This document shows, piece after piece, positions 1-52,349 of a DNA stretch of 52,349 bases. The stretch comes from Chloroflexota bacterium. Its GTDB lineage: Bacteria; Chloroflexota; Ktedonobacteria; Ktedonobacterales; JACDGC01. How positions within the stretch are numbered: the stretch's first letter is position 1; every line of letters begins with the position of its first letter. Both the position numbers and the translations under genes were made by a program. The DNA is taken from positions 1 through 52,349 of the forward strand of contig JAJYBV010000009.1 in assembly GCA_021778805.1 (NCBI GenBank), in the 5' to 3' direction. The notes beneath the pieces were generated by a model that was not told the origin of the DNA, searched no databases, and saw only the letters and a program-made list of their open reading frames with translations.

Positions 1-2024
1 GATCTAATTGAACCGGCTTTTATAAATATCGGCAAGGTATCCAATGTAACCGGATATTCGCTAACCGAATTTCCTATATACACTTCGTTGGTTGCTGCGT
101 CAAACCACTCCCCCGACGGAAAAACTATCCGCCGATTTGTCGCGCCGCGCTGAGTAACCGGCGCCGCAAGAATTGAATCACCGATTAAAAATTCATCATT
201 CACAGCAAGCAAATCTTTATTTTGCGGCTCATTCCACCAAATCGGGCGAATTATCGGCGCGCCGGTGTCATGCGCCTGCTTTAATAGCGAAACATACAGC
301 GGCAGCAGCGAATAGCGAAACTCAATCGCGCGCCGGATGATCGATGTATATGGCTCACCAAAAGCCCACGGCTCTTGTTTCCGGCTGAATTTAGCCGCAT
401 GATTGCGGCAAAGCGGCATACACACGCCGGCTTGGGTAAACCGAGTCAGCATTTCCGGCTCGGCAAACTTATTAAATCCGCCGATATCAAAACCGGTAAA
501 AGCAAATCCGCTCAACCCCAAACCAATATTCATGGTTATCCCCATACCAATGTGTTCCCAAATACTGCTGTTATCTCCATTCCAAACAGCAGTGTACCGC
601 TGAGAACCCGACGCCGCAGATCTGCTTAAAACAAACGGGCGTTCCTTCGGGCGCAGCATAGTAAACGCCTCATAGGTAGCCTGCGTCATAGTTAATCCAT
701 ATGCGTTATGAAATTCAGCAAACGAAATGGGGTCATCGTCATTCTTGCAAACGGCGTCTTGGGGCAACGTTTCCCCATAAGTAAGCTGCACATCTGATGG
801 CGCATACATACCCGCCTGCGAAGGTTCATTCATATCATCCCAAATCCCGCTCACCCCGGCGTCGAAAAGCGGCTTATGCAAATTGCTCCACCAGCGCCGC
901 GCAGCGCTTTGCGAAAAATCAGTCCACACTGAAAGGCCCGGCCACACCCACCCGGTAAAATCGGTTCCATCAGCGTTTTTAATAAAATATTGCCGTTGGG
1001 TTCCTTCCTGAAACGCGGAATATTCCGGATCCACCTTTATACCCGGATCAATAATCGTAACGACATGGAAGCCGTCGGCGCGCAGCCGCTGCAGCATTTG
1101 CGAAAAATCCGGAAATGCCTGCTCATCCCATGTAAAATCGCGGAAACCACGCATATAATCAATATCCAAGTACAGCGCGTCGCAAGGTATGTGTTCCGCG
1201 CGAAATCTTGCCCCAACTTCTTCAAACTCGGCGGCGCTCATATAGCTCCAGCGCGATTGCTGGTTGCCCAGCGACCAGCGGGGAAACAGCGGCGGCCGGC
1301 CAGTAACGCGCGTATATTGTTCCAGCGCCGCGGCCGGCGTTGGCCCGCAGCACACATACGCAGTGATATCTGTTCCGGTGGTTGTATACGTTAACACATT
1401 TGGGTCTGTGGCTCCAATATCCAGTGTGGCCCGCCATGGTGAATCAAAAAACACACCAAAGGTATTGCCGTTCCGCACAATCATCACCCACGAAGCAATT
1501 TGGTGCATCGGGTCGGTTTTCTCCGAATGATCGGGTTCCGCGTCGGCCGACCATAGCAGCCGTTTTTTCCCGCGCTGATTCAGCGGCCCCGTGCGTTGAC
1601 CGGTTCCCAATACCACATCGGATGGCTCCAGAAGAATGCGCCACGAAAGCGAGCCGTCTGCATTGATTGAAAAAGCGCCGGTATCGGGGCTTTGCAAAAT
1701 GACCGCGTCGTTTTGTATGACGGAAACGGAGGCGCCGGCCAAATCCAGCCTGATTTTCGTATTGCCGCTGCCCAGTTCATAGCGGCGCGCGCCGGCAATG
1801 TGAGTAACTTGCGGCGCAGGTGTTTGAAGAAAAGCGGGATCGATAGACCAAGTATGCCGCTGTGTATCTGGAAAAGGGTGAACTGCTATTTTGGCAATAT
1901 CACTGTCCGGCAGCTCCAAAGCAAGCATACCTTGCGAAATTGCAAACTGCGCAAAAGCCAATTGTAAATTTTCGTTCATTGGGCTGGCCGAGGAAAGCCA
2001 ATGTATCGATTCTGGCAAAGACAT
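1..2024 (-). CDS. Glycoside hydrolase family 31 alpha-glucosidase/alpha-xylosidase. The C-terminus is truncated by the window start.
   Basis: The minus-strand ORF has its first ATG at 2024, with an in-frame stop just upstream. It contains the GH31 nucleophile motif G-I-W-D-D-M-N-E-P, encoded around 815-850. A later G-F-D-I-G-G-F acid/base-type motif and the family hallmarks WNGDN and GFxxxGxDIGGF are also present. No stop occurs before position 1, which is why the ORF is absent from the supplied track. Confidence 0.8.
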   Translation of the reverse strand, partial: MSLPESIHWLSSASPMNENLQLAFAQFAISQGMLALELPDSDIAKIAVHPFPDTQRHTWSIDPAFLQTPAPQVTHIAGARRYELGSGNTKIRLDLAGASVSVIQNDAVILQSPDTGAFSINADGSLSWRILLEPSDVVLGTGQRTGPLNQRGKKRLLWSADAEPDHSEKTDPMHQIASWVMIVRNGNTFGVFFDSPWRATLDIGATDPNVLTYTTTGTDITAYVCCGPTPAAALEQYTRVTGRPPLFPRWSLGNQQSRWSYMSAAEFEEVGARFRAEHIPCDALYLDIDYMRGFRDFTWDEQAFPDFSQMLQRLRADGFHVVTIIDPGIKVDPEYSAFQEGTQRQYFIKNADGTDFTGWVWPGLSVWTDFSQSAARRWWSNLHKPLFDAGVSGIWDDMNEPSQAGMYAPSDVQLTYGETLPQDAVCKNDDDPISFAEFHNAYGLTMTQATYEAFTMLRPKERPFVLSRSAASGSQRYTAVWNGDNSSIWEHIGMGITMNIGLGLSGFAFTGFDIGGFNKFAEPEMLTRFTQAGVCMPLCRNHAAKFSRKQEPWAFGEPYTSIIRRAIEFRYSLLPLYVSLLKQAHDTGAPIIRPIWWNEPQNKDLLAVNDEFLIGDSILAAPVTQRGATNRRIVFPSGEWFDAATNEVYIGNSVSEYPVTLDTLPIFIKAGSIR

Positions 2025-2461
2025 AGATCTATCTGCTGCTCCTACTGTAATTATTGATTTTTTTCCGTTGATACGCCTGTTCGGTGTTGTTATATAACCT
2101 GCACAAACACATAGTATCCGAAAAGCAGCCGTTCTTTTTCATTATGTCACAGCGGGCGCAGTTACAATACACCGCCAATTTCAATATTTTCGCGGAAATA
2201 TGGCTATTATTACCGAGGGAATAGCCAGTGTGTGGTATACTGGCAAATAGCTATTAGTATGAACGCCAATCCTTTGGCCGGCTATTGACCGTAACGCAAT
2301 GCCGCCAAAGAGGAATCGTCACCGAATAAAACTTTCCAAATCACACATCCGGTTTTGGGAAGATAGACTTGGGGCCGTCCCCTTGCTCCGGCATCCGGTC
2401 CTTGTTCCAGGTCTTGCCTCCGCCTTTTGCATCTTCAACTTGACAGACATGTGGAGCTATT

Positions 2462-3571
2462 ATGACATTTCCGCTCGGACCCATTCACCCTGCCTTGCCG
2501 GAGCCAATCAGTTTAAAATTGGCCTTGCACGGAGAGAAAATTACAGGCGTAGAAACGCATACGGGATATTTAAAACGCAGCGTTGAAACCCTGATGCTGC
2601 AAAAAAATCTTGCAGATGCGCTGATTTTGGCTGAACGAATCTGCGGAACCTGCGGCTACAGCCATCGTTATGCGCTTTGCCTTGCTATTGAATCGCTTGC
2701 CGGAATAACACCGCCGCCGCGCGCACAAGCATTGCGCGTTGTATTCGCCGAAGTAGAGCGCATATTAGCGCGGCTGTGGACCCTGGCGCATATTGGGCGC
2801 GCGGCAGAATTAGGCGCGCTGTATACAGGATCGCTTGAGGCGCGCGAGGTACTGTTTGAAGCGTGCGCCGACGCCGCGGATAAACGACTGTTTTGGGAGA
2901 TTGCCGTTCCGGGCGGTGTACAAAATATTCAAGATCCGCAAGCAATAATCGACGCCATACAAGCATTGCAATCGGTACTTGCTCCGTTTGATCGGTTGCT
3001 TTCCCCGAAAGGGGCGCTGGTAAACCGCGCCAATTCGGTTGGAATAGTAACGCAAGACGCCGCAGAAGAAATGTGCATGAGCGGACCCGGCGCGCGCGCC
3101 GCGGGTGTTATGCGCGATGTACGGCGGGATGCGCCATATGATATCTATGCGCAAATGGCGGATATTCTTTCAACAGACCCTATCACGGGCTTTATAGCCG
3201 GCAGTGCGCCGGCGCGGGCATATCAAATGCTGATGGATATTCAGGAAAGCATGCGAATCATTACCGCAATATTTGATGAACTGCCCGATGGGCAGGAACG
3301 CGCAGCGTTGCCGGATATTTTACCGCCCGAAAAAACCGCTGTTACGATAGAAGGAGCGCGCGGCGCAGAAACGCTAACGCTTGAATTAAACGCCAACCGC
3401 GGAACCAACGCCGACCTTACCATGCCCGGATTTATTAAATCTATTGCTTTTGCCACCCCAAGCGGTGAAAATATCGGAGCGCTTCCGGTTATATTACAAG
3501 AAACTTTGCTTTCAGATGCGCTGATAGCGCTTTCCAGCCTGGATCTTTGCATTGCCTGTGTAGATAAATAA
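2462..3571 (+). CDS. Group-4 (energy-converting, Ech/Mbh-like) [NiFe]-hydrogenase large subunit, NuoD-like, 369 aa.
   Basis: The N-terminus GPIHPALPEPISLKL resembles the EchE/NuoD N-terminus. The L1 motif R-I-C-G-T-C-G-Y-S-H matches RxCGxCxxxH. The protein ends with the L2 motif D-L-C-I-A-C-V-D-K, matching [DE][PL]CxxCx[DE][RK]. There is no C-terminal extension after L2, as in Ech-type enzymes. GGAG lies 8 nt upstream of the ATG. Confidence 0.75.
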   Translation: MTFPLGPIHPALPEPISLKLALHGEKITGVETHTGYLKRSVETLMLQKNLADALILAERICGTCGYSHRYALCLAIESLAGITPPPRAQALRVVFAEVERILARLWTLAHIGRAAELGALYTGSLEAREVLFEACADAADKRLFWEIAVPGGVQNIQDPQAIIDAIQALQSVLAPFDRLLSPKGALVNRANSVGIVTQDAAEEMCMSGPGARAAGVMRDVRRDAPYDIYAQMADILSTDPITGFIAGSAPARAYQMLMDIQESMRIITAIFDELPDGQERAALPDILPPEKTAVTIEGARGAETLTLELNANRGTNADLTMPGFIKSIAFATPSGENIGALPVILQETLLSDALIALSSLDLCIACVDK

Positions 3572-3577
3572 CGCAGC

Positions 3578-5767
3578 GTGGGTTCAGGATTCTATGAGAA
3601 AGGTACTGCAATGCTCACACTCTCGAATCTTTCACTTGCGCTGATTTTGGCGCCATTTTTGGCAGGGGTTATCCTTGCCGCCGCCGGCGCGCGCCTGCCC
3701 CGCATTGCGGGTATTGCGATTGCCCTGCTTGCGGCTGTCATTTCCATTGCCGCCGCGTTAACACTGGCCGGCAATGTTTTTCCCGACGGCCCAATCGTTT
3801 TTGCGTTCCCCCTATTTGGCGCGGCTATCGGTCAGCGATTGGATGGATTAAGCGCATATGCGTTAATCGGTTTAACCGTTTGGGTTATCCCTATCCTTTT
3901 GTGGGTTACATTTCCGCGCAGCAAACCAAATTTCCGGCCAATGGGCCTTGTTCTGCTGGCTTCTGCGCTAACTAGCGGCGCTATACTAAACGATAATATT
4001 ATTCTTATCGCGCTTTGCTGGCTGGGAGCCGCCGTTATGGCGTGGCTGATTACCGTTTCTGAAGATATTGCCGGTGGCGCCGAAAACGTTTACCAAACCC
4101 GCTGGGTCGATTTAGTTACCCTTGGCGCCGGCCCAATTTTATTTGTATTGACAATGGTTCCGGTAATGGCAGCGCTGAAAAAAAGCTCCCTGCTCGATAT
4201 AACCGGAGTCACTGTAAATGGCGCATCTCCATTTTCTTTTTTAAACGCTGCGCTGATAGTTGTCGCGTTTTTGTTTGCGCTGGGCGCATATCCCTTTATG
4301 TTGTGGATTCGCCGCGCCGCGCTGGGCATTTCGTCCCATGGGCTGGGTATTATCGGGTTGCTGTACCTTCCCGCCGGTCTTATTTTATTTGCGCGGGTAA
4401 GCTCCGTCATCAATAACCCATGGCCGTCTGTTCCTATCGGCATCGGCTTCTCACTCAACACAATTTACATTATTTTCGGTGTCGCAACTGTTTTCGCCGC
4501 ATCCATAACACTGATGGCGGAGCGCGATATTATGGCTATTGCCCTGCTGTTAGCCGAAAATATTGCAGGGTGGATGATTATTGCTATCGGTTCAGGAAAC
4601 AGCCAAGCGTTAGTTGGCGTTACCTTGCTGCTTGCCGGGTATATCGCCGCGCTGGGCGCATTGGTTGCGGTTATAGCGTCTTTGGAATGCCGCTTAATCA
4701 AAGAGGTTTCCATTGATTCTCTGAAGGGGTTTGCCAAATTTTTACCGCTGCATTTTATTGCGGCGGCAATTGCGCTGCTGTGCCTTGCCGGCGCGCCGCT
4801 TTTGATTGGCTTCGCTTCCTTTGCTCTTATAAATCTTGCGATAGCCAAGTGGGGTGGTTTTGCGTTTTTAGCCGGCGGCGTACTTTGGGTAAGTCAAGGA
4901 TTTATTGCAATTGCCGTCACCCGATACCTTGCCTCATTCTTGGCGCCAAACAACAGCCTTTCCAATGAAGAAACAAATTTATTGCGGTCCGGCGCATCTG
5001 AGGCGCCGTTATTCAGTCTGCCGATTATTATCATGCTGATGGTAAGCATTGCCCCGCAGATGCTTTTGGCGCCGGTCAATCTTATTCCCGGGTTAGGGCA
5101 GCTTGCCGCCGCCTCGTTACTGAACCAAGGTGTGGAAATTCCTAATATTGCAATTTCTATGTTTGGCATTCAAACAACCGGCATATCTTGGGAACCGGGT
5201 TTGTTTTGGATCTTTGGGCTGCTGCTTTTTGCTATTGCGGCGCTGCTTTCCGGAGCCGTTGCTGTAAAAGGCAGCACGTTGCCTGCATTTGCCGGCGGCG
5301 AGCCGTTCCGCGAAGAAGAGATGAACGGATTTACTCCTTGGGCAACTGTTACCCGCATAGCGCGAACCCCGCTTATTTTGCCAGGCCCCGCAAAATGGCG
5401 CAATGATTTAGGCGCTATTGATATTGAAGGTGAACAAGAAAACAGCTCTGAAACAGACACCGACATAGAAGATGAAGGTGAAGCTGAAGCGGATGAAAAC
5501 GCAGACGAAGCAAACGCCGCGACAGTAGTCCCGGAAAAAGCGCATCCAGCTCCAAAATCAGAGACGCCGCGCGCGCATGCACAAAAAACATCGGCCGGCA
5601 AGCAGCCATCAGTGGAGACTAAACAAGAAAAAACCACTGCCGCAGCCACAGTAAATCCAAAGCCGGCCGCCACGACGCCAGCTAAAATTCCACAGAAAAA
5701 TATTCCGCCAAACACACAGCGTCAATCTCAAAAGAAGCATAAGGGGGGGCATAGCCATGGCCGCTAA
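3578..5767 (+). CDS. Polytopic membrane protein with about 14 TM helices, probably a highly degenerate antiporter-like (NuoL/MrpA/EchA-like) subunit, followed by a roughly 170-aa disordered acidic and K/P/T/A-rich C-terminal tail.
   Basis: It is tightly packed between the hydrogenase large and small subunit genes and overlaps the next gene by 11 nt. It is strongly hydrophobic for about 560 aa. The stretch LLLAENIAGWMIIAIGSG loosely resembles the NuoL/M 'LAYSSISHMGFVLIAIG' region but lacks the His. I could not find the canonical GPTPVSALIHAATMV motif by eye. The tail contains EGEQENSSETDTDIEDEGEAEADENADEA followed by PAPKSETPRAHAQKTSAGKQPSVETKQEK. The track start is a GTG at 3578. An in-frame ATG at 3611 (MLTLSNLS) has a GAGAAAGG Shine-Dalgarno-like sequence and may be the true start. 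Confidence 0.5.
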   Translation: MGSGFYEKGTAMLTLSNLSLALILAPFLAGVILAAAGARLPRIAGIAIALLAAVISIAAALTLAGNVFPDGPIVFAFPLFGAAIGQRLDGLSAYALIGLTVWVIPILLWVTFPRSKPNFRPMGLVLLASALTSGAILNDNIILIALCWLGAAVMAWLITVSEDIAGGAENVYQTRWVDLVTLGAGPILFVLTMVPVMAALKKSSLLDITGVTVNGASPFSFLNAALIVVAFLFALGAYPFMLWIRRAALGISSHGLGIIGLLYLPAGLILFARVSSVINNPWPSVPIGIGFSLNTIYIIFGVATVFAASITLMAERDIMAIALLLAENIAGWMIIAIGSGNSQALVGVTLLLAGYIAALGALVAVIASLECRLIKEVSIDSLKGFAKFLPLHFIAAAIALLCLAGAPLLIGFASFALINLAIAKWGGFAFLAGGVLWVSQGFIAIAVTRYLASFLAPNNSLSNEETNLLRSGASEAPLFSLPIIIMLMVSIAPQMLLAPVNLIPGLGQLAAASLLNQGVEIPNIAISMFGIQTTGISWEPGLFWIFGLLLFAIAALLSGAVAVKGSTLPAFAGGEPFREEEMNGFTPWATVTRIARTPLILPGPAKWRNDLGAIDIEGEQENSSETDTDIEDEGEAEADENADEANAATVVPEKAHPAPKSETPRAHAQKTSAGKQPSVETKQEKTTAAATVNPKPAATTPAKIPQKNIPPNTQRQSQKKHKGGHSHGR

Positions 5768-6221
5768 AAATCACGCAGTGTGGGTTTACCCCATCGCCAT
5801 GGGCGCATGCAATGGCTGCGATCAGCAAATTTTAGCGCTGAATGCGCCGGCGTATCAGCTGCGATCTATGGGCATTTCGTTTGTAAACAGCCCGCGGCAC
5901 GCCGATATTGTGCTGCTCACCGGTGTGTTAACAAAACGCATGCGCAGTATAGTAGAACGCACATTAGAGGCGGTTCCCAGCCCGCACGCACTGGTAGCAG
6001 TCGGAGATTGCGCCATTCATGGTGGCGTATTTGCCGATAATCCGCAAATTTTTGCCAACGCCTCTGATATATTAAATGTAAATATTGAAATTGCCGGCGA
6101 CCCTCCAACTCCGGATCAGATTATTGCGGCAATTGTTGAAGCTGCCCGTCAGTTAGATGAAGCCGATAAACCTGCAAATACCGCAGAATCAACACAAGAT
6201 GAGGAGGATTCGACTAAATGA
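5757..6221 (+). CDS. Group-4 [NiFe]-hydrogenase small subunit, NuoB-like, 154 aa, with a non-canonical proximal Fe-S ligand set.
   Basis: The motif V-G-D-C-A-I-H-G-G-V-F matches the NuoB/EchC GxCAxxGGxF cluster motif. The usual N-terminal CC pair is replaced by C-N-G-C. The C-terminal 'PGCPP' motif reads A-G-D-P-P-T-P, so the fourth Cys is Asp. GGGGGG lies 8 nt upstream of the ATG, and the gene overlaps the preceding gene by 11 nt, suggesting translational coupling. The C-terminus is an acidic tail. Confidence 0.7.
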   Translation: MAAKNHAVWVYPIAMGACNGCDQQILALNAPAYQLRSMGISFVNSPRHADIVLLTGVLTKRMRSIVERTLEAVPSPHALVAVGDCAIHGGVFADNPQIFANASDILNVNIEIAGDPPTPDQIIAAIVEAARQLDEADKPANTAESTQDEEDSTK

Positions 6222-7210
6222 ATCCGATAATCAGCGCGCTGATTACGATATGTATCTATCCGGGCGCACTTTTTGCTATTGTGGCAGCGGTACTGTTGGG
6301 GTGGGTTCGCGGCTATGCCCGCGCGGCAGCCTCGGGTAACGCCAACGCCGCGCCGGTGTTCTCTCTTCGCGAAATCACTCGGCGCACACGGCAGCAAAGC
6401 GTGGAAACCGAAGGCACTAATTTTGCTGTTACGCAAATAATAACTATTGCGGCAATAACCGCGCCGCTGTTAGCGCTGGTGTTTATGCCTTTTCCGGGAA
6501 ACAGCAATCCAAGCATAAGCCTGTTTCCAACAAACGCCATTGCGGAAGCCGCCCTACTGCTGGGTATGCCGTTAAGCAAAATATTGCTTGGCTGGTTAAC
6601 ACCCTCACCCTACACCCGATTAGCCGCGATACGGTCTGTACGCGCGCTGTTGGGATATGTTGTTCCGTTTGTATACGCAGTTACGGTTGCCATGGCGCTG
6701 CACGGTTCATTAACTTTGGAGGGCTTTTTTACCCCTATACCTTCGGGAACTGCAATTCATAACTATTTTATCGAGGTTATATTACTGATTGCAGGATTGC
6801 TCTATCTTATATGCATACCGGTGTTTACCCGTTTAACGCCACTGCGCGCAGATTTTGGCGCTATCGAGCTGGCGTCTGGTGAATTGACGGAATTGAGCGG
6901 CGGACAACTGCTGGTTATGCGCGCCGCCGAAGCAATTCAAACCTTGGCGTTTATCGGTTTTGGCGTCTCTATTTTTGTTGCCCCGTTATTTTCAGCCGGC
7001 GCAATTCGCTCCGTTAGTTTTATAGCGATTCTGTTTATTGTTGCTATTTTATTAGGGGTATGGGAAGGCTTCGCGCCGCGCATCCGCACATCTGAAGATT
7101 ATATGCAGCCAATAACAGCCTGGAATAACATGGGATTGCTGATATTGGAAGCAGCTGGAATACTCGGGTTTTTAGTCATACATCTCATCAACATCTATTT
7201 TCATTGGTAA
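6218..7210 (+). CDS. NuoH/EchB/HycD-like membrane anchor subunit, 330 aa.
   Basis: The start overlaps the small-subunit stop by 4 nt, with AGGAGG 9 nt upstream. The protein has multiple TM helices. D-F-G-A-I-E-L-A-S-G-E-L-T-E-L-S-G-G matches the NuoH 'FDLAEGESELVAGYxTEYSG' loop. The C-terminal P-R-I-R-T-S-E-D-Y-M-Q-P-I-T-A-W matches the NuoH 'PRxRxDQxMxxxW' motif. Confidence 0.65.
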   Translation: MNPIISALITICIYPGALFAIVAAVLLGWVRGYARAAASGNANAAPVFSLREITRRTRQQSVETEGTNFAVTQIITIAAITAPLLALVFMPFPGNSNPSISLFPTNAIAEAALLLGMPLSKILLGWLTPSPYTRLAAIRSVRALLGYVVPFVYAVTVAMALHGSLTLEGFFTPIPSGTAIHNYFIEVILLIAGLLYLICIPVFTRLTPLRADFGAIELASGELTELSGGQLLVMRAAEAIQTLAFIGFGVSIFVAPLFSAGAIRSVSFIAILFIVAILLGVWEGFAPRIRTSEDYMQPITAWNNMGLLILEAAGILGFLVIHLINIYFHW

Positions 7211-7251
7211 TTTTGGCGCATTAAGATACAGATACAACAATCCGAAGTTTA

Positions 7252-7289
7252 CAATGGGGCGGCTATAAAGCTGCCCCATTGCTATATTC
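7252..7289 (+). terminator. Candidate intrinsic terminator after the hydrogenase-like operon.
   Basis: The arms caatggggcggc / gctgccccattg form a 12-bp stem with one mismatch around a tataaa loop. A moderately U-rich tail, ctatattc, follows. Confidence 0.4.
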
Positions 7290-7454
7290 AAAACATCGCA
7301 AATGAGCAGAAAAATGCAACGCCAATACTGATTTTCGTAATTACGCAGGGGATTTTGACAAGGTCTCCATAAAGCAAAAGATACCGCGCGATATTGATAG
7401 TCAGGCAGCAAGGGCGCCAATATTGCCCTGGGAATATTTTTTTTAATAAAAAAA

Positions 7455-7510
7455 TTGGGGGGACACCCCAATCCCCGCGCAACGGGCTACCGCCCCTTAC
7501 GTATCCTCAG
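7455..7510. repeat. Solo copy of the GGGGACACCCC palindromic repeat unit.
   Basis: The sequence ggggggacaccccaatccccgcgcaacgggctaccgccccttacgtatcc has the same unit architecture as the arrays at 29981-30235, 40594-41035 and 45749-46193. Confidence 0.8.
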
Positions 7511-7572
7511 TTTTGTGCGCCGCGCCGAAGCAAAAGCGCCATAAAATAACAATACTGATTTTTTATCTTATC

Positions 7573-7601
7573 TTGACAAAATGTTCTAAGTATGTTACAA
7601 T
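7573..7601 (+). promoter_or_regulatory. Near-consensus sigma70-type promoter for the 7667 gene.
   Basis: TTGACA (7573-7578), an exact 17-bp spacer, and TACAAT (7596-7601). Confidence 0.55.
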
Positions 7602-7666
7602 AAGAACATAGGTTTTACTATAACCAATTTTAAACAGATATTTCACCGCTTTTGAGGAGGCGTGAC

Positions 7667-8395
7667 ATGAATAAACAACCAAATGAATCAATTTATCCCG
7701 CCAATTGGCTTTTTGGCAAAGATTTTGATCCCTCAGAACATCTTATGAAAATCGATCGCTTTGATCGCGCAACTCAACGTAAAATCGTTAATGAATATAT
7801 GAATGTGCAAAATCGTCTGCTTTGGTTTATCCGCGACCAGCGCGCGATTATTGCTTCCGGCGCCGCTAAAGGCGCCTATGAAATAAAAACCGAATTAATA
7901 GAGCTGGATAGGCAGGTTGGCTGGGCGCATTTTAAAACCTACATCCGCGACACGCTGGGCAACGAAGCGGTTATGTATGGCTCCGAATCCGCGCGCGATT
8001 TTCCGGATTTTATTGAAAAAGCCAACACAAAATCATTGGGCCGCGCGCTGCTTCTGCTGGGTTACGGCACAGCGTTTGCCAACGAAATGGATGAGGAAGA
8101 TCGCTTTGTGGATGCTCCTCAATCTATTACAAAAGAACCGGCTGAACCCTATAAAACCGGCGCGGCCCAGCCTAAAACCAATACCGTTTCCGTGCTTCAC
8201 GAACCGGCGGCTGATTTTGCCAAAACTCCAGACCTGATGGCTACAGAACGGCAAAAAACTAGTATTCAAAAAATCTGCGCAAAACTAGGGCAGCCTGAAC
8301 CAGATATTAATTCAATGTCGTTCGACACCGCGCGGAATACACTGGCGCAATTAAGTGTGCTACTTCAACAAAAACGAACATTGACCGCCGTATAG
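7667..8395 (+). CDS. Hypothetical protein, about 243 aa.
   Basis: The ORF track starts at a TTG (7652). An ATG at 7667 sits 6 nt after GAGGAGG and is preferred. No family was recognised. The C-terminal third is low-complexity. The gene has its own strong promoter downstream of the hydrogenase cluster. Confidence 0.5.
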   Translation: MNKQPNESIYPANWLFGKDFDPSEHLMKIDRFDRATQRKIVNEYMNVQNRLLWFIRDQRAIIASGAAKGAYEIKTELIELDRQVGWAHFKTYIRDTLGNEAVMYGSESARDFPDFIEKANTKSLGRALLLLGYGTAFANEMDEEDRFVDAPQSITKEPAEPYKTGAAQPKTNTVSVLHEPAADFAKTPDLMATERQKTSIQKICAKLGQPEPDINSMSFDTARNTLAQLSVLLQQKRTLTAV

Positions 8396-8407
8396 CGCCG
8401 CCGATTC

Positions 8408-9841
8408 CTATGGTTCTTCTGAATTTGCCGCCAACAACTCCGCGCGCTCTTTTTCCGCGGTAGTATGCGCGGCAAATATTGGCTGAAACGCAAAGTAATT
8501 CATCGGGCTGCGCCAGCCAAACCATAACGCCAACGGCGCAATCAACGGCAAATCATTTCGGTTAACCGGCCGAAACCACGCCCATGCTATCAATCCCACC
8601 CACACTCCAAATTCCATGCCGCTCCATAGTATATGCGGCCCAAAGGGAATGTCGCGGCTCAGCGCCAAACTAATCGGGCCAAACCCTATTGGATAAAATG
8701 AATCCGTCGCCGGAACCAGCACACTTTGAAACCACGCCACCGGGCTTAAGATGATAAACGGCAAATTGACGGCAAAAAAGACCGCAAACATCCACACACC
8801 ACCGGCAATTGCCGCTTTCCATCCGTCTTTTTTATAGATTGCAATGAAATAAAACGGCGCAAAAAACCACGCCAATTGTTTTATCGAACACGCCAATCCC
8901 ATCATTATCGCCGACGCGCGCCGGTTAGGGCTAAAAAACCACGCCGCAGCAATACACAAAATGACAATCACATCATAATTAACAAATATCGTATAATTCC
9001 AAATCGCCGGATTCAGCAGCGCGGCGGTAAGCATACTTGGGCGCTGCTCTGGCAAGGCGCGGCGCAGCAGCAAAAAAATTAATATGGCAAACGCCAATAA
9101 ATTCAGCCACAGCAACGATGGCATGCCAGCCCAAATAAATGGCGCGCCCAGCAGTAATATACCTGCTGGATAATTATGCACCGTGCGCGGATCAAACGCC
9201 GTAGTTGTTTTTTCGCCACTGGAAAAAACCTGGTGTATCACCACTTCCCGCGCCGCTATAGAAGGATAATTCAATGGGTTAGCGCCAAACGCATGAGCGC
9301 CCAGCACAGGTGTTGGTGTTTCACCCGGCCAACGCTGCAAAGCCTGCCAAAATGCCGCATTATCGGTATACGGGTTTACGCCATGCAAAATAAGATCAAT
9401 ATCCATATGTATAAACGCTATGGCGTCTACACGATAGTTTCCCGTCACCGCATCGGTAATTTGCGGCGCCGCAAAATTCGTTGCGGTAATAAAAAACGCC
9501 ATTATCCACACAATTTGAATAAGCCGGTACCACAGCGTATGCGATATTTTTTCATAAATCACTTGAACGCCTTTAGGTAGTTGATTATGCGAAGCAACCC
9601 ATAACAGGGCAAAAGCAGCTATCGCAAAAAGAATACCCGCCGGACCTTGCCAGCGCAGCAGCGCGCCTTCCCCGGGACTGACTATCGTTATCGCCTGGAA
9701 CAAAAAAAATTGTCCGGTCAATAATGTCATCCACCGCCAAGAAGGTGTGAACATAGCAATTAAAAAATTACCGGCTTTTTCCCATAGCCGAATAAATCGG
9801 CGGAGATAGTCGGCAAAAATAAAAGGTTGTGTGTGCATCAT
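8408..9841 (-). CDS. Integral membrane protein, 477 aa, likely a GT-C-type glycosyltransferase-like protein of the DUF2029 or ArnT/PMT class.
   Basis: It has about 12 TM helices with aromatic-rich periplasmic loops. The family call rests on general resemblance only. Confidence 0.35.
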   Translation of the reverse strand: MMHTQPFIFADYLRRFIRLWEKAGNFLIAMFTPSWRWMTLLTGQFFLFQAITIVSPGEGALLRWQGPAGILFAIAAFALLWVASHNQLPKGVQVIYEKISHTLWYRLIQIVWIMAFFITATNFAAPQITDAVTGNYRVDAIAFIHMDIDLILHGVNPYTDNAAFWQALQRWPGETPTPVLGAHAFGANPLNYPSIAAREVVIHQVFSSGEKTTTAFDPRTVHNYPAGILLLGAPFIWAGMPSLLWLNLLAFAILIFLLLRRALPEQRPSMLTAALLNPAIWNYTIFVNYDVIVILCIAAAWFFSPNRRASAIMMGLACSIKQLAWFFAPFYFIAIYKKDGWKAAIAGGVWMFAVFFAVNLPFIILSPVAWFQSVLVPATDSFYPIGFGPISLALSRDIPFGPHILWSGMEFGVWVGLIAWAWFRPVNRNDLPLIAPLALWFGWRSPMNYFAFQPIFAAHTTAEKERAELLAANSEEP

Positions 9842-9959
9842 AGTATATAAAACGTTTCTGCGCCGGTTAATGTCTCAGCTAGACTCAATATAGTTAAAGT
9901 TTATACTAAGCAGCCCTTCATATGCAATTTATGTTGCTATTCCTTGCGCAAATTCATCT

Positions 9960-9988
9960 TTGCATGCCGATACGTTATCATATATAAT
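9960..9988 (+). promoter_or_regulatory. Sigma70-type promoter driving the pheS leader.
   Basis: TTGCAT (9960-9965), a 17-bp spacer, and TATAAT (9983-9988). Confidence 0.5.
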
Positions 9989-9994
9989 GATAAC

Positions 9995-10360
9995 AACAGT
10001 TATCGCAACGCGCGCGTATAACTTCAAAATAGAGCGCAATTATATGCGTTGAAAAGTTTTGCGTTCATGGGAAAAAAGTATCCGCATGGTTCCGCGCAGG
10101 GAGAGCCTGGCCAAAGACTGAAAGCCGGCTTGCGGCGCCCGCCGAGAAGTTCGTTCCCAAGCAGATTATTGAACATGCAGTGCAGTAGGTAATCCGGCGG
10201 CCGGCCGTTACCCGGCAAAACAAGTGGCGGAATATATATTGCGGGAGCCGCATGCGGTATTGAGTTTACCAGCCCCCAAATGTTTCGCAACCAGGGTGGT
10301 ACCACGAATAATGCTTGGTATAGCAGTCTCGTCCCTGTGGCGAGGCTGCTTTTTTATGTG
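9995..10360 (+). promoter_or_regulatory. T-box riboswitch leader (tRNA-Phe sensing) upstream of pheS.
   Basis: The T-box sequence c-c-a-G-G-G-T-G-G-T-A-C-C-A-C-G at 10291-10306 matches the aGGGUGGnACCgCG consensus. It is followed by an intrinsic terminator with stem gcagtctcg / cgaggctgc (10323-10349) and a TTTTTT tract (10350-10356). A UUC Phe codon in a GAGAAG-UUC-G context at about 10150 is a candidate specifier. Confidence 0.6.
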
Positions 10361-10496
10361 TTTTTTTAGGCAAAACACCAACCAAAATCTACATCAGAAA
10401 TTTGCGCATTCTTAAGCGAGATGTTTGTTATCTCAATATCACTAAAATGCGTCATTTCCAATGCAGCGGTTAGTACATACTATAAGGAGACTTCAC

Positions 10497-11522
10497 ATGC
10501 TTGATTTATTGCGCATACTGCAAGAAAGCGCGTTAAAAGCGCTGCTTTCTGCCGAAACAAGCGCCGAAATTGCGCAATGGCAAAATTTGTATTTAGGGCG
10601 GCAAGATGGCGAATTAACTAAAATTCTGCGCGGATTAAAAGATGTGCCGGCAGCAGACCGCAAAACCATCGGTCAACGCGCCAACGAAGTAAAAAATGAG
10701 CTGGAAGAGCAAGCCGAACTGCGCAAAAAAGCTATCGCAGAGCAAGAACTTGTAAGCGCTTTAGTTGCGGAACGACTAGATGTTACGTTGCCGGCCCGCA
10801 CGCTGAACAGCGGATATATGCACCCCATTTCACAAACAATTTACGAAATCTGCGGTATTTTCCAAAAACTTGGCTTTCATGTGATTGAAGGACCCGAAGT
10901 TGAAACTGATTATTATAACTTTCAGGCGTTAAATATTCCGCAAGACCACCCCGCAAGGGATATGCAGGATACTTTTTGGGTTGAGCCAGGCCAAATTTTA
11001 CTGCGAACTCAAACATCGCCCAACCAAATTCGAATTATGGAGCAAACTAAACCGCCGGTGCGCGCCGTTGTTCCGGGCAAAGTCTATCGCAACGAAGCGA
11101 CCGACGCTACCCACGAAGCCATGTTTCACCAAATAGAAGGCCTTGCAATAGATTCTTCAACCACTATGCGCGACTTGCGCGGCGCGTTGGAAGCTTTTGC
11201 CCGAGAGTTATTTGGCCCGCAAACAAAAACACGGTTTCGGCCGAGTTATTTTCCATTTACGGAACCCAGCGCAGAAGTTGATGTTACTTGCAATGTTTGT
11301 GGCGGCTCTGGCTGTAGAGTTTGCAAGTTTTCCGGCTGGGTTGAAATCGGCGGCAGCGGCATGGTGCACCCGCAAGTGCTGCGCAATGTGCAATACGATC
11401 CCGCGGTATATCGCGGATATGCGTTTGGCATTGGCGTAGAGCGCATTGCAATGATGCGCTATGGTATCAATGAAATTCGCCTGTTCTCTCAAAATGATCT
11501 GCGGTTTTTACGGCAATTTTAA
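10497..11522 (+). CDS. pheS: Phenylalanine-tRNA ligase alpha subunit.
   Basis: The class II aaRS core is present, including FPFTEPSAE and GWVEIGGSGMVHPQVL motifs and the conserved C-terminus ...RYGINEIRLF. An AAGGAG Shine-Dalgarno sequence lies 7 nt before the ATG at 10497. The track ORF begins earlier, at 10461. Confidence 0.9.
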   Translation: MLDLLRILQESALKALLSAETSAEIAQWQNLYLGRQDGELTKILRGLKDVPAADRKTIGQRANEVKNELEEQAELRKKAIAEQELVSALVAERLDVTLPARTLNSGYMHPISQTIYEICGIFQKLGFHVIEGPEVETDYYNFQALNIPQDHPARDMQDTFWVEPGQILLRTQTSPNQIRIMEQTKPPVRAVVPGKVYRNEATDATHEAMFHQIEGLAIDSSTTMRDLRGALEAFARELFGPQTKTRFRPSYFPFTEPSAEVDVTCNVCGGSGCRVCKFSGWVEIGGSGMVHPQVLRNVQYDPAVYRGYAFGIGVERIAMMRYGINEIRLFSQNDLRFLRQF

Positions 11523-11631
11523 TGAAATCGCCAACAGTTAGGGCTTCTATTTGTGCGGTTTTATGGAAGATTCACATCCTTCGCGCAAATTTTGCGGATT
11601 TGCAAATTGACCTATTTTTTGCGGAATAAAG

Positions 11632-11710
11632 ATACGAGAGACCTAAGCCAAAAGCGGATTCGGGGAGGACACCACCGACTTTATGCGTTACGTCTGCCCA
11701 AATCTCTAGT
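11632..11710. repeat. Degenerate copy of the 'agagacctaagcc...gggg.gacacc' MITE-like element.
   Basis: The sequence gagagacctaagccaaaagcggattcggggaggacaccacc is shared with the copies at 24211-24331 and 36357-36440. Confidence 0.5.
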
Positions 11711-11769
11711 AACTGCGCACAAATTAAAGGAACACCCTGGCAAGATAACATACAAAGGAACACATCACT

Positions 11770-12807
11770 ATGAAAATCATTATTTCGGGATACGGAGCGG
11801 TAGGTCGCTATTTGGCTGAATTATTGGCGGAAAAAGAAGCCGTTTTACAAGATACATGGGGGCTTGCTATTGAAATAACCGGAATTACCACCGGCGCGCA
11901 TGGCGCTTGGATCACAGATAACGGCGCCGGTTTGCGCGCTGCGGATATTATTGCCGCAGGCTGGCCAAAATCGGGGAAATTGCCCAGTGGAGCTAAACCA
12001 TTTACCGGCAGCACCCTGGAAATATTAAATGCTGCGCCGGCGGATATGCTGGTGGAAATTTCACCCCTGAATCCGCACTCCGGTGAACCGGCGCTTTCGT
12101 ATGTGCAAGCAGCGCTGAGCAAAGGCGCGCATGTTGTTACCGCAAACAAAGGCCCCATTGCCCACGGCCTGCATGAACTGCGGAAACTGGCAGCGGCAAA
12201 TCATTGCCATCTTCGATATGAATCTACTGTTATAGATGGGCTGCCTGTTATCAATCTTGCGGAATTTACATTGCCGGCAACTGAATTTACCGGGGTTCGG
12301 GCAATAGTCAACGCAACCAGCAATTATATTCTTTCCGGCTTAATGGCGGGACAAAGCTTTGATGAAACACTCAGCAAAGCACAGGAAATCGGCATTGCCG
12401 AGGCAGATCCCAGCATGGATTTAGATGGATGGGACGCATCGGTAAAATTGACTATCCTTGCCAATACGCTGATGAACGCCGATATCCGCCCCACAGATGT
12501 CGAGCGCATTACCAACGCTGAATTAATGCAGCAAATGACGCAAAATGCGCCGGCCGGGGCTACGATAAAACAAATCGGCGCCATCTGGAAAGACGCCGGC
12601 GCGCCGGCCGGAATACGCGCCAAAGTTGCTTTGGAAATACTCGCTCAAGAAGATTCTTTAGCCGGAATCGGTCAAGGCAAAGCGGCGCTGCAGTTGCAAA
12701 CCGACACGATGAATGATGTGACTATTATTGAAGGGCCGGGAACACCACGACAAACCGCGTTTGGCATTTTGGCGGATATTATTACCATTGCCCGCGAAAG
12801 GAAATAA
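11770..12807 (+). CDS. hom: Homoserine dehydrogenase, 345 aa, lacking a C-terminal ACT domain.
   Basis: The N-terminal NAD-binding motif GYGAVG is present, along with VVTANKGP, the catalytic Lys, LRYESTV.DG.PVI, the substrate-binding region ATSNYILSG, and AQEIGIAEADPSMDLDGWDASVKLTILAN. Confidence 0.8.
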   Translation: MKIIISGYGAVGRYLAELLAEKEAVLQDTWGLAIEITGITTGAHGAWITDNGAGLRAADIIAAGWPKSGKLPSGAKPFTGSTLEILNAAPADMLVEISPLNPHSGEPALSYVQAALSKGAHVVTANKGPIAHGLHELRKLAAANHCHLRYESTVIDGLPVINLAEFTLPATEFTGVRAIVNATSNYILSGLMAGQSFDETLSKAQEIGIAEADPSMDLDGWDASVKLTILANTLMNADIRPTDVERITNAELMQQMTQNAPAGATIKQIGAIWKDAGAPAGIRAKVALEILAQEDSLAGIGQGKAALQLQTDTMNDVTIIEGPGTPRQTAFGILADIITIARERK

Positions 12808-12814
12808 GATTTAT

Positions 12815-15379
12815 ATGAAAGTTCCGTATCATTGGCTGAAAGAGTATGTCTCTTTCGATGCAAGTCCGGAAGAGCTTGCAGAAAAACTTACTATGGCAGG
12901 GCTGGAAGTTGAAAGCGTAGAACACGTTTGGAATAACATTATTACCGCCCGCATCAATCATTTGGAACCGGTAAAAGGCTCCAGCCATTTAAACGCAACG
13001 AAAATTTTTACCGGCGAAGGCCGTGAATTAAGCGTAGTGTGCGGCGCGCCAAATATTAAGGAAGGCGATATTGTGCCGCTAGCGCTGCCCGGCGCGCAAT
13101 TTTTTAATGACGCCGGCGAAACACTGACGATTCAGGCCACAAAAAAAATGGGCGTGGTTTCCGAAGGCATGCTTTGCTCGCCCCGCGAACTGGGGCTATC
13201 GAGCGATCATGAGGGAATTTATATTTTACCAAATGATACCCCGCTGGGTGTTTCACTGGCAGACGCGGTTATTCACTTGGATATTAAAGCGCACCGCGGA
13301 GATTTGTTCAGCATGGTGGGGATTGCCCGCGAAATGGCCGCTTTATTTGGCGCAAAGCTGAAGCAGCCCGAAATTAAATTACCCGAAAAAGGCAAAAATT
13401 CCATCAAAAAAATGGCGTCGATTACCGTGAAAGCTGAAGACGATTGCCCGCGTTTTACTGCGCGTGTTATCCGCAATATCAAAATGGGAAAAGCTCCCCT
13501 TTGGATGGCGCAACGATTAGCGCTCGCCGGAATGCGTTCCATAAACGTTATTGTTGATATAACCAATTATGTCATGCTAGAGTTAGGCCAGCCGCTACAC
13601 GCCTTCGATTACGATAAAGTTGCCAATCATCACCTGATTATCCGCCGCGCTGAACCGGGCGAAACGTTAGGCACGCTGGATGGCGCTATGCGCGAACTGA
13701 CACCGGATATGGTTTTGGTGTGCGATGAATCCGGGCCGCTTTCCGTTGCCGGCGTTATGGGCGGCGCATCCAGCGAAATTTCATCGGATACAACGCAGAT
13801 TTTGCTTGAAGCGGCTTCTTGGAATCCCGTAAATATTCGCAAAACATCGGCAAAATTAGGATTGCGCAGCGAAGCTTCCAGCAGATATGAAAAAGGCGTC
13901 GATCCGGAATTGGCGTTGCAGGGATTAAATCGCGCCGCACAATTAATGGCTGAATTAGCGGGCGGAGAAATTGTTCCGGGATACTTGGAGTCTTATGCTC
14001 ATCCGTCTCCTAACGTAACAATTCCATTCCACGCCAGCGCCTGTGAATGGCTGCTGGGGTACTCGGTAACTCCTGAAGAAGCTGCCGGCGCGCTGCGATC
14101 TTTGGAATTTGCTGTAGAGCAGAATAGTGATGATGGCTCTATGCTGGTAACGGTTCCCAGCTGGCGCGGCGATATTCTGGAATCGGCAGATTTGGTTGAA
14201 GAAATTGCCCGAGAATTGGGATATGACCGTATTACGGGAAAATATCCGACCGGTGACGCGCCGGAACCGCAAGCGGCGAACTGGTTTGATATTCAATATC
14301 AATTCCGCCGCCGGCTGCAGCAATGCGGCTGCGCAGAGATTGTTACATATCCGCTGACCAATCAGCGCTCTACACTGCAATTGCTGACCGATGAAAGCGA
14401 CACAGCGCAATTGCTGATTGGCGCGGTAGATGAGCTGGCTCCTGCAGAAAAAGGCAAAAAAAATAACGGGAAAAATAAACAGAAACAACAATCGGCGCAG
14501 TCTGTTTCCGAAACATATGATCAGGCAATACCTCCATTGTCAGCTGATGAACTGCCGGCGGTCAGACTGGTAAACGCTATCAGCGCAAAAATGGATATGC
14601 TGCGTATTACGCTGATGAATGCCATGCTGGAAACTATTTCGGCAAACTTACGATACGGAAACGCTTCGCTGCGGCTTTTCGAGATTGGACGCAGATACAT
14701 TGCGCTGCCAAACAGCGAACGGCAATTGCCGGATGAACGCCGCACGTTATGCGTTGGGCTGACCGGTTACACCGAAAGTTGGACCGAACCGCGCCGAGAA
14801 TATGATTTTTTTGATATGAAAGCGATTATTGAAAATATTGCCGGCGGACTGCATATGACAAATCTGCGCTTTACTCAAACGCAATCGCCAATATTTCATC
14901 CGGGCAGATGCGCGCTGTTAGAGGTGGAAGACAGCCACGCTAAAGAATCTCGATTTCACACAATTGGCGTAATGGGAGAAGTGCACCCAATTATTGCAGA
15001 GCGGTTCGGTATTTCGCAGCGAACGTATCTGTGCGAGATCGATCTTGCCAGATTATATCTTCACAATACGCCGCCGCGGTTCCAGCCGATTTCTCGATAT
15101 CCGGCGCTGACACGCGATATTGCTGTAGTCGCTGATATTTCAGTGCCGGCGCAAACGATTGCGGATGTTATAAAAGCATCCGGCGGAGAACTTACCCGTT
15201 CCGTTACATTGTTTGATGTTTATATGGGAGATCAGATACCGGAGGGCAAACGCAGCCTTGCGTTTACTGTAGAATATCAAGCGCAGGATCGCAATTTAAG
15301 CGACGCTGACGGAGATTTTTTACGTGAACAAACTGCAAATGAATTGAAAAAACAAGTACACGCGGTTGTGCGTGAATAA
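12815..15379 (+). CDS. pheT: Phenylalanine-tRNA ligase beta subunit.
   Basis: The N-terminus MKVPYHWLKEYV is the canonical PheT start. The B3/B4, B5 and anticodon-binding-like regions are present. A lysine-rich low-complexity insertion (EKGKKNNGKNKQKQQS) is encoded around 14440-14500. The start is placed at 12815, 8 nt after the hom stop, with an AAAGGAAATAAG Shine-Dalgarno-like sequence. The track ORF starts upstream at 12728. Confidence 0.9.
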   Translation: MKVPYHWLKEYVSFDASPEELAEKLTMAGLEVESVEHVWNNIITARINHLEPVKGSSHLNATKIFTGEGRELSVVCGAPNIKEGDIVPLALPGAQFFNDAGETLTIQATKKMGVVSEGMLCSPRELGLSSDHEGIYILPNDTPLGVSLADAVIHLDIKAHRGDLFSMVGIAREMAALFGAKLKQPEIKLPEKGKNSIKKMASITVKAEDDCPRFTARVIRNIKMGKAPLWMAQRLALAGMRSINVIVDITNYVMLELGQPLHAFDYDKVANHHLIIRRAEPGETLGTLDGAMRELTPDMVLVCDESGPLSVAGVMGGASSEISSDTTQILLEAASWNPVNIRKTSAKLGLRSEASSRYEKGVDPELALQGLNRAAQLMAELAGGEIVPGYLESYAHPSPNVTIPFHASACEWLLGYSVTPEEAAGALRSLEFAVEQNSDDGSMLVTVPSWRGDILESADLVEEIARELGYDRITGKYPTGDAPEPQAANWFDIQYQFRRRLQQCGCAEIVTYPLTNQRSTLQLLTDESDTAQLLIGAVDELAPAEKGKKNNGKNKQKQQSAQSVSETYDQAIPPLSADELPAVRLVNAISAKMDMLRITLMNAMLETISANLRYGNASLRLFEIGRRYIALPNSERQLPDERRTLCVGLTGYTESWTEPRREYDFFDMKAIIENIAGGLHMTNLRFTQTQSPIFHPGRCALLEVEDSHAKESRFHTIGVMGEVHPIIAERFGISQRTYLCEIDLARLYLHNTPPRFQPISRYPALTRDIAVVADISVPAQTIADVIKASGGELTRSVTLFDVYMGDQIPEGKRSLAFTVEYQAQDRNLSDADGDFLREQTANELKKQVHAVVRE

Positions 15380-15453
15380 CTGATGTGCGCAGCGCGGGCA
15401 AAATTCTTTTACCGGAGTTTCTGCCTACGCCGCCTGTACACAATTAAAGGCTG

Positions 15454-16422
15454 CTATTGCTCCATACTGATAACTATTTTGCCGTGAACATGGCCATTTT
15501 GCATATGCTTTATTGCTTGAATCGTTTCCGAAAACGGATATATGCGGTCGATAATTGGTTTTATTTTTTGAGCTTCAAGAAGGTCTTTAAGATAGAGCAG
15601 ATCCGCAGGAGTTGGAGTGGTCATCATATTTGCTATTTTTTGTTTTTTGTTTCCTGCAAATGGCGCGCCAGCCATCATCATTTCCAACATAGACCGCATT
15701 ATTTTAGAGCCGCCAACCCCAACATACACACCTGCAGGGCTTAAAATATGCCGATACGCATGTATTGAATGATAGCCGTTGATTGCAATAATACTATCAA
15801 ATTGAACGCTGCTTGCAGTAATATCTTCAGCAGCATAATCTACAATATGATCAGCGCCTAACGCATGCGCAATTTCTATACTGTTAGCGCCGCAAACAGC
15901 TGTAACTTCTGCCCCAAACAGTTTTGCCAACTGCACAGCAAAAGTTCCAACTCCCCCGCCTGCGCCTTGAATTAATACCTTTTGCCCCGGCTGTACCTTT
16001 GCGCGATCCCTTAACGCTTGCAGAGCAGTTATCGCCGCTATTGGCGTTGCGGCAGCTTCAGCAAACGAAAGTGATGCAGGCTTAAGCGCTACGGCTGTTT
16101 CACCGGCAGTGGCATATTCTGCAAAAGAACCGCTGCCCCGGCCAAACACCTCATCACCTGCTTTAAATTTGGTAACATTACTTCCAACTGCTTCTACAAC
16201 ACCGGCTAAATCTACTCCTACTTTGGGATCGGAAGGTTTAAACAGTCCGCCCATCAAACGCACCAATGGAATATCAGCAATTATCAAGTGCAGATCTAGC
16301 GCATTAACGGAGGCCGCATGCATCTTTATGAGAAGGCGATTTTCTTTCAGCGTTGGCTTTTCAATTTCTTTGAATTGGAGGTTATCAACTGAACCGTATT
16401 TTGTACAATAAACGGCTTTCAT
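15454..16422 (-). CDS. NADPH:quinone oxidoreductase or zinc-independent medium-chain dehydrogenase/reductase.
   Basis: MDR-superfamily features include the GAGGGVG nucleotide-binding motif, a GroES-like N-domain and AGETAVALKP. Confidence 0.75.
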   Translation of the reverse strand: MKAVYCTKYGSVDNLQFKEIEKPTLKENRLLIKMHAASVNALDLHLIIADIPLVRLMGGLFKPSDPKVGVDLAGVVEAVGSNVTKFKAGDEVFGRGSGSFAEYATAGETAVALKPASLSFAEAAATPIAAITALQALRDRAKVQPGQKVLIQGAGGGVGTFAVQLAKLFGAEVTAVCGANSIEIAHALGADHIVDYAAEDITASSVQFDSIIAINGYHSIHAYRHILSPAGVYVGVGGSKIMRSMLEMMMAGAPFAGNKKQKIANMMTTPTPADLLYLKDLLEAQKIKPIIDRIYPFSETIQAIKHMQNGHVHGKIVISMEQ

Positions 16423-16539
16423 GTGTACTTTTCCTTTATTTTGCGGCTAATTGGGTACTTTCAAACCATAGAATGGCTATTCTAACCACTGCCCGGCTGC
16501 ATCAGTCACGAATTCATAGGGTGCGCCGGTCTCTTACGC

Positions 16540-16640
16540 AGAGTTTGTGGCGTCCCCAAAGACATTTTAAAAATGAAACGCCGCGCTGCACTTTTCGTTA
16601 TGTGGCCTTTGTCGATATCCCCTGAGTAGTTACGAAGTTT
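16540..16640. repeat. Degenerate remnant of the GGGGACACCCC/MITE element family.
   Basis: The sequence ggcgtccccaaagacatttt ... atgtggcctttgtcgatatcccctgagtagttac shares the terminal 'ccctgagtagttac' segment with the 18544-18846 and 29935-30400 elements. Confidence 0.5.
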
Positions 16641-16646
16641 GTTATT

Positions 16647-16868
16647 TCACCGAATTACGATGCCGGTAACAATAATAACAATACCTGCAATGATACTTAT
16701 AATACCGGTTAACATGGGGTTTTTATTACCCTGAGGGATAACACCCAAAATACGCAATATCCCTAAAACAATGGTGGCGATGCCAAGAATAATCAGAACA
16801 ATGGAAGCGTTTGCTCTTTTTGAGCTAACCGAGCTTAATACATATAACAAATCGTTCAACATGATCAT
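16647..16868 (-). CDS. Small membrane protein of unknown function, 73 aa with 2 TM helices.
   Basis: It has two long hydrophobic helices. No family was recognised. Confidence 0.4.
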   Translation of the reverse strand: MIMLNDLLYVLSSVSSKRANASIVLIILGIATIVLGILRILGVIPQGNKNPMLTGIISIIAGIVIIVTGIVIR

Positions 16869-17092
16869 TTTTTCTCAACTTTAGTTTTATCTTGCAGTGT
16901 TATTATAACACACTATACTTGTTAGGCGGCCAAGCGCATTCAGAGTATCTTGACGGTGTTTATATACCATATGGGCGACGGCGATTATTTTGCGGGAAAA
17001 TATTGTATTATATGGACAGGCTGCGCACATGTTTTTTATTTGGCAATACCTTCTAACGCGCGCCAAAGGCGGCCGCTTCTTAATTATTACAG

Positions 17093-18541
17093 TTGCGCGG
17101 CGCCATATTTGATATTAAAAATGGATTTTATATGCCGCAAGAACATCGATCAGAAAACCAGCGGGATGAACCGCAGCAAATTCTTATTGCGACCTGCCGC
17201 GCGCAGCCCGATAGCAGCAACGAGCACAATCATACACCACTGCCGGCAGGAAAATATGCCTTTATTTTAACGGAACGCCGCGCGGCGTCGGCAAAGCCGC
17301 AATGCGGATGTTATACGTGCGCAAATTCAGAGCGGTATCGCATTATCCGCGAAGAGCCGGCACCGCAGGGCGATATTATTTTAGTAATACATGGATTTAA
17401 CTGCACTGAAGACAGCGGCGCCGATACCGCCTTAAATATACGGCAGGCTCTGCGCGCTTGGAAATTTCCCCCGGATTCCGCGGCGCGCCATGAAAAAAAA
17501 CTATACCCCACTGTTGTTGGGTTTACATGGCCATGTATGCACGATCTTTTCCCCGGTTATATTTCCGACAAAGAAAGTGTTGCCAGATTTGCTTCTTTTT
17601 CCCTGGCCAATGTATTATGGGATCTTCGCAAGGCAGAGCCGGAGAGAAAAATACATATTATTGCGCACAGTATGGGATGTTTTTTGGTTGTAAAGGCGTT
17701 AATGTCTTTAGGAATATTGCATGGGCTGACAGAACAATGCCCAATTGTAGATACGGTTATGATGCTGGCGCCGGATGTTAACGCATCAGCGCTGGAACGT
17801 TCAACCCCAGATTTTATTTCTTTAGCGAGGCGCGGATTTCGCCGCCGCGGTAAAGCGTTTTTTTCATTGAAATATCGGTTCAGCCGGCCTATCACCGCGC
17901 CGGCAGCTACGCATCCAACCATTGAGTTTTCTCCGTTGAACCATCCTATTGATGGTTTTGGCTACGAAGCGTTAGACGCCATAAAACAATTACATATTTT
18001 TAACTCATTCAATGATGAAGCGTTATGGATTTCTCCGCTGGCAAATATGCTAACGGAGGAATCAATCAGCGCCGACAGCCATGTGCGGCTTGGCTGGTGC
18101 GGCCCGCTGCGACCGCAGTATTTGCTGCAAACCGAGCGCGAACGGCCGCGTGATATTCGTTTATATGATTGCTCCGCGATCATATACGAGCACGGCCAAT
18201 ATTTCTTTCATCCGGATATTCAGCGTGTTATTGCAGCAATACTAACGGAATCGCAAAATATTCCCGGCGCCACACAGTATCCAAATTCGCTCACTTCACT
18301 GCAATCTTGGCTTGCCGGCACACCGTTGCAATATCCGCCGAATCCGGCAGAGCCGATTCCAGAGGGATTGCGTTTTTACTCATTCGTCAGCAATGTGCCG
18401 CAAAACCAGATTATACCCACCGCAGAGCATGGCGCGCCAACACAAAATCCTAATGTCATGCTAAAATTATGGGGATCGCCATTCCGTTTTATTCTGCGCT
18501 TTTGGGTATATATACTGCAAAAAATCTTTAGGTTAGGCTGA
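17093..18541 (+). CDS. Alpha/beta-hydrolase-fold protein of the DUF900 (PF05990)-like type.
   Basis: I-L-V-I-H-G-F-N and V-V-G-F-T-W-P match the DUF900 'VHGYNN...FSWPS' signature. The nucleophile elbow is A-H-S-M-G-C. The start is uncertain, with an alternative ATG at 17132. Confidence 0.55.
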   Translation: MRGAIFDIKNGFYMPQEHRSENQRDEPQQILIATCRAQPDSSNEHNHTPLPAGKYAFILTERRAASAKPQCGCYTCANSERYRIIREEPAPQGDIILVIHGFNCTEDSGADTALNIRQALRAWKFPPDSAARHEKKLYPTVVGFTWPCMHDLFPGYISDKESVARFASFSLANVLWDLRKAEPERKIHIIAHSMGCFLVVKALMSLGILHGLTEQCPIVDTVMMLAPDVNASALERSTPDFISLARRGFRRRGKAFFSLKYRFSRPITAPAATHPTIEFSPLNHPIDGFGYEALDAIKQLHIFNSFNDEALWISPLANMLTEESISADSHVRLGWCGPLRPQYLLQTERERPRDIRLYDCSAIIYEHGQYFFHPDIQRVIAAILTESQNIPGATQYPNSLTSLQSWLAGTPLQYPPNPAEPIPEGLRFYSFVSNVPQNQIIPTAEHGAPTQNPNVMLKLWGSPFRFILRFWVYILQKIFRLG

Positions 18542-18543
18542 TC

Positions 18544-18846
18544 GTAACTACTCAGAGAGAACCAAAGCTTTGCATAAATAGGACATATACCACAAAATGA
18601 ACACCACATGTTGATGGTCTTAACTCAATGAAGTAGGTCATAAACAAAACTAACGCAAAAGATACAGCGAAACGCAAGCGGCAAGGGTCGCCCCTACCGG
18701 ATTGCATCGCCTCATGGGTACCGCGCAGTGGTTCATTTTATATAAAAATGTATTTGGGGACATCCCATTCCCCGCGTAAGGGGCAGCTGCCCCTTACGAA
18801 TCCCTGCATATGTGGCAGAGCAAGAGTATGATACCCCCTGAGTAGT
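18544..18846. repeat. MITE-like element with 12-bp terminal inverted repeats (GTAACTACTCAG / CTGAGTAGTTAC) carrying one GGGGACA(T)CCC palindromic unit.
   Basis: The left end is cgtaactactcagagagaacc (18544-18564). The right end is gataccccctgagtagttacc (18826-18846). The internal unit ggggacatcccattccccgcgtaaggggcagctgccccttacgaatcc lies at about 18758-18806. The right-end segment is homologous to the left end of the 29935-30400 element. Confidence 0.65.
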
Positions 18847-18857
18847 TACCAAAATTA

Positions 18858-20168
18858 CTAAGTGTCGGATTTTTTGGCCAGCGGCAAGGTAAAATAAAAC
18901 TCACTGCCGGAACCCAGCCGACTTTTTACCCATATTTGCCCATGGTGTGATTCCACAATGTGCCGCGCAATCGCCAAGCCAAGCCCTGTGCCTTTGCGCT
19001 GCTCTTCGGTGAAAATTTTGGCAAACTTACCGGCGTCGCGCGTGGGCAATTCCCGCGCCTTGAAAAAGCGCTCAAAAATCCTGGGAATATCATCTTCGGG
19101 AATGCCAACTCCGGTGTCGCTCACTTTTACCGTAATGCAAGGTTCATCAAAGCGAATAAATTTTATCGCCGAGGGATCGCGAGTTAATAAGCTGAGTTTG
19201 CCTTCGCTTAATGTTCCCAAAGAAGCGCTTAATGTAATTTCACCTTCTTCGGGAGTGAATTTAATTGCGTTATGAATTAAATTCACAAGGGTCTGTTCAA
19301 TGCGCGCCGCATCGGCTTGGGCAAAAGGCAGCTGTTCGTTTAACTGCGCTGTAATGGTGATATTGCGTTCTTTAGCCAACGGACGCATACGTTCAGCGGC
19401 AACTTCCAGCACACCATTAATATCCGTTGGTTCCAGCTCCAGATGAATCCGGCCGGATTCTATGCGGCTTAATTCCAGTAAATCGTTGACCAACTCTGTT
19501 AAATGATCTACCTCAACAACAATGCGGCCGGCAAATTCTGCCGCGGCGGCAGGATCTTCATGCACAGTATCGGCCAATGTTTCAGCCAGCAGTTTGGTAG
19601 ACGCCAACGGTGTGCGCAATTCGTGTGAAACGGATGTAACAAAATCTTTACGCACTGTTTCCAAGTAGCGCAATTGGGTTTCATCTTCTATAAAAAGCAG
19701 CAAATGCGATGGCAAAGTCGCTTCAGAGCTAGAGCGCGGCTCTAAAAAAAGCGGCTTGATAGTAACATGCCAAACTTCATCTTGCGCAGAGCGGGTAATC
19801 GTGCGTTCCTGCATAACACCGGTTTGAGCGGCGGCGATCATCAGCTGAGTTGTTTCATAGTCATTCACGGCTTTGATCAGCAATTTTCCAATTACTTTTT
19901 CGTAAGTTGCGCCAATAAAATAAAGCGCGGCAGGGTTAACATCCACAATTGTCCTGTCAAATTTTGCCAACAAAACCGGTCTGGGAATCGCTTCTATCAG
20001 CATATGAATAATTTCCAGTGAAGAAATACCGGATGTGCGCGCCGCCGAGACTTCGGCAGTTTGTTTAGCGTTTGCGCCGGAAAGCGCAGATTGGTTTCGC
20101 TCAATCAGTTTCCACAAAATTGCGGAAAGTATCAGCGCAATAATAAAACCAAATACAAAAGATTCCAT
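18858..20168 (-). CDS. Sensor histidine kinase (TM, PAS, HisKA and HATPase_c domains) with no adjacent response regulator.
   Basis: The H-box is S-H-E-L-R-T-P-L-A-S. The G2 box is G-T-G-L-G-L-A-I-A-R-H-I-V-E-S-H-H-G-Q-I-W-V-K-S. An N-terminal TM helix is present. Confidence 0.8.
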   Translation of the reverse strand: MESFVFGFIIALILSAILWKLIERNQSALSGANAKQTAEVSAARTSGISSLEIIHMLIEAIPRPVLLAKFDRTIVDVNPAALYFIGATYEKVIGKLLIKAVNDYETTQLMIAAAQTGVMQERTITRSAQDEVWHVTIKPLFLEPRSSSEATLPSHLLLFIEDETQLRYLETVRKDFVTSVSHELRTPLASTKLLAETLADTVHEDPAAAAEFAGRIVVEVDHLTELVNDLLELSRIESGRIHLELEPTDINGVLEVAAERMRPLAKERNITITAQLNEQLPFAQADAARIEQTLVNLIHNAIKFTPEEGEITLSASLGTLSEGKLSLLTRDPSAIKFIRFDEPCITVKVSDTGVGIPEDDIPRIFERFFKARELPTRDAGKFAKIFTEEQRKGTGLGLAIARHIVESHHGQIWVKSRLGSGSEFYFTLPLAKKSDT

Positions 20169-20499
20169 ATTTTTTCATAAAACCTTTGGTTTAAAGCAAG
20201 TTAGCAAAATACTGCGAATGCTGTTGTTTACTGTAAAAGCATACTCATTGCCATTTGGCCAAAACTGAACAGTATCTTAAATTGTGCGTTCTTCGCCGGC
20301 AAAGGCGGCTTCATAATACGTATTACTATAGCATATTTTTGATATATTTGTATGAAGGAAGATATATCTGCACACTAAAGAAAAATATTTATGCAAAACA
20401 TCCTGAAAGAGCATTTATAAAATCACGAATGGATTCCGGCGCTGCTGCATTGGGATAGCATTCGCTTTGTGGCAGCGCTTTCGTTACGGCGCGGCGTAA

Positions 20500-20830
20500 G
20501 TGGATGGGCAGCCATAAAACGAACACCACACGATGAATCACGTGGCTTGTTTCCCCATTTCCTCCACCCATGTTGCGGTGCGCAATACTCAATATTTCGC
20601 ATGAATTGCTATATGAATACAAACACAGCGCGGTACACATTGAGGCAATGCAATCCGGTAGGGGCGACCTTTGCGGTCGCCCTTGCCACCCGGCAAATAA
20701 TATTGCATTAGGGAATAAAAAGATATTTTGGGGACACCCCAAACCCCGCGCAAGGGGCTACCGCCCCTTACGTATCCCTGGTTACGCAGGTATATCTTAT
20801 CCCTCTTTAAAAGTGAAAGATCATCATCAT
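20500..20830. repeat. Composite repeat element comprising the 'aaaacgaacaccacacgatgaatc...' module, one GGGGACACCCC unit, and the terminal 'cgtatccctggttacgcaggtatatcttatccctctttaa' segment.
   Basis: Each of the three parts recurs in the roughly 650-bp copies at 40560-41215 and 45541-46192. Confidence 0.7.
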
Positions 20831-21007
20831 GTGGCTTGTTTCCCTACTTCCACTTATTTTGCCACCATGTGGTATTTGTTCTTTTTATCAACTACATCAA
20901 TGCAAGCTGTTTCTCTTAAATTCCCCTATTGACGGCTTTATTCATTTCGTGTATAGTGGGTTTGTGCGGATTACCGCACATATTTTATTCATAATTAAGG
21001 AGCTTTT

Positions 21008-21112
21008 ATGAGCGCAAATCGATTGCAAAAGCAAGCCCCCACACGGCTACAAGCACACGGCTACAAGCACACGGCTACAAGCACACGGCTACAAATATTC
21101 TACTATTGTTAG
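21008..21112 (+). CDS. Candidate 34-codon upstream ORF (leader peptide) containing four 14-bp tandem repeats.
   Basis: An AAGGAG Shine-Dalgarno sequence lies 5 nt before the ATG at 21008. The ORF MSANRLQKQAPTRLQAHGYKHTATSTRLQIFYYC ends at TAG 21110-21112, 5 nt before the TTG start of the next gene. It is too short for the supplied ORF track. Confidence 0.3.
   Translation: MSANRLQKQAPTRLQAHGYKHTATSTRLQIFYYC
21041..21096. repeat. 14-bp direct tandem repeat (acacggctacaagc) in 4 copies, 3 of them perfect.
   Basis: Read directly at 21041-21096. The unit length is not a multiple of 3, and the repeat lies inside the upstream ORF. Confidence 0.9.
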
Positions 21113-21116
21113 AATA

Positions 21117-22304
21117 TTGAGCGCCTTCTTATTGATGATGGGATTCATTTTATCCTTGCCGGCGCCTTCCTATGCTTCTACCACCAACACCGGCCCAAAT
21201 AGTGATAACCCTGCTGCTTCTCCCGCTTCCTCACCTGCTGCTTCACCTACCGTGCGGCTTCGTGAGCCGGTTAAGCAGAACCCAACTTGGGTTGCAGCAA
21301 AATACTCTTTTCGAGTGTTTAGCGGCATTAATCCGAATCTTCCAATTAAAGGTCAAAAAATCTCTCCATTCGTCTTGCCCATCAGTCCTTTAAAATGCCC
21401 TACGCCTGTTGCTAACAGCGCTGCACCCAATCCTTTGTGTGGCTCAACACCTCCAACTGCCTATACCTTAACTCAAGATACCTATAACAAAAATACTTGG
21501 GAACCCAGCGACGGCACAGAACCCAATTCTCCCGGAGGCAGCTCTGCGGATGATCTTGGTGACGCATATAATTCAAATATTCCTGGCGTTCCAAGCAATA
21601 AAGATTTTTATGACCTGTGCGGTCCCGGCGCTACAGATATTGCCTTGGATTTTTGGCCGGCTCCGCCTAATTTGCTGGAAAACGTTACGGATGATCCCGA
21701 TTATGATAAAGCTGTTAACTATACCAGAAGCATTAACTTGCAAACTTATTGGAACGGCACTCGCATGCGCGGCTATATGACTTATCTCGCTTGGCAAACA
21801 CAAGCGCCAACTTGGCCTACAGCTGGCATGATGGATACCAGCACATACCCTTCAAATGGCGTTACTGAGTATGATATTCAAGATGCGCTCAATTGGGAAG
21901 CTTCAGGCCATAATGTGAGCACATGGCAGAACTATTTTTACTTAATAACTTGGTGGAATAAATCCTCTGCAAGCGGATTAAATCAAGACGTTGTTACAGA
22001 TGTTGCAAATTCACATGTTCCCGTTGTTGCTGAAGTAAACGCCGCTATGCTGCCAAATTGGGTAGATCATGGACCAGGTCTTGTAAAGCATCAGATAGCG
22101 ATTATTGGCTACGATAACATAAAGGGAACCTACACCTATGTTGATACCTGCGCAAATTTTACAAAATGTAATGTCGAAACTAATCCAATTAACGAAAACA
22201 ATTGGCATACTGTTCCACAATCAACCATGTGGCAAGCCATAATCGCGGTACCTGTCAACACCAGCCCGCTGCCGCAATACGGTGATGGCGGCTGGGTGTG
22301 GTAA
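21117..22304 (+). CDS. Secreted papain-like cysteine peptidase (Peptidase_C39_2/BtrH-like fold) with an N-terminal Pro/Ser/Ala-rich linker.
   Basis: It has a hydrophobic N-terminus. The candidate catalytic Cys is in L-C-G-P-G-A-T-D-I-A, the His in H-Q-I-A-I-I-G-Y-D-N, and the Asp in Y-V-D-T. The start is a TTG at 21117, or an ATG at 21138. Confidence 0.4.
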   Translation: MSAFLLMMGFILSLPAPSYASTTNTGPNSDNPAASPASSPAASPTVRLREPVKQNPTWVAAKYSFRVFSGINPNLPIKGQKISPFVLPISPLKCPTPVANSAAPNPLCGSTPPTAYTLTQDTYNKNTWEPSDGTEPNSPGGSSADDLGDAYNSNIPGVPSNKDFYDLCGPGATDIALDFWPAPPNLLENVTDDPDYDKAVNYTRSINLQTYWNGTRMRGYMTYLAWQTQAPTWPTAGMMDTSTYPSNGVTEYDIQDALNWEASGHNVSTWQNYFYLITWWNKSSASGLNQDVVTDVANSHVPVVAEVNAAMLPNWVDHGPGLVKHQIAIIGYDNIKGTYTYVDTCANFTKCNVETNPINENNWHTVPQSTMWQAIIAVPVNTSPLPQYGDGGWVW

Positions 22305-22461
22305 TTTCCTTGGCACAATCTTTAGCAAAATTATAAACCCGAATTAGCACACAAAAAAGTATCTTGTTCGGTTTTCCTTGATTAGTTTGCCGAGCAAGAT
22401 ACCAATGTAAAATAGTCTGTTTTCTTCAAATCGCCTACATACACAAATAGAAAGGCTTGTT

Positions 22462-23676
22462 ATGCAAAAACATATCATCTCTCGCTCATCCTTATCCCTT
22501 AAAAAAACACTTCTGCTATTTCTTTGCTTGGCTAGTATCAGTTTTTCCGCTTGCTCCAGCACGAGCATTGCCATACACAAAACCCCTGCGCCTACAGCAA
22601 CAGCAACACATGCGCCATCTGCTCCTTTCCTCGTTTCTTCGCAATGGCAGGTAGCGTATATTGATCAAACAGGAACGCTCCATGGTGTTACCCTGGATGG
22701 CAAACATGACCAAACTGGAAAACAAATTCAAGACCCCGAACTTACATCACAACAAAGCCCTGGGTTTCTGTGCAGTTCTATCAGCCCGGATGGGCATACC
22801 TTCAGCATGGATCTCAGTCAGTTTATGACCATTGATATTCGCGGAGTAACCCCTGATAGATTAGCGTCATTGCAATTTTTAGCATATGAATCGTTTTGGT
22901 CACCATTAGGAGACAAAGAAGCAGTTTTAGGCGGTGATTATGATTTCTATATCATCAATACTCGTGATGGAAACCCAGTCCGAATACCTTTTGATAATCT
23001 TACTCATCGTTTTAACATTGTAGGATGGATTGACGAAACACATCTTTTAATAGAAACTGAAACATTAGTACCAGGAAGCTCTGTAAACGTTTACTATACT
23101 GCTGAGTCGCTGAATATTGCCACAGGAAAAGCCACCATAATAGGTTCATTGTATCATGCTGAAATGCCGCAAGTGGCTGGTTTTATTTCTCCAGACGGCA
23201 AAACAGTTTTTATCTTTGATGTAGATGAGCAAGATAATCCCTTTCAACTTGTGCTGGCAACCATGAATCTGCAAACCGGGCAAATTACTCAATACCCGCA
23301 TATTGCCGCTGTTTTACAAAATAAAGATGTTATTACAAACGCGGTATGGAAACCCGGTTCCCAGGAATTAGTGCTGACCACCGGATTCCAAGAAAATAGT
23401 GATCTGCAAACCTGGATTGTGCATTTAGACACCGATTCCATCACTCCTTTGGTCGCAAATCAATTTGCCACCGCATGGAACGCCGAAACCAACACCATTC
23501 TTACCATTTCCGCCAATAATGGAATGGGTGATGGAGGAATTGCCGTTGATCGATCTGACCCTATTACCATATACGCCAATGCGCTGGATGCGCAGGAGCG
23601 CCCAACCAGTACCATATTAACCAAAAATGCTTATTTTACTTCAAACTTGGGGTTTATTCCGCCATCGCAACCGTAA
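22462..23676 (+). CDS. Lipoprotein with a TolB-like beta-propeller.
   Basis: The signal peptide carries an L-S-F-S-A-C lipobox. Repeated 'SPDG(H/K)T' blade motifs are present. Confidence 0.45.
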   Translation: MQKHIISRSSLSLKKTLLLFLCLASISFSACSSTSIAIHKTPAPTATATHAPSAPFLVSSQWQVAYIDQTGTLHGVTLDGKHDQTGKQIQDPELTSQQSPGFLCSSISPDGHTFSMDLSQFMTIDIRGVTPDRLASLQFLAYESFWSPLGDKEAVLGGDYDFYIINTRDGNPVRIPFDNLTHRFNIVGWIDETHLLIETETLVPGSSVNVYYTAESLNIATGKATIIGSLYHAEMPQVAGFISPDGKTVFIFDVDEQDNPFQLVLATMNLQTGQITQYPHIAAVLQNKDVITNAVWKPGSQELVLTTGFQENSDLQTWIVHLDTDSITPLVANQFATAWNAETNTILTISANNGMGDGGIAVDRSDPITIYANALDAQERPTSTILTKNAYFTSNLGFIPPSQP

Positions 23677-23839
23677 CATTTGCAATTAGCAATTGATTTC
23701 TATAACAAACCATGTAATTCAAGCGCCTAAAAACCGCGAATGCTAGCGCACATTATTCCTGTGCGGCAAATTCAGCCGCACAGTTTAGCAATATAAGGGG
23801 GAGAAAGTAACACGCCGGTGGATTCAAACCAAATAGTAA

Positions 23840-23866
23840 AACCTGCCGGCGCAGGTTGCAAAAAAT
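23840..23866. terminator. Bidirectional intrinsic terminator between convergent genes.
   Basis: The arms aacctgc / gcaggtt form a stem around a cggc loop. The hairpin is flanked by a T-tract on the plus side and an A-tract on the minus side. Confidence 0.5.
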
Positions 23867-23867
23867 T

Positions 23868-24104
23868 TTATTTGTAATTTTCTTGCAATTCTTGGAGCGC
23901 TGACTTATATTCAGTGACAGAAATTTCGCCATTTTGATAGCGCATTTGTAAAATCGCGGCGGGATTCCTATGTTGCCGCGTTGGGATAGAAACCCGGTTT
24001 TTCAGCCGGTTTATTGTTTGCACAAACAAAAATCCGATGAAACCTGTAAACAGCAGTATGCTGAAAAACAAAATCCAAAATAATGCGGAACTAAATTGTG
24101 TCAT
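23868..24104 (-). CDS. Small membrane-anchored SHOCT-domain protein, 78 aa.
   Basis: One N-terminal TM helix is followed by a C-terminal motif AILQMRYQNGEISVTEYKSALQELQ, typical of SHOCT (PF09851). Confidence 0.55.
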   Translation of the reverse strand: MTQFSSALFWILFFSILLFTGFIGFLFVQTINRLKNRVSIPTRQHRNPAAILQMRYQNGEISVTEYKSALQELQENYK

Positions 24105-24210
24105 ATTTCCTTCGCCTCTTTACGTATGAAGTACTCGCACATATGTATTATAGCAAAAAACATGTGTATTATGCAGATCGGCAATGACTGGCAATGAAAG
24201 TATAGAAACA

Positions 24211-24331
24211 GCTAGAGACCTGAGCCTAAAAATGGAATAAGAGGAATCGGGGGACACCCCCGGCCCCGTCAGGAGGCATACTGCCTCCTGCGCCTCCTGC
24301 TTTGTGCTTTACGTATGCTCAGGTCTCTAGC
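24211..24331. repeat. 121-bp MITE-like element with perfect 15-bp terminal inverted repeats.
   Basis: The left terminal repeat gctagagacctgagc (24211-24225) is the exact reverse complement of the right one, gctcaggtctctagc (24317-24331). The interior carries gggggacaccccc and a caggaggcatactgcctcctg hairpin. It is related to the copies at 11632 and 36357. Confidence 0.8.
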
Positions 24332-24391
24332 AAATATTAAAAAAAGCCGCGCAATACATACGCGGCTTCAAATCATTCTTTTGAAATTGCT

Positions 24392-26137
24392 CTAAAAATT
24401 GCTTTGCCGGAACGTAGGCTTAATATTCGTTGCCGCAAAATCACCCTTAATTCGGCCGGTGTTCAGGTCGAACCCCATCTCGCGGAAAGTAAATAATTCA
24501 TGCGCTTCTATCGAAGAATCATCTGCGCCAACCACCTCAGTAATAGATATGATGCGGCGCGATCCATCTCGCAAACGCGCACACTGCACAATCACATCCA
24601 CACCGGAAGCAATTTGTCTGCGAATAGCGTTGGGTGTTGTTGAGCCAGCCGAAGCAGAGACTAAAGATTCCAGTCGATTCAGGGCGTCTTGAATAGAATG
24701 CGCTTGTAAAGTTGTCATCGAGCCGTTATGGCCGCAATGCAGCGCCTGAATAAATCCGAAAGCGTCTATTGGCCGCAGCTCACCCAAAATAATTCTTTGG
24801 GGGCTAAGCCGCAGAGTATTATAAATTAATTCACCGGTAGTAATATATGCGCCGGTAAAACCCGGCGGGCGTACCGAAGGAGCCTCGAAACGCGCCGCAT
24901 GCCGCTGCCGCAGCTGCAGTTCCGCCAATTCTTCAATGATCACGATTCGGTCGTTTTCATCGATACTATTGGCTAATGCATTTAACAAAGTGGTTTTTCC
25001 GGAACCGGGCGAACCGGAAATAATGATATTCACGTTATCCGCAACACATTCTTTTAAAAAATCTGCAATGTGCAAAGACATCATATCATTGCGCACCAGT
25101 TGTTCCAGCGCAAACATCCGCTTGATAGGCCTTCGGATGGTGAGGGTTGGCCCTGAAACCGCGTTGGGCGGAATAACAACATTGATGCGCGATCCGTCGG
25201 ATAATTGCCCGTCAAAAATTGGATTTTGCCGTGAAAGGGTTCCACCGGACGGATTAATTAGTTTATACAGCACGTGCATGAGATGAGATTCATCCAAAAA
25301 ATGAACCGGCACTTCATATAAACTGCCTCCTTGCTCTACATACGTCATATGAGGGCCAATAACCATTATTTCACTAACCGAATCATCGCGCAGCAACGGC
25401 TCCAATGGACCGGCTCCAAGCACTTCATCAACAACCAAACTGATGATTTTTTCATTTTCAGCCACTTTAGCAAAAGAATCTTGAGTTAACTCATTTGGCG
25501 CAATTTGCAGAGCCAGATTTCTAATAATTTCAATTGTTTCCGGAGTGCGTTCAACGGGTATATCCAAATTTTGGCTGTGATACAGTTCTTCAATTTGCAT
25601 CGCAATATTCACAGCTTTGGCTATCTGGGCATCTTCAGGGAATTGCAGATGCGGATGGTGTGATGCATTCATTACTGCTGCAGGTGGTGGCTGTGAATTT
25701 TCAAATGCATTTTGCGCGCTATCAATATCTATTTCATTTTGAAAAAATGTTACCGCTTCTTGGTATCCGGGCGCTCCATTAGGTGGAGGCGGTTCAAAAA
25801 CTAAAAAATCACTATTGCCGGCGCCGGTATCATTTGTTGGGTTTTCCTCCCAATATCCCTGTTCTTTAGGATTTCTGCCTGGCCATGTATCGATCGGCTC
25901 GGAATGAAACGACTGCTCTTTGTGAAACGATTGATCTTTAGAAATATTTTCTATCGCGTCGGGAACAACATCTCCAAAATTTTGCTTGCTAACCCAATCT
26001 TCGGTATGAAATGAAACATCTTGAGGTGGATATGATAAATGCAAGGTTGGGCTAAGCGAATAACTGGGTATTTCTTCGGAAATTGACGTTCCCTGATCTT
26101 GCATATTTGCGTTATGTTGTGTCGGATGGCGATGCAT
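24392..26137 (-). CDS. CpaF/TadA-type secretion ATPase of the VirB11/GspE superfamily, with a roughly 200-aa disordered N-terminal extension.
   Basis: Walker A is I-S-G-S-P-G-S-G-K-T-T-L-L-N-A-L. The Asp box and Walker B read RIILGELR. The His box is C-G-H-N-G-S-M-T-T-L-Q-A-H-S. A CpaF N-domain is present (VSEIMVIGPHMTYVEQ). The first roughly 200 aa are Q/P/E/N-rich and low-complexity. Confidence 0.8.
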   Translation of the reverse strand: MHRHPTQHNANMQDQGTSISEEIPSYSLSPTLHLSYPPQDVSFHTEDWVSKQNFGDVVPDAIENISKDQSFHKEQSFHSEPIDTWPGRNPKEQGYWEENPTNDTGAGNSDFLVFEPPPPNGAPGYQEAVTFFQNEIDIDSAQNAFENSQPPPAAVMNASHHPHLQFPEDAQIAKAVNIAMQIEELYHSQNLDIPVERTPETIEIIRNLALQIAPNELTQDSFAKVAENEKIISLVVDEVLGAGPLEPLLRDDSVSEIMVIGPHMTYVEQGGSLYEVPVHFLDESHLMHVLYKLINPSGGTLSRQNPIFDGQLSDGSRINVVIPPNAVSGPTLTIRRPIKRMFALEQLVRNDMMSLHIADFLKECVADNVNIIISGSPGSGKTTLLNALANSIDENDRIVIIEELAELQLRQRHAARFEAPSVRPPGFTGAYITTGELIYNTLRLSPQRIILGELRPIDAFGFIQALHCGHNGSMTTLQAHSIQDALNRLESLVSASAGSTTPNAIRRQIASGVDVIVQCARLRDGSRRIISITEVVGADDSSIEAHELFTFREMGFDLNTGRIKGDFAATNIKPTFRQSNF

Positions 26138-26337
26138 ATCGCAGCCCCTTCTTTGTGCGTTTCCTTACGTAGTATTGTGCGCAGGTAAATCCTTCATCCT
26201 GCTGAAAACACAATCACTCTCTGTTTCCATGATACACATGCTGAAAAATTTCCGATAAAAAAGGTCTTTTGGTATATTTATTTGCCGCAAAAAGAATCTG
26301 CGTTTCGCAAGCAGATCCGGCTGCCTATCTTTCGCTT

Positions 26338-27666
26338 TTAAAACAATTCCGTTTTCAATAGTTCAACCTGATCTTCAGAAAGCACATCAAACATCACCAA
26401 AAGCGCCGCCAAATCATAATCTTTGCCGGCGGCAGATAATTCTTGTTTTATCCTGCCTAAAGACGCAATTTCATCGGCGGTCACCAAATCGCGGCTAACC
26501 AGCAGCGCCGCCAATAATTGATCCGGCGTTAAAAACTTAAATAACATGGCTAAATCAGTTACAGAAAATTCCATGCCAACGCTTTGCAGCGTCTGCTGAA
26601 TTGCGCGGAGCGCATCTAGTTTTTGCGGCGCCACAACCGCGCTATCCATTAAAAATGAGCTGAGCGCGCGATCATTTATATGGTCGCGCGGGCGCAGATC
26701 TTCGCTGCTAATAACCGGTATAGGTGTTGTTTGACTTTCCATACGGGGATCATCCGGAGCGATAGCGGCGCCGTTATATCCTCGGTATGCGAATCCCGGT
26801 TTAGGTTTTGGAGCCGGCGGTTCCCAAGCGTCATCAATGGAAATCTGTTTTGCCGGTTGGGAACGCTGCGGCGCTTTAGGTTTGGGTTTTGGCGCAAACG
26901 CTTCGGCAAACAAATCTTGTGATTGCGAAGAACGCGCTGATGGCGGCGGTGGTTCTTTTGGTGTACTTCGCCTTTCGGAAAATGGCGGCGGCGGCATTGA
27001 TGAAACAATTGGTGGCGGCCCACCGGATTTTGGATTCCGCTTAAAAGGATTTTCACTCAGCGGCTGCGCAAACGGCGAGGAATCACCGGAACTTTCAGAA
27101 AATAAATCTTCGGTGCTTGCGGGAATATTGAGTGGCGCCCAATTTTGAACAGACGGCGCCTCAAATGGGGGCAGCGATTGGCGCTGTTTTGGCAAAGGCA
27201 GCGATAAATTCGCCGGCGGGCCGTCGGTCCACATCGGTATAGGTGTAGCGTCGGGAAGTTTAGAGCGAATTAAGGCAATAAGTGTTTCAAATTCATTTGG
27301 CCCGGTTATCTCTATATCTGCGCGCGCCATTCGCAAGCCATCTTCTAAATTAGAGGTAATGCGTGTAGGATCATAGCGAAACGTAACAATCTGGAAATCG
27401 CGCGCATGGCGATGCGAATCCATACCAACCCAAAATTCGCGTCTGTTAGCGGCCGCGTTTGCCAGGTCTACAACAACCAAATCAACAGGATCATTTTGCA
27501 GCGTATGAAAAACTTCAACGGGTATTCTTGCGGCGCGCACATCATACCCCTCGGTGCGCAGCCGCGCCAAAATCGCCGCCGCGGTGGTGTCGTTGCGTTC
27601 AAATAACAGCACCATCGGCCCGGTTGCATTTATTTTTAGAGAAGACGGAGAAAGATTTTGGCGCAT
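26338..27666 (-). CDS. Regulator with an N-terminal atypical receiver (REC-like) domain, a central Pro-rich linker and C-terminal GspE_N/MshEN-like repeats.
   Basis: The REC-like region has an acceptor Asp in V-V-V-D-L and a Thr in Q-I-V-T-F. The acidic pair is replaced by E-R-N-D, and the conserved Lys is not evident. The C-terminus, LTPDQLLAALLVSRDLVTADEIASLGRIKQ ... DLAALLVMFDVLSEDQVELL, resembles type II secretion protein E N-domain repeats. Confidence 0.5.
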   Translation of the reverse strand: MRQNLSPSSLKINATGPMVLLFERNDTTAAAILARLRTEGYDVRAARIPVEVFHTLQNDPVDLVVVDLANAAANRREFWVGMDSHRHARDFQIVTFRYDPTRITSNLEDGLRMARADIEITGPNEFETLIALIRSKLPDATPIPMWTDGPPANLSLPLPKQRQSLPPFEAPSVQNWAPLNIPASTEDLFSESSGDSSPFAQPLSENPFKRNPKSGGPPPIVSSMPPPPFSERRSTPKEPPPPSARSSQSQDLFAEAFAPKPKPKAPQRSQPAKQISIDDAWEPPAPKPKPGFAYRGYNGAAIAPDDPRMESQTTPIPVISSEDLRPRDHINDRALSSFLMDSAVVAPQKLDALRAIQQTLQSVGMEFSVTDLAMLFKFLTPDQLLAALLVSRDLVTADEIASLGRIKQELSAAGKDYDLAALLVMFDVLSEDQVELLKTELF

Positions 27667-27805
27667 AGTTTAATATCTCTATATTTCAACATCTCGGCTA
27701 AACATACGCCACCACAGGCAAAAAGCGTAAGGCTAACCGGCTGGTATCAGGTAAAGTATACCATATATCTGTTAATCGGAAAATAGTGTTATGAAACTAG
27801 GATAT

Positions 27806-28468
27806 CTATGATCTTTTCGGTATTGGAACCAGTTGAACCAGCGTTCGCGCCATCGTCATAATTTCTGTTTGATATAATGCGCTCAACCGCCCATCCGAAT
27901 ACCCAAAATCATTCACACCAGCCAAAAAATAATCCGCCGGCAACGCTCCAATTGCAGGGAGGTTTAACGTTCGTGTTTGCTGTGGCAGCATATTGCGATC
28001 TGCCGGATCAATTTTGGAAAAGACCACACCGATGCGTCTACGCTGAATGAGAGTTTCAAATTTTTGCGCATAATGTTCTACATGACGTTCATCTTGCTCG
28101 GTTGGTCCGGAAAAAACAAGCAGATAATCAATATCGACCCGCGAGCGCTCTAACTGCTGCCGTTCTAAAAATGTATGATCTACATCTAATAATATGCAGG
28201 TTGCCCGGCCTTCCACCTCAATGCGCGCGCTAGCAATCATTTGGCTAAAATTACGCGCCTGATTTGGGCGCGGTGTCCACAGCACCATGCCGCGCATGCC
28301 AAAAGAATCTTTTAACCGATATAATGTTGTATTGTTCTTAATAATGTCCGTTAGTAATACAGGCGCCCGCTGATCTGTGAGTGATTTCCCCAAAAAGAAT
28401 GCAGCGGTGCTCACTCCCTGACCACGGTTTAACTGCGTTAAAGCAATGACTTTTACTGATGATGCCAT
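27806..28468 (-). CDS. MinD/ParA/CpaE-like protein with a degenerate P-loop, a probable pseudo-ATPase.
   Basis: In the deviant Walker A position, V-I-A-L-T-Q-L-N-R-G-Q-G-V-S-T-A-A-F-F-L-G replaces the KGGxGKT motif and has no Lys. An A'-like motif V-L-L-T-D-I and a Walker-B-like motif C-I-L-L-D-V-D-H are present. Confidence 0.45.
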   Translation of the reverse strand: MASSVKVIALTQLNRGQGVSTAAFFLGKSLTDQRAPVLLTDIIKNNTTLYRLKDSFGMRGMVLWTPRPNQARNFSQMIASARIEVEGRATCILLDVDHTFLERQQLERSRVDIDYLLVFSGPTEQDERHVEHYAQKFETLIQRRRIGVVFSKIDPADRNMLPQQTRTLNLPAIGALPADYFLAGVNDFGYSDGRLSALYQTEIMTMARTLVQLVPIPKRS

Positions 28469-28495
28469 AAGCTTTGAAAACCTTATTTACATGAC

Positions 28496-29875
28496 TCAAC
28501 TTGCGCTGGATTTATTCATCCTATTATTGTACTCCTTCTCGTAATTATCTGCAAGTTGCAGCAAATTCATTTCCGCTTCAGCGGCGTTAAAAGGTAAAAG
28601 CGGATTCATAATCGAGTCGTTGGCGGCAGTATTAAACGCCATCGCTATCTCACGAATTACATTTGGGTTGGTAACACGGCGCATACGAACTGCGTTATAA
28701 GCTTCAGCCAGCGCCTCGGGTGAAAGCAGCGCTGCAGACTTCATTGCGCCGGGCAGCGGAAAAACGGAGTGCGCTGAGCCTGGGCGCAGCGGATGCAGAA
28801 CATCTGCGCTCATATCTGCGAACATATCGCCGGCAACGGTTTCTTGGCGGACCGGCCGCGCCGATGCTACAATCTGCCGGCGACTTTCCGTAAATGCCGT
28901 CAGCCGGGTTTGCGTAACCACAATACCCCATCTGCCAACTTCATATTGCAATTTGCTGCGCATATACATGGAAATCGATTCAGTTGCGGCTGAGCCAAAC
29001 GGCTCAGTTTCATCATCACATAATTCTGCCGAGTTATAATCATTTATCAAGTCGCGGCAAATTCGTTCTGCGGTTGTTTGGATATATTCTTTCCATGGTT
29101 CGTTTAGTTTTAACAAATTATTAGCCTGCTGTGGCGCAATATGATACAGCGCATGCAGCGAAAAATCTATCTGCTTTGTGTCTCGTGTGACAACTTCGCG
29201 CATCGTAATATCCAGCACCATATCGTGGGTTGGCACAATAGCCCAAATATGTTCACCCGGTGTCCGAATATGCAGGCCGGGTTCCAGTGTTCGGTAATAT
29301 TTACCGAATAAAACCGTAACATGCGCGGAATTTTCCATTACCGGATAGATCATAAGCCGAATAACGATAATGATCAGCGCGCTGCTTCCAATAGAAAACA
29401 AAAAGGTTGGCCAAAACCCAAATATTACCCAACCGGAAACCGCCAAATAGCACATTGCGCCAGTTAAAGCGGCTATCGACCATATAGCGTCGTTTGGCGC
29501 ATAATACAGGGCGGCGCTTAACACAACACCAATAGCAATAAACACTAGCGCTGTTGGCCCCAATATACCAATATTCATGCGGCCGTTTAATATTTGTCCG
29601 CCTTTTATCGCCAGCAAGATTAAAAGCAGAAACAGCGAACCACCAAGCAGTGTGGGAATGAATAATGGAGAATTCTTTTTGAACACTTTTAAAGAAAACA
29701 GTGATTCTTGTTCTTGATCGGCGCTGTACCGCGGATATGGATGTTCGCGTAAAGCTATGGCAGAACGTTTCTTTAAGTATTTAGCAACATCAAGCTGTCT
29801 TTGCTGTGAGATTCCATCCTTCCTCATGATCCGAACTCCATCCCTTATTCCGCTATGATATATGTGTATGCGCAT
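28496..29875 (-). CDS. Membrane protein with 4 TM helices followed by an SPFH/band-7 (stomatin, flotillin, HflK-like) domain.
   Basis: Four hydrophobic helices between aa 70 and 185 are followed by V-T-V-L-F-G-K-Y-Y-R-T-L-E-P-G-L-H-I-R-T-P ... D-M-V-L-D-I-T-M-R-E-V-V-T-R-D-T-K-Q-I-D-F-S-L-H-A-L-Y-H-I, the SPFH signature. Confidence 0.55.
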   Translation of the reverse strand: MRIHIYHSGIRDGVRIMRKDGISQQRQLDVAKYLKKRSAIALREHPYPRYSADQEQESLFSLKVFKKNSPLFIPTLLGGSLFLLLILLAIKGGQILNGRMNIGILGPTALVFIAIGVVLSAALYYAPNDAIWSIAALTGAMCYLAVSGWVIFGFWPTFLFSIGSSALIIIVIRLMIYPVMENSAHVTVLFGKYYRTLEPGLHIRTPGEHIWAIVPTHDMVLDITMREVVTRDTKQIDFSLHALYHIAPQQANNLLKLNEPWKEYIQTTAERICRDLINDYNSAELCDDETEPFGSAATESISMYMRSKLQYEVGRWGIVVTQTRLTAFTESRRQIVASARPVRQETVAGDMFADMSADVLHPLRPGSAHSVFPLPGAMKSAALLSPEALAEAYNAVRMRRVTNPNVIREIAMAFNTAANDSIMNPLLPFNAAEAEMNLLQLADNYEKEYNNRMNKSSAS

Positions 29876-29934
29876 TTACATACACGTATATGTATCGGCA
29901 TATTGAGTGAAATTCTGAAGGCCTTTCAATTTTG

Positions 29935-30400
29935 TACCTACTCAGAGGGTATCATGCTTTTGCCTGGCCACATATGCCAAGGATTTGTAAGGGGCGGTAG
30001 CCCCTTACGCGAGGTTTGGGGTGTCCCCAAATACATTTTTTATATAAAAAGGAAACACCGCACGGTACACACAGGGATTCATAAGGGGCGGTAGCCCCTT
30101 ACGCAGGGATTGGGGTGTCCCCAAAATCTCTTTTTTTATATAAAAAGGAAACACCGCACGGTACACACAGGGATTTGTAAGGGGCGGATGCCCCTTGCGC
30201 GGGGTTTGGGGTGTCCCCAAAATTATTAATAAAAACCATATTCGCAAAGCAATATTGGCAGCGCTTGTGCTTCGGAGCGGTGTAGGTGGCCATCGGCCAC
30301 CAACGCCGCACTGGAGCGCAAACGCCGTACCGTATTTTTTATGTTATTTGGATACTCCTCCCTCTTTGCGGATTTTGTCAATATCTCTTGAGTAGTTACG
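29935..30400. repeat. MITE-like element with imperfect terminal inverted repeats (GTA(C/A)CTACTCAGAG) containing a tandem array of three palindromic units of about 95 bp.
   Basis: The left end is tacctactcagagggtatcatg. The right end is tctcttgagtagttacg. Units start at about 29981, 30075 and 30171, and each contains ggggcggtagcccc and ggggtgtcccc hairpins. Confidence 0.7.
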
Positions 30401-30510
30401 TTTGCTTTTCGGAAAAAATTCATGCTATTGCCAGATGTTTTTTGCTATAGTTGTAATAGGGCTGTTTACCTGCGAATAAACAATGGACATAACTGGAAGC
30501 AATTTTTATT

Positions 30511-31602
30511 ATGAAAACATGGCTGCATCGCGTTCAAATAACAGCGCCAATACTACTTTTACTTTTATTATCTTCCTGCGGCGTGCCGGGTGTTATTTCG
30601 CAAGGAAATTCACTGCCCGCCGCGCAGCCTACAGCTACGCCAACAGCGCTGCAGCCAATCCATCTGCCATGGGATGAAGCGCCTCATAGTGATTTAACGG
30701 AGTGGTGGTATTTCACCGGGCATTTCTCAGGAAAAGACGCTTCCGGAGCCACAAGGTCATATGGATTTGAGCTGACATTTTTTCAAGTATTGCGTGGATT
30801 TGTTCCGCCAACATATATTGGTCATTTTGCAATTACCGATATCAACAGAAAGCAATTTCATTATTTGCAGCAGCTGCAAATAGAGCCGAACGCGGTTATA
30901 CCCAATGGAACTTCAGCAGATGGATTTCATTTAAAAATTGGCGACTGGTTTATGAATGGCCTGAACGGGCAAGATACGATTGGCGCATCTATGTCTGGGT
31001 ATTCACTTCAAGTATCTTTGGCAAGCCAGAAACCTCCGGCGCTGCATAACGGAGGGCTTTTAAACTATGGTAACGCTGGTTTTTCTTATTATTATTCATA
31101 CACACACTTGGCTTTAAAAGGAACCATCACTGATAATGGCGCTGTTATACCCATTACCGGGTTAGCATGGATGGATCATCAGTGGGGGAATTTTATTGGC
31201 GTGGGAGGAATCGGCTGGGATTGGTTTAGTGTTCAATTAAACAATAATACTGAATATATGATTTATGTTATTCGGGGCGCAAACGGATCCCCAGTATCTT
31301 TATTTGGCACATTTATCAACGCGCAAGGTATCTCAACAAAAATACCTGAATCAACTCTGAAAGAGCAAGTTTTAGGAACGTGGAAAAGTCCGCAAACAGG
31401 AATCACCTATCCTTCGGGATGGAAACTTCAAGCCGCGGGTACAGTTATAACCATAACGCCAGTACTGCAAAATCAAGAATTGAACACAACACAAACTACG
31501 GGTAATATTTATTGGGAAGGCGACTGCCAAGTAAGCGCTGAGGTAAATGGCGCCACAATTCCGGGTTCTGGCTACACCGAGTTAACCGGATATGGCGCCT
31601 AA
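30511..31602 (+). CDS. AttH/CrtC-like (lipocalin-like domain) lipoprotein.
   Basis: The signal peptide carries an L-S-S-C lipobox. D-L-T-E-W-W-Y-F-T-G-H-F ... Y-G-F-E-L-T-F-F-Q matches the AttH 'EWWYFTGHL...GFQLTFFR' signature. Confidence 0.55.
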   Translation: MKTWLHRVQITAPILLLLLLSSCGVPGVISQGNSLPAAQPTATPTALQPIHLPWDEAPHSDLTEWWYFTGHFSGKDASGATRSYGFELTFFQVLRGFVPPTYIGHFAITDINRKQFHYLQQLQIEPNAVIPNGTSADGFHLKIGDWFMNGLNGQDTIGASMSGYSLQVSLASQKPPALHNGGLLNYGNAGFSYYYSYTHLALKGTITDNGAVIPITGLAWMDHQWGNFIGVGGIGWDWFSVQLNNNTEYMIYVIRGANGSPVSLFGTFINAQGISTKIPESTLKEQVLGTWKSPQTGITYPSGWKLQAAGTVITITPVLQNQELNTTQTTGNIYWEGDCQVSAEVNGATIPGSGYTELTGYGA

Positions 31603-31607
31603 TTTTC

Positions 31608-32702
31608 TTAAACAGTTCGATGTTTCACAGTAATATCAAAATTATTTGAATCATCTTCTAGCCGGGTAATATCTAAGTCATAAATAGATGTGATTTTTTT
31701 TCGGCGCTTCATCACATCAACATACACCAATGTAACTTTTTCAATAAAATTGCGATACGTTAAATGCGCAATATCTTGCCGACCCGTTGTTTTGCGGACA
31801 GCAAGCAATGTTCGTTTTATTGCAGCGGCAAAGGCTTCGGGTGTTCGTTCAGCAATAGCGCAGCCAACGGTTTTTTTTGTAATTTCGCGAACATCACCCA
31901 CATCTGTTGCAATAACCGGCAAATTACAGGCCATAGCCTCTTTCACCACATATGGCCCGGCTTCCCAATAAGATGGAACAACAATAACATCACCGGCGTT
32001 ATAATATAGCAACAGTTTTTCTTGCGGCTGATTATTCACAATAAGCAGTTCCACATCCATACCTTCTTGGCGCAGCTTAGCTGCCGCAGCTTCGGCAATG
32101 GGAAAACCTTTTACCGGCCGCTTTGGATCTGAGCAAAATAATATATAGCGGTGATTTAAATTCAGATCTAAACCCAATTTTTTTCTTGCTTCAATTTGAG
32201 GAATCGGATAAAACGCAGTAAAATCAATACCTTGGGTTACAACACGAACCCTGGCGCCTGGAATCAATGTAGTCATATATGGAATTGGGGTAGTGTTCCA
32301 ATCGGCCATTTTCGCAATAATCGGTGAGATGGCGCGGCTTATTTTGCGCGACTTTGTATCAGGCAGATCTGGATTTGTAAGTAAATCTGTGCCCCAAAAT
32401 GAAATAACCACCGGCTTAAGAAACTGAAAGCGCGCTACCGCGCCGCAAAAACTATAATGGCCATGTATGATATCATACTTTCGAGAAAAAGAGGCGGCAA
32501 ATACTTTCAAAGCGCCGGTAAGATATTTAAATTTGCCTTTCAAATGCAAAACGGTTACATCAATACCTTCTTTGCGCAATCCTTCAACTTCGCGTTCCAA
32601 AAAAGCGCCGCCTCTACTCCCATTTTCGGGATACGCCGCTGTAACAACTAAAACGCTAAGTTTTTTTTTGCGCACAGCAGATGATGTTTGGATACCGTTC
32701 AT
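31608..32702 (-). CDS. Glycosyltransferase family 4 (GT-B fold).
   Basis: The C-terminal GT4 motif reads YYNAGDVIVVPSYWEAGPYVVKEAMACNLPVIATDVGDV. Confidence 0.75.
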   Translation of the reverse strand: MNGIQTSSAVRKKKLSVLVVTAAYPENGSRGGAFLEREVEGLRKEGIDVTVLHLKGKFKYLTGALKVFAASFSRKYDIIHGHYSFCGAVARFQFLKPVVISFWGTDLLTNPDLPDTKSRKISRAISPIIAKMADWNTTPIPYMTTLIPGARVRVVTQGIDFTAFYPIPQIEARKKLGLDLNLNHRYILFCSDPKRPVKGFPIAEAAAAKLRQEGMDVELLIVNNQPQEKLLLYYNAGDVIVVPSYWEAGPYVVKEAMACNLPVIATDVGDVREITKKTVGCAIAERTPEAFAAAIKRTLLAVRKTTGRQDIAHLTYRNFIEKVTLVYVDVMKRRKKITSIYDLDITRLEDDSNNFDITVKHRTV

Positions 32703-32717
32703 TTTTCTTCTCTTTCT

Positions 32718-34022
32718 TTATCGAATAGAAACTGATTGATTATGCTGATTTTGTGGCGCCTGCGAAGCAATGGGATCGCGGCCGGCTAACGTATCAACCA
32801 ACTTATAATAGTCCAGTTTCATTGCAGCCCAGCTATATTTTTGCACAAATCGCTGATGAGCAATCTGCGCCATTGCGCGTCGCTTTGCCGGATTTCTGGT
32901 AAGATATGCAATAGCTTTTGCGAGATCTGCAACATTGCCCGATTCAAAAAATACGACCATTTCATTATCAAAATATTCAGCGATAACACGCATACGTGTA
33001 ACAATAACAGGAGTGCCCATTGCTAAATATTCCATAAGCTTATTTGGCAAAGCATATTGATTAAATTCGCTTACAATATAGGGAACAACTGCCATATCAC
33101 TTTTAGCGATAATACCCGGTATTTCAGACATAGGCACATGTTTGCCATGAATGTATACTTTATCTTCCAAGCGCAATTCACGGTTTAGCGCCTGCAATTG
33201 CGGCAAATATTCCCCTCTTCCATATATCATCATATGGACATCAAGATCCGGTTCAAGCTTACGCAATAAATCGATAGCTTGCATAATAAGCTGAATGCCA
33301 TATCTTTCAACCAATGTACCATGATATAAAATTGTAGCCGAAGAATTATTATCGACATTGGAAACAGACATTAATTTCCCGGTTGGTCGATCATCCAAAG
33401 AAAAAATTTTGTTATCCGGTGTGTTCATAAGAACAGAGACTTTTTTAGCGGGAATACCACGGCTGATTAATATCTGTCTATATGGTTCATGCACTGTCAT
33501 AACAGCATGAGCAAAAGCAGCGCTTAATCGCTCTTGCAAACGCAGTCCCCATACCAATGGTTTGGTAGATTTGAATTGGAATTTTAAACCATAAAGATCT
33601 GATGTAAGATCATGCATATCCAAAATAATCTTGCATCCAAGTATTCTGGGGATGATTGCTGAAAACACCAAAAAATCCGGCATCGTATTTACGTGAATAA
33701 CTTCATATTTTTTCCGAAAATACAGCCCGTTGATATACCAAAACGCTAAAAAGAAAAACTTGATATAACTTAATAAATAAGCGAAAGAACTTCCGCCTTG
33801 GTATTTATACATAGGCAAATGACAAACATGTACTCCATCAATGGTTTCCCATTGCTCAAGCTTGCTGTCTACAGCATTTTTCGGTTGCCTCAGACATAAA
33901 AAATCAACGTTATCGCCGCGATCGGCTAAGCACTCTGCTTCACGGCGCACTCGCGGATCTATCAGATATTCGGTATATGCAATCATTGCAATGTTTAAAT
34001 GTTTTTTTTGTGAACGTTTCAA
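32718..34022 (-). CDS. Glycosyltransferase family 4 (GT-B fold).
   Basis: The motif E-F-N-Q-Y-A-L-P-N-K-L-M-E-Y-L-A-M-G-T-P-V-I-V-T-R is the EX7E-like GT4 C-terminal motif. Confidence 0.75.
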   Translation of the reverse strand: MKRSQKKHLNIAMIAYTEYLIDPRVRREAECLADRGDNVDFLCLRQPKNAVDSKLEQWETIDGVHVCHLPMYKYQGGSSFAYLLSYIKFFFLAFWYINGLYFRKKYEVIHVNTMPDFLVFSAIIPRILGCKIILDMHDLTSDLYGLKFQFKSTKPLVWGLRLQERLSAAFAHAVMTVHEPYRQILISRGIPAKKVSVLMNTPDNKIFSLDDRPTGKLMSVSNVDNNSSATILYHGTLVERYGIQLIMQAIDLLRKLEPDLDVHMMIYGRGEYLPQLQALNRELRLEDKVYIHGKHVPMSEIPGIIAKSDMAVVPYIVSEFNQYALPNKLMEYLAMGTPVIVTRMRVIAEYFDNEMVVFFESGNVADLAKAIAYLTRNPAKRRAMAQIAHQRFVQKYSWAAMKLDYYKLVDTLAGRDPIASQAPQNQHNQSVSIR

Positions 34023-34250
34023 AACAGCCTCAAATTATTGTTAAATTAGTATTTTCTGCGTGATGCAAAACGTATCTTAGCTTTACGCCAATACATGGAA
34101 ACGTAAAAGCACGCAAGCCTCTGCATAAAAGACCAGTTCTTTGTGTATCTTTGATAAAATAACACAAACAAAAATCTTCAGTAACGCAATATTTTATCCT
34201 ACTCTTATCTTATCCTTATTTACGCATCCTGTCTAAAATTTGTAGGAATA

Positions 34251-35534
34251 TTGGCAAAAAAATTATTGGCGCCGCAGTTGCGTTATACATACGGAACCAT
34301 ACAAACAAATTGGGAAGTGAGGTATACTATGCGTCCATCTCGTACACACGTGAATGCCGCAGCGAAGTTTCAAACTGCACAAAAAAAATTAACCGGAACT
34401 ATGCCTGCGCTGCAAACTAACCCGCTAAAAGCCACAACTAAACATTCTTTGCCGGAATATTCCCGGCCAGATGCGCCATTGGCTTTGTGCGTAGCGGCGC
34501 TGCTGCTGTTTGGCGCTATTATGACGCAAAGCGCCAGCCAATATATCGACCCGCTTGACCCCATGCTTATTGCCCGCAAAGAAATTTTATGGGACGCGAT
34601 CGGCGCAACCGCGCTGGGTGTAACAGCATTTACCGATTATCAGATATGGAAACGTATCGCGATTCCGTTGTTTATTGCAGCAATTTTGCTTTCAGCGGCG
34701 GCGTTAGTAATGGGGCATGCGTCCTTTGGCGCACAAAGATGGATTAGTTTGGGGTCTTTCATCACATTTCAGCCCAGTGAATTTGCAAAATTAGCGTTTA
34801 TTATCTATGGCGCAAAATTTATTGATGAACGTTCGGATATCAGAACATTTAAAGATATTTGGCCTGTTTTACTAACAGGATTTGTTTTAATTGCGCTGGT
34901 TTTATTGCAAAATGACCTCGGCACCGCCATTATTATTTTTGCAATAATGATGACTATGCTTCTAATGAGCGGCATAAAACTAGAACTGCTGCTCGTGCCT
35001 ATACTCGGGGCTGCAAGTTCCGTAGCTGCAATCATAGCGCTTTCACCATTTCGCCGCGCGCGTATATTAGGGTTTATGCGCCCACTGGATTGCTATAGTT
35101 CTGCCTCTTACCAAATTTGCCAAGCGTTGATTGCTTTAGGCTCCGGTGGCATTTTCGGCCGCGGTTTAGGGCAAAGTTTACAAAAAACGGGTTATTTGCC
35201 GGCGCCCTATACCGACTCAATAATAGCGGTCATTGGTGAGGAACTTGGCCTGATTGGTGTGTGTGCGGTAATTGCTGCCTTGGCGTTTGTTGTTTGGCGG
35301 GGAATAGCGCTTTCGCGAAACGCAGCCGATACATTCGGCAGTATTTTTGCCGCCGGCGCCGCGGCATGGCTGGGAACACAAGCATTGCTGAATATTGGAT
35401 CGAATGTTGCGGCGCTGCCTTATACCGGTGTTCCATTGCCATTTATTAGTTATGGCGGCGCATCATTAACTGCTTCGATGGCGGCAATCGGCGTTTTGTT
35501 GAATATATCAATGTATAAACGTCAGACAAAATAA
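34251..35534 (+). CDS. SEDS-family peptidoglycan glycosyltransferase (FtsW/RodA/SpoVE).
   Basis: SEDS hallmarks include SEFAK, ALGSGGIFGRGLGQS, AVIGEELGLIG and PLPFISYGGASL. The start is uncertain, with internal ATGs at 34329 and later. Confidence 0.8.
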   Translation: MAKKLLAPQLRYTYGTIQTNWEVRYTMRPSRTHVNAAAKFQTAQKKLTGTMPALQTNPLKATTKHSLPEYSRPDAPLALCVAALLLFGAIMTQSASQYIDPLDPMLIARKEILWDAIGATALGVTAFTDYQIWKRIAIPLFIAAILLSAAALVMGHASFGAQRWISLGSFITFQPSEFAKLAFIIYGAKFIDERSDIRTFKDIWPVLLTGFVLIALVLLQNDLGTAIIIFAIMMTMLLMSGIKLELLLVPILGAASSVAAIIALSPFRRARILGFMRPLDCYSSASYQICQALIALGSGGIFGRGLGQSLQKTGYLPAPYTDSIIAVIGEELGLIGVCAVIAALAFVVWRGIALSRNAADTFGSIFAAGAAAWLGTQALLNIGSNVAALPYTGVPLPFISYGGASLTASMAAIGVLLNISMYKRQTK

Positions 35535-35542
35535 ATGTGAAG

Positions 35543-35585
35543 AATCCAAATTAGGCGGTGCAATAACCTTCGCCTAATTTGGATT
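35543..35585. terminator. Bidirectional terminator hairpin between convergent genes.
   Basis: A perfect 15-bp stem, aatccaaattaggcg / cgcctaatttggatt, surrounds a 13-nt loop. Confidence 0.5.
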
Positions 35586-35613
35586 TGTTCATGTCATTTA
35601 CACCGACATAACT

Positions 35614-35649
35614 TGGTTATTTTGGTTATTTTGGTTATTTTGGTTATTT
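35614..35649. repeat. 9-bp tandem repeat (ttggttatt) in 4 copies.
   Basis: Read directly. The last copy overlaps the stop codon of the minus-strand gene 35644..36135. Confidence 0.85.
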
Positions 35650-36135
35650 TGCAAATTCTTGCGCTTTAATCAGCGGCCATAAACCTATTGCAACTCCATA
35701 CATTAAATGCTCAACAGTAAATGACGGCCAGCCAATTGTCGAAGGCATCGATCCCGATCCGATAATCGGCAATACCACAAAACTCATGACCAATAAAATA
35801 ACCACACCATACATCATTCCAGCCGCCACAGAAACGAAACCGGCTATATGCAAGGCGCGCGCCGCAAAGCCATATATAATCCCAAATACCGCCGAAACCA
35901 TCATGTGAATAACTAAGCCAATCATCGCAGGGCCAAGTGTAAAGTAAAAACTCTGGCCCATTGATGTTTCCATTGCCTGCTTTCCAACTATTGGCGCAGC
36001 TATGCCATAAAGCGGTGTAAAAAATCCTTGATGTAAAAATGTCACGGAAGCCATCATGGCGTACATCGCCATAACAACCCCCGCAATTATACCGGCAATA
36101 GCGCCGTTCACTACAAATTTTCCTGTGTTTCCCAT
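35644..36135 (-). CDS. Hypothetical integral membrane protein, 163 aa with about 5 TM helices.
   Basis: The hydrophobicity pattern is clear. No family was recognised. Confidence 0.45.
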   Translation of the reverse strand: MGNTGKFVVNGAIAGIIAGVVMAMYAMMASVTFLHQGFFTPLYGIAAPIVGKQAMETSMGQSFYFTLGPAMIGLVIHMMVSAVFGIIYGFAARALHIAGFVSVAAGMMYGVVILLVMSFVVLPIIGSGSMPSTIGWPSFTVEHLMYGVAIGLWPLIKAQEFAK

Positions 36136-36356
36136 ATTGTGTTGTAACCTTTCATAATTTCCAGCGTTTACACTGCGTTACGCATCTGTCAGACGCTAAC
36201 CAAACTATACGTTGAAAAAAAGTAAAGTTCTGTAGCCCAGACTACACAATGTATATTTGCGCCAAATTCACCTGCCGCTTTTGCAAATTTTCTATGCATT
36301 TTTGCGCTGCAGCATGGTTTGGCTTTAACAAAATATTATTCACAATGTCCCTTATT

Positions 36357-36440
36357 AAGAGACCTAAGCCTAAAAAGAAATAAGAGGAATCCGCGGCGAC
36401 ACACCAAACCACGCGCAAAGGGCTGGCGCCGCTTATTGTG
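36357..36440. repeat. Degenerate copy of the 'agagacctaagcctaaaaa..aataagaggaatc' element.
   Basis: Compare the left half of the 24211-24331 element. Confidence 0.5.
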
Positions 36441-36490
36441 AATCCTTATGCATATGAACACCCGGATATCCATCTAAAACCGATGTACCG

Positions 36491-37228
36491 GTGTACATAC
36501 ATGTAGTGAAAACGGGAAGAGGCAACATATTTATGCAATTATTTACGAAACCACGTCCAAAGAACCAAGACGTTCTATCAGATTATTTGCAGGCCGCAGA
36601 TATTTTTCGAGATTTATCTCCGGATGAAATCCGCACGATAGAACAGCGCATATCGATGCGCACCTATCCTAAAGGTCAGATTCTATATGCGCAAGAAGAT
36701 CGCGCAGAAACATTATTTTTATTAAAATATGGCAAAGTACATTTATATCGGCTGACAAACACTGGCAAACGCTTGGAAATTGCCGTTTTGGGTCCCGGCG
36801 TATTTTTTGGCGAAATGCCGCTTTTAGGGGAATCGCTGCGGCGTACTTTTGCGGAAGTGACCGAAACTGCTTTGGTGTGCGCATTAAGCCGGCCAAATAT
36901 TGAATATATAATTCAGCGGCAGCCAAAAGTTGCGTTGCGTATGATAGAGGCAATGGGCAAACGTTTAGCAAACCACGAGGAACGATTGGAAGAGATGGCG
37001 TATTACACAATACCTGCGAGGGTAGCCTCTGCGTTGCTGCGGCTAAGCCAATATGGCGACGATCCGGCAATTGCGCTTACCCATCAGCAGTTAGCAGACC
37101 TTGTTGGCGCGCTGCGCGAAACAGTTACCACAATATTAAATAGTTTTCAGCGCGATGGATTGGTGCTACTGCGCCGCGGTGAAATATTCGTAAAAGACCA
37201 TGAAGGGTTGCGCGCGCAAATTTTTTAG
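36491..37228 (+). CDS. Crp/Fnr-family transcriptional regulator.
   Basis: The cNMP-binding domain carries F-F-G-E-M. The C-terminal HTH reads L-T-H-Q-Q-L-A-D-L-V-G-A-L-R-E-T-V-T-T-I-L. The likely start is the ATG at 36533. Confidence 0.75.
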   Translation: MYIHVVKTGRGNIFMQLFTKPRPKNQDVLSDYLQAADIFRDLSPDEIRTIEQRISMRTYPKGQILYAQEDRAETLFLLKYGKVHLYRLTNTGKRLEIAVLGPGVFFGEMPLLGESLRRTFAEVTETALVCALSRPNIEYIIQRQPKVALRMIEAMGKRLANHEERLEEMAYYTIPARVASALLRLSQYGDDPAIALTHQQLADLVGALRETVTTILNSFQRDGLVLLRRGEIFVKDHEGLRAQIF

Positions 37229-37252
37229 CGTCTACTGCTGCAATATATATTT

Positions 37253-38779
37253 TTACCGTTCGCGCACACCAAACAAATCAATAATCACTTCACGCAGTCT
37301 ATCCGGCGCGCCGGTGCGCAAAATATACACTGCTTTTCCACTTTCTTGCGCCGATACAATCCGATCCGGCTGTTTGCGATATATACTTTTCAGCGCCAAA
37401 ATCGTATCTGCTTCGTGTTCATCATAGCCAATCACCGCGGGTACATGCAGATCTTGAATGACTTCTTCCAATCGCGAACGGCTGATGCCCAGCGGATAAA
37501 TTACCTGACGGCGCTGGCCGGGTTCTGCGGCGGTTTCTGAGGTTTTTTGTATATGTACCTGCGGTTCCGAACGATTCTCAGAGCGCACGGTAACTTGGCG
37601 GCGATTAACCGGGTAAGAGTTGTGCGTATTGGGTGTTCGCATTTCGTTCCGGGGATGTTGCGAAATATTTTTCCCCAACGGCCCGCGCAGCTCTTCCAGC
37701 GTCGCCGGGCGCGCCGATTCATGAGACACAGCAATATGCCCGTCTCCGCGCATTTCGCGGATGCTGCGCGCAGGCATTTCGCCGCGCAGCATTGCATCTA
37801 TCGCCTCGGCCACATTATCATGAATTAATACCCGCCATCGGTCTTGCTGTTCTACTACTACATCAAACGTGGGGGGAGCTTTGCGTTCCAGCACGGTTTT
37901 TTGTGTGCCGCGGCGGCGCGCCTCTTCATCACCTAATGTAACCGAACTGATTCCGCCAATTAAATCTGACAACGTTGGGTTCAGCAATAAATTATCAAGT
38001 GTGTTGCCGTGCGCAGTTCCAATCAGTTGCACACCGCGTTCCGCAATAGTTCTGGCAGCTTTTGCTTCCAATTCCGTGCCAATTTCATCGATGATAATGA
38101 CCTCCGGCATATGATTTTCCACCGCCTCAATCATCACCGCATGCTGTTCCGCCGGATGCGCTACTTGAAGCCGGCGCGCCCGCCCTATTCCGGGATGAGG
38201 CACATCTCCGTCTCCGGCAATTTCATTCGATGTATCAACAATCACCACACGTTTCCCTAAATCATCGGCTAAAACACGGGCAATTTCACGCAATATTGTT
38301 GTTTTGCCAACTCCCGGACGACCCAAAATTAACAAGCTGCTGCCTTGTTCCACAACGTCGCGCACTAATTCCACGGAGCCAAAAACAGCGCGGCCTACCC
38401 GGCAAGTTAAGCCAATAACTTTGCCCTGACGGTTGCGAATGGCAGATATGCGGTGCAAAGTTCGTTCTATACCGGCGCGGTTATCGTCTCCAAATTCGCC
38501 AACACGCTGAATGACATATTGGATATCATTTTCAGTAACCGGGTCTGCTGTGATAGACGCCGTTTCATGCAAGAAACGCGCTTCCGGCAGCCTGCCTAGA
38601 TCCATTACGATCTCCAGCAAATCGGCATATGATTCACGCGCGCGCAAAGCTCGCTGAATGGCAGATGGCAACGTGGCAAAAAGGAGATCTAAATTATCCG
38701 TAATGCGATTTTCAAAATGAGCAGTCATGGTATAGGCCGGCCTTTCTTGAAACATCTTAATGGCGTCGAACTTGTTCAC
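37253..38779 (-). CDS. SpoIIIAA-like / ycf45-family AAA ATPase with a C-terminal nucleic-acid-binding-like region.
   Basis: Walker A is L-I-L-G-R-P-G-V-G-K-T-T-I-L-R-E-I-A-R. Walker B is V-I-I-I-D-E-I-G. T-A-H-G resembles the sensor motif. The pattern fits stage III sporulation protein AA / ycf45. Confidence 0.65.
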   Translation of the reverse strand: MNKFDAIKMFQERPAYTMTAHFENRITDNLDLLFATLPSAIQRALRARESYADLLEIVMDLGRLPEARFLHETASITADPVTENDIQYVIQRVGEFGDDNRAGIERTLHRISAIRNRQGKVIGLTCRVGRAVFGSVELVRDVVEQGSSLLILGRPGVGKTTILREIARVLADDLGKRVVIVDTSNEIAGDGDVPHPGIGRARRLQVAHPAEQHAVMIEAVENHMPEVIIIDEIGTELEAKAARTIAERGVQLIGTAHGNTLDNLLLNPTLSDLIGGISSVTLGDEEARRRGTQKTVLERKAPPTFDVVVEQQDRWRVLIHDNVAEAIDAMLRGEMPARSIREMRGDGHIAVSHESARPATLEELRGPLGKNISQHPRNEMRTPNTHNSYPVNRRQVTVRSENRSEPQVHIQKTSETAAEPGQRRQVIYPLGISRSRLEEVIQDLHVPAVIGYDEHEADTILALKSIYRKQPDRIVSAQESGKAVYILRTGAPDRLREVIIDLFGVRER

Positions 38780-38984
38780 CGGAGATATCGCCGAAAAAGC
38801 AAAATAACCATCCTTGCGGTTAATCTGCTCAATATGGATGTATAGATAAATTGATTATAAGGCAATTAAATTTATTTAAACAAACCTGCGCTGAATAAAG
38901 GCCGCTGTCTTGCTGCAAACAACTTGTTAGCCCGGCAGCGGACTATATTCATGCGCAGGAAAGTATAATTGTTAAAAATGGCGG

Positions 38985-40457
38985 TTACCGTTTCGGATAT
39001 GTGACAAAAACAGTCTTCACTTCCGACCATTCATCAACCGCAGTGGCTCCAAGCTCTCGATGCCCGTTGCCGCTCATTTTCATGCCGCCGAAGGGCAAAT
39101 GTGGTTCGGCCCCGGTTGTTCCGGCATTAACATAAATTAAACCGGATTGAATATCGCGCATAGCGTGGAAAACATTACGCATATTTTCAGTGAAAATGGC
39201 GCAAGATAAACCATATTCTACACTATTTGCAACTTCAATAGCTTCGTCATACGAAGCAACCGGCAAAACCGAAAGCACCGGACCAAATATTTCTTCACGC
39301 GCGATGCGCATTGTTGGGGTAACATCGGTGAAGACGGTAGGCTCAAAGAACGAGCCATTATCCAGTTCGCCGCCGCGCGCTGGGCGGCCGCCAACCAAAA
39401 GCCGGGCGCCTTCCGTTTTGCCAATTCCAATATATTCATCTACAGCGGCTACACGTGTTCGGTTTACCAGCGGCCCCATATCTGTTACGGGGTCTAGCCC
39501 GTCTCCAATTTTCTGGGATTTAGCCAGCGCAACCAAACGTTCATTCAGCGCGTCGACAACATTTTTATGAACGATGACGCGGCTGGTTGCAGTACAACGC
39601 TGTCCGGTTGTGCCGAAACCTGCCCAAGCAATCGCTGCCGCGGCGTCATCTAAATTTGCGTCATCCAGAACGATAACAGCGTTTTTACCGCCAAGTTCCA
39701 AGGTAACGCGGCGTAAATCTTTAGCGCAAATAGCGGCGATATGTTTGCCGACTTCGGTCGATCCGGTTAGTGAAATCATACTAACGCGCGGATCGCCGGT
39801 CAAAGCGTCGCCCAAAGTAGAGCCTGGCCCGGTTACCAAATTAATAACACCGGAGGGAATACCGGCTTCAGCCAAAATTTCCACTAATTTTAAGGACAGC
39901 AAAGGGGTATCGCTGGCAGGTTTTAAAATAACCGTATTCCCGGCCATCAGCGCAGGAAACGTTTTCCACGCCGGAATGGCTAAAGGAAAATTCCACGGGG
40001 TGATAATGCCAACAACACCCATTGGCTCACGAACGGTTAAACACATTTTATCGCGAAGCGCTGAAGGAACTGTTTCACCTTCAGCTCTGCGGCCTTCGGC
40101 GGCAACATATTTACCAAAATCGATAGCAGTTTGCAGATCGCCGCGCGCTTCTTTCAATGGTTTACCCATTTCCTGCGTGAGCAGTTTAGAAAGTTCTTCC
40201 CGGCGCTGTTCTAACAGCAGCGCGGCGCGCAAAATAATTTCGCCGCGCTCCGGCGATGGTGTGGCGCGCCAAGCCGGAAGCGCTTGTTTTGCGGCGGAAA
40301 TTGCCCGGTCTATATCTTCAGTACCGGATTGTTGAAAATAGCCAATGATTTGATCTTCATGGGCGGGATTGCGGTCGATGAATGTTTTTCCGCTAAGGGA
40401 ATTAACCCATTCACCGCCAATAAAATTCTGAAAGGTGGGGACACCGGCAGTCGTCAT
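38985..40457 (-). CDS. NAD(P)+-dependent aldehyde dehydrogenase.
   Basis: The ALDH Glu motif E-L-G-G-K-N-A is present. The Cys motif reads G-Q-R-C-T-A-T-S-R. F-T-G-S-T-E-V-G is also present. Confidence 0.85.
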   Translation of the reverse strand: MTTAGVPTFQNFIGGEWVNSLSGKTFIDRNPAHEDQIIGYFQQSGTEDIDRAISAAKQALPAWRATPSPERGEIILRAALLLEQRREELSKLLTQEMGKPLKEARGDLQTAIDFGKYVAAEGRRAEGETVPSALRDKMCLTVREPMGVVGIITPWNFPLAIPAWKTFPALMAGNTVILKPASDTPLLSLKLVEILAEAGIPSGVINLVTGPGSTLGDALTGDPRVSMISLTGSTEVGKHIAAICAKDLRRVTLELGGKNAVIVLDDANLDDAAAAIAWAGFGTTGQRCTATSRVIVHKNVVDALNERLVALAKSQKIGDGLDPVTDMGPLVNRTRVAAVDEYIGIGKTEGARLLVGGRPARGGELDNGSFFEPTVFTDVTPTMRIAREEIFGPVLSVLPVASYDEAIEVANSVEYGLSCAIFTENMRNVFHAMRDIQSGLIYVNAGTTGAEPHLPFGGMKMSGNGHRELGATAVDEWSEVKTVFVTYPKR

Positions 40458-40559
40458 CGAAGCCTGCTCCTATTGAAGCATGATAGCTGAAGCGCGCCGT
40501 CGCTAATGCGGAGCTGGCGCCGCAGCCCACAATATCAGTATATCATATTTGGTTATGAA

Positions 40560-41215
40560 CTTTAATTATTAAAAAGGGATATGATATACCTGCATAACCA
40601 AGGATACGTAAAGGGCGGTAGCCCCTTGCGCGGGGTTTGGGGTGTCCCCAAAGTATCTTTGTAAAAACAACCACCGCACGGTACACATGGGGATACGTAA
40701 GGGGCGGTAGCCCCTTGCGCGGGGTTTGGGGTGTCCCCAAAATATCTTTGTATAAACATCCATCGCACGGTACACATGGGGATACGTAAGGGGCGGATGT
40801 CCCTTACGCGGGGTTTGGGGTGTCCCCAAAATATCTTTGTATAAACATCCACCGCACGGTACACATGGGGATACGTAAAGGGCGGTAGCCCTTTGCGCGG
40901 GGTTTGGGGTGTCCCCAAAATATCTTTTTTTAAACATCCACTGCACGGTACACATGGGGATACGTAAGGGGCGGATGCCCCTTACGCGGGGATAGGGGTG
41001 TCCCCAAAATATCTTTTTTTATTTTTCCGATGGGAAATATTGGTGGCAATACGGCCACAAAACGAACACCACACGATGAATCGTGTGGCTTGTTTCCCCA
41101 CCTCCACCCGTGTGTAGCCGTGCAGTGATTATATTAAAACAAGCGCGATGGGGCACTCAATGTACTCTGCTCTGTTGATCTTCATCCTAATGAAAATATC
41201 AAAGACCATATGCCT
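40560..41215. repeat. Composite repeat, left copy. It comprises a terminal segment, five 89-bp tandem GGGGTGTCCCC palindromic units, and a roughly 185-bp 'aaaacgaacaccacacgatgaatcgtgtgg' module.
   Basis: Units start at 40602, 40691, 40780, 40869 and 40958. The 41035-41212 segment is almost identical to the reverse complement of 45541-45730. Confidence 0.85.
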
Positions 41216-41334
41216 TATTGAAATTGCCAAGGCGCTATAATTTTTATTGGCGTGTTTAACAGAACTGTGATAGGATACAATCAAGGCAAATCAACATAGT
41301 TCAGCAATGCAAAAAAATTTAGAGTGAGAACCGT

Positions 41335-42282
41335 ATGACCATATTTACTTCTTTGGAAACCACCGAACTAAAGCGCCCGCAAGTGATTAGTGTCGGCAAT
41401 TTCGATGGAGGACATCTTGGCCATGCGTATATGCTAAAAATTGCGCGCGATACAGCAGTTAATCTACAATCTGAGGTTACCGCTGTAACGTTTTGGCCGG
41501 CTCCAATGATGGTACTGCGGCCAGATGCTCATTTGCGATTTCTTACCCCAGGGTTGGAAAAAGCTGCCGCGCTGGAGCAAACGCGATTGGTTGATCATAT
41601 TGTAATGATTCCTTTTTCACACGAAATAGCGCAATTAAACGCCGAGGAATTTTTGCAAATGCTGCTGGAATATATTCCAATTTCCGCATTAGTTGAAGGT
41701 GATGATTTCCGATTAGGCCATAACCGCAGCGGAGATTCTCACATTGTTAGCGGATTTGCCGGCGCGCATAATTTTACCACAACCTATATTCCGCGCCTGC
41801 AAGACGCAAACGGGCCAATATCCAGCACCAGGATTCGCGAAAGCATTCAATTCGGCGATATGGTTTCGGCAGAAAATATGCTTGGTCGACCATATGCAGC
41901 TAAAGGTGTTGTTATCCATGGGGATGCGCGTGGCCGGCAATTAGGGTTTCCCACTGCAAATTTACGGGTTTCTGAACATAAATTACTGCCTGTAAACGGG
42001 ATATACGCCGTACAGGTTATTCGGGAGAAATTTCCGAATACTCTATTGCGCGGCGCGGCAAGTATTGGAACGAACCCAACATTTAATGGGCAGGAACACC
42101 GTTTAGAAGTATATATTTTGGATTTTAACTCTACAATTTATGATGAACAACTTGAAATACAATTTATACAGCGGCTACGCGGCGAAGAAAAGTTTTCTGG
42201 GGCAGATGAACTGATTGAGCAGATGTCTCGTGACGTAGAAGAGGTTCGGCGCGTTTTGGATATACGGGAAGTGAGGGCTTAA
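41335..42282 (+). CDS. ribF: Bifunctional riboflavin kinase / FMN adenylyltransferase.
   Basis: The N-terminal FAD-synthetase region carries VGNFDGGHLGH. The C-terminal riboflavin kinase region carries G-R-Q-L-G-F-P-T-A-N-L and E-V-Y-I-L-D-F. Confidence 0.9.
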   Translation: MTIFTSLETTELKRPQVISVGNFDGGHLGHAYMLKIARDTAVNLQSEVTAVTFWPAPMMVLRPDAHLRFLTPGLEKAAALEQTRLVDHIVMIPFSHEIAQLNAEEFLQMLLEYIPISALVEGDDFRLGHNRSGDSHIVSGFAGAHNFTTTYIPRLQDANGPISSTRIRESIQFGDMVSAENMLGRPYAAKGVVIHGDARGRQLGFPTANLRVSEHKLLPVNGIYAVQVIREKFPNTLLRGAASIGTNPTFNGQEHRLEVYILDFNSTIYDEQLEIQFIQRLRGEEKFSGADELIEQMSRDVEEVRRVLDIREVRA

Positions 42283-42284
42283 TC

Positions 42285-43127
42285 ATGAAACGGAACCGTA
42301 ACGCAATTGCTTGGTTTGAGGATAGGCTGCAAGGTTTAGTAGAAGGCTCTTTTGGCAGAATATTCCGCTCAAAACTGCAGCCGGTTGAAATATCGCATAA
42401 ATTAGTACAGGTAATGGAAGAAAATATTGTAGCGCAAGATTCTCGAAAATTAGCGCCAACTAAATATAACATTTACCTGAATCCACGAGATTACACAGAT
42501 TTAGAGCCAAGTTTGCCGGAAGTTACCACTCGTTTGCAAGATTATCTTATTTTAACGGCGAAACAGCGTGGCTATACGTTAATTATTCGTCCAATTTTGC
42601 ATTTCATTCCAGATAACAAAATATCTTTGGGGCAAACACAGGTTGAGGCTGTTTTTGAGAATATCGGTTCGTCGCAAAATATTCCTGCAAATCTCCAAAA
42701 CCCTATTCCGCAGCCAAATGTACCGCCAATTGAGACTGTAAACCCTAACGCAACTGCTATGATTTCACCTGAACAATCTGAACAATATGCTTCCGAGGTT
42801 GAAACAACGCTTACCCCTGCTCGGGATAACGCCATACCACACGCTGCGCTTTCCGAACGCGCCAGCCAAGGGTTCGGTAATACCTATCGTTTGCAAAGTG
42901 AAGTTACTCACATCGGCAGGCATTCAACTAATGATATAGTTATTAATAACCCGCGTGTTTCACGTTATCATGCGGAAATTCGCTATGAACAAGGCAAATT
43001 TATTATCTATGATATCAGCAGCACCAACGGGGTGCGCGTAAATAACCGGCGCGAAAAGCAGGCTGTTTTAAAAAATGGCGATGTTTTAGCGTTTGGCCCT
43101 GTTAGCTTTGTTTTTGAACGGAGGTAG
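42285..43127 (+). CDS. fhaA: FhaA-like protein with an N-terminal DUF3662 and a C-terminal FHA domain.
   Basis: The FHA core reads T-H-I-G-R-H-S-T-N-D-I-V-I-N-N-P-R-V-S-R-Y-H-A-E-I ... S-T-N-G-V-R-V-N. The gene sits immediately upstream of fhaB and rodA. Confidence 0.7.
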   Translation: MKRNRNAIAWFEDRLQGLVEGSFGRIFRSKLQPVEISHKLVQVMEENIVAQDSRKLAPTKYNIYLNPRDYTDLEPSLPEVTTRLQDYLILTAKQRGYTLIIRPILHFIPDNKISLGQTQVEAVFENIGSSQNIPANLQNPIPQPNVPPIETVNPNATAMISPEQSEQYASEVETTLTPARDNAIPHAALSERASQGFGNTYRLQSEVTHIGRHSTNDIVINNPRVSRYHAEIRYEQGKFIIYDISSTNGVRVNNRREKQAVLKNGDVLAFGPVSFVFERR

Positions 43128-43135
43128 CGCAGCAT

Positions 43136-43588
43136 ATGACAAATGCACTTACATTCGATCAGTTTCTGCTTATCTTACGCATTGCAATGATTGCAGTTTT
43201 GTATCTTTTTATACTTCAAGTTGTGCTGGTTTCCCGGCGTGATTTAAATATGGCGGTGCAATATCAATCTGCGCAGCCGGCCAAACAAGTAATTGGCCAC
43301 CTAACGGTTATGGATAGCGGAACCACAAAACTGAACCCCGGCAGAAGATTTGATATTTTTACAGATATGACATTGGGTCGGGGACCAACTAATACCGTTA
43401 TTTTAGAAAGCACCGTAGTTTCCGGTGAAAATACCCGTATCTATTACGAAAATAAATCGTTATGGATCGAAGATTTAGGCAGCAAAAACGGCACATTTGT
43501 AAACGAACAGCGGTTAACCAGCCCGCGCGCACTAAAATTAAACGATGTTATTCGAGTTGGCGATGTGCGTTTCAAGATAACTGCGTAA
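43136..43588 (+). CDS. fhaB: FhaB/FipA-like membrane-anchored FHA-domain protein.
   Basis: It has an N-terminal TM helix. The FHA core reads L-G-R-G-P-T-N-T-V-I-L ... S-G-E-N-T-R-I-Y ... S-K-N-G-T-F-V-N. Confidence 0.7.
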   Translation: MTNALTFDQFLLILRIAMIAVLYLFILQVVLVSRRDLNMAVQYQSAQPAKQVIGHLTVMDSGTTKLNPGRRFDIFTDMTLGRGPTNTVILESTVVSGENTRIYYENKSLWIEDLGSKNGTFVNEQRLTSPRALKLNDVIRVGDVRFKITA

Positions 43589-43679
43589 CATCTATGTCTT
43601 AATATATGCATGTACATTGATGGCTTAGTTCGCAAATATCTTTTCTTAAACTTTCCGCCAACATTCGACGGAAATTGCT

Positions 43680-45095
43680 GTGTGTTTATTTATCCTATTA
43701 GGAAGGCAGCAAAACATTATGAAACAAATATTGTCACGTATTGTGGATCTGCGTAATTACCGATGGAATGAATTGTTTTTGCTGATATTGCCAAGCGTGT
43801 TTATTCTGCTCGGCATGCTAAATCTGCAATATGTCAGTGTCAGCAACCAAGGAAAAGCTCCATCAGAAATTACGGCCAGCTCTTTACCGGGCATTGATAC
43901 ATTAGGTCCACAACTTCTGCTGATTGTGGCGCTGTTTGCTACCCATATTATTTTATCTTGGCTGATCCCGAAAGCAGATCAAACATTGCTGCCAATTACC
44001 GGTATGCTCAGTGCGCTGGGCGTTCTTATGGCTACCCGGCTTGGACCAGCGCTGCCATATCCCATACCGGTTCTGGGGTATCGCCAATTAATTTGGGTTA
44101 TCCTTGGACTCGTTTTTTGTATCGGCACAGTTTGGTTTACCCGATCGATAAAATGGCTGAGCCGTTATAAATATACATGGGCGGCCGCAGGTATTATCCT
44201 TGTGCTTGTTTCGCTTTTTCACTCTTTACGTGTTAAAAACTTCAACTCCCCCACGCATGATCAATTGAATTTGGGGTTTGGCGGGGTCGTATTTCAACCA
44301 TCTGAGCTGCTAAAATTATGCTTGGTTATATTTTTTGCAGCATATTTAAGCGAAAATCGTGAAGTATTGGCGCTTGGCGGTAAAAAAATAGGGCCGATAC
44401 ATATTCCACCACTTCGGCAATCTGCGCCATTGCTGGCAATATTATTTATTTCATTGCTGTTGTTTTTAGGCTTGCGCGAATTAGGTGTTGCGCTGCTGAT
44501 TTTCGGCATTTTTGTTTCGATGATTTACATTGCCACAAACAAAATGTCCTATGTGCTGTATTCACTAGGCTTTTTCGCCGGTGGCTCCCTTATTGCCTAT
44601 TATTTGCTTGGATACATACGCGATCGCGTTGCGCTTGTGGCAAACGCATTTTTGCCGGCATACGCCAACAATACCGGCTTTCAGATTGTGCAGGGATTAA
44701 TTGCCTTAGGAGCCGGCGGTATTTTTGGGCAAGGATTAGGACAAGGATATCCCTATTTTGTTCCCGCTGTGCAAACAGACTATGTAGCTGCGGCTGTAGG
44801 CGAGGAATTTGGCATGATGGGGCTATTTGCGCTCCTTGCCATTATGCTGCTGTTAATATATCGCGGATTTCGCATAGCTATGCGTTCACGCAGTGTATTT
44901 GAACAATTGCTTGGCGCTGGATTAAGCAGTATTTTTGCCATCCAAACCATTGTTATTTTGGCGGGCAACCTAAAATTAATACCGCTTACCGGCATACCAC
45001 TTCCGTTTATTACTTATGGCGGAAGTTCGGTTATTATTAATTTTATTATGGTTGGTCTGTTATTGCGTTTATCTGCGCCGGAAGAAACCGCATAA
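43680..45095 (+). CDS. rodA: SEDS-family peptidoglycan glycosyltransferase (RodA/FtsW).
   Basis: SEDS hallmarks include QPSELLKL, ALGAGGIFGQGLGQG, AVGEEFGMMG and PLPFITYGGSS. The gene sits directly after fhaA and fhaB, as in Actinobacteria and Chloroflexi. The likely start is the ATG at 43719 (MKQILSRIV). Confidence 0.8.
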   Translation: MCLFILLGRQQNIMKQILSRIVDLRNYRWNELFLLILPSVFILLGMLNLQYVSVSNQGKAPSEITASSLPGIDTLGPQLLLIVALFATHIILSWLIPKADQTLLPITGMLSALGVLMATRLGPALPYPIPVLGYRQLIWVILGLVFCIGTVWFTRSIKWLSRYKYTWAAAGIILVLVSLFHSLRVKNFNSPTHDQLNLGFGGVVFQPSELLKLCLVIFFAAYLSENREVLALGGKKIGPIHIPPLRQSAPLLAILFISLLLFLGLRELGVALLIFGIFVSMIYIATNKMSYVLYSLGFFAGGSLIAYYLLGYIRDRVALVANAFLPAYANNTGFQIVQGLIALGAGGIFGQGLGQGYPYFVPAVQTDYVAAAVGEEFGMMGLFALLAIMLLLIYRGFRIAMRSRSVFEQLLGAGLSSIFAIQTIVILAGNLKLIPLTGIPLPFITYGGSSVIINFIMVGLLLRLSAPEETA

Positions 45096-45191
45096 CTCGG
45101 CATCGGCAGATATCGCAACAAAACCTGCACATTAGATTTGCCGGCTGAGCAGACCAATATAATGCCGACTTTTTATCGAAAATAAAACTAT

Positions 45192-45545
45192 TTGTTAGGG
45201 ACCATATTACCTATGATGATAGCCGCAATAACTTATAATGTTTCTTTATTTACTGCCTGTTTCTTTTGGGCGTTTTCCGGAATGATTGCCGGAACTGTTG
45301 CCAATTTTGTTGTGCGTGGCCGAGGCGGATGCATTTTTGGCAATATTTTCCTTGGTTTAGTTGGCGCATTGGTAGCAACATTTCTTATCAATGTGTTTTT
45401 GCAGCAAAAAAATGTGACACTGGGCTTTTTTGAAACAACTGTTATTGCCAGTGTTGCCTCTACACTCATTGCCTATATTTTTCATACAGCGCGTAAAGCT
45501 GAAAACAAATATCAGAAAAAGCTTATGGAAAAACCACCTCAATAA
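45192..45545 (+). CDS. GlsB/YeaQ/YmgE-family small membrane protein (transglycosylase-associated protein family).
   Basis: It has 3 TM helices and glycine-rich motifs. The pattern GNIFLGLVGALVATFL is typical of the family. Confidence 0.5.
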   Translation: MLGTILPMMIAAITYNVSLFTACFFWAFSGMIAGTVANFVVRGRGGCIFGNIFLGLVGALVATFLINVFLQQKNVTLGFFETTVIASVASTLIAYIFHTARKAENKYQKKLMEKPPQ

Positions 45546-46192
45546 TGGTCTTTGATATTTTCATCAGGATGAAGATCAACAGAGCAGAGTACATTGAGTG
45601 CCCCATCGCGCCTGTTTTAATATAATCACTGCACGGTACACATGGGTGGAGGTGGGGAAACAAGCCACACGATTCATCGTGTGGTGTTCGTTTTGGGGCC
45701 ACCTTGCCATCCAATATTTCCCATCGGAAAAATAAAAAAAGATATTTTGGGGACACCCCTATCCCCGCGTAAGGGGCATCCGCCCCTTACGTATCCCCAT
45801 GTGTACCGTGCGATGGATGTTTATACAAAGATATTTTGGGGACACCCCTATCCCCGCGCAAGGGGCTACCGCCCCTTACGTATCCCCATGGGTACCGTGC
45901 AGTGGATGTTTTTACAAAGATACTTTGGGGACACCCCAAACCCCGCGCAAAGGGCTACCGCCCTTTACGTATCCCCATGGGTACCGTGCGGTGGTTGTTT
46001 ATAAAAGATATTTTTGGGGACACCCCTATCCCCGCGCAAGGGGCTACCGCCCCTTACGTATCCCCATGGGTACCGTGCGGTGGATGTTTATAAAAAGATA
46101 TTTTGGGGACACCCCTATCCCCGCGTAAGAGGCATCCGCCCCTTACGTATCCCTGGTTACGCTGGTATATCTTATCCCTCTTTAATTGTTAA
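45541..46192. repeat. Composite repeat, right copy, an inverted duplicate of 40560-41215.
   Basis: Five 89-bp units start at 45749, 45838, 45927, 46016 and 46105. The terminal segment is cgtatccctggttacgctggtatatcttatccctctttaa. The inner roughly 185 bp are about 97 % identical to the reverse complement of 41035-41212. Confidence 0.85.
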
Positions 46193-46227
46193 AGTTCATA
46201 ATAGCAGCGACCAACGAAAAACACAGA

Positions 46228-48021
46228 TTAGGCTGCGATATCTTGAGGAATATTTTCACTTGGCGACGGTGGCTCATCTTCTTCCTTTACTGTTTTTTCC
46301 ACCCAATGAAATATAACCGATGCTTGATACAAATCTTGAGAAATTGTGTTAATGCTTTGGGTATGCGTAGTAACATATTCAACTTTTTCATTCAACACAA
46401 CTGTAGCAGAAGATACTTGTTCAGCAGCAGCGCTGTTTTCCACACCAACATTTGCCGCAGCAGAAATTGCGTCGTTTACCTTAGCAGCGTTTTGGGTAAT
46501 ATTTATTGCCTGCTGCTCTGTTCCGCCCACCCGGTGCAGCGCGTATTCCACTTGATCAACGCCAGTCTCCATTGACGTTACTGCGCCTTGCGTTTCATTT
46601 TGCACTTCCTTAATAATAGCCGCAATTTCACGGGCAGCGTCACCAGATCGTTCTGCAAGCTTGCGGATTTCATCGGCAACCACCGCAAAGCTGCGGCCAT
46701 GTTCACCGGCGCGCGCAGCAACAATAGCAGCGTTTAAAGACAACAATTCCGTTTGATCTGCTAATTCATCAATAGTTTGGATGATAGAGCCAATTTCAGT
46801 CGAACGCTTCCCTAACGCACGCACTTCTTGTGAAGATTGATATATGGCTTTTTTCAACGCTTGAATAACTTGGAGGGCTTCCTTGGCGTCTGTATTCATC
46901 CGCAAAGCCTCATTATTCAGTTTTTCAACTTCATGAGCTGCCTTAATTAAATTTTTACTTTGCTGATGCGCTCCGGTTGCAACTTGTTCAATAGCAGATG
47001 CAACTTGGTGCGACGCTTCATTTGTATGCGCGGAAAAAACAACAACATCTTTGGTCTTCATGGCCATTTGTAAGCTTAGTTCTGTTACATGTGCAACCAG
47101 AATGCGCACCTTCGCAATAGTTTCACTTTGCTGTACAATTAATTTGCCAATAACGTTATTTCCTCTCCAACTCAAAAGTGTTTCATCAATATCGCTCAGT
47201 TCACCTTGCGCCATATTTTCTAAAACAGCGGATAGCAGATGCAACGGTTTGGTAATAGTATAATTTAATATTTCAGCAAAGAAAATTGCGCCAATTGTAA
47301 TGATGATGCCTAACAAAATCATCAACCAAAACAATGTATTAATTGCGGTTGAAATATTTGATTCCGCGGCATTCGTTTGCAATAGCAAAGCTGCAGAAAG
47401 ATTTGCCATATTTTGCAGCAGCATATTTTCATTGCTTTGCATTTGACTATACAATCCAATAGTTTGCAGATGCGCTGAATTTGATCCACCGGATAGCGCG
47501 TTTTGCAGTATTGTGGCGCTGCTTAAAAAATTCTGAATGGCAGTTTCTGTTTGACGAAACTGTTTCTGCGTTTGGGTGTTTTCATTCAATTTTGCAAAAT
47601 GGTTCATTGCTACGGACAATGCAGACTCGGAAGTTTGCAGCGTCTGTTTAATGGCAGGTGAATAGCCAAATGAAACATTTATGGCCTGTGAAAAGTTTAA
47701 AACAATAGTTAAACTATCGGCGCGCATTGCCGAAATATCATTCGCTCCCACCGTATCATTATTTACTATTCCTGCGTTGATTGATTTAATTTGCATATCT
47801 TTTTGAATTACTACCGCTCCGGTAATAAAAAATACAACAAAAATATATGCTGACGCGCTTCTCATTCTTGTTGAGATGGTTAAATTATTAAAAAGCGAAA
47901 ATGCTTTACGCCGAACTAGATGCATGTAACCCGCCATGGCGCAAATATACCTCCTATAAGTTAGGTTTGCATACACATAACTATCGGAATGTATATTCAT
48001 AACATAAGTGGCATTTTGCAA
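46228..48021 (-). CDS. Methyl-accepting chemotaxis protein.
   Basis: The highly conserved MCP signalling hairpin [32 protein letters not shown] is present, along with a HAMP domain and two TM helices. The true start is probably internal, at the [16 protein letters not shown] (47865). Confidence 0.85.
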
Positions 48022-48038
48022 TTATTGATAGCAGCAAA

Positions 48039-49640
48039 TTAGTCAAATTGAACTGGCAGCAGTATCGGAGCCAATGCATTCTCTATCCGCGGCAACCCTA
48101 TTGAAAACACCGAGCCTCTGCCAAGTTCGCTTTCTACCCAAATTTTACCGCCATGCGCTTTAACAATCGCGTTGCAAATAAATAAGCCTAAACCTGCGCC
48201 TTGTGTTTTTCGGGTTAAATCGTTATCCGCGCGATAAAATCGCTCAAATATCCGTTCTTGTTCGGTTTCTGATATCCCCGATCCTTTATCAATAACACTA
48301 ATTATTACACTGTCACTTGTAAATTTTCCTTCAATAATTATTGCGGCAGATTTATCGGAATGCTTATGCGCATTGTCAATAAAATTTGTTACAACCTCTT
48401 CAATCAACGTGTCGTCAGCGTATATTGGCGGAATATTTTTGGGTATGCGTGTTACTATTTTACGTTCCGGTTCGCGCGCGTTAAATCTTCTGGCGCAAGT
48501 GAGAATAATAGTTTCAGGTTGTATCTGCTGCAGATTCATAGAAATCTTGCCGGCTTGTATGCGTGAGGCATATAAAATATTTTTAATAATATGACTTAAT
48601 CGATCCGCCTCTTCATCGATTGCGCGCATGCGTTCGCTGATTGTATCTGCGTCCCATTGTGCATGCAGCTGCGCAAATGTTGAGGCGTATCCCTTAATAA
48701 TAGCTATGGGAGTTTGCAGCTCGTGCGATACGATAGAAATTAAAGTCGATGTCAGAATTTCATGCTCTTTTTGCCGGGCAATATCTCGCACATTCATAAC
48801 CGCGCTTACCGGAAGGCCTTCATCTGAGATTACAGCCGAAGCCGTAATCGATACCGTTAATTTCGAGCCATCGCGAGTATAGATATATATTTCGCGCGCC
48901 TGTATTACATCTCTGGTTGCCAGCGCTTCCATCAACGGGCACCTTTCCAGTCCAAGGGCATGCCCGCTCATATCTTCCGGCCGCAAAATATCATAATAAA
49001 AACGTCCGGTTATTTCTTCAGCCTGACGATGGATCATCAATTCCATTGCGGGGTTGCATCCGGTTATGCGTAAATCGGCGTCTACCGTTAAAATACCATC
49101 TCCGCTATACAAATAAGTCATTCGAAATTGGTCACGCTGCTCGCGAAGATCTCTGTTTTGCAGCGCAACAGCAACCGTCGCCGAAAGTGATCCCAAAAAC
49201 GCTGCTGAAGATGCGGCGCGATTTAATGGAAACTCGCGCAATGCGCCAGAAGGACCCAACACCGCCAATGCACCAATATTTTTGTCATCATACACCAAAT
49301 TCAACGCAATCACTTCTTCATCGTTTGGACCGGCAGTTAAAGCAATCGACTGCGGCCATTGCTCCGGCGGAATATCTTTGGCCAGTACGGAAGAATCGAC
49401 AAAATTCAGCGCCGGCGCCAGCCATTGAGTAAATTTTTTCGTGTCGGCCAGCGCCATACCTCGGCATGTTACCAATCCGTTTGGCGCGCCGGGCTGCGGA
49501 ACCAAAATTAATGCGCACGCCTGCCGTTGCAGCGTTAATAAGGCGGCGTCCATTGCAGCGTCAAGCGGATCTTTTTTAAGATAGCCGCTGCGAGTTTGAT
49601 TTTTACGTGGCGTATTCTGAGATACAGAGTGATTGCTCAC
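48039..49640 (-). CDS. Cytoplasmic sensor histidine kinase with GAF and PAS domains, HisKA and HATPase_c.
   Basis: The H-box is S-H-E-L-Q-T-P-I-A. The G2 box is G-A-G-L-G-L-F-I-C-N-A-I-V-K-A-H-G-G-K-I-W-V-E-S. No TM segments are present. Confidence 0.8.
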   Translation of the reverse strand: MSNHSVSQNTPRKNQTRSGYLKKDPLDAAMDAALLTLQRQACALILVPQPGAPNGLVTCRGMALADTKKFTQWLAPALNFVDSSVLAKDIPPEQWPQSIALTAGPNDEEVIALNLVYDDKNIGALAVLGPSGALREFPLNRAASSAAFLGSLSATVAVALQNRDLREQRDQFRMTYLYSGDGILTVDADLRITGCNPAMELMIHRQAEEITGRFYYDILRPEDMSGHALGLERCPLMEALATRDVIQAREIYIYTRDGSKLTVSITASAVISDEGLPVSAVMNVRDIARQKEHEILTSTLISIVSHELQTPIAIIKGYASTFAQLHAQWDADTISERMRAIDEEADRLSHIIKNILYASRIQAGKISMNLQQIQPETIILTCARRFNAREPERKIVTRIPKNIPPIYADDTLIEEVVTNFIDNAHKHSDKSAAIIIEGKFTSDSVIISVIDKGSGISETEQERIFERFYRADNDLTRKTQGAGLGLFICNAIVKAHGGKIWVESELGRGSVFSIGLPRIENALAPILLPVQFD

Positions 49641-49742
49641 AAAAATAAGACCTCATCCATAATTAAAGATACCTTCGGCGCCATGCTCACCTGCGCCGAT
49701 GCTCATTATATTTTACCAAAATAACTCTGCGCCATGCGTATG

Positions 49743-50594
49743 TTATGGCGCGCGGCGTATAATGCGTGTTCCCACCGGTTCATCGCCGTCGTGGTCTGCA
49801 AAAGCGCGCAGCACAATCCCCGGATGAGAGCCTTCAATAATATGCACCGCTGCAACGTCATCCAGCGCCGCCAAGCAAGCCTCAATTTTCGGCGCCATAC
49901 CGCCGGATATAACTCCTTGCGCAAGCAATTCCCGCGCATGTTCCTCAGTTAAAATCGGAATGAGCGATTTACCTGCGCTATACACACCGGAAACATTACT
50001 TAAAAATACCAAATTTTCAGCGCGCAGCGCACGGGCAATGCAGTTGGCGGCGTCATCGGCGTTAACATTCAGGCATTCGTCATCGGGGCCAAGGCACAGC
50101 GGCGCAATAACCGGCAGAAATCCTGCTGAAAGCAGAGTTTCAAGTAAATCTCCGTCCGCTAATTCCGCCAAACCCACCAAGCCAAGCTCGGGATTGGCGC
50201 GTTTAGCGCGGATCATGCCGCCATCCATGCCGCACAAACCCACAGCGCGCACGCCAAATGTTTGCAGCGCCCTGACGATTTCACTGTTAATTTTGCCGAT
50301 TAATACCGAGCGAACAATTTCCAATGTGGCGGCGTCGGTAACTCGCCGGCCATTAATAAATACAGGGGTAACTCCCATGCGGCGCATCCATACATCAATA
50401 ACCGGACCGCCGCCATGCACAAGCGCTATGCGTCGACCCGATTTCCATAGTTCACTGATTTCTTCAAGTATGGCTATCGAATCATCCAAAACGCTTCCAC
50501 CGATTTTAATGACATCTGCTGCATGTCGGATATTCACAGTCTGCCCATCCATCGGAAGCGCATAGCTTTTCGTCATATTAGCTTTCATGGCCAT
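49743..50594 (-). CDS. argB: Acetylglutamate kinase.
   Basis: AAK-family motifs include VIKIGGS, the GGGP region and MAPKIEA. The gene overlaps the argC stop by 10 nt. Confidence 0.85.
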   Translation of the reverse strand: MAMKANMTKSYALPMDGQTVNIRHAADVIKIGGSVLDDSIAILEEISELWKSGRRIALVHGGGPVIDVWMRRMGVTPVFINGRRVTDAATLEIVRSVLIGKINSEIVRALQTFGVRAVGLCGMDGGMIRAKRANPELGLVGLAELADGDLLETLLSAGFLPVIAPLCLGPDDECLNVNADDAANCIARALRAENLVFLSNVSGVYSAGKSLIPILTEEHARELLAQGVISGGMAPKIEACLAALDDVAAVHIIEGSHPGIVLRAFADHDGDEPVGTRIIRRAP

Positions 50595-51628
50595 ACCCCC
50601 GCAAATTCTAATCCTGCTGTTTCGGGCAGTTGATACATAATATTGGCGTTCTGCGCCGCTTGGCCGGCTCCGCCTTTCATTAAATTATCAATTGCGCTGA
50701 TAAGAATTAAACGTCTGCTGCCGGGCTGAACAGCGCAATATATAAAGCACATATTGCTGCCGCGCGCCCAGCTTGTTTCTGGCGGCGCATCAGTTAATAC
50801 AACAAATGGCTCGGTGGCGTATGCTTGCTGCAAAGCATTTTTCACGTCGATTAGCGTAGCAGAACTTTGCAAAGTTGCATAACACGTAGTTAAAATGCCC
50901 CTATTCATTGGGACAAGATGCGGCACAAAGGTAATTTTAGGAGCCGAATATTCCGGCGCTATTTTTTGCAGTGTCCCTTCCATTTCGGGCAAATGCCTGT
51001 GCCCGGTTACCGCATACGCTGTTACAGATTCTGCGTCTTCCACAAAATGCGCGCGCATTGTTGGGGACCTTCCGGCGCCGCTTACACCGGTAAGCGAGCT
51101 AACAATAATGTCATTTTCAACAAGCTGTTTTTGCCAGATTGGCGCCAGCGCTAAAATAGCTCCGGTAGGAAAACATCCGGGATTTGCGGTTAATTTTGTT
51201 TCGCGGATTTCTTGGCGAAACCATTCCGGCAAGCCATATACCGCCTGCGGCAATAATTCCGGAAACGGGTGCGGACGCCCATACCAACGTTCATATTCTT
51301 GCGGGTTACGAAAACGAAAATCTGCGGAAATATCAATTACGGAACGGCCCTGTGCGCGATAACGAGAAGCAAGCTCTGCAGCCGGACCATGCGGAACAGC
51401 TAAAAAAACTATTTCTGCGTCTTGCGCATCTTCCCGTATCATTAATTTGCCGGCGTCGGTTGAAGCTAAACTGGGCAATGCGCTGCTTAACCTGGTTCCC
51501 AATAAAGACCGCGATACAACTTCGGTGATTTGGAAATTAGGGTGATGCGCAAGGATTCTTGCAACACCAGCGCCTTCATATCCGGTTACACCAACGATAG
51601 CGGCAGAAATTTTGCCTGATGAATTCAT
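50585..51628 (-). CDS. argC: N-acetyl-gamma-glutamyl-phosphate reductase.
   Basis: The N-terminal Rossmann motif is A-I-V-G-V-T-G-Y-E-G. The catalytic Cys motif reads P-G-C-F-P-T-G. The gene lies upstream of argB. Confidence 0.85.
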   Translation of the reverse strand: MNSSGKISAAIVGVTGYEGAGVARILAHHPNFQITEVVSRSLLGTRLSSALPSLASTDAGKLMIREDAQDAEIVFLAVPHGPAAELASRYRAQGRSVIDISADFRFRNPQEYERWYGRPHPFPELLPQAVYGLPEWFRQEIRETKLTANPGCFPTGAILALAPIWQKQLVENDIIVSSLTGVSGAGRSPTMRAHFVEDAESVTAYAVTGHRHLPEMEGTLQKIAPEYSAPKITFVPHLVPMNRGILTTCYATLQSSATLIDVKNALQQAYATEPFVVLTDAPPETSWARGSNMCFIYCAVQPGSRRLILISAIDNLMKGGAGQAAQNANIMYQLPETAGLEFAGVWP

Positions 51629-52214
51629 TTTCGTAAACCACCTGTAGTCTTTTGATAAACGAATGAGGCGTATGTTTCAGAAAATATGCGCCTCGAAATG
51701 CGCGTGAAGAGGGTGTGTTTTCTTATTCTTTAACTGAAACGATGCAGAAAATATCTTCACGTTTCCAACGGCAATGGTGGAGTGCGCCTGAAGGATCATC
51801 ATTGATTTAGGACTGAGTATATCACATTACAACTGATTTGTGCGCATTTTAGGCGCAAATATTATGTCTTTTTGCAATAGTTAGGAAAATACTGCCAATA
51901 ACGCGGATAAATTTTTCTGCTCATCCATTATTTGGTTTGGGGGGCATTGTGCTTCAGGATGAAATCATTTTCTATGACTTTTTCTAGCAGACTATATAGC
52001 GTTTGTATTTTATTTTGTTTCGTGATATGATAGCAGTATGAGACATAACGTTTTTATGTTTTGCCGCAGAGAGCCATAGTTTTGGTGAAATATGGCGCAT
52101 TCAGCAAACGTTTCCACTCAAGCACACTCCGCGTAACCGGTATTTTTCGGCAGAAGCGGATGCGGCGCGCAACCGTTATCTGCGCATTAACGAGAGGCCT
52201 TGCGCGCCATAAAC

Positions 52215-52349
52215 AATATAACAGTGAACAACCACTGAGCTGAAGACTCAGTGGCTTCGGCCACGAAAGTCCAGGCCCAGTCCCGCAAGGGCACGTTCAC
52301 CAGACTCGGTCAGGAGAAATCCTGGTTCCGTTCGGAAGGTCATGACACC
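52215..52349 (+). ncRNA. Candidate structured regulatory RNA, possibly a cobalamin-riboswitch-like element, truncated by the window end.
   Basis: This is a GC-rich, hairpin-dense segment. It opens with a perfect 8-bp hairpin, ccactgag/ctcagtgg. A GGCC-acGAAAGUCCa-GGCC hairpin resembles the P4 'GGUGnAAnUCC' loop. CAGUCCCGCAA resembles the conserved CUGUCCCGCAAC junction. GGUCAGGAGAAAUCCUGG resembles the 3' B12 box AGYCAGGAGACCUGCC. These lie directly upstream of GGAAGG-tc-ATG at 52341. The canonical AGGGAA and GCCACUG...GGGAAGG middle region was not found. Confidence 0.3.

Follow-up and report, generated by a model that had tools for sequence, protein, structure and literature searches.

The six-subunit rule for energy-converting hydrogenases (PMC3144371) makes a locus in a soil bacterium of the class Ktedonobacteria puzzling: what kind of complex could be built from four of these subunits, with two of the usual partners absent from the neighborhood? 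The locus lies within a stretch of 52,349 nucleotides, all of which was analyzed and which is referred to here as the window. It is a conserved four-gene relative of the energy-converting hydrogenases and complex I, with two subunits fewer and with the pump residues lost, and represents a new reduced variant of these systems. The reading that we favor, with a probability of about one half, is that the genes code for a membrane-anchored, non-pumping, two-cofactor [NiFe] module that would exchange electrons directly with a separate carrier.

Organization of the locus

The four genes at 2462-7210 are co-oriented on the plus strand in the order NuoD-like large subunit, antiporter-like protein, NuoB-like small subunit, and NuoH-like protein (D-L-B-H). 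The features of the region are as follows.

2025..2461, no strand: intergenic region separating the operon from a divergent GH31 gene, whose start codon is at 2024 on the minus strand
2462..3571, plus strand: NuoD / [NiFe]-hydrogenase large-subunit-like protein, 369 aa, with Pfam and NCBIfam matches
3611..5767, plus strand: antiporter-like (NuoL/M/N, MrpD type) membrane protein, 718 aa, Proton_antipo_M 7.4e-10
5757..6221, plus strand: NuoB / hydrogenase small-subunit-like protein, 154 aa, Oxidored_q6 3.3e-25
6218..7210, plus strand: NuoH-like membrane anchor, 330 aa, NADHdh 2.8e-16
7252..7281, plus strand: GC-rich stem-loop of 13 bp lacking a T-tract, 42 nt downstream of the final stop codon

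An earlier note on this DNA had placed four genes within these limits with overlaps of 11 nt and 4 nt, and both the genes (four plus-strand open reading frames with Pfam matches) and the overlaps are confirmed; the four products are unnamed in the source records. The N-termini of homologues place the start of the antiporter-like gene at ATG 3611, leaving a gap of 39 nt behind the first gene; an alternative GTG start at 3578 would give a product of 729 aa. The GH31 gene is not convergent with the operon, as had been stated, but divergent from it, being on the minus strand and starting at 2024. The intergenic region contains a Shine-Dalgarno sequence (GGAG) at 2453-2456, no promoter-like site within it passed a consensus scan, and it has no Rfam match, with no riboswitch or known RNA either upstream or downstream of the operon.

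A terminator followed by a strong promoter had been proposed downstream. The hairpin at 7252-7281 is indeed strong (folding energy, -27.9 kcal/mol; z = -3.53; matched by 0 of 200 shuffled sequences) and may be a terminator or an mRNA-stabilizing hairpin, but without a T-tract it is not canonical and was not called by a scan for canonical terminators. At 7573-7601 there is a promoter-like site with matches at 11 of 12 positions. The 242-aa gene beyond it (7667-8395) was considered as a hidden fifth subunit or as a diverged form of an EndoIII-like gene, which comes after the operon in five relatives; it was set aside because similarity is lacking (best E = 7.9) and because it has a promoter-like site of its own.

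The large subunit retains a complete Ni-Fe-type ligand set

The large subunit matches Pfam Complex1_49kDa (2.4e-27) and the NiFeSe_Hases N-terminus (4.6e-8), and its best PDB match is MbhL (6cfw_L; 5.8e-37), which extends over the full length; the NCBIfam NuoD and NuoB scores of the locus are far under their cut-offs. The fold is predicted with confidence by an AlphaFold model (pLDDT 89.9; TM 0.81-0.87 to NuoD and HycE). The L1 motif (RICGTCGYSH, aa 59-68) and the L2 motif (DLCIACVDK, aa 361-369) are both present, as previously noted, the latter forming the C-terminal end of a protein that has no further extension. Compared with the usual group-4 patterns, L1 has a Thr where I, L, or V is expected, and L2 ends in K rather than R or L.

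Equivalents of all of the MbhL active-site residues listed in PMC11228991 (E21, C68, C71, H75, R320, D372, C374, and C377) are found in the large subunit. C61/C64 and C363/C366 align to C68/C71 and C374/C377 and provide the two CxxC pairs of group-4 Ni-Fe sites, and E14, H68, R300, and D361 correspond to the second-sphere catalytic residues E21, H75, R320, and D372. Differences from Mbh elsewhere in the second sphere are S110A, P319A, H325L, E343T, and I70T. Such a full canonical set is unusual within the family, and the earlier argument that canonical motifs imply Ni-Fe binding is correct as to the ligands and less safe as to the implication, as sister lineages keep the operon without one or all four of the cysteines and most relatives have His in place of the Arg. 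It is nevertheless most likely that a Ni-Fe(-like) centre is still carried by this large subunit, since none of the canonical Ni-Fe ligands is missing and the key residues of the second sphere are kept; occupancy by metal and the direction of any H2 turnover are inferred.

The small subunit has three cluster cysteines and an aspartate

The small subunit aligns at the residue level with MbhJ (6cfw_J; 4.3e-26) and HycG (7z0s_G) and has an acidic C-terminal tail. Three of the four cysteines that hold the proximal [4Fe-4S] cluster in group-4 small subunits are present (C18, C21, and C85), and the GCPP cysteine is replaced by Asp115; among main-clade relatives this fourth ligand position is D, S, or N. 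The single cluster of the earlier description would be a non-canonical one, with three Cys plus Asp.

The antiporter-like membrane subunit lacks pump residues

The NuoH-like protein, with about 7-8 hydrophobic segments, retains a NuoH-type loop (E-L-x-x-G-E-L-T-E-L-S-G) in which E...E-x-S-G is conserved. A phmmer search of the PDB with the single sequence gave no match and a family profile was needed; it matches MBS (6u8y_M; 3e-11), Escherichia coli NuoH (7nyh_H; 4.9e-11), MbhM (6cfw_M; 1.2e-10), and also HycD. Together with the Pfam match (PF00146; 2.8e-16), these bear out its assignment as the NuoH-like anchor of a group-4 complex.

The antiporter-like protein has about 14-15 hydrophobic segments and a 150-aa C-terminal tail that is first acidic and then basic; a conserved pattern in the tail is PVFxGGEP...LPGPxxWRxDL. 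Homology is detectable (PF00361, 7.4e-10; family profile, 3e-15 to 6u8y_X and 9e-12 to NuoL 3rko_L), but the ion-translocation residues (TM5 Glu, TM7 Lys, TM8 His/Lys, and TM12 Lys/Glu) are not there, and at the positions of NuoL E144, K229, H254, H334/H338/K342, and K399/D400 the whole family has only uncharged residues or gaps. The membrane partner had been called degenerate, and every canonical proton-transfer Lys, Glu, and His is absent from it; ion pumping via this subunit would not be expected.

The operon is conserved while its cofactor ligands decay

Another 11 complete loci (L007, L009, L010, L012, L013, L015, L016, L017, L172, L174, and L175) share the D-L-B-H order, each without NuoC or NuoI nearby; because their flanks are unrelated, the arrangement is not a chance one. 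The named members are all Ktedonobacteria metagenome-assembled genomes (MAGs), and the large subunits form one clade (100/100 neighbor-joining [NJ] bootstrap). Comparison with an 87%-identical relative (L012) gives dN/dS ratios of 0.13 (D), 0.16 (L), 0.12 (B), and 0.17 (H), showing that the genes are functional; a pseudogene or decaying remnant is rejected on these ratios and on reading frames that are intact at all loci. Searching metagenome contigs with the alignment of the family yielded at least one further family locus (L092) among the matches listed, and the next-best genomic matches beyond the family are Ech-type loci of Acidobacteria and Clostridia at 28-33% identity.

The Ni-Fe ligands are unevenly preserved. 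One Ni-Fe Cys is lost in each of L013/P0023 and L014, the bridging L1 Cys is absent from a 'deep' clade and from the diverse 'FAM2' clade, and the active-site Arg position is occupied by His in nearly all relatives (His or Gln in most). The family forms a natural series of stepwise cofactor decay, from four Cys with Arg, to four Cys with His, to three Cys with His, to none.

Such decay is what would be expected if the complex were an Ehr-like pseudo-enzyme, selected not for H2 catalysis but for some other redox or metal-dependent reaction or for a structural or regulatory role in the membrane, with the Ni-Fe motifs of the window a leftover or a side branch. We regard this as possible but unlikely. 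When 1.84 billion proteins were scanned exhaustively, all four Cys were found in only 1 of the family representatives, which number at least 18 at 50% identity, and the others have three Cys, no bridging Cys, and a conserved His at the Arg position; yet the first-sphere and key second-sphere residues of the window protein are canonical, including the very Arg that most relatives have lost. The operon persists after total loss of the Ni-Fe Cys (L172/P0011) or of all four small-subunit Cys (L015), but the four Ni-Fe Cys are kept in most main-clade sequences at overall identities of only 45-50%. The loss of pump residues and the lack of nearby hyp genes fit a pseudo-enzyme too, although Ehr proteins are by definition without Ni-Fe ligands (PMC6349859) and the window protein has them.

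NuoC- and NuoI-like partners are not found near the operon

The NuoC-like and NuoI-like partners had been said not to be adjacent, and they are found neither in the 52-kb window nor near any relative examined. Pfam searches of open reading frames of at least 150 aa and six-frame HMM scans of the window identified no NuoC, Fer4/NuoI, nuo, or hyp gene, and there is none among the gene calls of contigs identical to the window. HMMs built from 82 NuoC-like and 116 NuoI-like outgroup open reading frames, run on the window and 13 family loci, gave best E values of 2.6 and 0.5, respectively; PF00329 had no match there, and there is no NuoC fusion at the N-terminus of the 369-aa large subunit. No hyp maturation gene lies in the window or within the roughly 20 kb covered for each relative, and no conserved candidate electron partner adjoins the operon. 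Extra open reading frames inside the operons of two relatives, an MBL-fold gene (L017) and frames of 298 aa and 191 aa (L016), are neither NuoC-like nor NuoI-like, are not conserved, and are interpreted as insertions. As a control, among 73 outgroup group-4 loci flanked by 5 kb or more, a NuoI-like open reading frame is present within 8 kb in 70 (96%) and a NuoC-like one in 57, the latter reflecting an imperfect sensitivity of the NuoC HMM, which missed the remaining 16.

That the operon is part of an ordinary six-subunit enzyme, with NuoC-like and NuoI-like subunits encoded elsewhere (shared with the complex I nuo genes or standing alone) and assembled in trans, is improbable. In the sequence inspected, 52 kb from this genome and some 20 kb from each relative, the partners are missing from all 12 independent contexts and from three deep clades, against the near-constant adjacency of NuoI in the outgroup. 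As aerobes, the Ktedonobacteria would be expected to have nuo genes, an orphan nuoJKL set lies 2.5 kb downstream of the cluster in L007, and EchD-type NuoC proteins are divergent, as the missed outgroup loci illustrate; even so, the lost cluster ligand and pump residues point to a remodelled enzyme and not to a standard one that has been split.

The family was previously suggested to be either reduced or early-diverging, and it looks like a derived reduction: its confinement to Ktedonobacteria-like genomes and its losses (pump residues, a cluster ligand, and repeatedly Ni-Fe Cys) are better explained by secondary reduction, and its monophyly accords with this. An ancestral, pre-NuoC/NuoI form of the superfamily is highly improbable, for although B, D, H, and one antiporter-like subunit are what a hypothetical first fusion between a soluble hydrogenase and membrane modules would have contained, and a midpoint-rooted NJ tree separates the family from the Ech, Mbh, and NuoD sequences sampled, the branches are long, the rooting is unreliable with a sample made up only of the family's own hits, the taxonomic range is narrow, and the distinguishing characters are losses of residues conserved in hydrogenases and complex I alike.

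Relationship to known complexes

Ech (group 4e; EchABCDEF of Methanosarcina barkeri and the Thermoanaerobacter kivui Ech) shares with the locus a large subunit of about 360 aa with no C-terminal extension, a small subunit of the CxxC...GxC type, and one NuoH-like and one antiporter-like membrane subunit. It differs in gene order (A-B-C-D-E-F rather than D-L-B-H), in having EchD (NuoC-like) and EchF (NuoI-like, 2x[4Fe-4S]), neither of which is found at this locus, and in retaining the antiporter Lys/Glu/His residues and the fourth cluster Cys, which is Asp here. Among solved structures, Mbh of Pyrococcus furiosus (PDB 6CFW) gives the best match to both the large and the small subunits, but it has 14 subunits, including MbhK (NuoC), MbhN (NuoI, with the ferredoxin docking site), and Mrp-type modules, compared to four genes here. 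Mbx/MBS (PDB 6U8Y) provides the best structural matches to the family NuoH-like and antiporter-like profiles; it is an Ehr-type complex with a solved structure, in which NuoC-like and NuoI-like subunits are retained.

Ehr complexes are defined by a group-4-like large subunit without the Ni-Fe-binding cysteines (PMC6349859, PMC10284858), a definition that excludes the window large subunit with its four Ni-Fe Cys, even though Ni-Fe ligand decay is likewise seen in most relatives and L172/P0011, the deep clade, and FAM2 have the Ehr feature. Ehr complexes occur in the Chloroflexi supergroup, according to a 2021 preprint. Our literature search found no published four-subunit or NuoC/NuoI-less group-4 complex, no group-4 or Ehr complex in Ktedonobacteria, and no matching new subgroup, although Cys-less relatives may already be catalogued.

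Complex I (NuoB, C, D, I, H, and L) has the NuoB, NuoD, NuoH, and NuoL/M/N folds and homology in common with the locus, and also NuoC and NuoI, of which none is found there. The tandem CC motif of NuoB (N2) contrasts with CNGC (CxxC) in the small subunit, the quinone-site Tyr is replaced by Gly62, and the position of His38 (Nqo4) is the hydrogenase-type Glu14. A quinone-reducing, complex I-like site was rejected on the absence of the quinone-site Tyr and His in all three clades, and a quinone, one of the electron partners floated earlier, is consequently unlikely.

A reduced module that would use a separate carrier

In the membrane-anchored, non-pumping arrangement that we favor, only the catalytic pair of NuoD-like large and NuoB-like small subunits would survive, fixed to the membrane by the NuoH-like protein and by an antiporter-like subunit devoid of proton-transfer residues. 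The Ni-Fe(-like) centre would be wired to a single non-canonical Fe-S cluster, and because the NuoI-like ferredoxin subunit is absent, electrons would pass directly between this cluster and a separately encoded carrier at the position where NuoI usually docks. The simplest candidate for the carrier would be a soluble ferredoxin-type protein. A more specific proposal, that the B-D-H-L complex is a catalytically active [NiFe]-hydrogenase that has neither NuoC nor NuoI and is fed through the three-Cys-plus-Asp cluster by a transiently docking soluble carrier, is unlikely. If true, the complex would be a present-day counterpart of the minimal core hypothesized to lie behind Ech, Mbh, and complex I, and neither a ferredoxin-like subunit nor NuoC would be required for assembly or catalysis.

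Implications

Characterized members of the complex I/group-4 superfamily all have the NuoB-C-D-I quartet together with NuoH and an antiporter-like subunit, and this family, which is conserved and under purifying selection, has neither NuoC nor NuoI at its loci. It makes testable what the minimal assembly unit of the superfamily is, whether catalysis needs a NuoI relay, and what role a chemically 'dead', non-pumping antiporter-like subunit plays. The cofactor-decay series could reveal how hydrogenase sites are repurposed, as on the route that led to the complex I quinone site. Should the complex prove inactive or purely structural, it would still be a clean case of a redox enzyme scaffold kept as a pseudo-enzyme in aerobic soil bacteria.

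Organization of the four-gene locus

Four plus-strand genes, coding for proteins like NuoD (the [NiFe] large subunit; D), the NuoL/M/N antiporters (L), NuoB (the small subunit; B), and NuoH (H), occupy positions 2462 to 7210 and are listed with the features that follow them.

Features of the locus and its downstream flank
2462-3571, +, D, 369 aa (Complex1_49kDa, 2.4e-27; NiFeSe_Hases N-terminal part, 4.6e-8)
3578-5767 (GTG) or 3611-5767 (ATG), +, L, 729 or 718 aa (Proton_antipo_M, 7.4e-10)
5757-6221, +, B, 154 aa (Oxidored_q6, 3.3e-25)
6218-7210, +, H, 330 aa (NADHdh, 2.8e-16)
7252-7281, 13-bp hairpin 42 nt past the H stop (-27.9 kcal/mol, z = -3.5), T-tract absent
7573-7601, near-consensus promoter-like site (11/12 positions matched, extended -10) preceding the next gene
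7667-8395, +, 242-aa gene, no Pfam match
8408-9841, -, 477-aa gene, no Pfam match

All four proteins score far under the NCBIfam cut-offs for NuoD, NuoB, NuoH, and NuoN and are thus divergent. The overlaps claimed in the earlier note are correct (L/B, 11 nt; B/H, 4 nt), clear Shine-Dalgarno sequences lie ahead of D, B, and H, and both gene callers and homologue N termini place the L start at ATG 3611, giving a D-to-L gap of 39 nt. The upstream GH31 gene, described there as convergent, starts at 2024 and lies on the minus strand, so that it diverges from the operon. Past the operon hairpin and ahead of the promoter-like site, an element at 7438-7476 combines a T-run with an A-run and a GGGG...CCCC hairpin; it resembles a bidirectional terminator and was called by the scan on the minus strand only.

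Conservation and phylogeny

Relatives of the large subunit number about 25 at 45-51% identity, with more at 34-40%. When species-representative genomes were scanned, all matches at ≥39% identity came from Ktedonobacteria or Ktedonobacterales MAGs; next, at 28-33%, came ordinary Ech/Mbh loci from Acidobacteria, Clostridia, Dehalococcoidia, and archaea. The D-L-B-H order recurs in 11 further complete loci (L007, L009, L010, L012, L013, L015, L016, L017, L172, L174, and L175) flanked by mutually unrelated genes, and dN/dS values against the 87%-identical L012 (D 0.13, L 0.16, B 0.12, H 0.17) place all four genes under purifying selection. These results bear out the four-gene unit itself as a real feature that is both conserved and functional.

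In a neighbor-joining tree this family forms a single clade (100/100 bootstrap) with three subclades: main (support 85), which includes the window; deep (100; L010, L016, and L017); and FAM2 (100; L173, L175, proteins P0028-31, and others). Unrelated ORFs are inserted in two of the 11 loci, both in the deep clade: L016 has ORFs of 298 aa (L016:11494-12390) and 191 aa (L016:14781-15356) without Pfam matches, and L017 has an MBL-fold gene (L017:11100-12071) between conserved operon genes; the operon thus evidently tolerates insertions. A neighbor protein at one FAM2 locus (L173:1-1583) is 57% identical to a window protein (37253-38779, minus strand) in which an AAA/SpoIIIAA-like ATPase is fused to a phosphotyrosine-phosphatase-like domain, and because of this similarity the FAM2 hosts are probably Chloroflexota related to the window's organism. 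In an exhaustive HMMER scan, 1.84 billion representatives yielded 7,966 relatives overall; the best 35 of 150 listed 50%-identity clusters were inspected (P0003, P0112-P0145) and include at least 18 family members, and among the matches listed the whole four-Cys main clade is one such cluster.

Neighboring genes

Five of the main-clade relatives have an EndoIII/HhH-GPD-like gene directly 3' of the NuoH-like gene.

EndoIII-like genes, each on the same strand as the NuoH-like gene
L009:12692-13396
L172:14740-15441
L174:15056-15766
L013:~15439-16140
L015:~10362-11048

These genes have the C-x6-C-x2-C-x5-C [4Fe-4S] loop, two of the five overlap the NuoH-like stop codon, and none is present at that position in the window, L012, L007, or the deep clade; they may simply be syntenic or may encode a linked Fe-S protein. 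The 242-aa gene, kept in L012 (90% identity, dN/dS 0.07), was considered as their counterpart in the window and is unrelated. L007 has an orphan nuoJ-nuoK-nuoL trio (L007:17515-20282) 2.5 kb downstream of its four-gene cluster, with two opposite-strand genes between. Elsewhere in the window, four ORFs (395, 404, 442, and 220 aa) without Pfam matches, at 21117-23676 (+) and 26338-28468 (-), flank a T2SSE-type secretion ATPase gene (24392-26137), and an SPFH/Band-7 gene (28496-29875) is just beyond.

Putative metal sites of the large and small subunits

The best solved relative of D is Pyrococcus furiosus MbhL (5.8e-37, full length), and a confident AlphaFold model of D (pLDDT 89.9, pTM 0.90) gives TM scores of 0.81-0.87 on NuoD and HycE. 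When the first- and second-sphere residues listed for MbhL (PMC11228991) are mapped onto D, E21, C68, C71, H75, R320, D372, C374, and C377 are retained and five are altered (I70T, S110A, P319A, H325L, and E343T); all four Cys ligands are present, confirming the canonical L1 and L2 motifs noted earlier. Most main-clade members have the four Cys, with the active-site Arg replaced by His; within the family this Arg occurs only in the window, L012, and L015 lineage. All four Cys are gone in L172 (P0011), and one each in L013 (P0023) and L014. The bridging L1 Cys is Ala in the deep clade, with Gln at the Arg position, and Ala or Ser in FAM2, where the Arg is replaced by His and the Glu mostly by Gln.

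In residue-level alignments of B with MbhJ and HycG, CNGC and GDC are kept and 'GCPP' is 'GDPP', with Asp115 at the fourth ligand position. The main clade has D, S, or N here, the deep clade and FAM2 have Cys, and all four small-subunit Cys are missing in L015. The family pattern is that complete Ni-Fe ligands accompany a three-Cys cluster and an incomplete Ni-Fe site accompanies a four-Cys cluster. Three-Cys-plus-Asp proximal clusters are found in oxygen-insensitive actinobacterial-type hydrogenases, which is a lead rather than a test. B ends in an acidic tail (6140-6221).

On the favored reading, at roughly even odds (about 0.5), the window complex would be a membrane-anchored catalytic heterodimer that still binds a Ni-Fe-type center and one noncanonical Fe-S cluster, which could be an Asp-ligated [4Fe-4S] or a [3Fe-4S]. 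An Ehr-like pseudo-enzyme is a less probable reading, to which the evolutionary instability of the family's ligands lends weight; however, Ehr complexes are defined by missing Ni-Fe ligands (PMC6349859, PMC10284858), and the window locus has them. The deep and FAM2 relatives would count as Ehr-like, yet have only four genes.

Missing partners and proposed electron transfer

No NuoC-type, NuoI-type, or hyp gene is in the gene calls of identical contigs over the window's first ~13 kb, and the remaining ORFs of ≥150 aa (7.6-51.6 kb) have no Pfam match to Complex1_30kDa, Fer4, nuo, or hyp, being housekeeping and signaling only. Window genes include GH31, PheS/T, homoserine dehydrogenase, ADH, histidine kinases, T2SSE ATPase, SPFH, CrtC, glycosyltransferases, two FtsW/RodA, Crp, ALDH, RibF, FHA proteins, MCP, and ArgB/ArgC. 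Control HMMs built from 82 NuoC-like and 116 NuoI-like ORFs adjoining large subunits of group-4 hydrogenase-type loci outside the family gave best E values of 2.6 (NuoC) and 0.5 (NuoI) in six-frame translations of the window and 13 related loci. The partners are thus not adjacent, as proposed earlier. Among 73 of the outside loci with ≥5 kb on both sides, a NuoI-like ORF is within 8 kb in 70 and a NuoC-like ORF in 57. That NuoC and NuoI are instead encoded in trans is improbable, somewhat more so than the Ehr-like reading.

In the heterodimer, electrons would pass by direct contact between the cluster and a separately encoded carrier, the only route given the absence of NuoI. A quinone, raised earlier as a partner, is unlikely judging from the aligned residues, because the place of the complex I quinone head-group site is taken by the Ni-Fe ligands and the Tyr/His of that site are absent.

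Membrane subunits

With the H-like profile, matches were obtained to MbsM, Escherichia coli NuoH, MbhM, and HycD (3e-11 to 6e-10), and H retains the NuoH-type loop ('ELASGELTELSG' versus 'QELADGYHIEYSG') followed by a Glu. L has ~14-15 hydrophobic segments, and its family profile has matches in the MBS antiporter-like subunit (3e-15) and in E. coli NuoL (9e-12). NuoL residues E144, K229, H254, H334/H338/K342, and K399/D400 correspond to uncharged residues or gaps in L, and no invariant intramembrane charge replacing them was found in the L-like alignment; because of these substitutions, L would not be expected to translocate protons in the canonical antiporter manner. A conserved cytoplasmic 'PVFxGGEP...LPGPxxWRxDL' segment precedes the L tail (5290-5767), which ends in ~90 low-complexity residues, acidic (net -13) and then basic and Lys/Pro/Thr/Ala-rich (net +11). 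The L and B tails of relatives are similar and differ in length, and an antisense ORF (5170-5715) looks like a by-product of the L tail composition.

Relationship to known systems

The small group-4 hydrogenases that have been characterized are built of six subunits, a NuoB-C-D-I module together with NuoH and a single antiporter-like protein (PMC3144371), whereas the window locus has four and lacks a four-Cys cluster. Our literature searches turned up no publication on a four-gene family of this kind, and one preprint notes that Ehr occurs in the Chloroflexi supergroup; the window locus is a reduced form new to the literature we searched. The earlier note had suggested a reduced or early-diverging form; a genuinely ancestral one is very improbable. 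Because of its gene set, its residue losses, and its narrow taxonomic range, the family fits better as an Ech/Mbh-type enzyme that was secondarily reduced than as a primitive form.

Follow-up and report, generated by a model that had tools for sequence, protein, structure and literature searches.

To our knowledge, every NuoB-type subunit characterised so far (in complex I, Mbh, FHL and Ech) has four cysteine ligands for its cluster and is supplied with electrons by a NuoI-type ferredoxin subunit. The window, which is the whole stretch of 52,349 nucleotides analysed here, contains a four-gene module whose small subunit has aspartate at the fourth of these ligand positions and which has no ferredoxin-like gene, and this raises the question of what the altered site holds and how electrons would pass through it. 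The module is carried by a soil bacterium resembling Ktedonobacteria. Coordinates of the module and its motifs are collected in Table 1.

Table 1. Genes and sequence features of the four-gene module, numbered from the first nucleotide of the window.
Feature	Position	Strand	Evidence or remark
Large (NuoD/MbhL-like) subunit, 369 aa	2462..3571	+	PF00346, PF00374; end-to-end alignment to MbhL 6cfw_L, E=6e-37
L1 motif RICGTCGYSH (C61, C64)	2636-2665	+	Aligned to MbhL
L2 motif DLCIACVDK (C363, C366)	3542-3568	+	Aligned to MbhL
NuoL/antiporter-like membrane subunit, 729 aa	3578..5767	+	PF00361, E=7e-10
Hydrophilic low-complexity C-terminal tail of NuoL-like subunit, ~140 aa	about 5350-5767	+	
Small (NuoB/MbhJ-like) subunit, 154 aa	5757..6221	+	PF01058; one ORF, stop codon inside coordinates
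CNGC (C18, C21), canonical CxxC ligand pair of group-4 small subunits	5808..5819	+	Aligned to MbhJ, HycG
Gln24, in place of conserved Glu (CNGCExE / CCxxE)	5826..5828	+	150 representatives, clade alignment
GDCAIHGG, residues 83-90, C85 = third ligand (GxCxxxGG), intact	6003..6026	+	Cys invariant in all 54 superclade sequences
AGDPPTP, residues 113-119, Asp115 (GAC, 6099-6101) at fourth (GCPP) ligand position	6093..6113	+	Gap-free HMMER alignments
Short acidic disordered C-terminal tail of small subunit	6159..6218	+	pLDDT ~52, residues 141-154; alignment
NuoH/HycD-like membrane subunit, 330 aa	6218..7210	+	PF00146, E=3e-16

The small-subunit ORF matches PF01058 (NuoB/Oxidored_q6; 20-kDa subunit/hydrogenase small-subunit fold) at 88.7 bits, where the cut-off is 27, and residues 18–128 of the protein cover profile positions 1–127 of 128. 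Among proteins of solved structure it is most similar to MbhJ (E=4e-26) and HycG (E=1.5e-23), and an AlphaFold model with a pLDDT of 89.9 overall, and 96–97 for residues 101–130, superposes on 6cfw_J with an rmsd of 1.4 Å over 132 columns using Foldseek. In the alignment, the acidic tails of relatives extend further, at the N-terminus as well as at the C-terminus. All four module proteins score under every curated NCBIfam cut-off, with the NuoB models giving 83.9 versus 116 (NF005012) and 78.6 versus 142.7 (TIGR01957) for the small subunit, and they therefore receive no family name; an Rfam scan of the whole window returned no match. On sequence grounds the module is assigned to the group-4 [NiFe]-hydrogenase/Ehr/complex I superfamily, and the initial annotation of a NuoB/EchC-type small subunit beside a large subunit with both NiFe cysteine pairs is borne out.

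Using HMMER, Asp115 aligned without gaps to the GCPP cysteine of MbhJ (6cfw_J), HycG (7z0s_G) and NDUFS7, which confirms that aspartate occupies an expected cysteine ligand position, as had been claimed. A nearby cysteine that might complete a four-Cys set was looked for within the subunit, and as the protein has only C18, C21 and C85, a fourth cysteine ligand inside it is impossible. The third motif, GDCAIHGG, had been described as intact and C85 is indeed present. The same annotation had treated CNGC as a replacement of a tandem CC, and this was mistaken: MbhJ reads SCNGCDIE and HycG GCNGCEIE at the site, and cysteine is found at its first position in 144 and at its second in 142 of 150 representatives (50% clustering), none of which has a tandem CC. 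Indeed, the tandem CC is confined to the NuoB of complex I and Fpo (PMC4758237). CNGC is thus canonical for group 4, and the subunit has one non-canonical ligand rather than two. Position 24, which is Glu in 121 of the 150 representatives, is Gln in all 23 inner-clade sequences and Ser in the sister clade. Two further residues were considered as extra or substitute ligands and rejected. The cysteine of 'HAVWC', eight residues before CNGC in some relatives, corresponds to Val10 in the window protein and lies at the distal end of β-strand 1, at a position that varies between I, V, C and F. The position of His88 in GDCAIHGG also varies within the clade (H, N, D or T).

The fourth ligand is cysteine in 133 of the 150 representatives, with the small subunit here reading GD115PP. 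We regard as refuted, with a probability close to nil, the explanation that this aspartate stems from faulty sequencing or assembly or that the gene is a pseudogene. Turning Cys (TGY) into Asp (GAC) requires two or three substitutions, 13 independent contigs encode the identical protein, and the Asp codon is likewise GAC in a Ktedonobacteria MAG homologue that is 90% identical at the protein level. Comparison with this homologue gives a dN/dS of 0.12 for the small subunit (0.12–0.16 across three module genes), and the reading frame is intact and translationally coupled to both neighbouring genes. Other relatives have AAT (Asn), AGT (Ser) or TGT (Cys) at this codon, and the series TGT–AGT–AAT–GAC constitutes a stepwise Cys–Ser–Asn–Asp path. 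The Cys-to-Asp replacement is a genuine and conserved trait of this lineage.

Aspartate is not characteristic of the family, since close relatives mostly have asparagine. Small subunits of the inner clade, to which the window protein belongs, have three cysteines plus Asn (19 sequences), Asp (2) or Ser (1), and one has Cys, while their large subunits keep all four NiFe cysteines. Sister-clade small subunits mostly have four cysteines with one NiFe cysteine lost from the large subunit, and in the nearest outgroup, which is Ehr-type, four cysteines in the small subunit go with none at the C-terminal motif of the large subunit. The groups display inverse patterns: four Fe-S cysteines with no NiFe cysteines, four with three, and three with four. 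A metagenome scan with generic peptide patterns recovered mainly Ehr-type loci instead of further clade members, and these loci were taken as an outgroup control. Aspartate at ligand 4 was found in two closely related species and, independently, in one sister-clade sequence (P0023); replacements at this ligand in the sister clade are D, G (P0031) and S. C18 and C85 are invariant in the 54 superclade sequences, each of which has lost either no ligand or exactly one, never two, and this pattern fits a metal site needing at least three cysteines. Single ligands have been replaced independently at least five times (D, D, N, S, S and G at ligand 4; S and T at ligand 2), and the replacing residues are all small, with none bulky, basic or hydrophobic, and provide an oxygen donor in 8 of 9 cases, Gly being the exception. 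Three relatives with 0–1 cysteines (P0252, P0317 and P0355) have nearly all cysteines gone and lack the cluster altogether.

The large subunit has no C-terminal extension, and all four NiFe cysteines are kept in 22–23 of 24 clade members, with all four lost in P0131 and one in P0143. The clade has changes at several positions that are identical in all 48 canonical group-4 large subunits compared, among them the GGVR Arg, Asp156, His104, Arg256 and Tyr306. The window protein has GGVQNI for GGVRxD and ARL for SHL (ERIxSH), and PRGE, which has become PHGR in most members, corresponds here to ARGAETL, in which the Arg is kept and the Glu and Tyr are not. These second-sphere changes mean that H2 catalysis is not assured; the earlier designation as a hydrogenase stands as far as both NiFe cysteine pairs are concerned, but is itself putative given the changed second-sphere residues. 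No hyp maturation genes were found in the 52-kb window. The large subunit of one relative is labelled 'ech hydrogenase subunit E' at JGI.

The order of the module (large subunit, NuoL-like, small subunit, NuoH-like) is kept in eight loci with unrelated flanks. The NuoL-like gene overlaps the start of the small-subunit gene by 11 nt, and the stop of the small-subunit gene and the start of the NuoH-like gene share the sequence ATGA. Among NuoH-like family members Glu65, Glu222, Glu225 and Glu238 are invariant, whereas no invariant Lys was found among six members of the NuoL-like family, in which the window protein has cysteine only at 147, 371 and 402 and no Cys-rich motif. Searching PDB sequences with both membrane subunits gave no match at E<=0.001. 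Only the four genes make up the module in the eight loci, with no NuoC- or NuoI-like gene at the locus; PF00329 does not match the 369-aa large subunit, and the ferredoxin motif CxxCxxCxxxC[PAGST] is absent in any frame from the 52-kb window and seven related loci. A ferredoxin-like (NuoI/EchF) subunit is therefore missing, as previously noted, along with a NuoC/EchD-like one. However, this absence is not distinctive, as the nearest four-Cys relatives, the Ehr-type six-gene clusters, also lack a ferredoxin subunit.

Our preferred reading, to which we give a probability of about 0.4, is that the site keeps a site-differentiated cubane, a [4Fe-4S] cluster with three Cys and Asp115 as ligands, and that this would be the sole relay of the four-gene complex. 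The small subunit would then be the single iron-sulfur subunit of a self-contained membrane complex, in which C18, C21, C85 and the carboxylate of Asp115 would hold the [4Fe-4S] cluster in this lineage, and a cluster held in this way could readily lose its unique iron to become [3Fe-4S]. With no NuoI-like or NuoC-like subunit, electrons passing between the NiFe-type site of the large subunit and an external redox partner would have this cluster as their sole relay, and the partner would bind the small subunit directly. A fourth ligand other than a thiolate should make the cluster potential higher and the cluster more robust towards O2. The O2-insensitive group-1h hydrogenase of C. necator has a proximal [4Fe-4S] cluster with three Cys and one Asp, and replacing this Asp abolishes O2 insensitivity (PMC11023054). 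For the complex described here, the analysis establishes homology, the ligand positions and their conservation, purifying selection and the make-up of the operon; we infer the presence and type of the cluster, H2 chemistry and its direction, the partner, and coupling to ions.

Variation at the fourth ligand bears directly on whether Asp115 binds iron. Since close relatives have Asn (19 of 23), Ser or Cys, and P0031 has Gly, no particular side chain is required, and the aspartate may be a tolerated filler instead of a ligand; furthermore, we know of no established role for Asn as an Fe-S ligand. The case for a cluster tuned specifically by Asp is weakened by this variation, and [3Fe-4S] has to be taken seriously as an alternative, which we nevertheless judge somewhat unlikely. 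Here the fourth ligand would have been lost, Asp, Asn, Ser or Gly would fill space without binding iron, and the cluster would act as a high-potential single relay, like the medial cluster of group 1 or the all-[3Fe-4S] chain of Huc. An unfixed fourth ligand next to three cysteines that are kept points in this direction, as does the Gly, which cannot ligate. The hosts are apparently aerobic soil bacteria, and Ktedonobacteria have been described as aerobic H2/CO oxidisers. Likewise, Huc, which has three [3Fe-4S] clusters, is active in air (PMC11023054). An empty corner, however, would need neither the oxygen donors nor the exclusion of hydrophobic residues observed among the replacements. Natural Cys-to-Asp sites known to us also often assemble [4Fe-4S], as in C. 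necator AH and in the ferredoxin of P. furiosus.

Decay of the site would give a different picture, in which the module is non-hydrogenase and Ehr-like, with a role in ion translocation or other redox chemistry, and the ligands are relics of a cluster that is absent, non-functional or only structural. Consistent with this, the nearest four-Cys relatives are found beside EhrL-type large subunits without the C-terminal NiFe pair in 47–48 of 70 loci and beside NiFe-type subunits in 0 of 70, and the NiFe cysteine losses in the sister clade and in P0131 and P0143, the many altered residues of the canonical catalytic shell and the NuoL-like subunit without an invariant Lys would all fit. We nonetheless hold it to be quite improbable, as the Fe-S cysteines are conserved over 54 sequences at 45–60% identity with none lacking two, ~95% of the inner clade has four NiFe cysteines, purifying selection is strong, and homologues that are truly cluster-free drop nearly all of their cysteines. 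Completion of a canonical four-Cys [4Fe-4S] cluster by another subunit, for example by Cys135 (FEAC) of the large subunit, is very improbable. This cysteine is found in 22 of 24 inner-clade members and not in canonical group-4 enzymes or the sister clade, as might be expected of a substitute, but L013 has both Cys135 and the GCPP cysteine, so that the presence of Cys135 does not track loss of the ligand. In addition, all solved homologues known to us take their four ligands from the NuoB-like subunit.

If the lineage, with its NiFe cysteines kept and the ferredoxin-like and NuoC-like subunits gone, indeed relies on a single cluster with three Cys plus Asp, Asn or Ser, it would indicate the extent to which the energy-converting core can be pared down, and the clade would be a natural experiment in how ligand chemistry tunes a key cluster beside the active site, comparable to Asp and O2 insensitivity in group 1h. 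A broader proposal, which we consider unlikely, is that the module is a free-standing minimal core and a working [NiFe] hydrogenase of aerobic soil bacteria, with a single oxygen-ligated or three-iron cluster passing electrons to a soluble partner or quinone. Such an enzyme would form a new group-4 subgroup bridging true hydrogenases, Ehr complexes and complex I, and would provide a very small experimental model of redox-coupled ion translocation; an inactive complex would merely be a degenerate Ehr-like variant. The inverse ligand patterns among the clades map the loss of metal sites in the superfamily, which bears on the origin of complex I from hydrogenases. Our literature search found no publication that deals with this clade or describes Asp or Asn at ligand 4 of a group-4 small subunit.

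Among known systems, MbhJ of the P. furiosus membrane-bound hydrogenase (PDB 6CFW chain J; ~36% identity) is the closest solved protein by both sequence and fold and has CNGC, SPRHAD, GxCxxxGG and the PP after ligand 4 in common with the small subunit, but differs in the Cys of GCPP and the Glu of CNGCDIE, which are Asp and Gln in the window protein. Mbh is a 14-subunit complex that includes NuoI-like MbhN and NuoC-like MbhK, compared with only four genes here. HycG of E. coli formate hydrogenlyase (PDB 7Z0S chain G) has the same domain and the same CNGC/GxC/G-x-PPTP spacing, although with four cysteines instead of three, and works with ferredoxin-type HycF/HycB, for which no counterparts were found at this locus. 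Ech (group 4e) is likewise a small membrane-bound enzyme and shares with the module a large subunit without C-terminal extension (~360 aa in Ech) and NuoL-like and NuoH-like membrane subunits. However, it has six subunits (EchABCDEF), and NuoC-like EchD, EchF with its two [4Fe-4S] clusters, and the fourth Cys of EchC are missing here. NuoB/Nqo6/PSST, which houses cluster N2 of complex I, belongs to the same Pfam family and fold, with ligands 3 and 4 homologous, and differs in having a tandem CC and a conserved Glu (CCxxE) in place of CxxC and Gln.

Outside group 4, the C. necator group-1h enzyme (AH; PDB 5AA5) resembles the small subunit in ligand count, with three Cys and an Asp at its proximal cluster, while Huc (group 2a) has three-Cys [3Fe-4S] clusters in aerobic bacteria. 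Both belong to other hydrogenase groups, as soluble or membrane-associated uptake enzymes with three clusters each, and the resemblance is best read as functional analogy, not membership. Nearest of all by small subunit (44–50% identity) is the Ehr-type outgroup, whose clusters have an Ehr-like order (NuoL/NuoH, a 220-aa protein, NuoN-like, large, small). Ehr (Ech-hydrogenase-related), known from Geobacter and Methylacidiphilum, has the composition ehrABCDLS, comprising two antiporter-like subunits, a HyfE-like and a NuoH-like subunit and the large and small subunits (PMC7894505, PMC6688271), and its second antiporter-like subunit, HyfE-like subunit and NuoC-like domain are absent from the module, whereas the Ehr-like comparator L094 has two antiporter-like subunits and a HyfE-like one. 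Ehr complexes are defined by the absence of canonical Ni-Fe ligands (PMC4758237) and combine this with a four-Cys small subunit; the module described here is the reverse, with four NiFe cysteines and three Fe-S cysteines.

The small-subunit gene overlaps the end of its upstream neighbour by 11 nt, and its stop overlaps the downstream start (ATGA), which places it inside a tightly packed operon. Its product matched PF01058 (NuoB/20-kDa subunit) in Pfam with 88.7 bits against a cut-off of 27, and its best solved relatives were the group-4 small subunits MbhJ (6cfw_J, E=4e-26) and HycG (7z0s_G, E=1.5e-23), followed by complex-I NDUFS7/NuoB proteins. An AlphaFold model, for which the input alignment held 27 sequences, had a mean pLDDT of 89.9, with 96-97 near the motifs, and superposed on 6cfw_J at 1.4 A across 132 columns. 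Gap-free HMMER alignments placed IEIAGDPPTP of the window protein on VFVPGCPPRP (MbhJ), VYIPGCPPTP (HycG) and IYVPGCPPTA (NDUFS7), which confirms the Cys to Asp replacement in the CPP motif proposed by the initial annotation. The GDCAIHGG motif is unaltered, as had been stated, and no nearby Cys of this subunit completes the set, its only cysteines being C18, C21 and C85. However, the claim that CNGC unusually replaces a tandem CC was a misreading of the canonical motif, as MbhJ has SCNGCDIE and HycG has GCNGCEIE. Across 150 cluster representatives taken out of 1.84 billion proteins, the CxxC cysteines were present at the first position in 144 and at the second in 142, with tandem CC in none (0/150); the latter is a speciality of complex I and Fpo (PMC4758237). 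A further change had been overlooked, with Gln in the window protein where 121/150 representatives have Glu after the motif (CNGCExE / CCxxE). In the small-subunit alignment (P0002-P0043), both termini are extended by long poly-acidic stretches in relatives, and sister-clade sequences have a conserved ...EGRDA end; the window protein has a short acidic C-terminal tail only and no N-terminal extension.

Thirteen contigs, drawn from several assemblies, encode an identical small-subunit protein, and in a Ktedonobacteria MAG (DAIDIC010000035.1) the orthologue is 90% identical, likewise uses GAC for the Asp and lies in the same arrangement of four genes, leaving a negligible chance that the Asp is an artefact. 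Between the window and this MAG, dN/dS was 0.13 for the large, 0.12 for the small and 0.16 for the NuoH-like subunit. The Asp at ligand 4, with no substitute Cys in the subunit, is thus real, conserved and under selection.

Coordinates of the four-gene module and of other window features
Feature	Position	Strand	Remarks
Large subunit	2462-3571		369 aa
NuoL-like antiporter-type subunit	3578-5767		729 aa; long hydrophilic tail
Small subunit	5757-6221	+	154 aa; single ORF spanning exactly these positions
NuoH-like subunit	6218-7210		330 aa
No-match protein	7652-8395	+	247 aa; no Pfam, no NCBIfam match
Multi-pass membrane protein	8408-9841	-	477 aa; weak ALG3 match; GT87/PMT_2-like in related locus L007
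Second FtsW/RodA paralogue	34251-35534

The order large, NuoL-like, small, NuoH-like was found in eight loci with unrelated flanking genes, which marks the four genes as a self-contained module. Its large subunit aligned end to end with MbhL, lacks a C-terminal extension and has both NiFe cysteine pairs (RICGTCGYSH and DLCIACVDK). No NuoC-like or NuoI/EchF-like gene accompanies the module, and the reported lack of a ferredoxin subunit was borne out, with zero CxxCxxCxxxC[PAGST] motifs in all frames of the 52-kb window and seven related loci. All four proteins missed every NCBIfam cut-off, and both membrane subunits, NuoL-like and NuoH-like, have diverged so far that sequence searches returned no solved structures for them. 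A comparison of six family members revealed no Lys, His or membrane Glu that is invariant in the NuoL-like subunit, so the proton-relay residues canonical for antiporter-like subunits may not be conserved here; D89, D139, D317 and several Arg are among its charged residues that do not vary, and in the NuoH-like subunit Glu65, Glu222, Glu225 and Glu238 are invariant among family members. The NuoL-like C-terminal tail (~5350-5767; ~140 aa) is hydrophilic and of low complexity, being acidic first (DIEGEQENSSETDTDIEDEGEAEADENADE), then Pro/Lys/Thr/Gln-rich and ending in KKHKGGHSHGR, while relatives have similar overall lengths (714-787 aa). A long antisense ORF over this tail, 5170-5715(-), is probably a compositional artefact.

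The remaining window genes are housekeeping (Phe-tRNA synthetase, homoserine dehydrogenase, glycosyltransferases, FtsW/RodA, kinases and similar), with no hyp genes within the 52 kb. The two genes that follow the operon, encoding the no-match and multi-pass membrane proteins, also do so in near-identical contigs, and in L007, an Asn-type relative, a GT87-like gene likewise comes after the module. This locus additionally carries nuoJ-, nuoK- and nuoL-like genes (14162-16929) ~3.5 kb downstream of the module, with two opposite-strand genes in between. The seemingly ORF-free window segment 1-2024 (-) belongs to a GH31 glycosidase gene, of which it covers the 5' two-thirds and which runs past the window end, an assignment based on syntenic contigs (L001-L003) that show the gene. 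At 41335-45095, FhaA-like (FhaA_N+FHA), FHA-only and FtsW/RodA genes come after one for a riboflavin kinase/FAD synthetase, a layout that recalls the cell-wall regulatory cluster fhaA-fhaB-...-rodA of actinobacteria. Four sizeable ORFs (395, 404, 442 and 220 aa; 21117-23676 and 26338-28468) had no Pfam match and adjoin a T2SSE-type secretion ATPase (24392-26137) and an SPFH/Band-7 protein.

Beyond the original observation, the most interesting result is this rare four-gene minimal module; across the whole library just seven clusters at 50% identity scored better than E=1e-30, so the lineage is rare. In the inner clade, which includes the window protein (n=23; motif CNGC(D/E)QQ), ligand 4 is Asn in 19 small subunits, Asp in 2 (the window protein and its Ktedonobacteria relative), Ser in 1 and Cys in 1, and all four NiFe Cys are present in 22-23 of 24 large subunits. 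The neighbouring sister clade (n=31; motif C(G/A/L)ACxQS) shows the inverse pattern, as its small subunits mostly have four Fe-S Cys (ligand 4: Cys 28, Asp 1, Gly 1, Ser 1; ligand 2 Ser or Thr in four), and its large subunits (L011 6832-7842, P0146-P0152, P0180 and P0198) have lost the second Cys of the NiFe-binding motif L1 (e.g. ERLCAQSG, ERSCSFAG), but kept DLCxEC. Fe-S ligands are traded against NiFe ligands among close relatives, and the three-Cys Fe-S state is the rule in the clade that keeps its NiFe cysteines. The ligand-4 codons TGT (Cys), AGT (Ser), AAT (Asn) and GAC (Asp) read as a stepwise mutational path.

Outside these two clades, the nearest four-Cys small subunits are of the CNGCELE type (44-50% identity), and in 47-48 of 70 fetched loci they adjoin large subunits that end in NKSFNxxYSGHDL and lack the C-terminal NiFe Cys pair; none of the 70 had a NiFe-type large subunit beside them. 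The gene order of these Ehr-like loci, NuoL/NuoH - 220-aa protein - NuoN-like - NuoC+D-like - small, agrees with the published composition ehrABCDLS of Ech-hydrogenase-related (Ehr) complexes (PMC7894505, PMC6688271). The clusters in L094 (3439-10525) and L023-L093 encode a fused NuoL+NuoH protein of 983 aa and a NuoC+D-like large subunit that ends in NKSFNCAYSGHDL, again with no C-terminal NiFe cysteine pair. A ferredoxin subunit is absent from the Ehr-like loci too, with the motif nearby in 1/80 fetched loci.

Comparison of the clade's large subunits (window 2462-3571 and P0121-P0145) showed that many positions invariant in 48/48 canonical group-4 enzymes are changed, including the GGVR Arg, Asp156, His104, Arg256, Tyr306 and others. 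The window protein has GGVQNI at canonical GGVRxD and ERILARL at canonical ERIxSHL, while canonical PRGE is PHGR in most members and ARGA in the window, with the arginine retained. Because catalytic-shell residues are changed, the membrane subunits divergent and the NCBIfam cut-offs missed, H2 catalysis and ion pumping by the module are putative, though plausible by homology. In complex I the residue aligned with the GGVR Arg is the GGVH histidine, and loss of this Arg together with that of the small-subunit Glu shows that the cluster environment has been remodelled on both sides.

The small subunit presents a NuoB fold, under purifying selection, with three invariant Cys and, precisely where the fourth ligand belongs, an Asp, and it is encoded with a NiFe-cysteine-bearing large subunit, two membrane subunits and no further Fe-S protein. 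We infer that the site still binds a cubane, which would be [4Fe-4S](Cys)3(Asp) if the Asp carboxylate holds the fourth corner and [3Fe-4S] if that corner is empty. For this particular protein we tentatively favour Asp ligation (probability roughly 0.4), because Asp arose twice independently, because 8/9 replacing residues have an oxygen donor and none is bulky, and because an Asp-ligated proximal cluster exists in the O2-insensitive C. necator group-1h hydrogenase, in which this residue is important for the insensitivity (PMC11023054). A [3Fe-4S] cluster is a somewhat unlikely but substantial alternative, as ligand 4 is variable, mostly Asn and once Gly, and Huc, a group 2a hydrogenase with three [3Fe-4S] clusters, offers a precedent.

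That the module is a vestigial, cluster-free relative of the Ehr type seems improbable; homologues that clearly abandoned the cluster (P0252, P0317 and P0355) have lost almost all Cys, and throughout the inner and sister clades C18 and C85 are invariant and each sequence lacks one ligand at most. Donation of a fourth Cys by the large subunit is very unlikely; one candidate, clade-specific Cys135 (FEAC), occurs in 22/24 clade large subunits, but its presence does not co-vary with loss of ligand 4. Whether Asp-ligated [4Fe-4S] or [3Fe-4S], the cluster would be the only relay and, without a NuoI-like or NuoC-like partner, would lie open to an acceptor or donor, either soluble or in the membrane, and we expect it to have a higher potential than a cluster with Cys ligands only.

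Group-1h enzymes are the main hydrogenases reported from Ktedonobacteria (bioRxiv 10.1101/2021.08.23.457424), and a literature search, of incomplete coverage, turned up no account of this clade and none of a NuoB-type site with three Cys. On sequence grounds the small subunit is homologous to MbhJ, HycG, EchC and NuoB and should work like them, although it lacks both the fourth Cys and the conserved Glu of canonical group-4 small subunits, as well as the tandem CC and NCBIfam cut-off scores of complex-I NuoB. Likewise, the subunit composition of Ech, Mbh and FHL is unlike that of the four-gene module, and the window complex has the NiFe cysteines that are absent from Ehr. As it fails the defining features of each named family, the complex is best placed as a variant inside the group-4 hydrogenase / Ehr / complex-I superfamily.

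Follow-up and report, generated by a model that had tools for sequence, protein, structure and literature searches.

The window analysed here, a 52,349-nt stretch of contig JAJYBV010000009.1 (Chloroflexota; Ktedonobacterales), carries a four-gene operon that encodes a large subunit, a membrane subunit, a small subunit and a NuoH-like anchor, preceded by a conserved leader (Table 1). This order, which is the same at every homologous locus, places the membrane subunit where an antiporter-like subunit is expected, in agreement with a first-pass annotation of the sequence. The open reading frame of the membrane subunit spans 3578-5767 if read from the GTG at 3578, but that codon is only the most upstream start available. 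The true initiation codon is the ATG at 3611, which lies 7 nt downstream of a GAAAGG Shine-Dalgarno site and agrees with the 718-aa database proteins P0001 and P0002; one residue (M/L484) distinguishes the window protein from P0001. Unless stated otherwise, residues of the membrane subunit are numbered in the 718-aa protein from this ATG. An Rfam search of the operon and its conserved leader returned no RNA family.

Table 1 Features of the four-gene operon in the window
Feature	Position	Strand	Basis
Putative 5' leader / promoter region of the operon, conserved	2331..2450	+	95-100% nucleotide identity to homologous locus L001, against 80% for the whole operon
Large subunit, NuoD / [NiFe]-hydrogenase large-subunit-like, 369 aa	2462..3571	+	PF00346, PF00374
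Membrane subunit CDS, 718 aa and stop: antiporter-like core, ND3-like loop, disordered tail	3611..5767	+	Shine-Dalgarno site, database match, PF00361, AlphaFold2, Foldseek
Antiporter-like core, residues 1-555: 14 TM helices, periplasmic loop and TMH15	3611..5275	+	Model, residue table, profile alignment to MbsH', dN/dS 0.14
TMH15, residues 529-546	5195..5248	+	Hydropathy, model helix 529-546, alignment with TMH15 of MbsH'-type relatives
ND3-loop-like conserved segment, residues 556-610	5276..5440	+	dN/dS, invariant residues, pLDDT, hhalign
Acidic low-complexity block, residues 604-634, DIEGEQENSSETDTDIEDEGEAEADENADEA	5420..5512	+	Sequence, net charge, pLDDT, family recurrence
Basic P/T/K/A/Q-rich block, residues 635-718, ending in QKKHKGGHSHGR	5513..5764	+	Composition, charge, dN/dS with indels
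Shine-Dalgarno site of the small-subunit gene, AAGGGGGGG, inside codons K711-G712-G713	5741..5749	+	Sequence, cross-locus comparison
Small subunit, NuoB-like, 154 aa	5757..6221	+	PF01058
NuoH / ND1 / MbhM-like membrane anchor, 330 aa	6218..7210	+	PF00146

The partner subunits were examined for their redox ligands. The large subunit of the window has both CxxC pairs (ERICGTCGYSHR ... DLCIACVDK) and no C-terminal extension, and among solved structures it is closest to P. furiosus MbhL (6cfw_L), matched over its full length at an E-value of 1e-50. These cysteine pairs, of the RxCGxCxxxH and DPCxxCxxR/H type, were intact in seven of ten readable loci, with CxxD in L006 and CxxA in L010 and L013. 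In the small subunit of the window C18, C21 and C85 of the proximal cluster are present and an Asp occupies the fourth position (GDPP versus the canonical GCPP), leaving incomplete the set of four cysteines that ligates the proximal [4Fe-4S] cluster of a group 4 hydrogenase. The fourth cysteine occurs in only 2 of 11 loci, core-clade members having Asp, Asn or Ser instead, and three or four of the cysteines are missing from L012 and L014. The NuoH-like anchor keeps the acidic ND1-loop motif GELTELSG, and alignment to NuoH, Nqo8 and MbhM places L or V at the glutamate of the TM4 'YE' pair. Neither the operon nor the remainder of the window nor the flanks of homologous loci contained a NuoI/EchF/MbhN/HycF-like 2x[4Fe-4S] gene, which may lie elsewhere in the genome; a NuoC- or EchD-like subunit was absent from the loci examined, and hyp genes from the large ORFs of the 52-kb window. 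Across the family, the predicted iron-sulfur and Ni-Fe ligands are patchily eroded. A 247-aa gene downstream (7652-8395) was considered as a further part of the system and rejected, having no Pfam match, a near-consensus promoter-like site of its own and other genes in its place at more distant loci.

A weak PF00361 match was obtained for the membrane subunit (38.9 bits against a cutoff of 21.5), covering residues 211-431 in the numbering of the 729-aa ORF and profile positions 71-284 of 294, while an NCBIfam search found no model at its cutoff. The AlphaFold2 model (pTM 0.78) has an antiporter-like fold of 14 TM helices in which TM7 (helices 210-224 and 230-238) and TM12 (379-393 and 399-414) are discontinuous, as is typical of the PF00361 class. 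Foldseek gave TM-scores of up to 0.84 to MrpD, NdhD and NuoN at 13-18% identity, and also matched NuoM and HycC. With a core dN/dS of 0.14, the protein retains the antiporter fold under purifying selection.

The charged residues of this class were compared in a table of 34 family members and nine canonical relatives. The positions of the TM5 Glu, TM7 Lys/His, TM8 Lys and TM11 His/Lys were apolar in all 34 family representatives examined. In P0001 the residues at the TM5 Glu, TM7 Lys (His), TM8, TM11 His/Lys and TM12 positions are L, A (M), L, L/L and F. The TM12 Lys position is F or M in the window's clade and Arg in many members of the distant clade; all nine canonical relatives keep K, H, K and K, and most keep the TM11 His/Lys. 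The conserved charged axis of the PF00361 class is absent from the membrane subunit, as are the NuoL-type TM7/TM8 motifs, with which the stretch FLFALGAYPFMLWIRRAALGISSHGLGIIGLLYLPAGLILF aligns. Profile alignment showed LLLAENIAGWMIIAIG, a stretch of the LAxxxIAxxxxIAIG type that had been read as an echo of those motifs, to be the TM10 counterpart of LAYSSISQIGYILIGLG. Residues invariant in the family are nearly all Gly, Pro, Trp or Ala, and the few charged ones lie close to the membrane boundary, in loops or where helices are predicted to end. The distant clade has additional Glu residues near TM4/TM5, with conserved E/S and G-E motifs around TM4-TM5; no substitute charged position common to both clades was found. 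Judged by the absence of the canonical residues, canonical ion translocation by the membrane subunit has probably been lost. By-eye inspection in the first-pass annotation had found no TM7-TM8 hallmark motifs and suggested a loss of pumping residues; profile alignment bears out the first point, and the apolar columns of the 34-member table the second. The annotation had also set a confident PF00361 match with intact charged residues against its own reading: the match was found, but the residues are not intact. Its term 'degenerate' suits the missing canonical charges and not a decaying protein, given the low core dN/dS, the intact fold and a synteny that persists down to ~25% identity.

Among solved structures, the family profile matched MbsH' best (6u8y_X; E 2e-11). 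The canonical relatives matched MbsH' at an E-value of 4e-83 over the full length, including the loop, HL and TMH16, with their FxGGE motif at Y-Q-S-G of MbsH', at the start of the TMH15-16 loop. On this alignment the closest canonical relatives are of the MbsH' type, with an ND3/NuoA-like module (TMH15, long loop, helix HL and TMH16) fused to the antiporter core. Alignment of the family to these relatives by hhalign (99.7%) passed through FxGGE, and F560-A-G-G-E-P of the window protein pairs with F-x-G-G-E both there and in a segment alignment. TMH15 is thereby followed by a long interface loop with an aromatic-x-x-Gly motif, as in fusions of the MbsH'/HycC type. The TMH15-16 loop of MbsH' and HycC is the equivalent of Loop 1, or the ND3 loop, and belongs to a set of three to four loops that connect the membrane arm to the active site (PMC7684303; 10.1101/2022.03.21.484881). 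A profile of the TMH15-loop segment alone found no match in the PDB, so the homology to the ND3 loop rests on a two-step chain of alignments.

By this chain, residues 556-610 are the homologue of the ND3-like TMH15-16 loop of MbsH' and HycC, and they are the most constrained part of the gene, with the lowest dN/dS (0.05). Their motif reads PAFAGGEP ... W.(T/D)(V/L) ... ARTP..LPGP.KWR.DLG, with P558, F560, G562, G563, P591, G592, P593, W596, R597 and D599 invariant in the core clade, and AlphaFold2 assigned pLDDT values of 80-87 to residues 581-600.

Hydropathy analysis found no hydrophobic segment past residue 552. The lateral amphipathic helix HL and the terminal TMH16 are absent, and where canonical relatives have HL and LH(S/T)G...TMH16 the family has low-complexity ends, in the window a tail of ~115 residues that is acidic and then basic. 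Residues 604-718 had pLDDT values below 50 in the AlphaFold2 model, with short helices only, and the hydrophobic (ILMFWVC) fraction was 7% in residues 605-718 versus 46% in the core. Net charge is -14 over residues 605-650 and +10 over residues 651-718. Among the 34 ORFs of the window, the most acidic 40-mer lies in this tail (17/40 D/E, versus at most 12 elsewhere), as does the 40-mer richest in P/T/K/A/Q/S (33/40); no regular repeats were found in the basic block. Residues 611-695 have a dN/dS of 0.33 with in-frame indels. An acidic block follows the linker in all 28 scored family members (33 listed), and all full-length core-clade members finish in a basic end, as do 7 of the 23 distant-clade members that were scored. 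The small subunit also ends in an acidic tail, at all 11 loci examined, with a net charge of -4 to -37. Metal binding by the His-rich terminal HKGGHSHGR was rejected as a family feature, since most relatives lack His there. A 181-aa ORF on the opposite strand (5170-5715) overlaps the tail.

These results recast what the first-pass annotation had described as a disordered tail of ~170 residues: of the ~160 residues past the last TM helix, ~115 are disordered, and the first ~50 (556-610) are conserved and partly structured. Its description of an acidic stretch followed by a PAPK/TTPAK-rich low-complexity end agrees with composition, charge and pLDDT, and the acidic end that it noted on the small subunit recurred at every locus examined. 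To call such a tail unprecedented for this subunit class was too strong, as NuoL, HycC and MbsH' carry C-terminal extensions and Paracoccus NuoL has an acidic stretch. What is new is the long disordered tail in place of helix HL and TMH16.

The membrane and small-subunit genes overlap by 11 nt, and the Shine-Dalgarno site of the second lies within the first. An embedded AAGGGAGG, AAAGGAGG or GGGAGG equivalent was present in most of ten loci, with a weaker site (GAGGA) in L012. The last 23 codons have a pS of 0.07 versus 0.45-0.60 elsewhere in the gene, and positions 5697-5756 are 98% identical in nucleotide sequence to L001. The strong conservation of the extreme C-terminus largely reflects constraint on the nucleotide sequence, imposed by the ribosome-binding site of the gene that follows: the last ~8 codons (K-G-G...) are fixed because they hold the site that couples translation of the small subunit. 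The tail thus illustrates how an embedded ribosome-binding site can fix the terminal sequence of a protein.

Two other accounts of the tail were weighed. An artefact, arising from a frameshift, an assembly error or the mistaken fusion of a separate ORF, is suggested by the low-complexity sequence and the overlapping opposite-strand ORF, and the first-pass annotation had named it as grounds for abandoning its reading. It is effectively refuted: the 718-aa protein occurs in an independent assembly with one amino-acid change and in others at 78% identity, the same architecture recurs in more than 30 representatives from unrelated metagenomes, the indels are in frame with dN/dS below 1, and the small-subunit gene always starts within the last codons. 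The basic P/T/K/A-rich end could instead be a histone-H1/HupB-like module that binds a polyanion (DNA, RNA, polyphosphate or anionic lipid), tethering the complex or linking it to an endonuclease-III-like gene. Its PAPK/TTPAK/KKHK composition and net charge of +10 would suit such a role, and at five loci the gene immediately downstream is of the Nth-like HhH-GPD type, with a C-x6-C-x2-C-x5-C motif, and in some cases overlaps the stop codon of the NuoH-like gene. We nevertheless regard this module as highly improbable: the window has no Nth-like neighbour and the gene downstream there has its own strong promoter-like site, most distant-clade members lack the basic block, the embedded Shine-Dalgarno site accounts for part of the basic terminus, and the binding is putative, with no regular repeats in the sequence.

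An exhaustive search of 1.84 billion representative proteins recovered a tiny family of 62 representatives, whose named genome records are Ktedonobacteria MAGs. A locus search with a 5-sequence alignment recovered the core clade only, while a word-indexed protein search with the single protein gave two close homologues only and a 23-sequence profile was swamped by MrpA. At least 13 loci share the four-gene synteny with intact ORFs at ~25-80% identity despite different flanks, and all loci examined have a single PF00361 gene. In the literature on Ehr, group 4 hydrogenases of Ktedonobacteria and lysine-less antiporter-like subunits, no description of the family was found. The database label 'formate hydrogenlyase subunit 3 / MnhD' occurs for such a protein.

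Proton pumping in complex I, Mrp, Mbh and FHL is the work of antiporter-like subunits, and it is still debated how redox chemistry powers them and whether the single one in minimal enzymes such as FHL or Ech pumps at all. The present gene appears to encode an undescribed, naturally pump-dead variant within the complex I family. The explanation that we favour, and consider reasonably probable, is that it encodes the lone antiporter-like subunit of a self-contained four-gene complex derived from the Mbh/Mbx/Ech branch of group 4 [NiFe]-hydrogenases, and that it most likely serves as a non-pumping scaffold supplying the interface loop. Such a scaffold would pack against the NuoH-like subunit and deliver TMH15 and the interface loop to the cluster of loops round the active site. 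By homology-based topology TMH15 would return the chain to the cytoplasmic side, and the tail would lie in the cytoplasm next to the peripheral arm. As there is no second antiporter-like subunit for an HL/TMH16 clamp to hold, the clamp may have become dispensable and been replaced. The tails of the membrane and small subunits together might form a negatively charged, flexible fringe; the most plausible role for the tail, which is speculation, is electrostatic (steering or excluding partners) or that of an entropic spacer.

The favoured scaffold has to be set against a subunit that still translocates ions, through non-canonical polar residues or bound water, or that carries proton uptake for catalysis as proposed for HycC. 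The intact fold with its discontinuous TM7 and TM12, purifying selection on the core, the Arg at TM12 and the E/S and G-E motifs around TM4-TM5 of the distant clade, and the precedent of HycC, which works with Leu at the TM7 lysine position, all speak for this reading. It is unlikely, however, as the window's clade is apolar at five to six independent canonical positions, the invariant residues are nearly all Gly, Pro, Trp and Ala with the charged ones confined to loops or helix ends, the TM4 glutamate of the E-channel in the NuoH-like subunit is lost too, and the two clades share no substitute charged position. Very improbable is that the whole four-gene module is a relic heading for loss, with the membrane subunit and its tail effectively neutral remnants. 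The small subunits of L012 and L014 without nearly all cluster cysteines, the fourth cysteine in 2 of 11 loci, the missing Ni-Fe cysteine in L006, L010 and L013 and the lack of NuoI/EchF-like or Hyp genes nearby would fit decay, but not dN/dS values of 0.14 in the core and 0.05 in the linker, nor ORFs, gene order and translational coupling kept at 13 or more loci down to ~25% identity, nor gene junctions and a leader conserved at the nucleotide level.

More tentatively, and with considerable doubt, the loci could represent an undescribed class of complex-I-superfamily module in Ktedonobacteria: a descendant of Mbh/Mbx hydrogenases with four subunits, pump-dead and in part redox-crippled, repurposed beyond energy conservation, in which the antiporter-like subunit is purely architectural and the paired acidic disordered tails form a new functional interface. 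Candidate jobs for such a module would be sensing of H2, redox state or metals, or passive, non-coupled turnover of H2. The family keeps the fold, the ND3-like loop and the NuoH-like partner under selection without the charged axis, and so separates what an antiporter-like subunit does structurally from what it does in transport. Biochemical and structural studies could use the family as a ready-made pump-dead control, and it may point to a new role for the complex I module outside bioenergetics. In reconstructions from Ktedonobacteria MAGs, the PF00361 match or the formate hydrogenlyase/MnhD label would wrongly imply ion translocation.

Among known systems, MbsH' shares the antiporter fold, the ND3-like TMH15 and interface loop fused after TM14, and a place beside a NuoH-like anchor in a complex derived from group 4 hydrogenases. 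It has the charged axis E128, K217, K248, H336 and K399, whereas the window subunit is apolar there, and its HL and TMH16 clamp a second antiporter-like subunit, in place of which the present locus has a disordered tail, no second subunit and no Mrp module. E. coli HycC (7Z0S chain C) is likewise the only antiporter-like subunit in a minimal membrane arm made up of HycC and HycD; Foldseek gave TM-scores to it of 0.59 (query-normalised) and 0.68 (target-normalised). Residues 513-608 of HycC are ND3-like and supply the ND3 loop, and its TM7 Lys is replaced by Leu, a partial loss of canonical residues with which FHL may still handle protons (10.1101/2022.03.21.484881). HycC keeps the TM5 Glu, TM8 Lys, TM11 His/Lys, TM12 Glu, a short HL and TMH16, none of which was found in the window subunit, and FHL has HycF (NuoI-like), HycB and FdhF, none of which was found at the window locus.

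The Ech and Mbh group 4 [NiFe]-hydrogenases (EchABCDEF, MbhA-N) also combine NuoD-, NuoB- and NuoH-like subunits with one antiporter-like subunit. The present operon differs from them in having four genes only, no EchF/MbhN/NuoI-like ferredoxin-type subunit and no charged axis in the membrane. Ehr complexes, which by definition lack the Ni-Fe ligands (PMC6349859), resemble it as group-4-related modules with eroded metal ligands and no assigned substrate. The large subunit of the window, in contrast, keeps its four cysteines, and the distant-clade loci L010 and L013, each of which has lost one Ni-Fe cysteine, partly fit the Ehr definition. Ehr has several Mrp antiporter-like subunits thought to translocate charge, whereas here there is one charge-less subunit. 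Finally, the tail resembles the extension of NuoL / ND5 in beginning on the cytoplasmic side after TM15, and chain residues 517-549 of Paracoccus NuoL (8qby_L), within the C-terminal third, form an acidic low-complexity stretch. The NuoL extension is a structured amphipathic clamp that ends in a TM anchor; the tail of the present family in the window is a disordered, unanchored polyampholyte of ~115 residues.

The open reading frame proposed in the first-pass annotation (3578-5767, forward strand) is present in the ORF listing, and the ATG at 3611 is the true start codon, with a GAAAGG Shine-Dalgarno sequence 7 nt upstream and two 718-residue database proteins beginning there. Codon 484 (5060-5062) is ATG (Met) in the window and Leu in one of these proteins, P0001, which is otherwise identical; the window thus derives from an assembly that is closely similar to, but separate from, that of P0001. 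The membrane subunit gene is the second of four tightly packed genes, and the operon was limited to these four because the next gene downstream has its own near-consensus promoter-like site. Pfam searches gave no match for this downstream gene or for the reverse-strand gene beyond it; both are kept beside the operon in the closest related loci, L001, L003 and L004. The probable GH31 gene at the left end of the window is divergent from the operon. The remaining genes serve routine bacterial housekeeping, among them those for PheST, homoserine dehydrogenase and FtsW/RodA, and no hyp genes occur among the large ORFs of the window.

Features of the operon and its surroundings in the window, and HhH-GPD genes in related loci (L numbers)
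Feature	Coordinates	Strand	Basis
GH31 glycoside hydrolase gene, probable, cut by left window edge	1 to ~2024	-	synteny with L003 and L004
Untranslated leader upstream of large-subunit gene	2331-2450	+	95-100% identity to L001, against 80% for the whole operon
Large subunit, NuoD/[NiFe]-large-subunit-like	2462-3571	+	PF00346 and PF00374
Membrane subunit	3611-5767	+	PF00361, 38.9 bits against a cutoff of 21.5
Small-subunit Shine-Dalgarno AAGGGGGGG, inside membrane-gene coding sequence	5741-5749	+	sequence
Small subunit, NuoB-like	5757-6221	+	PF01058
NuoH-like subunit	6218-7210	+	PF00146
Gene for 247-residue soluble protein, downstream of operon	7652-8395	+	near-consensus promoter-like site at 7573-7601
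Gene for 477-residue protein, apparently multi-pass membrane protein	8408-9841	-	hydrophobic stretches over whole sequence
HhH-GPD genes	L006:12196-12933, L011:11949-12653, L012:5120-5812, L014:5136-5819, L016:7840-8550		C-x6-C-x2-C-x5-C iron-sulfur motif

When 1.84 billion representative proteins were scanned exhaustively with HMMER, only 62 matched at E < 1e-3, 12 of them at E < 1e-30, and every family member came from a metagenome or MAG. The sole label carried where the source names family members is the COG name 'formate hydrogenlyase subunit 3 / MnhD'; no NCBIfam model attains its cutoff for the membrane subunit, and full-text literature searches found no description of the family, which belongs to the complex I/group-4 hydrogenase superfamily. 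A scan of species-representative genomes gave six loci, five titled as Ktedonobacteria or Ktedonobacterales MAGs and the sixth a short partial match labelled Proteobacteria. The order large, membrane, small and NuoH-like subunit was kept in all recovered loci (L001-L004, L006, L010-L017 and one JGI contig), with varying flanking genes, and no NuoI/EchF-like, NuoC-like or Hyp gene accompanied the cluster in any of them.

The membrane subunit is a divergent MbsH'/HycC-type protein under selection, with an intact fold and without the charged axis. Its AlphaFold2 model (pTM 0.78) shows TM7 and TM12 as broken helices, and Foldseek, at 13-18% identity, gave TM-scores of up to 0.84 against MrpD, NdhD and NuoN and matched HycC over a long stretch. 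Core dN/dS was 0.14 against a 78%-identical orthologue; the gene is not decaying. The best solved relative of the family profile was P. furiosus MbsH' (6u8y_X, E 2e-11), followed by MbhH, the chain being identified as MbsH' by the agreement of its K217, K248, H336 and K399 with the residues given in PMC7684303.

Thirty-four family members and nine canonical antiporter-like relatives were aligned with MAFFT. In the family the TM5 Glu position is occupied by L, A, S, I, V or T, the TM7 Lys by Ala (33 of 34), the TM7 His by mostly apolar residues and never His, and the TM11 His and Lys by Leu, Val, Ile, Met or Phe. The TM8 Lys position is apolar in this alignment and falls on the invariant Pro254 in the HMMER profile alignment. 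Phe, Met or Ile replaces the TM12 Lys in the window's own (core) clade, and Arg is found there in many members of the more divergent, distant clade. The canonical relatives fully keep the K, H, K and K, and most keep the TM11 His/Lys. Loss of pumping residues, suspected in the first-pass annotation, is thus borne out by both the profile and the MAFFT alignments; a PF00361 match is present above its cutoff, with the conserved charged residues substituted. Residues invariant across the family are nearly all Gly, Pro, Trp or Ala. The few charged ones (D78 and R262, with R76, D128, R234/R235, D306 and R438 nearly invariant) sit in loops or predicted helix ends by the membrane boundary.

Hydropathy and the AlphaFold2 model gave 15 TM helices, the last ending near residue 552. 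Complex I structures have the N-terminus of NuoL/M/N and their TM2-3 beta-hairpin on the periplasmic side, with helix HL along the cytoplasmic side. The model has this hairpin at residues 62-77, and the predicted cytoplasmic loops are rich in K/R. With this helix number and orientation, the loop at residues 556-610 and the tail beyond it would be cytoplasmic, beside the peripheral arm.

Nowhere in the gene is constraint stronger than at residues 556-610 (PAFAGGEP ... ARTP..LPGP.KWR.DLG), where dN/dS is 0.05, ten positions are invariant within the core clade and pLDDT is 80-87 over residues 581-600. Canonical relatives of 600-660 residues (P0043, P0050-P0063), found as weak matches of the family search, carry F-x-G-G-E at the equivalent place and, after it, have an amphipathic helix and then a final TM helix. 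Comparison of the family with these proteins by hhalign gave a probability of 99.7%, the alignment passing through the FxGGE motif, and the canonical group matched MbsH' over its full length (E 4e-83), F-V-G-G-E facing Y-Q-S-G-N at MbsH' 537-541. In MBS and FHL structures the TMH15-16 loop, named 'Loop 1', corresponds to the ND3/NuoA loop and belongs to the conserved loops joining the active site to the membrane arm; helix HL and TMH16 come next and clamp the adjacent antiporter-like subunit (PMC7684303; 10.1101/2022.03.21.484881). By this chain of homology, residues 556-610 are an ND3-like interface loop.

The ND3-like loop is thus retained, and a disordered polyampholyte stands in place of HL and TMH16, which are absent from all family members compared. 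The approximately 165 residues past the last TM helix contain no hydrophobic segment. A disordered tail of about 170 residues had been proposed; disorder holds from about residue 604 to the C-terminus (pLDDT < 50) and fails for the partly structured, constrained loop. The claimed acidic and then K/P/T-rich composition is an outlier among the 34 window ORFs, the C-terminal region having both the most acidic 40-residue stretch (17 D/E) and the one richest in P/T/K/A/Q/S (33/40). Net charge is -14 at residues 605-650 and +10 at 651-718, and hydrophobic content (ILMFWVC) is 7% in the tail against 46% in the core. Residues ~604-695, an acidic block and then a P/T/K/A-rich block, evolve fast (dN/dS 0.33) with in-frame indels. 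The acidic block follows the ND3-like loop in all family members scored; core-clade members all have the basic end, as do 7 of 23 scored distant-clade members, the others having short, purely acidic tails. An assembly or frameshift artefact as origin of the tail is effectively excluded. The C-terminal third of Paracoccus denitrificans NuoL includes an acidic low-complexity stretch rich in Ala/Glu (8qby_L 517-549), a partial precedent for such sequence in this subunit class. The acidic tail first noted on the window's small subunit recurs at each of the 11 loci compared, namely the window, L001, L006 and L010-L017, with net charges of -4 to -37.

The last 23 codons of the membrane gene are near-identical at the nucleotide level between two orthologues (pS 0.07 against 0.45-0.60 elsewhere), and the operon's best-conserved DNA includes them, the remaining gene junctions and the leader; identity peaks at the junctions at 5697-5786 and 3501-3680 (95-98%). 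Each downstream gene has its Shine-Dalgarno inside the coding sequence that precedes it, the genes overlapping by 11 nt and 4 nt, which indicates translational coupling. In most of ten loci the Shine-Dalgarno of the small-subunit gene sits within the last ~8 membrane-gene codons as AAGGGAGG, AAAGGAGG or GGGAGG (a weaker match, GAGGA, in L012) and is translated as K-G-G or G-G-K/R, so the terminal motif is largely a by-product of this coupling. The leader, without a match in Rfam, is a candidate regulatory element.

The large subunit is nearest MbhL (full-length match to 6cfw_L, E 1e-50) and has both CxxC pairs intact. Across 11 loci the metal ligands are eroded in mosaic fashion. One Ni-Fe cysteine is replaced in the large subunits of L006 (C-terminal CxxD, L006:6782-7888) and of the distant-clade loci L010 (N-terminal CxxA, L010:238-1266) and L013 (also N-terminal CxxA), so the family straddles the boundary between hydrogenases and Ehr-like complexes. 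The fourth proximal [4Fe-4S] cysteine (GCPP) is Asp in the window and Asp, Asn or Ser throughout the core clade; Cys occurs only in two distant-clade loci. In L012 and L014 three or four cluster cysteines are gone from the small subunit, and the large subunit retains all four Ni-Fe cysteines. With losses this patchy, the function that the whole family conserves cannot be electron transfer via the small subunit. A three-Cys-plus-Asp cluster is possible in the window's protein, the proximal cluster of MbsJ, held by only three cysteines, being a precedent (PMC7684303). In the NuoH-like partner the acidic motif of the ND1 loop is retained (GELTELSG), and L/V stands at the canonical TM4 'YE' glutamate of the E-channel. 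Directly downstream of the NuoH-like gene, five related loci carry an endonuclease-III-like HhH-GPD gene, which abuts or overlaps the NuoH-like stop codon in two.

Taken together, the data point, with rather better than even confidence, to a selected, pump-dead scaffold with an ND3-like loop and a disordered tail. A non-canonical ion or proton path through the subunit, to which the distant-clade TM12 Arg and the precedent of HycC lend some weight, is unlikely, and the view of the four-gene module as a decaying relic is contradicted by selection and synteny. A further, improbable reading is that the basic end of the tail binds polyanions and is linked to the Nth-like glycosylase; the glycosylase gene follows the operon in five relatives but is absent from the equivalent position in the window. 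On the favoured scaffold reading, the subunit would no longer pump and would persist as the source of TMH15, the loop and a membrane partner, on which the NuoH-like anchor and the active-site loop cluster would depend. The HL/TMH16 clamp would have become dispensable because there is no second antiporter-like subunit to hold. The acidic tails of the membrane and small subunits may form a charged, flexible cytoplasmic fringe, for which electrostatic steering or exclusion, or spacing, would be the most plausible role; confidence in any specific tail function is low.

Such a natural pump-dead minimal module would separate what an antiporter-like subunit does structurally from what it does in transport, and cautions that a PF00361 match alone is not evidence of ion translocation. 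The window subunit lacks the charged axis of functional antiporter-like subunits and both the HL and TMH16 of the MbsH'/HycC fusion. Canonical group-4 hydrogenases have a four-Cys proximal cluster and a NuoI-like subunit, neither of which is found here, and Ehr complexes lack Ni-Fe ligands and have several antiporter-like subunits, whereas the window complex departs from them in both features.

Follow-up and report, generated by a model that had tools for sequence, protein, structure and literature searches.

The window, a stretch of 52,349 nucleotides from an uncultured Chloroflexota bacterium, contains a series of short intergenic repeats (Table 1). A first-pass annotation, made from the sequence alone, had described three bounded elements with terminal inverted repeats (TIRs) and had called them MITE-like. 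We confirmed the inverted repeats of all three elements. The longest stop-free stretch was 64 aa in 18544-18849, 112 aa in 29934-30399 and 38 aa in 24211-24331; all three are small and non-coding, with no capacity to encode a transposase. We refer to the first two as the complete elements of family 1 and to the third as family 2.

Table 1. Repeat features of the window, in order of position
Feature	Positions	Strand	Description
Decayed B-type end and unit	7337-7549	.	GTAATTACGCAGGGGATTTTGACAAGG / GTAATTACGCAG at 7337-7348; unit at 7456-7509
Decayed family-2-like relic	11634-11712	.	In the pheS-hom spacer
Orphan B-type end	16507-16633	.	Exact CTGAGTAGTTAC at 16622-16633; one decayed unit; partner end absent
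Complete family-1 element	18544-18849	.	306 bp; perfect 12-bp TIRs, GTAACTACTCAG (18544-18555, +) and, as its exact reverse complement, CTGAGTAGTTAC (18838-18849); one unit at 18753-18806
Module mosaic	20511-20853	.	Inner hairpin module, unit at 20727-20780, outer module, second partial hairpin module
Family-2 element	24211-24331	.	121 bp; perfect 15-bp ends GCTAGAGACCTGAGC at 24211-24225 and 24317-24331
Complete family-1 element	29934-30399	.	466 bp; A-type end on the left, B-type end on the right
Decayed family-2-like relic	36358-36440	.	AAGAGACCTAAGCC... and degenerate two-hairpin core
Left copy of 657-bp inverted repeat	40553-41209	-	Outer module, about five tandem 89-bp units (40602-41016), inner module with hairpin CCACACGATGAATCGTGTGG
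Right copy of 657-bp inverted repeat	45545-46201	+	92% identical to the left copy, inverted; units at 45738-46153

Anatomy of the two families

The element at 18544-18849 lies between the convergent genes of a DUF900 hydrolase and a histidine kinase. The first-pass annotation had given its TIRs correctly but had ended it at 18846, three bases short of its right boundary. The element at 29934-30399, which lies between divergent Band_7 and CrtC-like genes, had been described at 29935-30400, with imperfect ends and three internal units. Its left end is GTACCTACTCAG and its right end TTGAGTAGTTAC; each carries one mismatch to the family-1 12-mer. Reading inward from the left, an A-type end (GTACCTACTCAGAGGGTATCATGC) is followed by three tandem units of 94-96 bp at 29978-30240 (2.6-3 copies as a 96-bp tandem repeat), a variable part of approximately 160 nt and a B-type end (..GACAATATCTCTTGAGTAGTTAC).

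Extension of the ends inward of the 12-mer distinguished two types. The A-type end reads GTAACTACTCAGrGGGTATCATrCT...GCCACATATGC, with a unit following at a fixed distance, and is present at 18849 (reading inward) and 29934. The B-type end reads GTAACTACTCAGGGGATATYGACAAA; it is present at 16633, at 30399 and on contig L004, which lies outside the window, and a decayed version is at 7337. The A-type half, consisting of the end and the first unit, forms one block of 145 nt with 83% identity between the two complete elements, and homology among the B-type ends extends over 35-55 nt. No other copy matched the left half of 18544-18849, the end of which continues inward with a sequence unlike both types. 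With up to two mismatches allowed, the 12-mer occurs eight times in the window, compared with 1.2 expected, and none of 100 shuffled sequences reached eight. In total, five good family-1 ends and one decayed end were counted in the window; L004 adds one further end.

The two incomplete copies have distinct surroundings. The orphan end at 16633 forms the right edge of a block of 1.2 kb (approximately 15431-16640) that contains an alcohol dehydrogenase-like gene, and a 13-bp direct repeat, CAATACTGATTTT, stands on either side of the copy at 7337-7549 (7323-7335 and 7550-7562). The target-site duplications that the first-pass annotation had pointed to as a check were not found; none of 2-10 bp flanks 18544-18849, 29934-30399 or 24211-24331.

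The family-2 element had been regarded as a different subfamily with perfect 15-bp ends. The ends are indeed perfect, but they are unrelated to those of family 1. Its interior is a two-hairpin core, GGGGGACACCCCC followed by CAGGAGGCA/TGCCTCCTG, and the dinucleotide TA adjoins GAGACC/GGTCTC at both ends. A related copy is located elsewhere in a sister species (L019, approximately 3420-3535). Across just these two copies, the TA abutting GAGACC/GGTCTC is suggestive of a TA target duplication. The degenerate relatives described in the first-pass annotation also exist, but they belong to two groups: 16507-16633 to family 1, and 11634-11712 and 36358-36440 to a family-2-like group. The placement of one element between pheS and hom was correct as well. 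It is a relic, in a spacer of 247 nt that measures 34 nt in the sister species (L049); in L047 and L048, relatives that are more distant, it measures 30 and 14 nt, respectively. The nearest named PheS homologues are in Ktedonobacterales MAGs, at 65-67% identity, which makes an uncultured member of Chloroflexota the probable source of the window. A cyanobacterial origin was considered and rejected, given these homologues and the HIP1 palindrome, GCGATCGC, which occurs only once in the window.

Family-1 ends and the ISBst12 group of the IS66 family

The consensus of the family-1 end is the 20-mer GTAACTACTCAGRGGRTATC; the ends may also be written GTAACTACTCAGRGG. In a collection of genomes from 185,579 species other than that of the window, the 20-mer had a single match, which lies directly after the C-terminus of an IS66-family transposase in a MAG of Phototrophicaceae, phylum Chloroflexota (L007). 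The 56 aa of this transposase that are present there gave nothing in Pfam; in tblastn, they matched plasmid genes annotated as IS66-family transposases. On a Pseudanabaena plasmid (NZ_CP112876.1), an IS66-family transposase gene ends with ...CCAGCCTGAGTAGTTAC, i.e., with CTGAGTAGTTAC at the right end of the element and the stop codon inside the 12-mer.

Complete ISs with such ends were also found. A metagenomic IS of 1541 bp (L033) has GTAACTACTCAG at both ends, and its left end, GTAACTACTCAGGGGATAT, matches the B-type end of the window over 19 nt. It encodes a transposase of 488 aa with DUF6444, zf-IS66 and DDE_Tnp_IS66 domains, the stop codon of which lies inside the right end. An IS on a plasmid of Ca. 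Chlorohelix (L026, 1179-2682) has the ends GTAACAATTCAG/CTGAACTGTTAC and an 8-bp duplication, AATTATTT. All three of the proteins tested (L033, L027 and L026) carry DUF6444, zf-IS66 and DDE_Tnp_IS66 in a single ORF. In ISDge4 of Deinococcus geothermalis, which is assigned to ISBst12 within the IS66 family, the ends read GTGACTACTCAGCA and GTAACTGCTCAGCA; the element has an 8-bp direct repeat, and its transposition has been observed (PMC12898284). The family-1 ends match the IS ends of L033, L027, L036 and L007 as well as those of ISDge4. Therefore, the family-1 ends of the window are termini of the ISBst12 group.

We then scanned metagenomes with the query RATAYCYCYTGAGTAGTTAC and obtained 16 loci, 12 of which represent either the end of an IS66-family element or a small element that carries this end on both sides. 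The remaining loci, about four, look like chance matches, in agreement with a rough expectation. L036, L040 and L043 share the right end of L033; in L036 and L043 it lies approximately 110 nt after the C-terminus of an IS66-family transposase, and L040 retains only the subterminal stretch common to them. Half of the 16 loci are elements of 142-322 bp in which these ends enclose a GC-rich hairpin interior. Of these eight, five (L028, L029, L031, L037 and L041) are flanked by perfect 8-bp duplications (AAATTGAC, CAAAAAAC, AAAAAAGG, GTTGATTG and AAAAAGAT), indicating that the ISBst12 group spawns MITEs. A literature search of incomplete coverage found no earlier link between MITEs and ISBst12.

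The first-pass annotation had named IS630/Tc1 and IS200/IS605 as candidate partners, together with any other family whose ends match. Neither of the two fits the main family; the matching transposases are those of the ISBst12 group, and they were found in other organisms. A TA duplication of the IS630/Tc1 kind was considered in the present analysis for family 1 by reading the ends as G-TA-ACTACTCAG...CTGAGTAGT-TA-C in a GTAC target. This was rejected since GTAAC is the true IS66-type end, and the 8-bp duplications of L026 and of the five metagenomic MITEs lie outside it. IS200/IS605, including REP/RAYT systems, was rejected because the elements have TIRs of a DDE-type IS and the window contains no Y1_Tnp domain. 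As the first-pass annotation had stated, the window has no transposase, either by Pfam or by tblastn with an IS66-family transposase. The few short contigs available from the same species likewise contain no cognate transposase. Neither the elements nor the window contains a DDE_Tnp_IS66 ORF; therefore, the elements are at most derivatives and not autonomous members of the ISBst12 group. For families 2 and 3 (the latter is described below), no autonomous IS with matching ends was found.

Two-hairpin units and what they might do

The units inside the elements measure 89-96 bp and carry two hairpins, TTTGGGGACACCCCAAA and CGTAAGGGGC-N4-GCCCCTTACG. The first-pass annotation had described the elements as carriers of palindromic units. 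The units do lie inside the elements, but they are not simply cargo, as they also occur without family-1 ends, in either orientation relative to an end, and in long tandem arrays. On L004, a B-type end and units lie beside a PIN-domain gene, and the units are oriented oppositely relative to that end. The two 657-bp copies bracket ribF, fhaA, an FHA gene and ftsW together with a gene of 117 aa, and their arrays have no ISBst12-type end. A degenerate end of this type at the outer edge of the arrays was considered and rejected; the A-type end can be aligned there in its subterminal part, but the 12-mer is absent. Neither a scan of viral contigs with the unit nor plasmid searches with the elements as query gave a meaningful match.

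These observations raise the question of whether the unit itself spreads. It could behave like a REP/BIME sequence, spread through a Y1 (RAYT-type) transposase, gene conversion or some other mechanism, with the ISBst12-type ends being incidental. Within the window there are 19 hairpin cores compared with five or six ends; arrays exist without ends; and homologous cores lie inside three unrelated end types in two species, all of which would suit such a reading. REP and BIME sequences of proteobacteria, which are associated with RAYT transposases, are GC-rich imperfect palindromes that occur between genes, singly or in clusters, and form module mosaics. The units of the window share these features, including the mosaic (e.g., 20511-20853). 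However, they are 89-96 bp long with two hairpins each and run head to tail with an 89-bp period, unlike the alternating order of BIMEs; some copies have DDE-type IS ends; and there is no Y1 (RAYT) transposase gene in the window. Spread of the unit alone also leaves unexplained why exact IS termini stand as inverted pairs around two unit-bearing stretches. We therefore regard this reading as very unlikely.

The predicted structures could alternatively be host regulatory sequence, i.e., bidirectional terminators or RNA-stabilising structures maintained by selection rather than mobile DNA. Predicted folds are far more stable than those of shuffled sequence (z-scores of -3 to -7; near -3.5 for the unit). 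Terminator-like stem-loops with T-rich tails occur on both strands above expectation, with five found versus 1.3 expected in 29800-30560 and five versus 0.9 in 18300-19000, and the element at 18544 lies between convergent genes. Meanwhile, covariation among 18 copies of the family-1 unit did not exceed that of shuffles, with one compensatory pair, and so gives no basis within the family for a claim of selection on pairing. Rfam 15 gave nothing at gathering thresholds over the whole window and nothing at E<=1 in 40500-41260, and a tRNA search of the window found none. The ends are those of a transposon, and a sister species has none of the elements at any orthologous site. Selection for a host function as the origin of these stretches consequently appears extremely improbable. 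It is plausible that the units affect transcription as a side consequence; such an effect is compatible with the MITE reading and, alone, lends no support to a regulatory origin.

Sister species and origin of the elements

The sister species is syntenic with the window over most of its length at approximately 85% nucleotide identity (83-86%). Its spacer between the histidine kinase and DUF900 genes, the site of 18544-18849, measures 56 nt compared with 316 nt in the window, and 17 unrelated nucleotides stand in place of 29934-30399. The element at 24211-24331 and the relic at 36358-36440 are absent. Both 657-bp arrays are missing, with 186 unrelated nucleotides in place of 40553-41209, and the site of 20511-20853 is occupied by unrelated AT-rich sequence. 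The spacer corresponding to 7337-7549 contains different elements. The sister species also has no counterpart of the 1.2-kb block, which extends on its right side to 7 nt past the orphan end (16633). In approximately 49 kb of its sequence we found no family-1 end and almost no units, indicating that the burst was specific to the species of the window. The empty sites are not clean, as the 56 and 17 nt are unrelated sequence found instead of the elements; therefore, insertion is not separable from replacement. At 85% identity, such unclean sites may reflect ordinary divergence. Contigs of the same species, which are 99.6-100% identical to the window, all carry the elements, and there was no presence/absence polymorphism among the contigs sampled.

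The first-pass annotation had named as refuting outcomes a lack of further copies in the genome and of empty-site alleles in related strains. In the sequence available, these outcomes were not seen: L004 has one more end, at least seven contigs of other assemblies end inside the two complete elements, and the sister species lacks the elements at every orthologous site, with other sequence in their place. Most likely, the elements are miniature, transposase-less copies that spread recently within one bacterial species. We consider it probable that family 1 (18544-18849 and 29934-30399, with the remnants 16507-16633 and 7337-7549) consists of MITEs of modular build that derive from an ISBst12-group IS of the IS66 family and were moved in trans. 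The ends would be the sequences recognised by a single-ORF IS66-family DDE transposase. This enzyme, the gene for which would lie in another part of the genome or have since been lost, would bind both ends and move the element, which would normally leave an 8-bp duplication. Between an A-type and a B-type end, one to three tandem two-hairpin units of 89-96 bp and then a variable stretch would be carried, in that order from the A-type side, and the number of units would change via slippage or unequal recombination. Recombination among copies, together with adjacent deletions, could then have erased the duplications and produced orphan ends.

Several observations count against a simple MITE reading: there is no 8-bp duplication, although the parent group makes one; the interiors differ; the window has no transposase; the empty sites are unclean; and every strain sampled carries the elements. 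The first two would be expected if full-length ISBst12-type ISs had decayed in place, leaving solo or paired ends, and the units had arrived or expanded independently, so that the bounded elements never moved as units. The orphan ends at 16633 and 7337, the divergence of the complete elements outside the A-type half, and the occurrence of units without ends and in both orientations relative to an end are also in line with such decay. However, the 145-nt block of A-type end and unit shared by both complete elements points to copying of a composite. Decay would further require that several independent full-length insertions within 52 kb each lost the whole transposase gene, and the same IS group forms true MITEs elsewhere. 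Thus, we judge decayed full-length ISs to be an unlikely origin, albeit the main rival to the MITE reading. The ends and the units may have separate histories, as the units occur in either orientation and without ends.

As MITEs, the elements are of an ordinary kind in an unusual modular form. Compared with ISs of the ISBst12 group (ISDge4, L033, L026 and L027), they have identical or near-identical TIRs (GTAACTACTCAG...) and subterminal similarity of up to approximately 19 nt (left end of L033); they differ in having no transposase gene, a length of 306-466 bp instead of approximately 1.5 kb, no 8-bp duplication and an interior of tandem hairpin units. MITEs derived from ISs are already well known in bacteria and are, like the elements of the window, small, non-coding and intergenic, with the ends of an IS family; they are also multi-copy, as the elements of the window appear to be. 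MITEPsy1 and ISPsy2 of Pseudomonas syringae (PMC3189936), and MITECca01 and ISCca4 of Cardinium (PMC9769881), are pairs in which the MITE has its parent IS in the same genome and shows the parent's target duplication. Here, in contrast, there is no such duplication, and the parent IS was seen in other organisms only.

Two further systems are comparable in build. The pneumococcal BOX element has the structure boxA-(boxB)n-boxC, in which internal units, repeated in tandem and variable in number, lie between end modules that differ from each other; it forms stable hairpins and is intergenic. The family-1 elements resemble it in their end modules, tandem hairpin units and intergenic location. The sequences are unrelated, however, and the host phylum is different; to our knowledge, BOX has no identified parent IS, whereas the ends in the window match a known IS group. 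Correia elements of Neisseria are also short, intergenic and bounded by TIRs (100-150 bp, with 26-bp ends and a TA duplication), and can have terminator or promoter activity. Their ends differ from those of family 1, in which the TA belongs to GTAAC, i.e., to the IS66-type end itself, and is not a duplication.

Most unusual is the presence of a homologous two-hairpin core inside families with three unrelated end types across the two sister species. Family 1 has ISBst12-type ends, and family 2 has the TA-flanked GAGACC... ends (in the window and in L019 of the sister species). Family 3, with the ends GGACTTTCGCTTG...CAGCGAAAGTCC, is present in the sister species only (L022, 9769-9900; L049, 7197-7401 and 7504-7602). 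In this comparison, made by eye on few copies, the core consists of a GGGGACACCCC hairpin followed by a second hairpin of 9-10 bp, the stem of which varies by family (CGTAAGGGGC, CAGGAGGCA or GTACAAGGGG) with the pairing kept. This pattern hints at a portable core that swaps ends. Speculatively, the conserved object would be the core and not the ends, an amplifiable module that repeatedly gains new ends and so exploits different transposases; we think this quite unlikely at present. The core might perhaps serve as a terminator, or as a cassette bound by a protein or transposase. If this were true, amplification of the core into the inverted 657-bp arrays could also have bracketed the essential ribF-fhaA-ftsW cluster with sequence that is prone to recombination and possibly allows inversion.

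The results leave existing knowledge of how MITEs work unchanged. They name the transposase family on which the elements would depend (IS66, ISBst12 group) and indicate that ISs of this group, the transposition of which was observed experimentally only recently, gave rise to miniature derivatives in several environmental lineages. They also point to a recent burst of modular repeats that was specific to one uncultured bacterial species. Contigs that break inside the elements are what multi-copy repeats would be expected to produce in short-read assembly; such repeats fragment the assemblies of the species, and chimeric contigs may result, a point of practical relevance to the binning and comparison of these genomes.

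Small elements with ISBst12-type ends

We found ends of the ISBst12 type, GTAACTRCTCAG...CCTGAGTAGTTAC, in at least three unrelated families of small elements (142-322 bp) from environmental metagenomes, and five copies among these elements carried perfect 8-bp duplications. With these families and duplications in hand, MITEs of the ISBst12 group seem to be widespread. In two metagenome contigs, a lone 20-mer end was located directly upstream of a gene start, with AGGAGG within GTAACTACTCAGGAGGTAT at a ribosome-binding-site-like position; either chance similarity or the recruitment of solo ends for translation may account for these 20-mers.

The sister species, a syntenic relative, contained a third family of small elements, which was not found in the window. 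Its interior is a two-hairpin core homologous to the units of the window, consisting of GGGGACACCCC, then GTACAAGGG/CCCTTGTAC.

Positions of the repeats, elements and genes described
Feature	Sequence or contig	Positions
ISBst12-end small elements	L028, L029, L031, L032, L034, L037, L041, L042 (JGI metagenome contigs)	
Lone 20-mer end	L038	~21-40
Lone 20-mer end	L039	~514-533
Third family, ends GGACTTTCGCTTG...CAGCGAAAGTCC	L022 (sister species)	9769-9900
Third family, same ends	L049 (sister species)	7197-7401, 7504-7602
Direct repeat CAATACTGATTTT	window	7323-7335, 7550-7562
Decayed B-type end and unit	window	7337-7549
1.2-kb block	window	~15431-16640
Zinc-type alcohol dehydrogenase-like gene	window	15454-16422, minus strand
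pheS-homoserine dehydrogenase-pheT	window	10461-15379
657-bp inverted copies	window	40553-41209, 45545-46201
Module around hairpin CCACACGATGAATCGTGTGG, then CTTGTTTCCCC	window	12704-12723, 20511-20565, 20826-20853, 41054-41108, 45646-45699
14-bp tandem repeat CACACGGCTACAAG	window	21040-21094
9-bp tandem repeat TTGGTTATT	window	35613-35651
ftsW-like gene	window	34251-35534
DUF1440-like gene	window	35644-36135, minus strand

Family-1 ends and gene content in the window

The exact 13-bp direct repeat CAATACTGATTTT brackets a decayed B-type end (one of the two family-1 end types) together with a unit. Its length exceeds that of the 8-bp duplication which IS66-family elements are expected to make, and its two copies enclose no recognisable right end. 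An orphan family-1 end was also present in the 1.2-kb block with the alcohol dehydrogenase-like gene, at the position of which the sister species has 20 nt. The right edge of the block is located 7 nt past the end of the family-1 inverted repeat; a gene may have been gained or lost here jointly with an element end.

The homoserine dehydrogenase gene adjoined pheS in all four genomes compared (the window, L049 and the more distant relatives L047 and L048). In the window, L047 and L049, pheT lay on its other side; in L048, no pheT followed it within the stretch fetched.

Inverted arrays and tandem repeats

The two inverted 657-bp copies are 92% identical, contain approximately five tandem 89-bp units each and enclose ribF-fhaA-FHA-ftsW and a gene encoding 117 aa. 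The CCACACGATGAATCGTGTGG module forms their inner part and looks like a terminator on one strand. In L002, a contig from another sample, the left array and ribF were connected to the MCP-gene flank, which is normally on the right-hand side; inversion by recombination between the arrays would give this arrangement. However, L002 may be an assembly artefact because the MCP flank was present at its opposite end as well. The arrays in L001 and L003 had fewer units.

The CACACGGCTACAAG repeat comprised four copies in the window, whereas three were present in other strains (L008-L010). An ATG at 21008 precedes it and the ORF at 21117-22304 follows; therefore, the reading frame shifts with each 14-bp unit. 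The repeat is a candidate slipped-strand phase-variation switch. Finally, the TTGGTTATT repeat (4.3 perfect copies) separates the ftsW-like gene from the DUF1440-like gene, whose 3' end faces the repeat.

Follow-up and report, generated by a model that had tools for sequence, protein, structure and literature searches.

In an uncultured member of the Ktedonobacteria (Chloroflexota), a gene predicted to encode a secreted enzyme of papain-like fold carries a 14-nt tandem repeat close behind its start codon, and the number of repeat copies differs between otherwise near-identical contigs. The best reading of the sequence data, to which we would assign a probability of roughly 0.65, is that the array acts as a repeat-driven translational phase switch in the region coding for the signal peptide.

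Anatomy of the repeat locus

The window referred to here is the whole stretch of 52,349 nt that was analysed, with positions counted from its first letter; the window allele and its near-identical relatives are termed lineage A, and their closest sister lineage B. Tandem Repeats Finder (TRF) identified, as the strongest short-period array of the window, a perfect 14-bp repeat at 21040-21094 (unit CACACGGCTACAAG, 3.9 copies, 100% matches, score 110). Full units begin at 21040, 21054 and 21068 and are followed by one partial unit matching at 13/14 positions. The first-pass annotation had placed four repeats at 21041-21096; the array itself is confirmed, but its count and coordinates are not, the last copy ending ...CAAAT. 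The unit has no further occurrence on either strand of the window.

The array starts 32 nt past ATG 21008 and is stop-free in all three forward frames. This ATG opens a 34-codon open reading frame (ORF; 21008-21112, stop TAG 21110-21112) and lies 5 nt after the Shine-Dalgarno (SD) sequence AAGGAG at 20997-21002, exactly as had been annotated. The stop codon is followed, after 4 nt, by TTG 21117, which heads a 395-codon ORF ending at 22304. Thus, the two ORFs do adjoin one another as originally described, albeit with a spacing of 4 nt and not 5. The frame of the enzyme ORF is free of stops back to 21012 and contains no ATG, GTG or TTG ahead of 21117. Since it is open this far upstream, the two ORFs can be viewed as one gene in two frames. 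The features of the locus are as follows.

20929..20957, + strand: sigma-70-type promoter-like site, TTGACG-17 nt-TATAGT, 10/12 matches
20963..20980, + strand: 7-bp stem-loop TGTGCGG-ATTA-CCGCACA at the predicted transcript 5' end, z = -3.5
20997..21002, + strand: Shine-Dalgarno sequence AAGGAG, 5 nt before ATG 21008, among the strongest SD sites of the window
21008..21039, + strand: start codon and pre-repeat codons (MSANRLQKQAP), with synonymous changes relative to lineage B
21040..21094, + strand: tandem array of CACACGGCTACAAG, 3.9 copies (TRF), polymorphic among near-identical contigs
21008..21112, + strand: 34-codon 'upstream ORF', the enzyme N-terminus read out of frame once past the repeat, ending at TAG 21110
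21093..21116, + strand: codons KYSTIVRI in the enzyme frame, the putative basic end of the signal-peptide n-region, preceding every start codon
21117..21176, + strand: putative signal-peptide h- and c-regions SAFLLMMGFILSLPAPSYA, from a count of charge and hydropathy, with cleavage predicted after SYA
Within 21117..21176, + strand: SD-less internal candidate starts TTG 21117, TTG 21132, ATG 21135 and ATG 21138
21177..22304, + strand: predicted mature papain-fold (Peptidase_C39_2-like) domain, stop included, from the AlphaFold2 model and homologues
21618-21620 and 22089-22091, + strand: invariant Cys codon and invariant His codon, respectively

ATG 21008 is offset from the enzyme frame by +1 and the unit length, correctly noted at first pass as not being a multiple of three, is 2 modulo 3; the gain of one unit or the loss of two therefore brings this ATG into the enzyme frame. 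When alleles of 1-9 copies were simulated, those with 2, 5 and 8 copies gave single ORFs of 422, 436 and 450 amino acids, respectively, and all remaining copy numbers gave short ORFs of 20-60 amino acids. The four-copy allele of the window is out of frame. In the three-copy allele the short ORF is 32 amino acids long and its TGA overlaps TTG 21117 (TTGA). A repeat that is not a multiple of three, inside a reading frame and downstream of its start, is one mark of a contingency locus, and it is present here. The 34-codon ORF is the frame-displaced beginning of the enzyme gene and not an independent upstream ORF, as had been proposed: copy numbers of 2, 5 and 8 fuse ATG 21008 to the enzyme, and in the outgroup homologue P0004 the corresponding region is a single ORF.

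Accordingly arranged, the switch would operate as follows. Transcription of the enzyme gene would be driven by the promoter at 20929-20957, and its translation would begin at ATG 21008, which has an SD sequence. The repeat sits in the part coding for the putative signal-peptide n-region, and gain or loss of units by slipped-strand mispairing, the presumed mutational mechanism, would cycle the start through three phases. With 2, 5 or 8 copies (ON) the ATG would be in frame, and the resulting preprotein would have both a basic n-region and the complete hydrophobic core; at other copy numbers (OFF) translation would end after 20-60 codons. In the OFF states enzyme, if any, would arise by weak re-initiation at an SD-less TTG or ATG, and its signal peptide would lack the basic n-region. 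Such changes should be reversible within a population, with predicted consequences for both expression and secretion.

Repeats in a short leader also operate in a quite different kind of switch. In the pil1 locus of Streptococcus gallolyticus, GCAGA repeats lie in a leader ORF upstream of a terminator (PMC3894217), and among known systems it comes nearest to the idea of a coupled leader. There, as here, a short ORF that precedes genes for surface or secreted proteins is lengthened or shortened as repeats are gained or lost, and so transcription attenuation governed by leader-peptide length has a documented precedent in which repeats occupy a short ORF ahead of an exported-protein gene (PMC3894217). 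In pil1, however, a terminator hairpin lies downstream of the leader ORF and the leader is never fused to the gene, whereas here there is no terminator and every third copy number produces a fusion. A search of the + strand from 20981 to 22500 found no terminator-like site, so that none separates the repeat from the enzyme ORF, stop and start are only 4 nt apart, and the sole hairpin, at 20963-20980, lies upstream of the SD sequence. No Rfam family was found anywhere in the window. A pil1-type attenuation switch was rejected on the lack of a terminator between repeat and gene, and we regard this explanation as highly improbable. The stem-loop at 20963-20980, which in lineage B is replaced at the matching position by a weaker 5-bp hairpin, would more plausibly act as a 5' stabiliser than as an attenuator of the repeat switch.

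Copy number and selection in two lineages

Differing copy number among near-identical strains is a second mark of a contingency locus, and the first-pass annotation had proposed looking for it. It was found twice: as three against four copies on near-identical contigs of lineage A, and as one against five in lineage B. In lineage A, three copies are present in at least six distinct near-identical contigs, called from DNA for four of them (L001-L004) and from the 32-amino acid ORF as called for the other two (L148 and L159), compared with four in the window. BLAST aligned L001-L004 to the window over 5.1-7.2 kb with 0-1 mismatches and a single 14-column gap; this sole indel is one 14-bp unit, and the flanks are identical. 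The three-copy contigs come from several NCBI third-party metagenome-assembled genomes (MAGs) and from ENA assemblies, and were reached by look-ups of the protein P0001 and of neighbouring genes. Look-ups with three neighbours (a 404-amino acid protein, a 94-amino acid ORF and a histidine kinase) returned only further three-copy contigs or contigs that stop short of the repeat. The four-copy allele of the window probably corresponds to the database protein P0064, of 390 amino acids.

The closest other proteins, P0002 and P0003, are 70% identical in amino acid sequence and are encoded on two contigs from one sample. These make up lineage B, in which an array of a different unit, CGCCAACAAACACA, occupies the same site; after rotation, it is identical to the window unit at 11/14 positions. 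One contig has a single copy and the other, L006, has five, the copies being internally perfect, and the in-frame states of this lineage were found by simulation to be 0, 3 and 6 copies. Promoter, SD sequence and ATG are common to lineages A and B: both promoter hexamer regions are kept in the alignment, and TAAGGAGCTTTTATG is 100% conserved between the window and lineage B.

All of these sequences are metagenome assembly consensus, and the differences in copy number might in principle be errors of short-read assemblers. Two observations lend this some colour, in that the lineage B contigs L005 and L006 share their first 141 nt, a MEGAHIT graph branch at k=141, and that the contig of the GTDB representative of lineage B, "Ktedonobacteria bacterium isolate clean5" (L007), starts 13 nt before the called start, just past the repeat. 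The arrays, at 14-70 nt, are shorter than the final k-mer of 141 and than the reads, so each copy number should have been spanned by reads, and the lineage B arrays in particular are likely to be read-supported, being shorter than k. Moreover, the three-copy allele recurs in independent assemblies from several samples with base-identical flanks. An assembly artefact is thus very unlikely.

The four alleles seen (three and four copies in lineage A, one and five in lineage B) are all out of frame, an outcome with a chance probability of about 0.2, although the lineage A contigs are near-identical and may stem from one population. Exact look-ups of the simulated in-frame proteins in a collection of 15 billion proteins returned no match, and exact look-ups of the short peptides for 1, 4, 6 and 7 copies returned none either; just the three-copy 32-amino acid peptide is present. 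The pre-repeat flank had zero matches in an exact-pattern scan of species-representative genomes. Compared with classical long tracts, arrays as short as these (1-5 copies) would be expected to slip less often, and in the one-copy allele of lineage B slippage is impossible.

The substitutions that separate the two lineages bear on which frames are translated. Ahead of the repeat, in the frame of ATG 21008, the differences include four synonymous third-position changes, TTG/TTA (Leu), CAA/CAG (Gln), GCC/GCT (Ala) and ACA/ACG (Thr), a pattern which indicates that the ATG frame is probably translated. Behind the repeat, in the enzyme frame, the replacements are conservative (Y/L, S/T, T/T with a synonymous change, I/V, V/T, R/H and I/I). 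Further downstream, 388 codons compared with lineage B give a dN/dS of 0.16-0.19 at a dS of about 1.1, and contain no stops or frameshifts in four lineages. On these codon comparisons the gene body is under purifying selection, and the low dN/dS together with the lack of any other disruption implies that the gene is functional.

This evidence also bears on the possibility that the array is a hypermutable indel hotspot of no adaptive value, a minisatellite that is neutral or slightly deleterious and has put the start out of frame in a gene decaying into a pseudogene. The occurrence of out-of-frame alleles only is what such a hotspot would produce, dN/dS within lineage B is higher, at 0.36-0.42, and other tandem arrays are common in these genomes. 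Against it, the same site, the same 14-nt period and homogenised units have been kept across a dS of about 1.1, the 388 codons are intact in four lineages at a dN/dS of 0.16-0.19, and promoter, SD sequence and ATG are perfectly conserved. That a perfect array has persisted at one site over this distance, beside a gene whose sequence is held under purifying selection, speaks against pseudogene decay, and we consider the hotspot explanation improbable.

The enzyme and its putative signal peptide

The enzyme had been described at first pass as a papain-like peptidase. The window protein has no family match in Pfam or NCBIfam and so falls short of the curated threshold for membership of PF13529 (Peptidase_C39_2), and a profile of 12 family members had no match among PDB sequences. 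Weak matches to PF13529 were obtained for 8/12 close homologues (best E-value 2.8e-4), precomputed PF13529 matches exist for many more distant homologues, and BtrH_N matches are likewise carried by many homologues. The AlphaFold2 model has a pLDDT of 84 and a pTM of 0.85, with only residues 1-36 below 50. Its top Foldseek matches in the PDB are Alr0975 primitive phytochelatin synthase, xylellain, cathepsins and AvrRpt2, the match to the papain-fold clan having a probability of 1.00 and an E-value of about 3e-4. Cys162 and His319 are invariant in 63 sequences. The predicted fold and the invariant Cys and His are shared with Peptidase_C39_2 and the papain clan (Alr0975, xylellain), from which the window protein differs in lying below the Pfam and NCBIfam thresholds. 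Thus, a papain-like fold is supported by the structural model and the invariant residues, but not by a direct family match; peptidase is a candidate label, and the protein may be either a peptidase or a transferase.

Family members are found in Ktedonobacterales, in other Chloroflexota and in some myxobacterial MAGs. Database gene calls start the enzyme at 21132 (P0064) or 21135 (P0001), giving 389-390 amino acids. In a 12-member alignment, nine homologues have 20-35 extra N-terminal residues compared with P0001-P0003 as called. Fusion of ATG 21008 to the enzyme frame supplies an N-terminus of this kind, ...KYSTIVR-ILSAFLLMMGFILSL-PAPSYA and, after the predicted cleavage site, S; in it a basic n-region is followed by a hydrophobic core and then a small-x-small motif, and it would be a signal peptide by a hand count of charge and hydropathy, on which the n-, h- and c-region assignments rest. 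At least one Lys or Arg precedes the hydrophobic core in 38/49 homologues (median three). Forms initiated at internal starts have none in either lineage, whereas the fused forms of lineages A and B have 2-7 in n-regions of 18-40 amino acids, compared with n-regions of 23-35 amino acids in other family members. The fused forms that continue into ILSAFLLMMGFILSL and PAPSYA have 5-7 such residues, in n-regions of 26-40 amino acids.

In the nearest outgroup, P0004, which is 55% identical, the same arrangement recurs: the promoter reads TTGACA-17-TATAGT, a 5' hairpin and the start codon follow, and the basic n-region of 23 amino acids belongs to one uninterrupted ORF without repeats. Its hairpin, compared by eye, is again of 7 bp and differs in sequence. 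TRF, applied to 147 family-member loci drawn from collections of genomes and metagenomes, detected no similar array in coding sequence beyond lineages A and B; other arrays in the family comprise three copies of a 10-bp unit upstream of one paralogue and 7.3 copies of a 49-bp unit in the 5' leader of another.

It remains to weigh the view that the 32-34-codon ORF is a genuine leader, with stop-coupled re-initiation at an SD-less TTG or ATG being tuned by repeat number and the fusions being incidental. The stop and start codons do lie close together, overlapping as TTGA in the three-copy allele and lying 4 nt apart at TTG 21117 in the window, and in lineage B, ATG 185 and TTG 176 are preceded by out-of-frame stops at distances of 2 and 9 nt, respectively. 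In addition, all alleles are split while the gene body is under purifying selection, so the gene must be expressed somehow. However, TTG 21117, one of the starts previously suggested for the peptidase, is TTT in lineage B, and it has no SD sequence. Lineages A and B do not have their out-of-frame stops at homologous positions, and TTGA occurs only in the three-copy allele of lineage A. Any frameshift in a stretch coding for a Leu/Phe-rich hydrophobic core should run into a stop within a short distance, so the closeness of these stops to starts is not special. In the enzyme frame, the codons leading up to TTG 21117 have diverged in the manner of coding sequence. Enzyme made by re-initiation would lack an n-region with Lys or Arg, in contrast to 38/49 homologues, and the outgroup P0004 is a single ORF. 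The lack of a conserved stop-start geometry at a conserved start speaks against a translationally coupled upstream ORF. None of the internal candidate starts (TTG 21117, TTG 21132, ATG 21135 and ATG 21138) has an SD motif, but this counts only weakly against them, since between a third and a half of the window genes are SD-equipped (an SD core is present in 10/33 at the start of the longest ORF and in 18/33 at some start within the first 40 codons). Taken together, we judge the leader explanation unlikely.

Of the earlier suggestion of a phase-variation or translational-coupling switch, then, a repeat-driven switch stands, the copy number being variable, and coupling does not, save for possible leakiness of the OFF states. 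OFF alleles may be leaky through re-initiation at the SD-less internal starts, as the stop/start overlap of the three-copy allele is a geometry that favours it. The product of TTG 21117 keeps about 12-15 hydrophobic residues and might be exported. A fuller version of the phase switch can be imagined, in which the 14-nt minisatellite drives a conserved three-state switch in these non-pathogenic Ktedonobacteria, one phase giving an SD-driven, secretion-competent preprotein and each of the other two giving a short peptide together with enzyme that arises by re-initiation and has no basic n-region. The repeat would then set the dose of the enzyme, and possibly its location (exported or retained), and would not be a simple ON/OFF device. 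This extension is speculative and we hold it with little confidence.

Relation to known phase-variable loci

The phase switch proposed here has its nearest counterparts in Neisseria. The opa (P.II) genes contain CTCTT pentamers in the DNA encoding the signal peptide, giving one in-frame and two out-of-frame phases (PMC3899988). As in the window, the unit is not a multiple of three, it lies in signal-peptide DNA, and its copy number sets the frame of the start relative to that of the mature protein. The differences are that opa has a 5-nt unit in many copies and the present locus a 14-nt unit in 1-5 copies, and that opa encodes outer-membrane adhesins of a host-restricted pathogen and the present locus a predicted papain-fold enzyme of uncultured Ktedonobacteria. 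Furthermore, switching has been measured for opa, whereas here it is predicted from copy-number differences between consensus assemblies.

In autA and autB, AAGC repeats follow just after the ATG in the signal sequence, and copy number varies within clonal complexes (PMC5118866). In meningococci autB is intact, yet nearly all strains carry it out of phase (PMC5118866), the same pattern of alleles that are all OFF and a conserved gene body as is seen at the window locus. With autB as a precedent, intact yet rarely in phase, the objection that all four alleles observed here are out of frame carries less weight. The autA/autB repeats differ in being tetranucleotides, present in 3-40 copies, in genes for Gram-negative autotransporters, and in-frame strains and protein expression have been demonstrated there.

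The literature searched contained no paper linking phase variation to Ktedonobacteria, and a paper on tandem repeats in M. tuberculosis concerned promoter repeats and not coding frameshifts. To our knowledge, nearly all examples of repeat-driven phase variation come from host-adapted pathogens and involve units of 1-8 nt. The present locus is probably a repeat-driven contingency locus, unusual both in its 14-nt unit and in its host phylum, here represented by uncultured Ktedonobacteria that are available only as metagenomes. If it does work as a three-state switch, it would be the first contingency locus described in the Chloroflexota within the literature searched, with an unusually long unit.

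Gene callers split this locus into an ORF of 32-34 amino acids and a 5'-truncated enzyme, and loci of this type are therefore systematically mis-annotated. For the organisms themselves, the retention of a 14-nt array at the same codon position in two lineages, where it would gate the signal peptide of the enzyme, points to the possibility that a secreted 'public-good' enzyme is switched stochastically outside pathogens as well.

Tandem repeats in the enzyme's family and in the window

Another member of the enzyme's gene family also carries a tandem array at its 5' end. It is found on the chromosome of Ktedonobacterales bin_006 (CP126532.1, about 3.89 Mb; locus L011), where a 49-bp unit is repeated perfectly 7.3 times at 1936-2295 of the locus. 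The array is flanked on one side by a consensus promoter with a Shine-Dalgarno sequence and ATG-AGA-TAA, and on the other by the paralogous C39-like gene, which has a start of its own. Because the unit contains stops in all frames, the array is a variable 5' leader and not a coding repeat.

Within the window, a 12-bp imperfect repeat, CCTGCTGCTTCA, is present at 21210-21248 (3.2 copies, 74% matches); it is in frame and encodes a Pro/Ala/Ser-rich linker, PAASPASSPAASP, situated right behind the signal peptide of the enzyme. A perfect 9-bp array, TTGGTTATT, is found at 35613-35651 (4.3 copies); its period is a multiple of 3 and it overlaps the 3' end of an ORF at 35644-36135 (-).

The window also contains an element of about 45-60 nt composed of two hairpins, AAGGGGCGGTAGCCCCTT-GCGC-GGGGTTTGGGGTGTCCCCAAAAT, which occurs 11 times at no more than three mismatches, both singly and in intergenic tandem arrays:

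20725-20769, -, lone copy just 5' of the enzyme's promoter
29981-30223, +, intergenic tandem array
40602-41016, +, intergenic tandem array
45738-46153, -, intergenic tandem array

Over the three arrays the period is 89-96 bp. The second hairpin together with its U-run has a terminator-like score, the fold z-score of the element is only -2.1, and a search of Rfam returned no match to it.

Divergence of the enzyme and the gene downstream

In lineage B, the sister lineage that is ~70% identical to that of the window (lineage A), two variants of the enzyme gene from one sample differ by about 15% at the DNA level (comparison of contigs L005, L006 and L007). The dN/dS of the gene is higher within lineage B (0.36-0.42) than between the lineages (0.16-0.19), an elevation which, judged from these sequences, could reflect relaxed or diversifying selection.

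The enzyme is followed by a gene for a 404-aa protein:

22462-23676, +, downstream gene, 158 nt 3' of the enzyme

The N-terminus of this protein resembles a lipoprotein signal (...SFSAC) and weakly matches the PG1828 lipoprotein family; there is a further weak match to the YqgU beta-propeller. The spacing between the enzyme and the next gene is equal in lineages A and B and in the outgroup, orthology of the next gene being confirmed only within lineage A. The 404-aa protein could be a partner or an inhibitor of the enzyme.

The predicted 5' end of the enzyme mRNA

Three lineages have a stem-loop directly behind the -10 box, and its sequence differs from one lineage to the next:

20963-20980, window, 7 bp
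about 48-63, lineage B (L005), 5 bp
about 152-172, outgroup (L163), 7 bp, judged by eye only

It has the appearance of a structurally conserved 5'-terminal mRNA hairpin.

The outgroup contig, a Logan contig from ERR10900029 bearing the homologue P0004, opens (1-27) with AGTGGTATCAACGCAGAGTAC followed by TAGGGG, which resembles a template-switch cDNA adaptor. If it is one, the run would be a transcriptome-type library and the P0004 locus would be transcribed.
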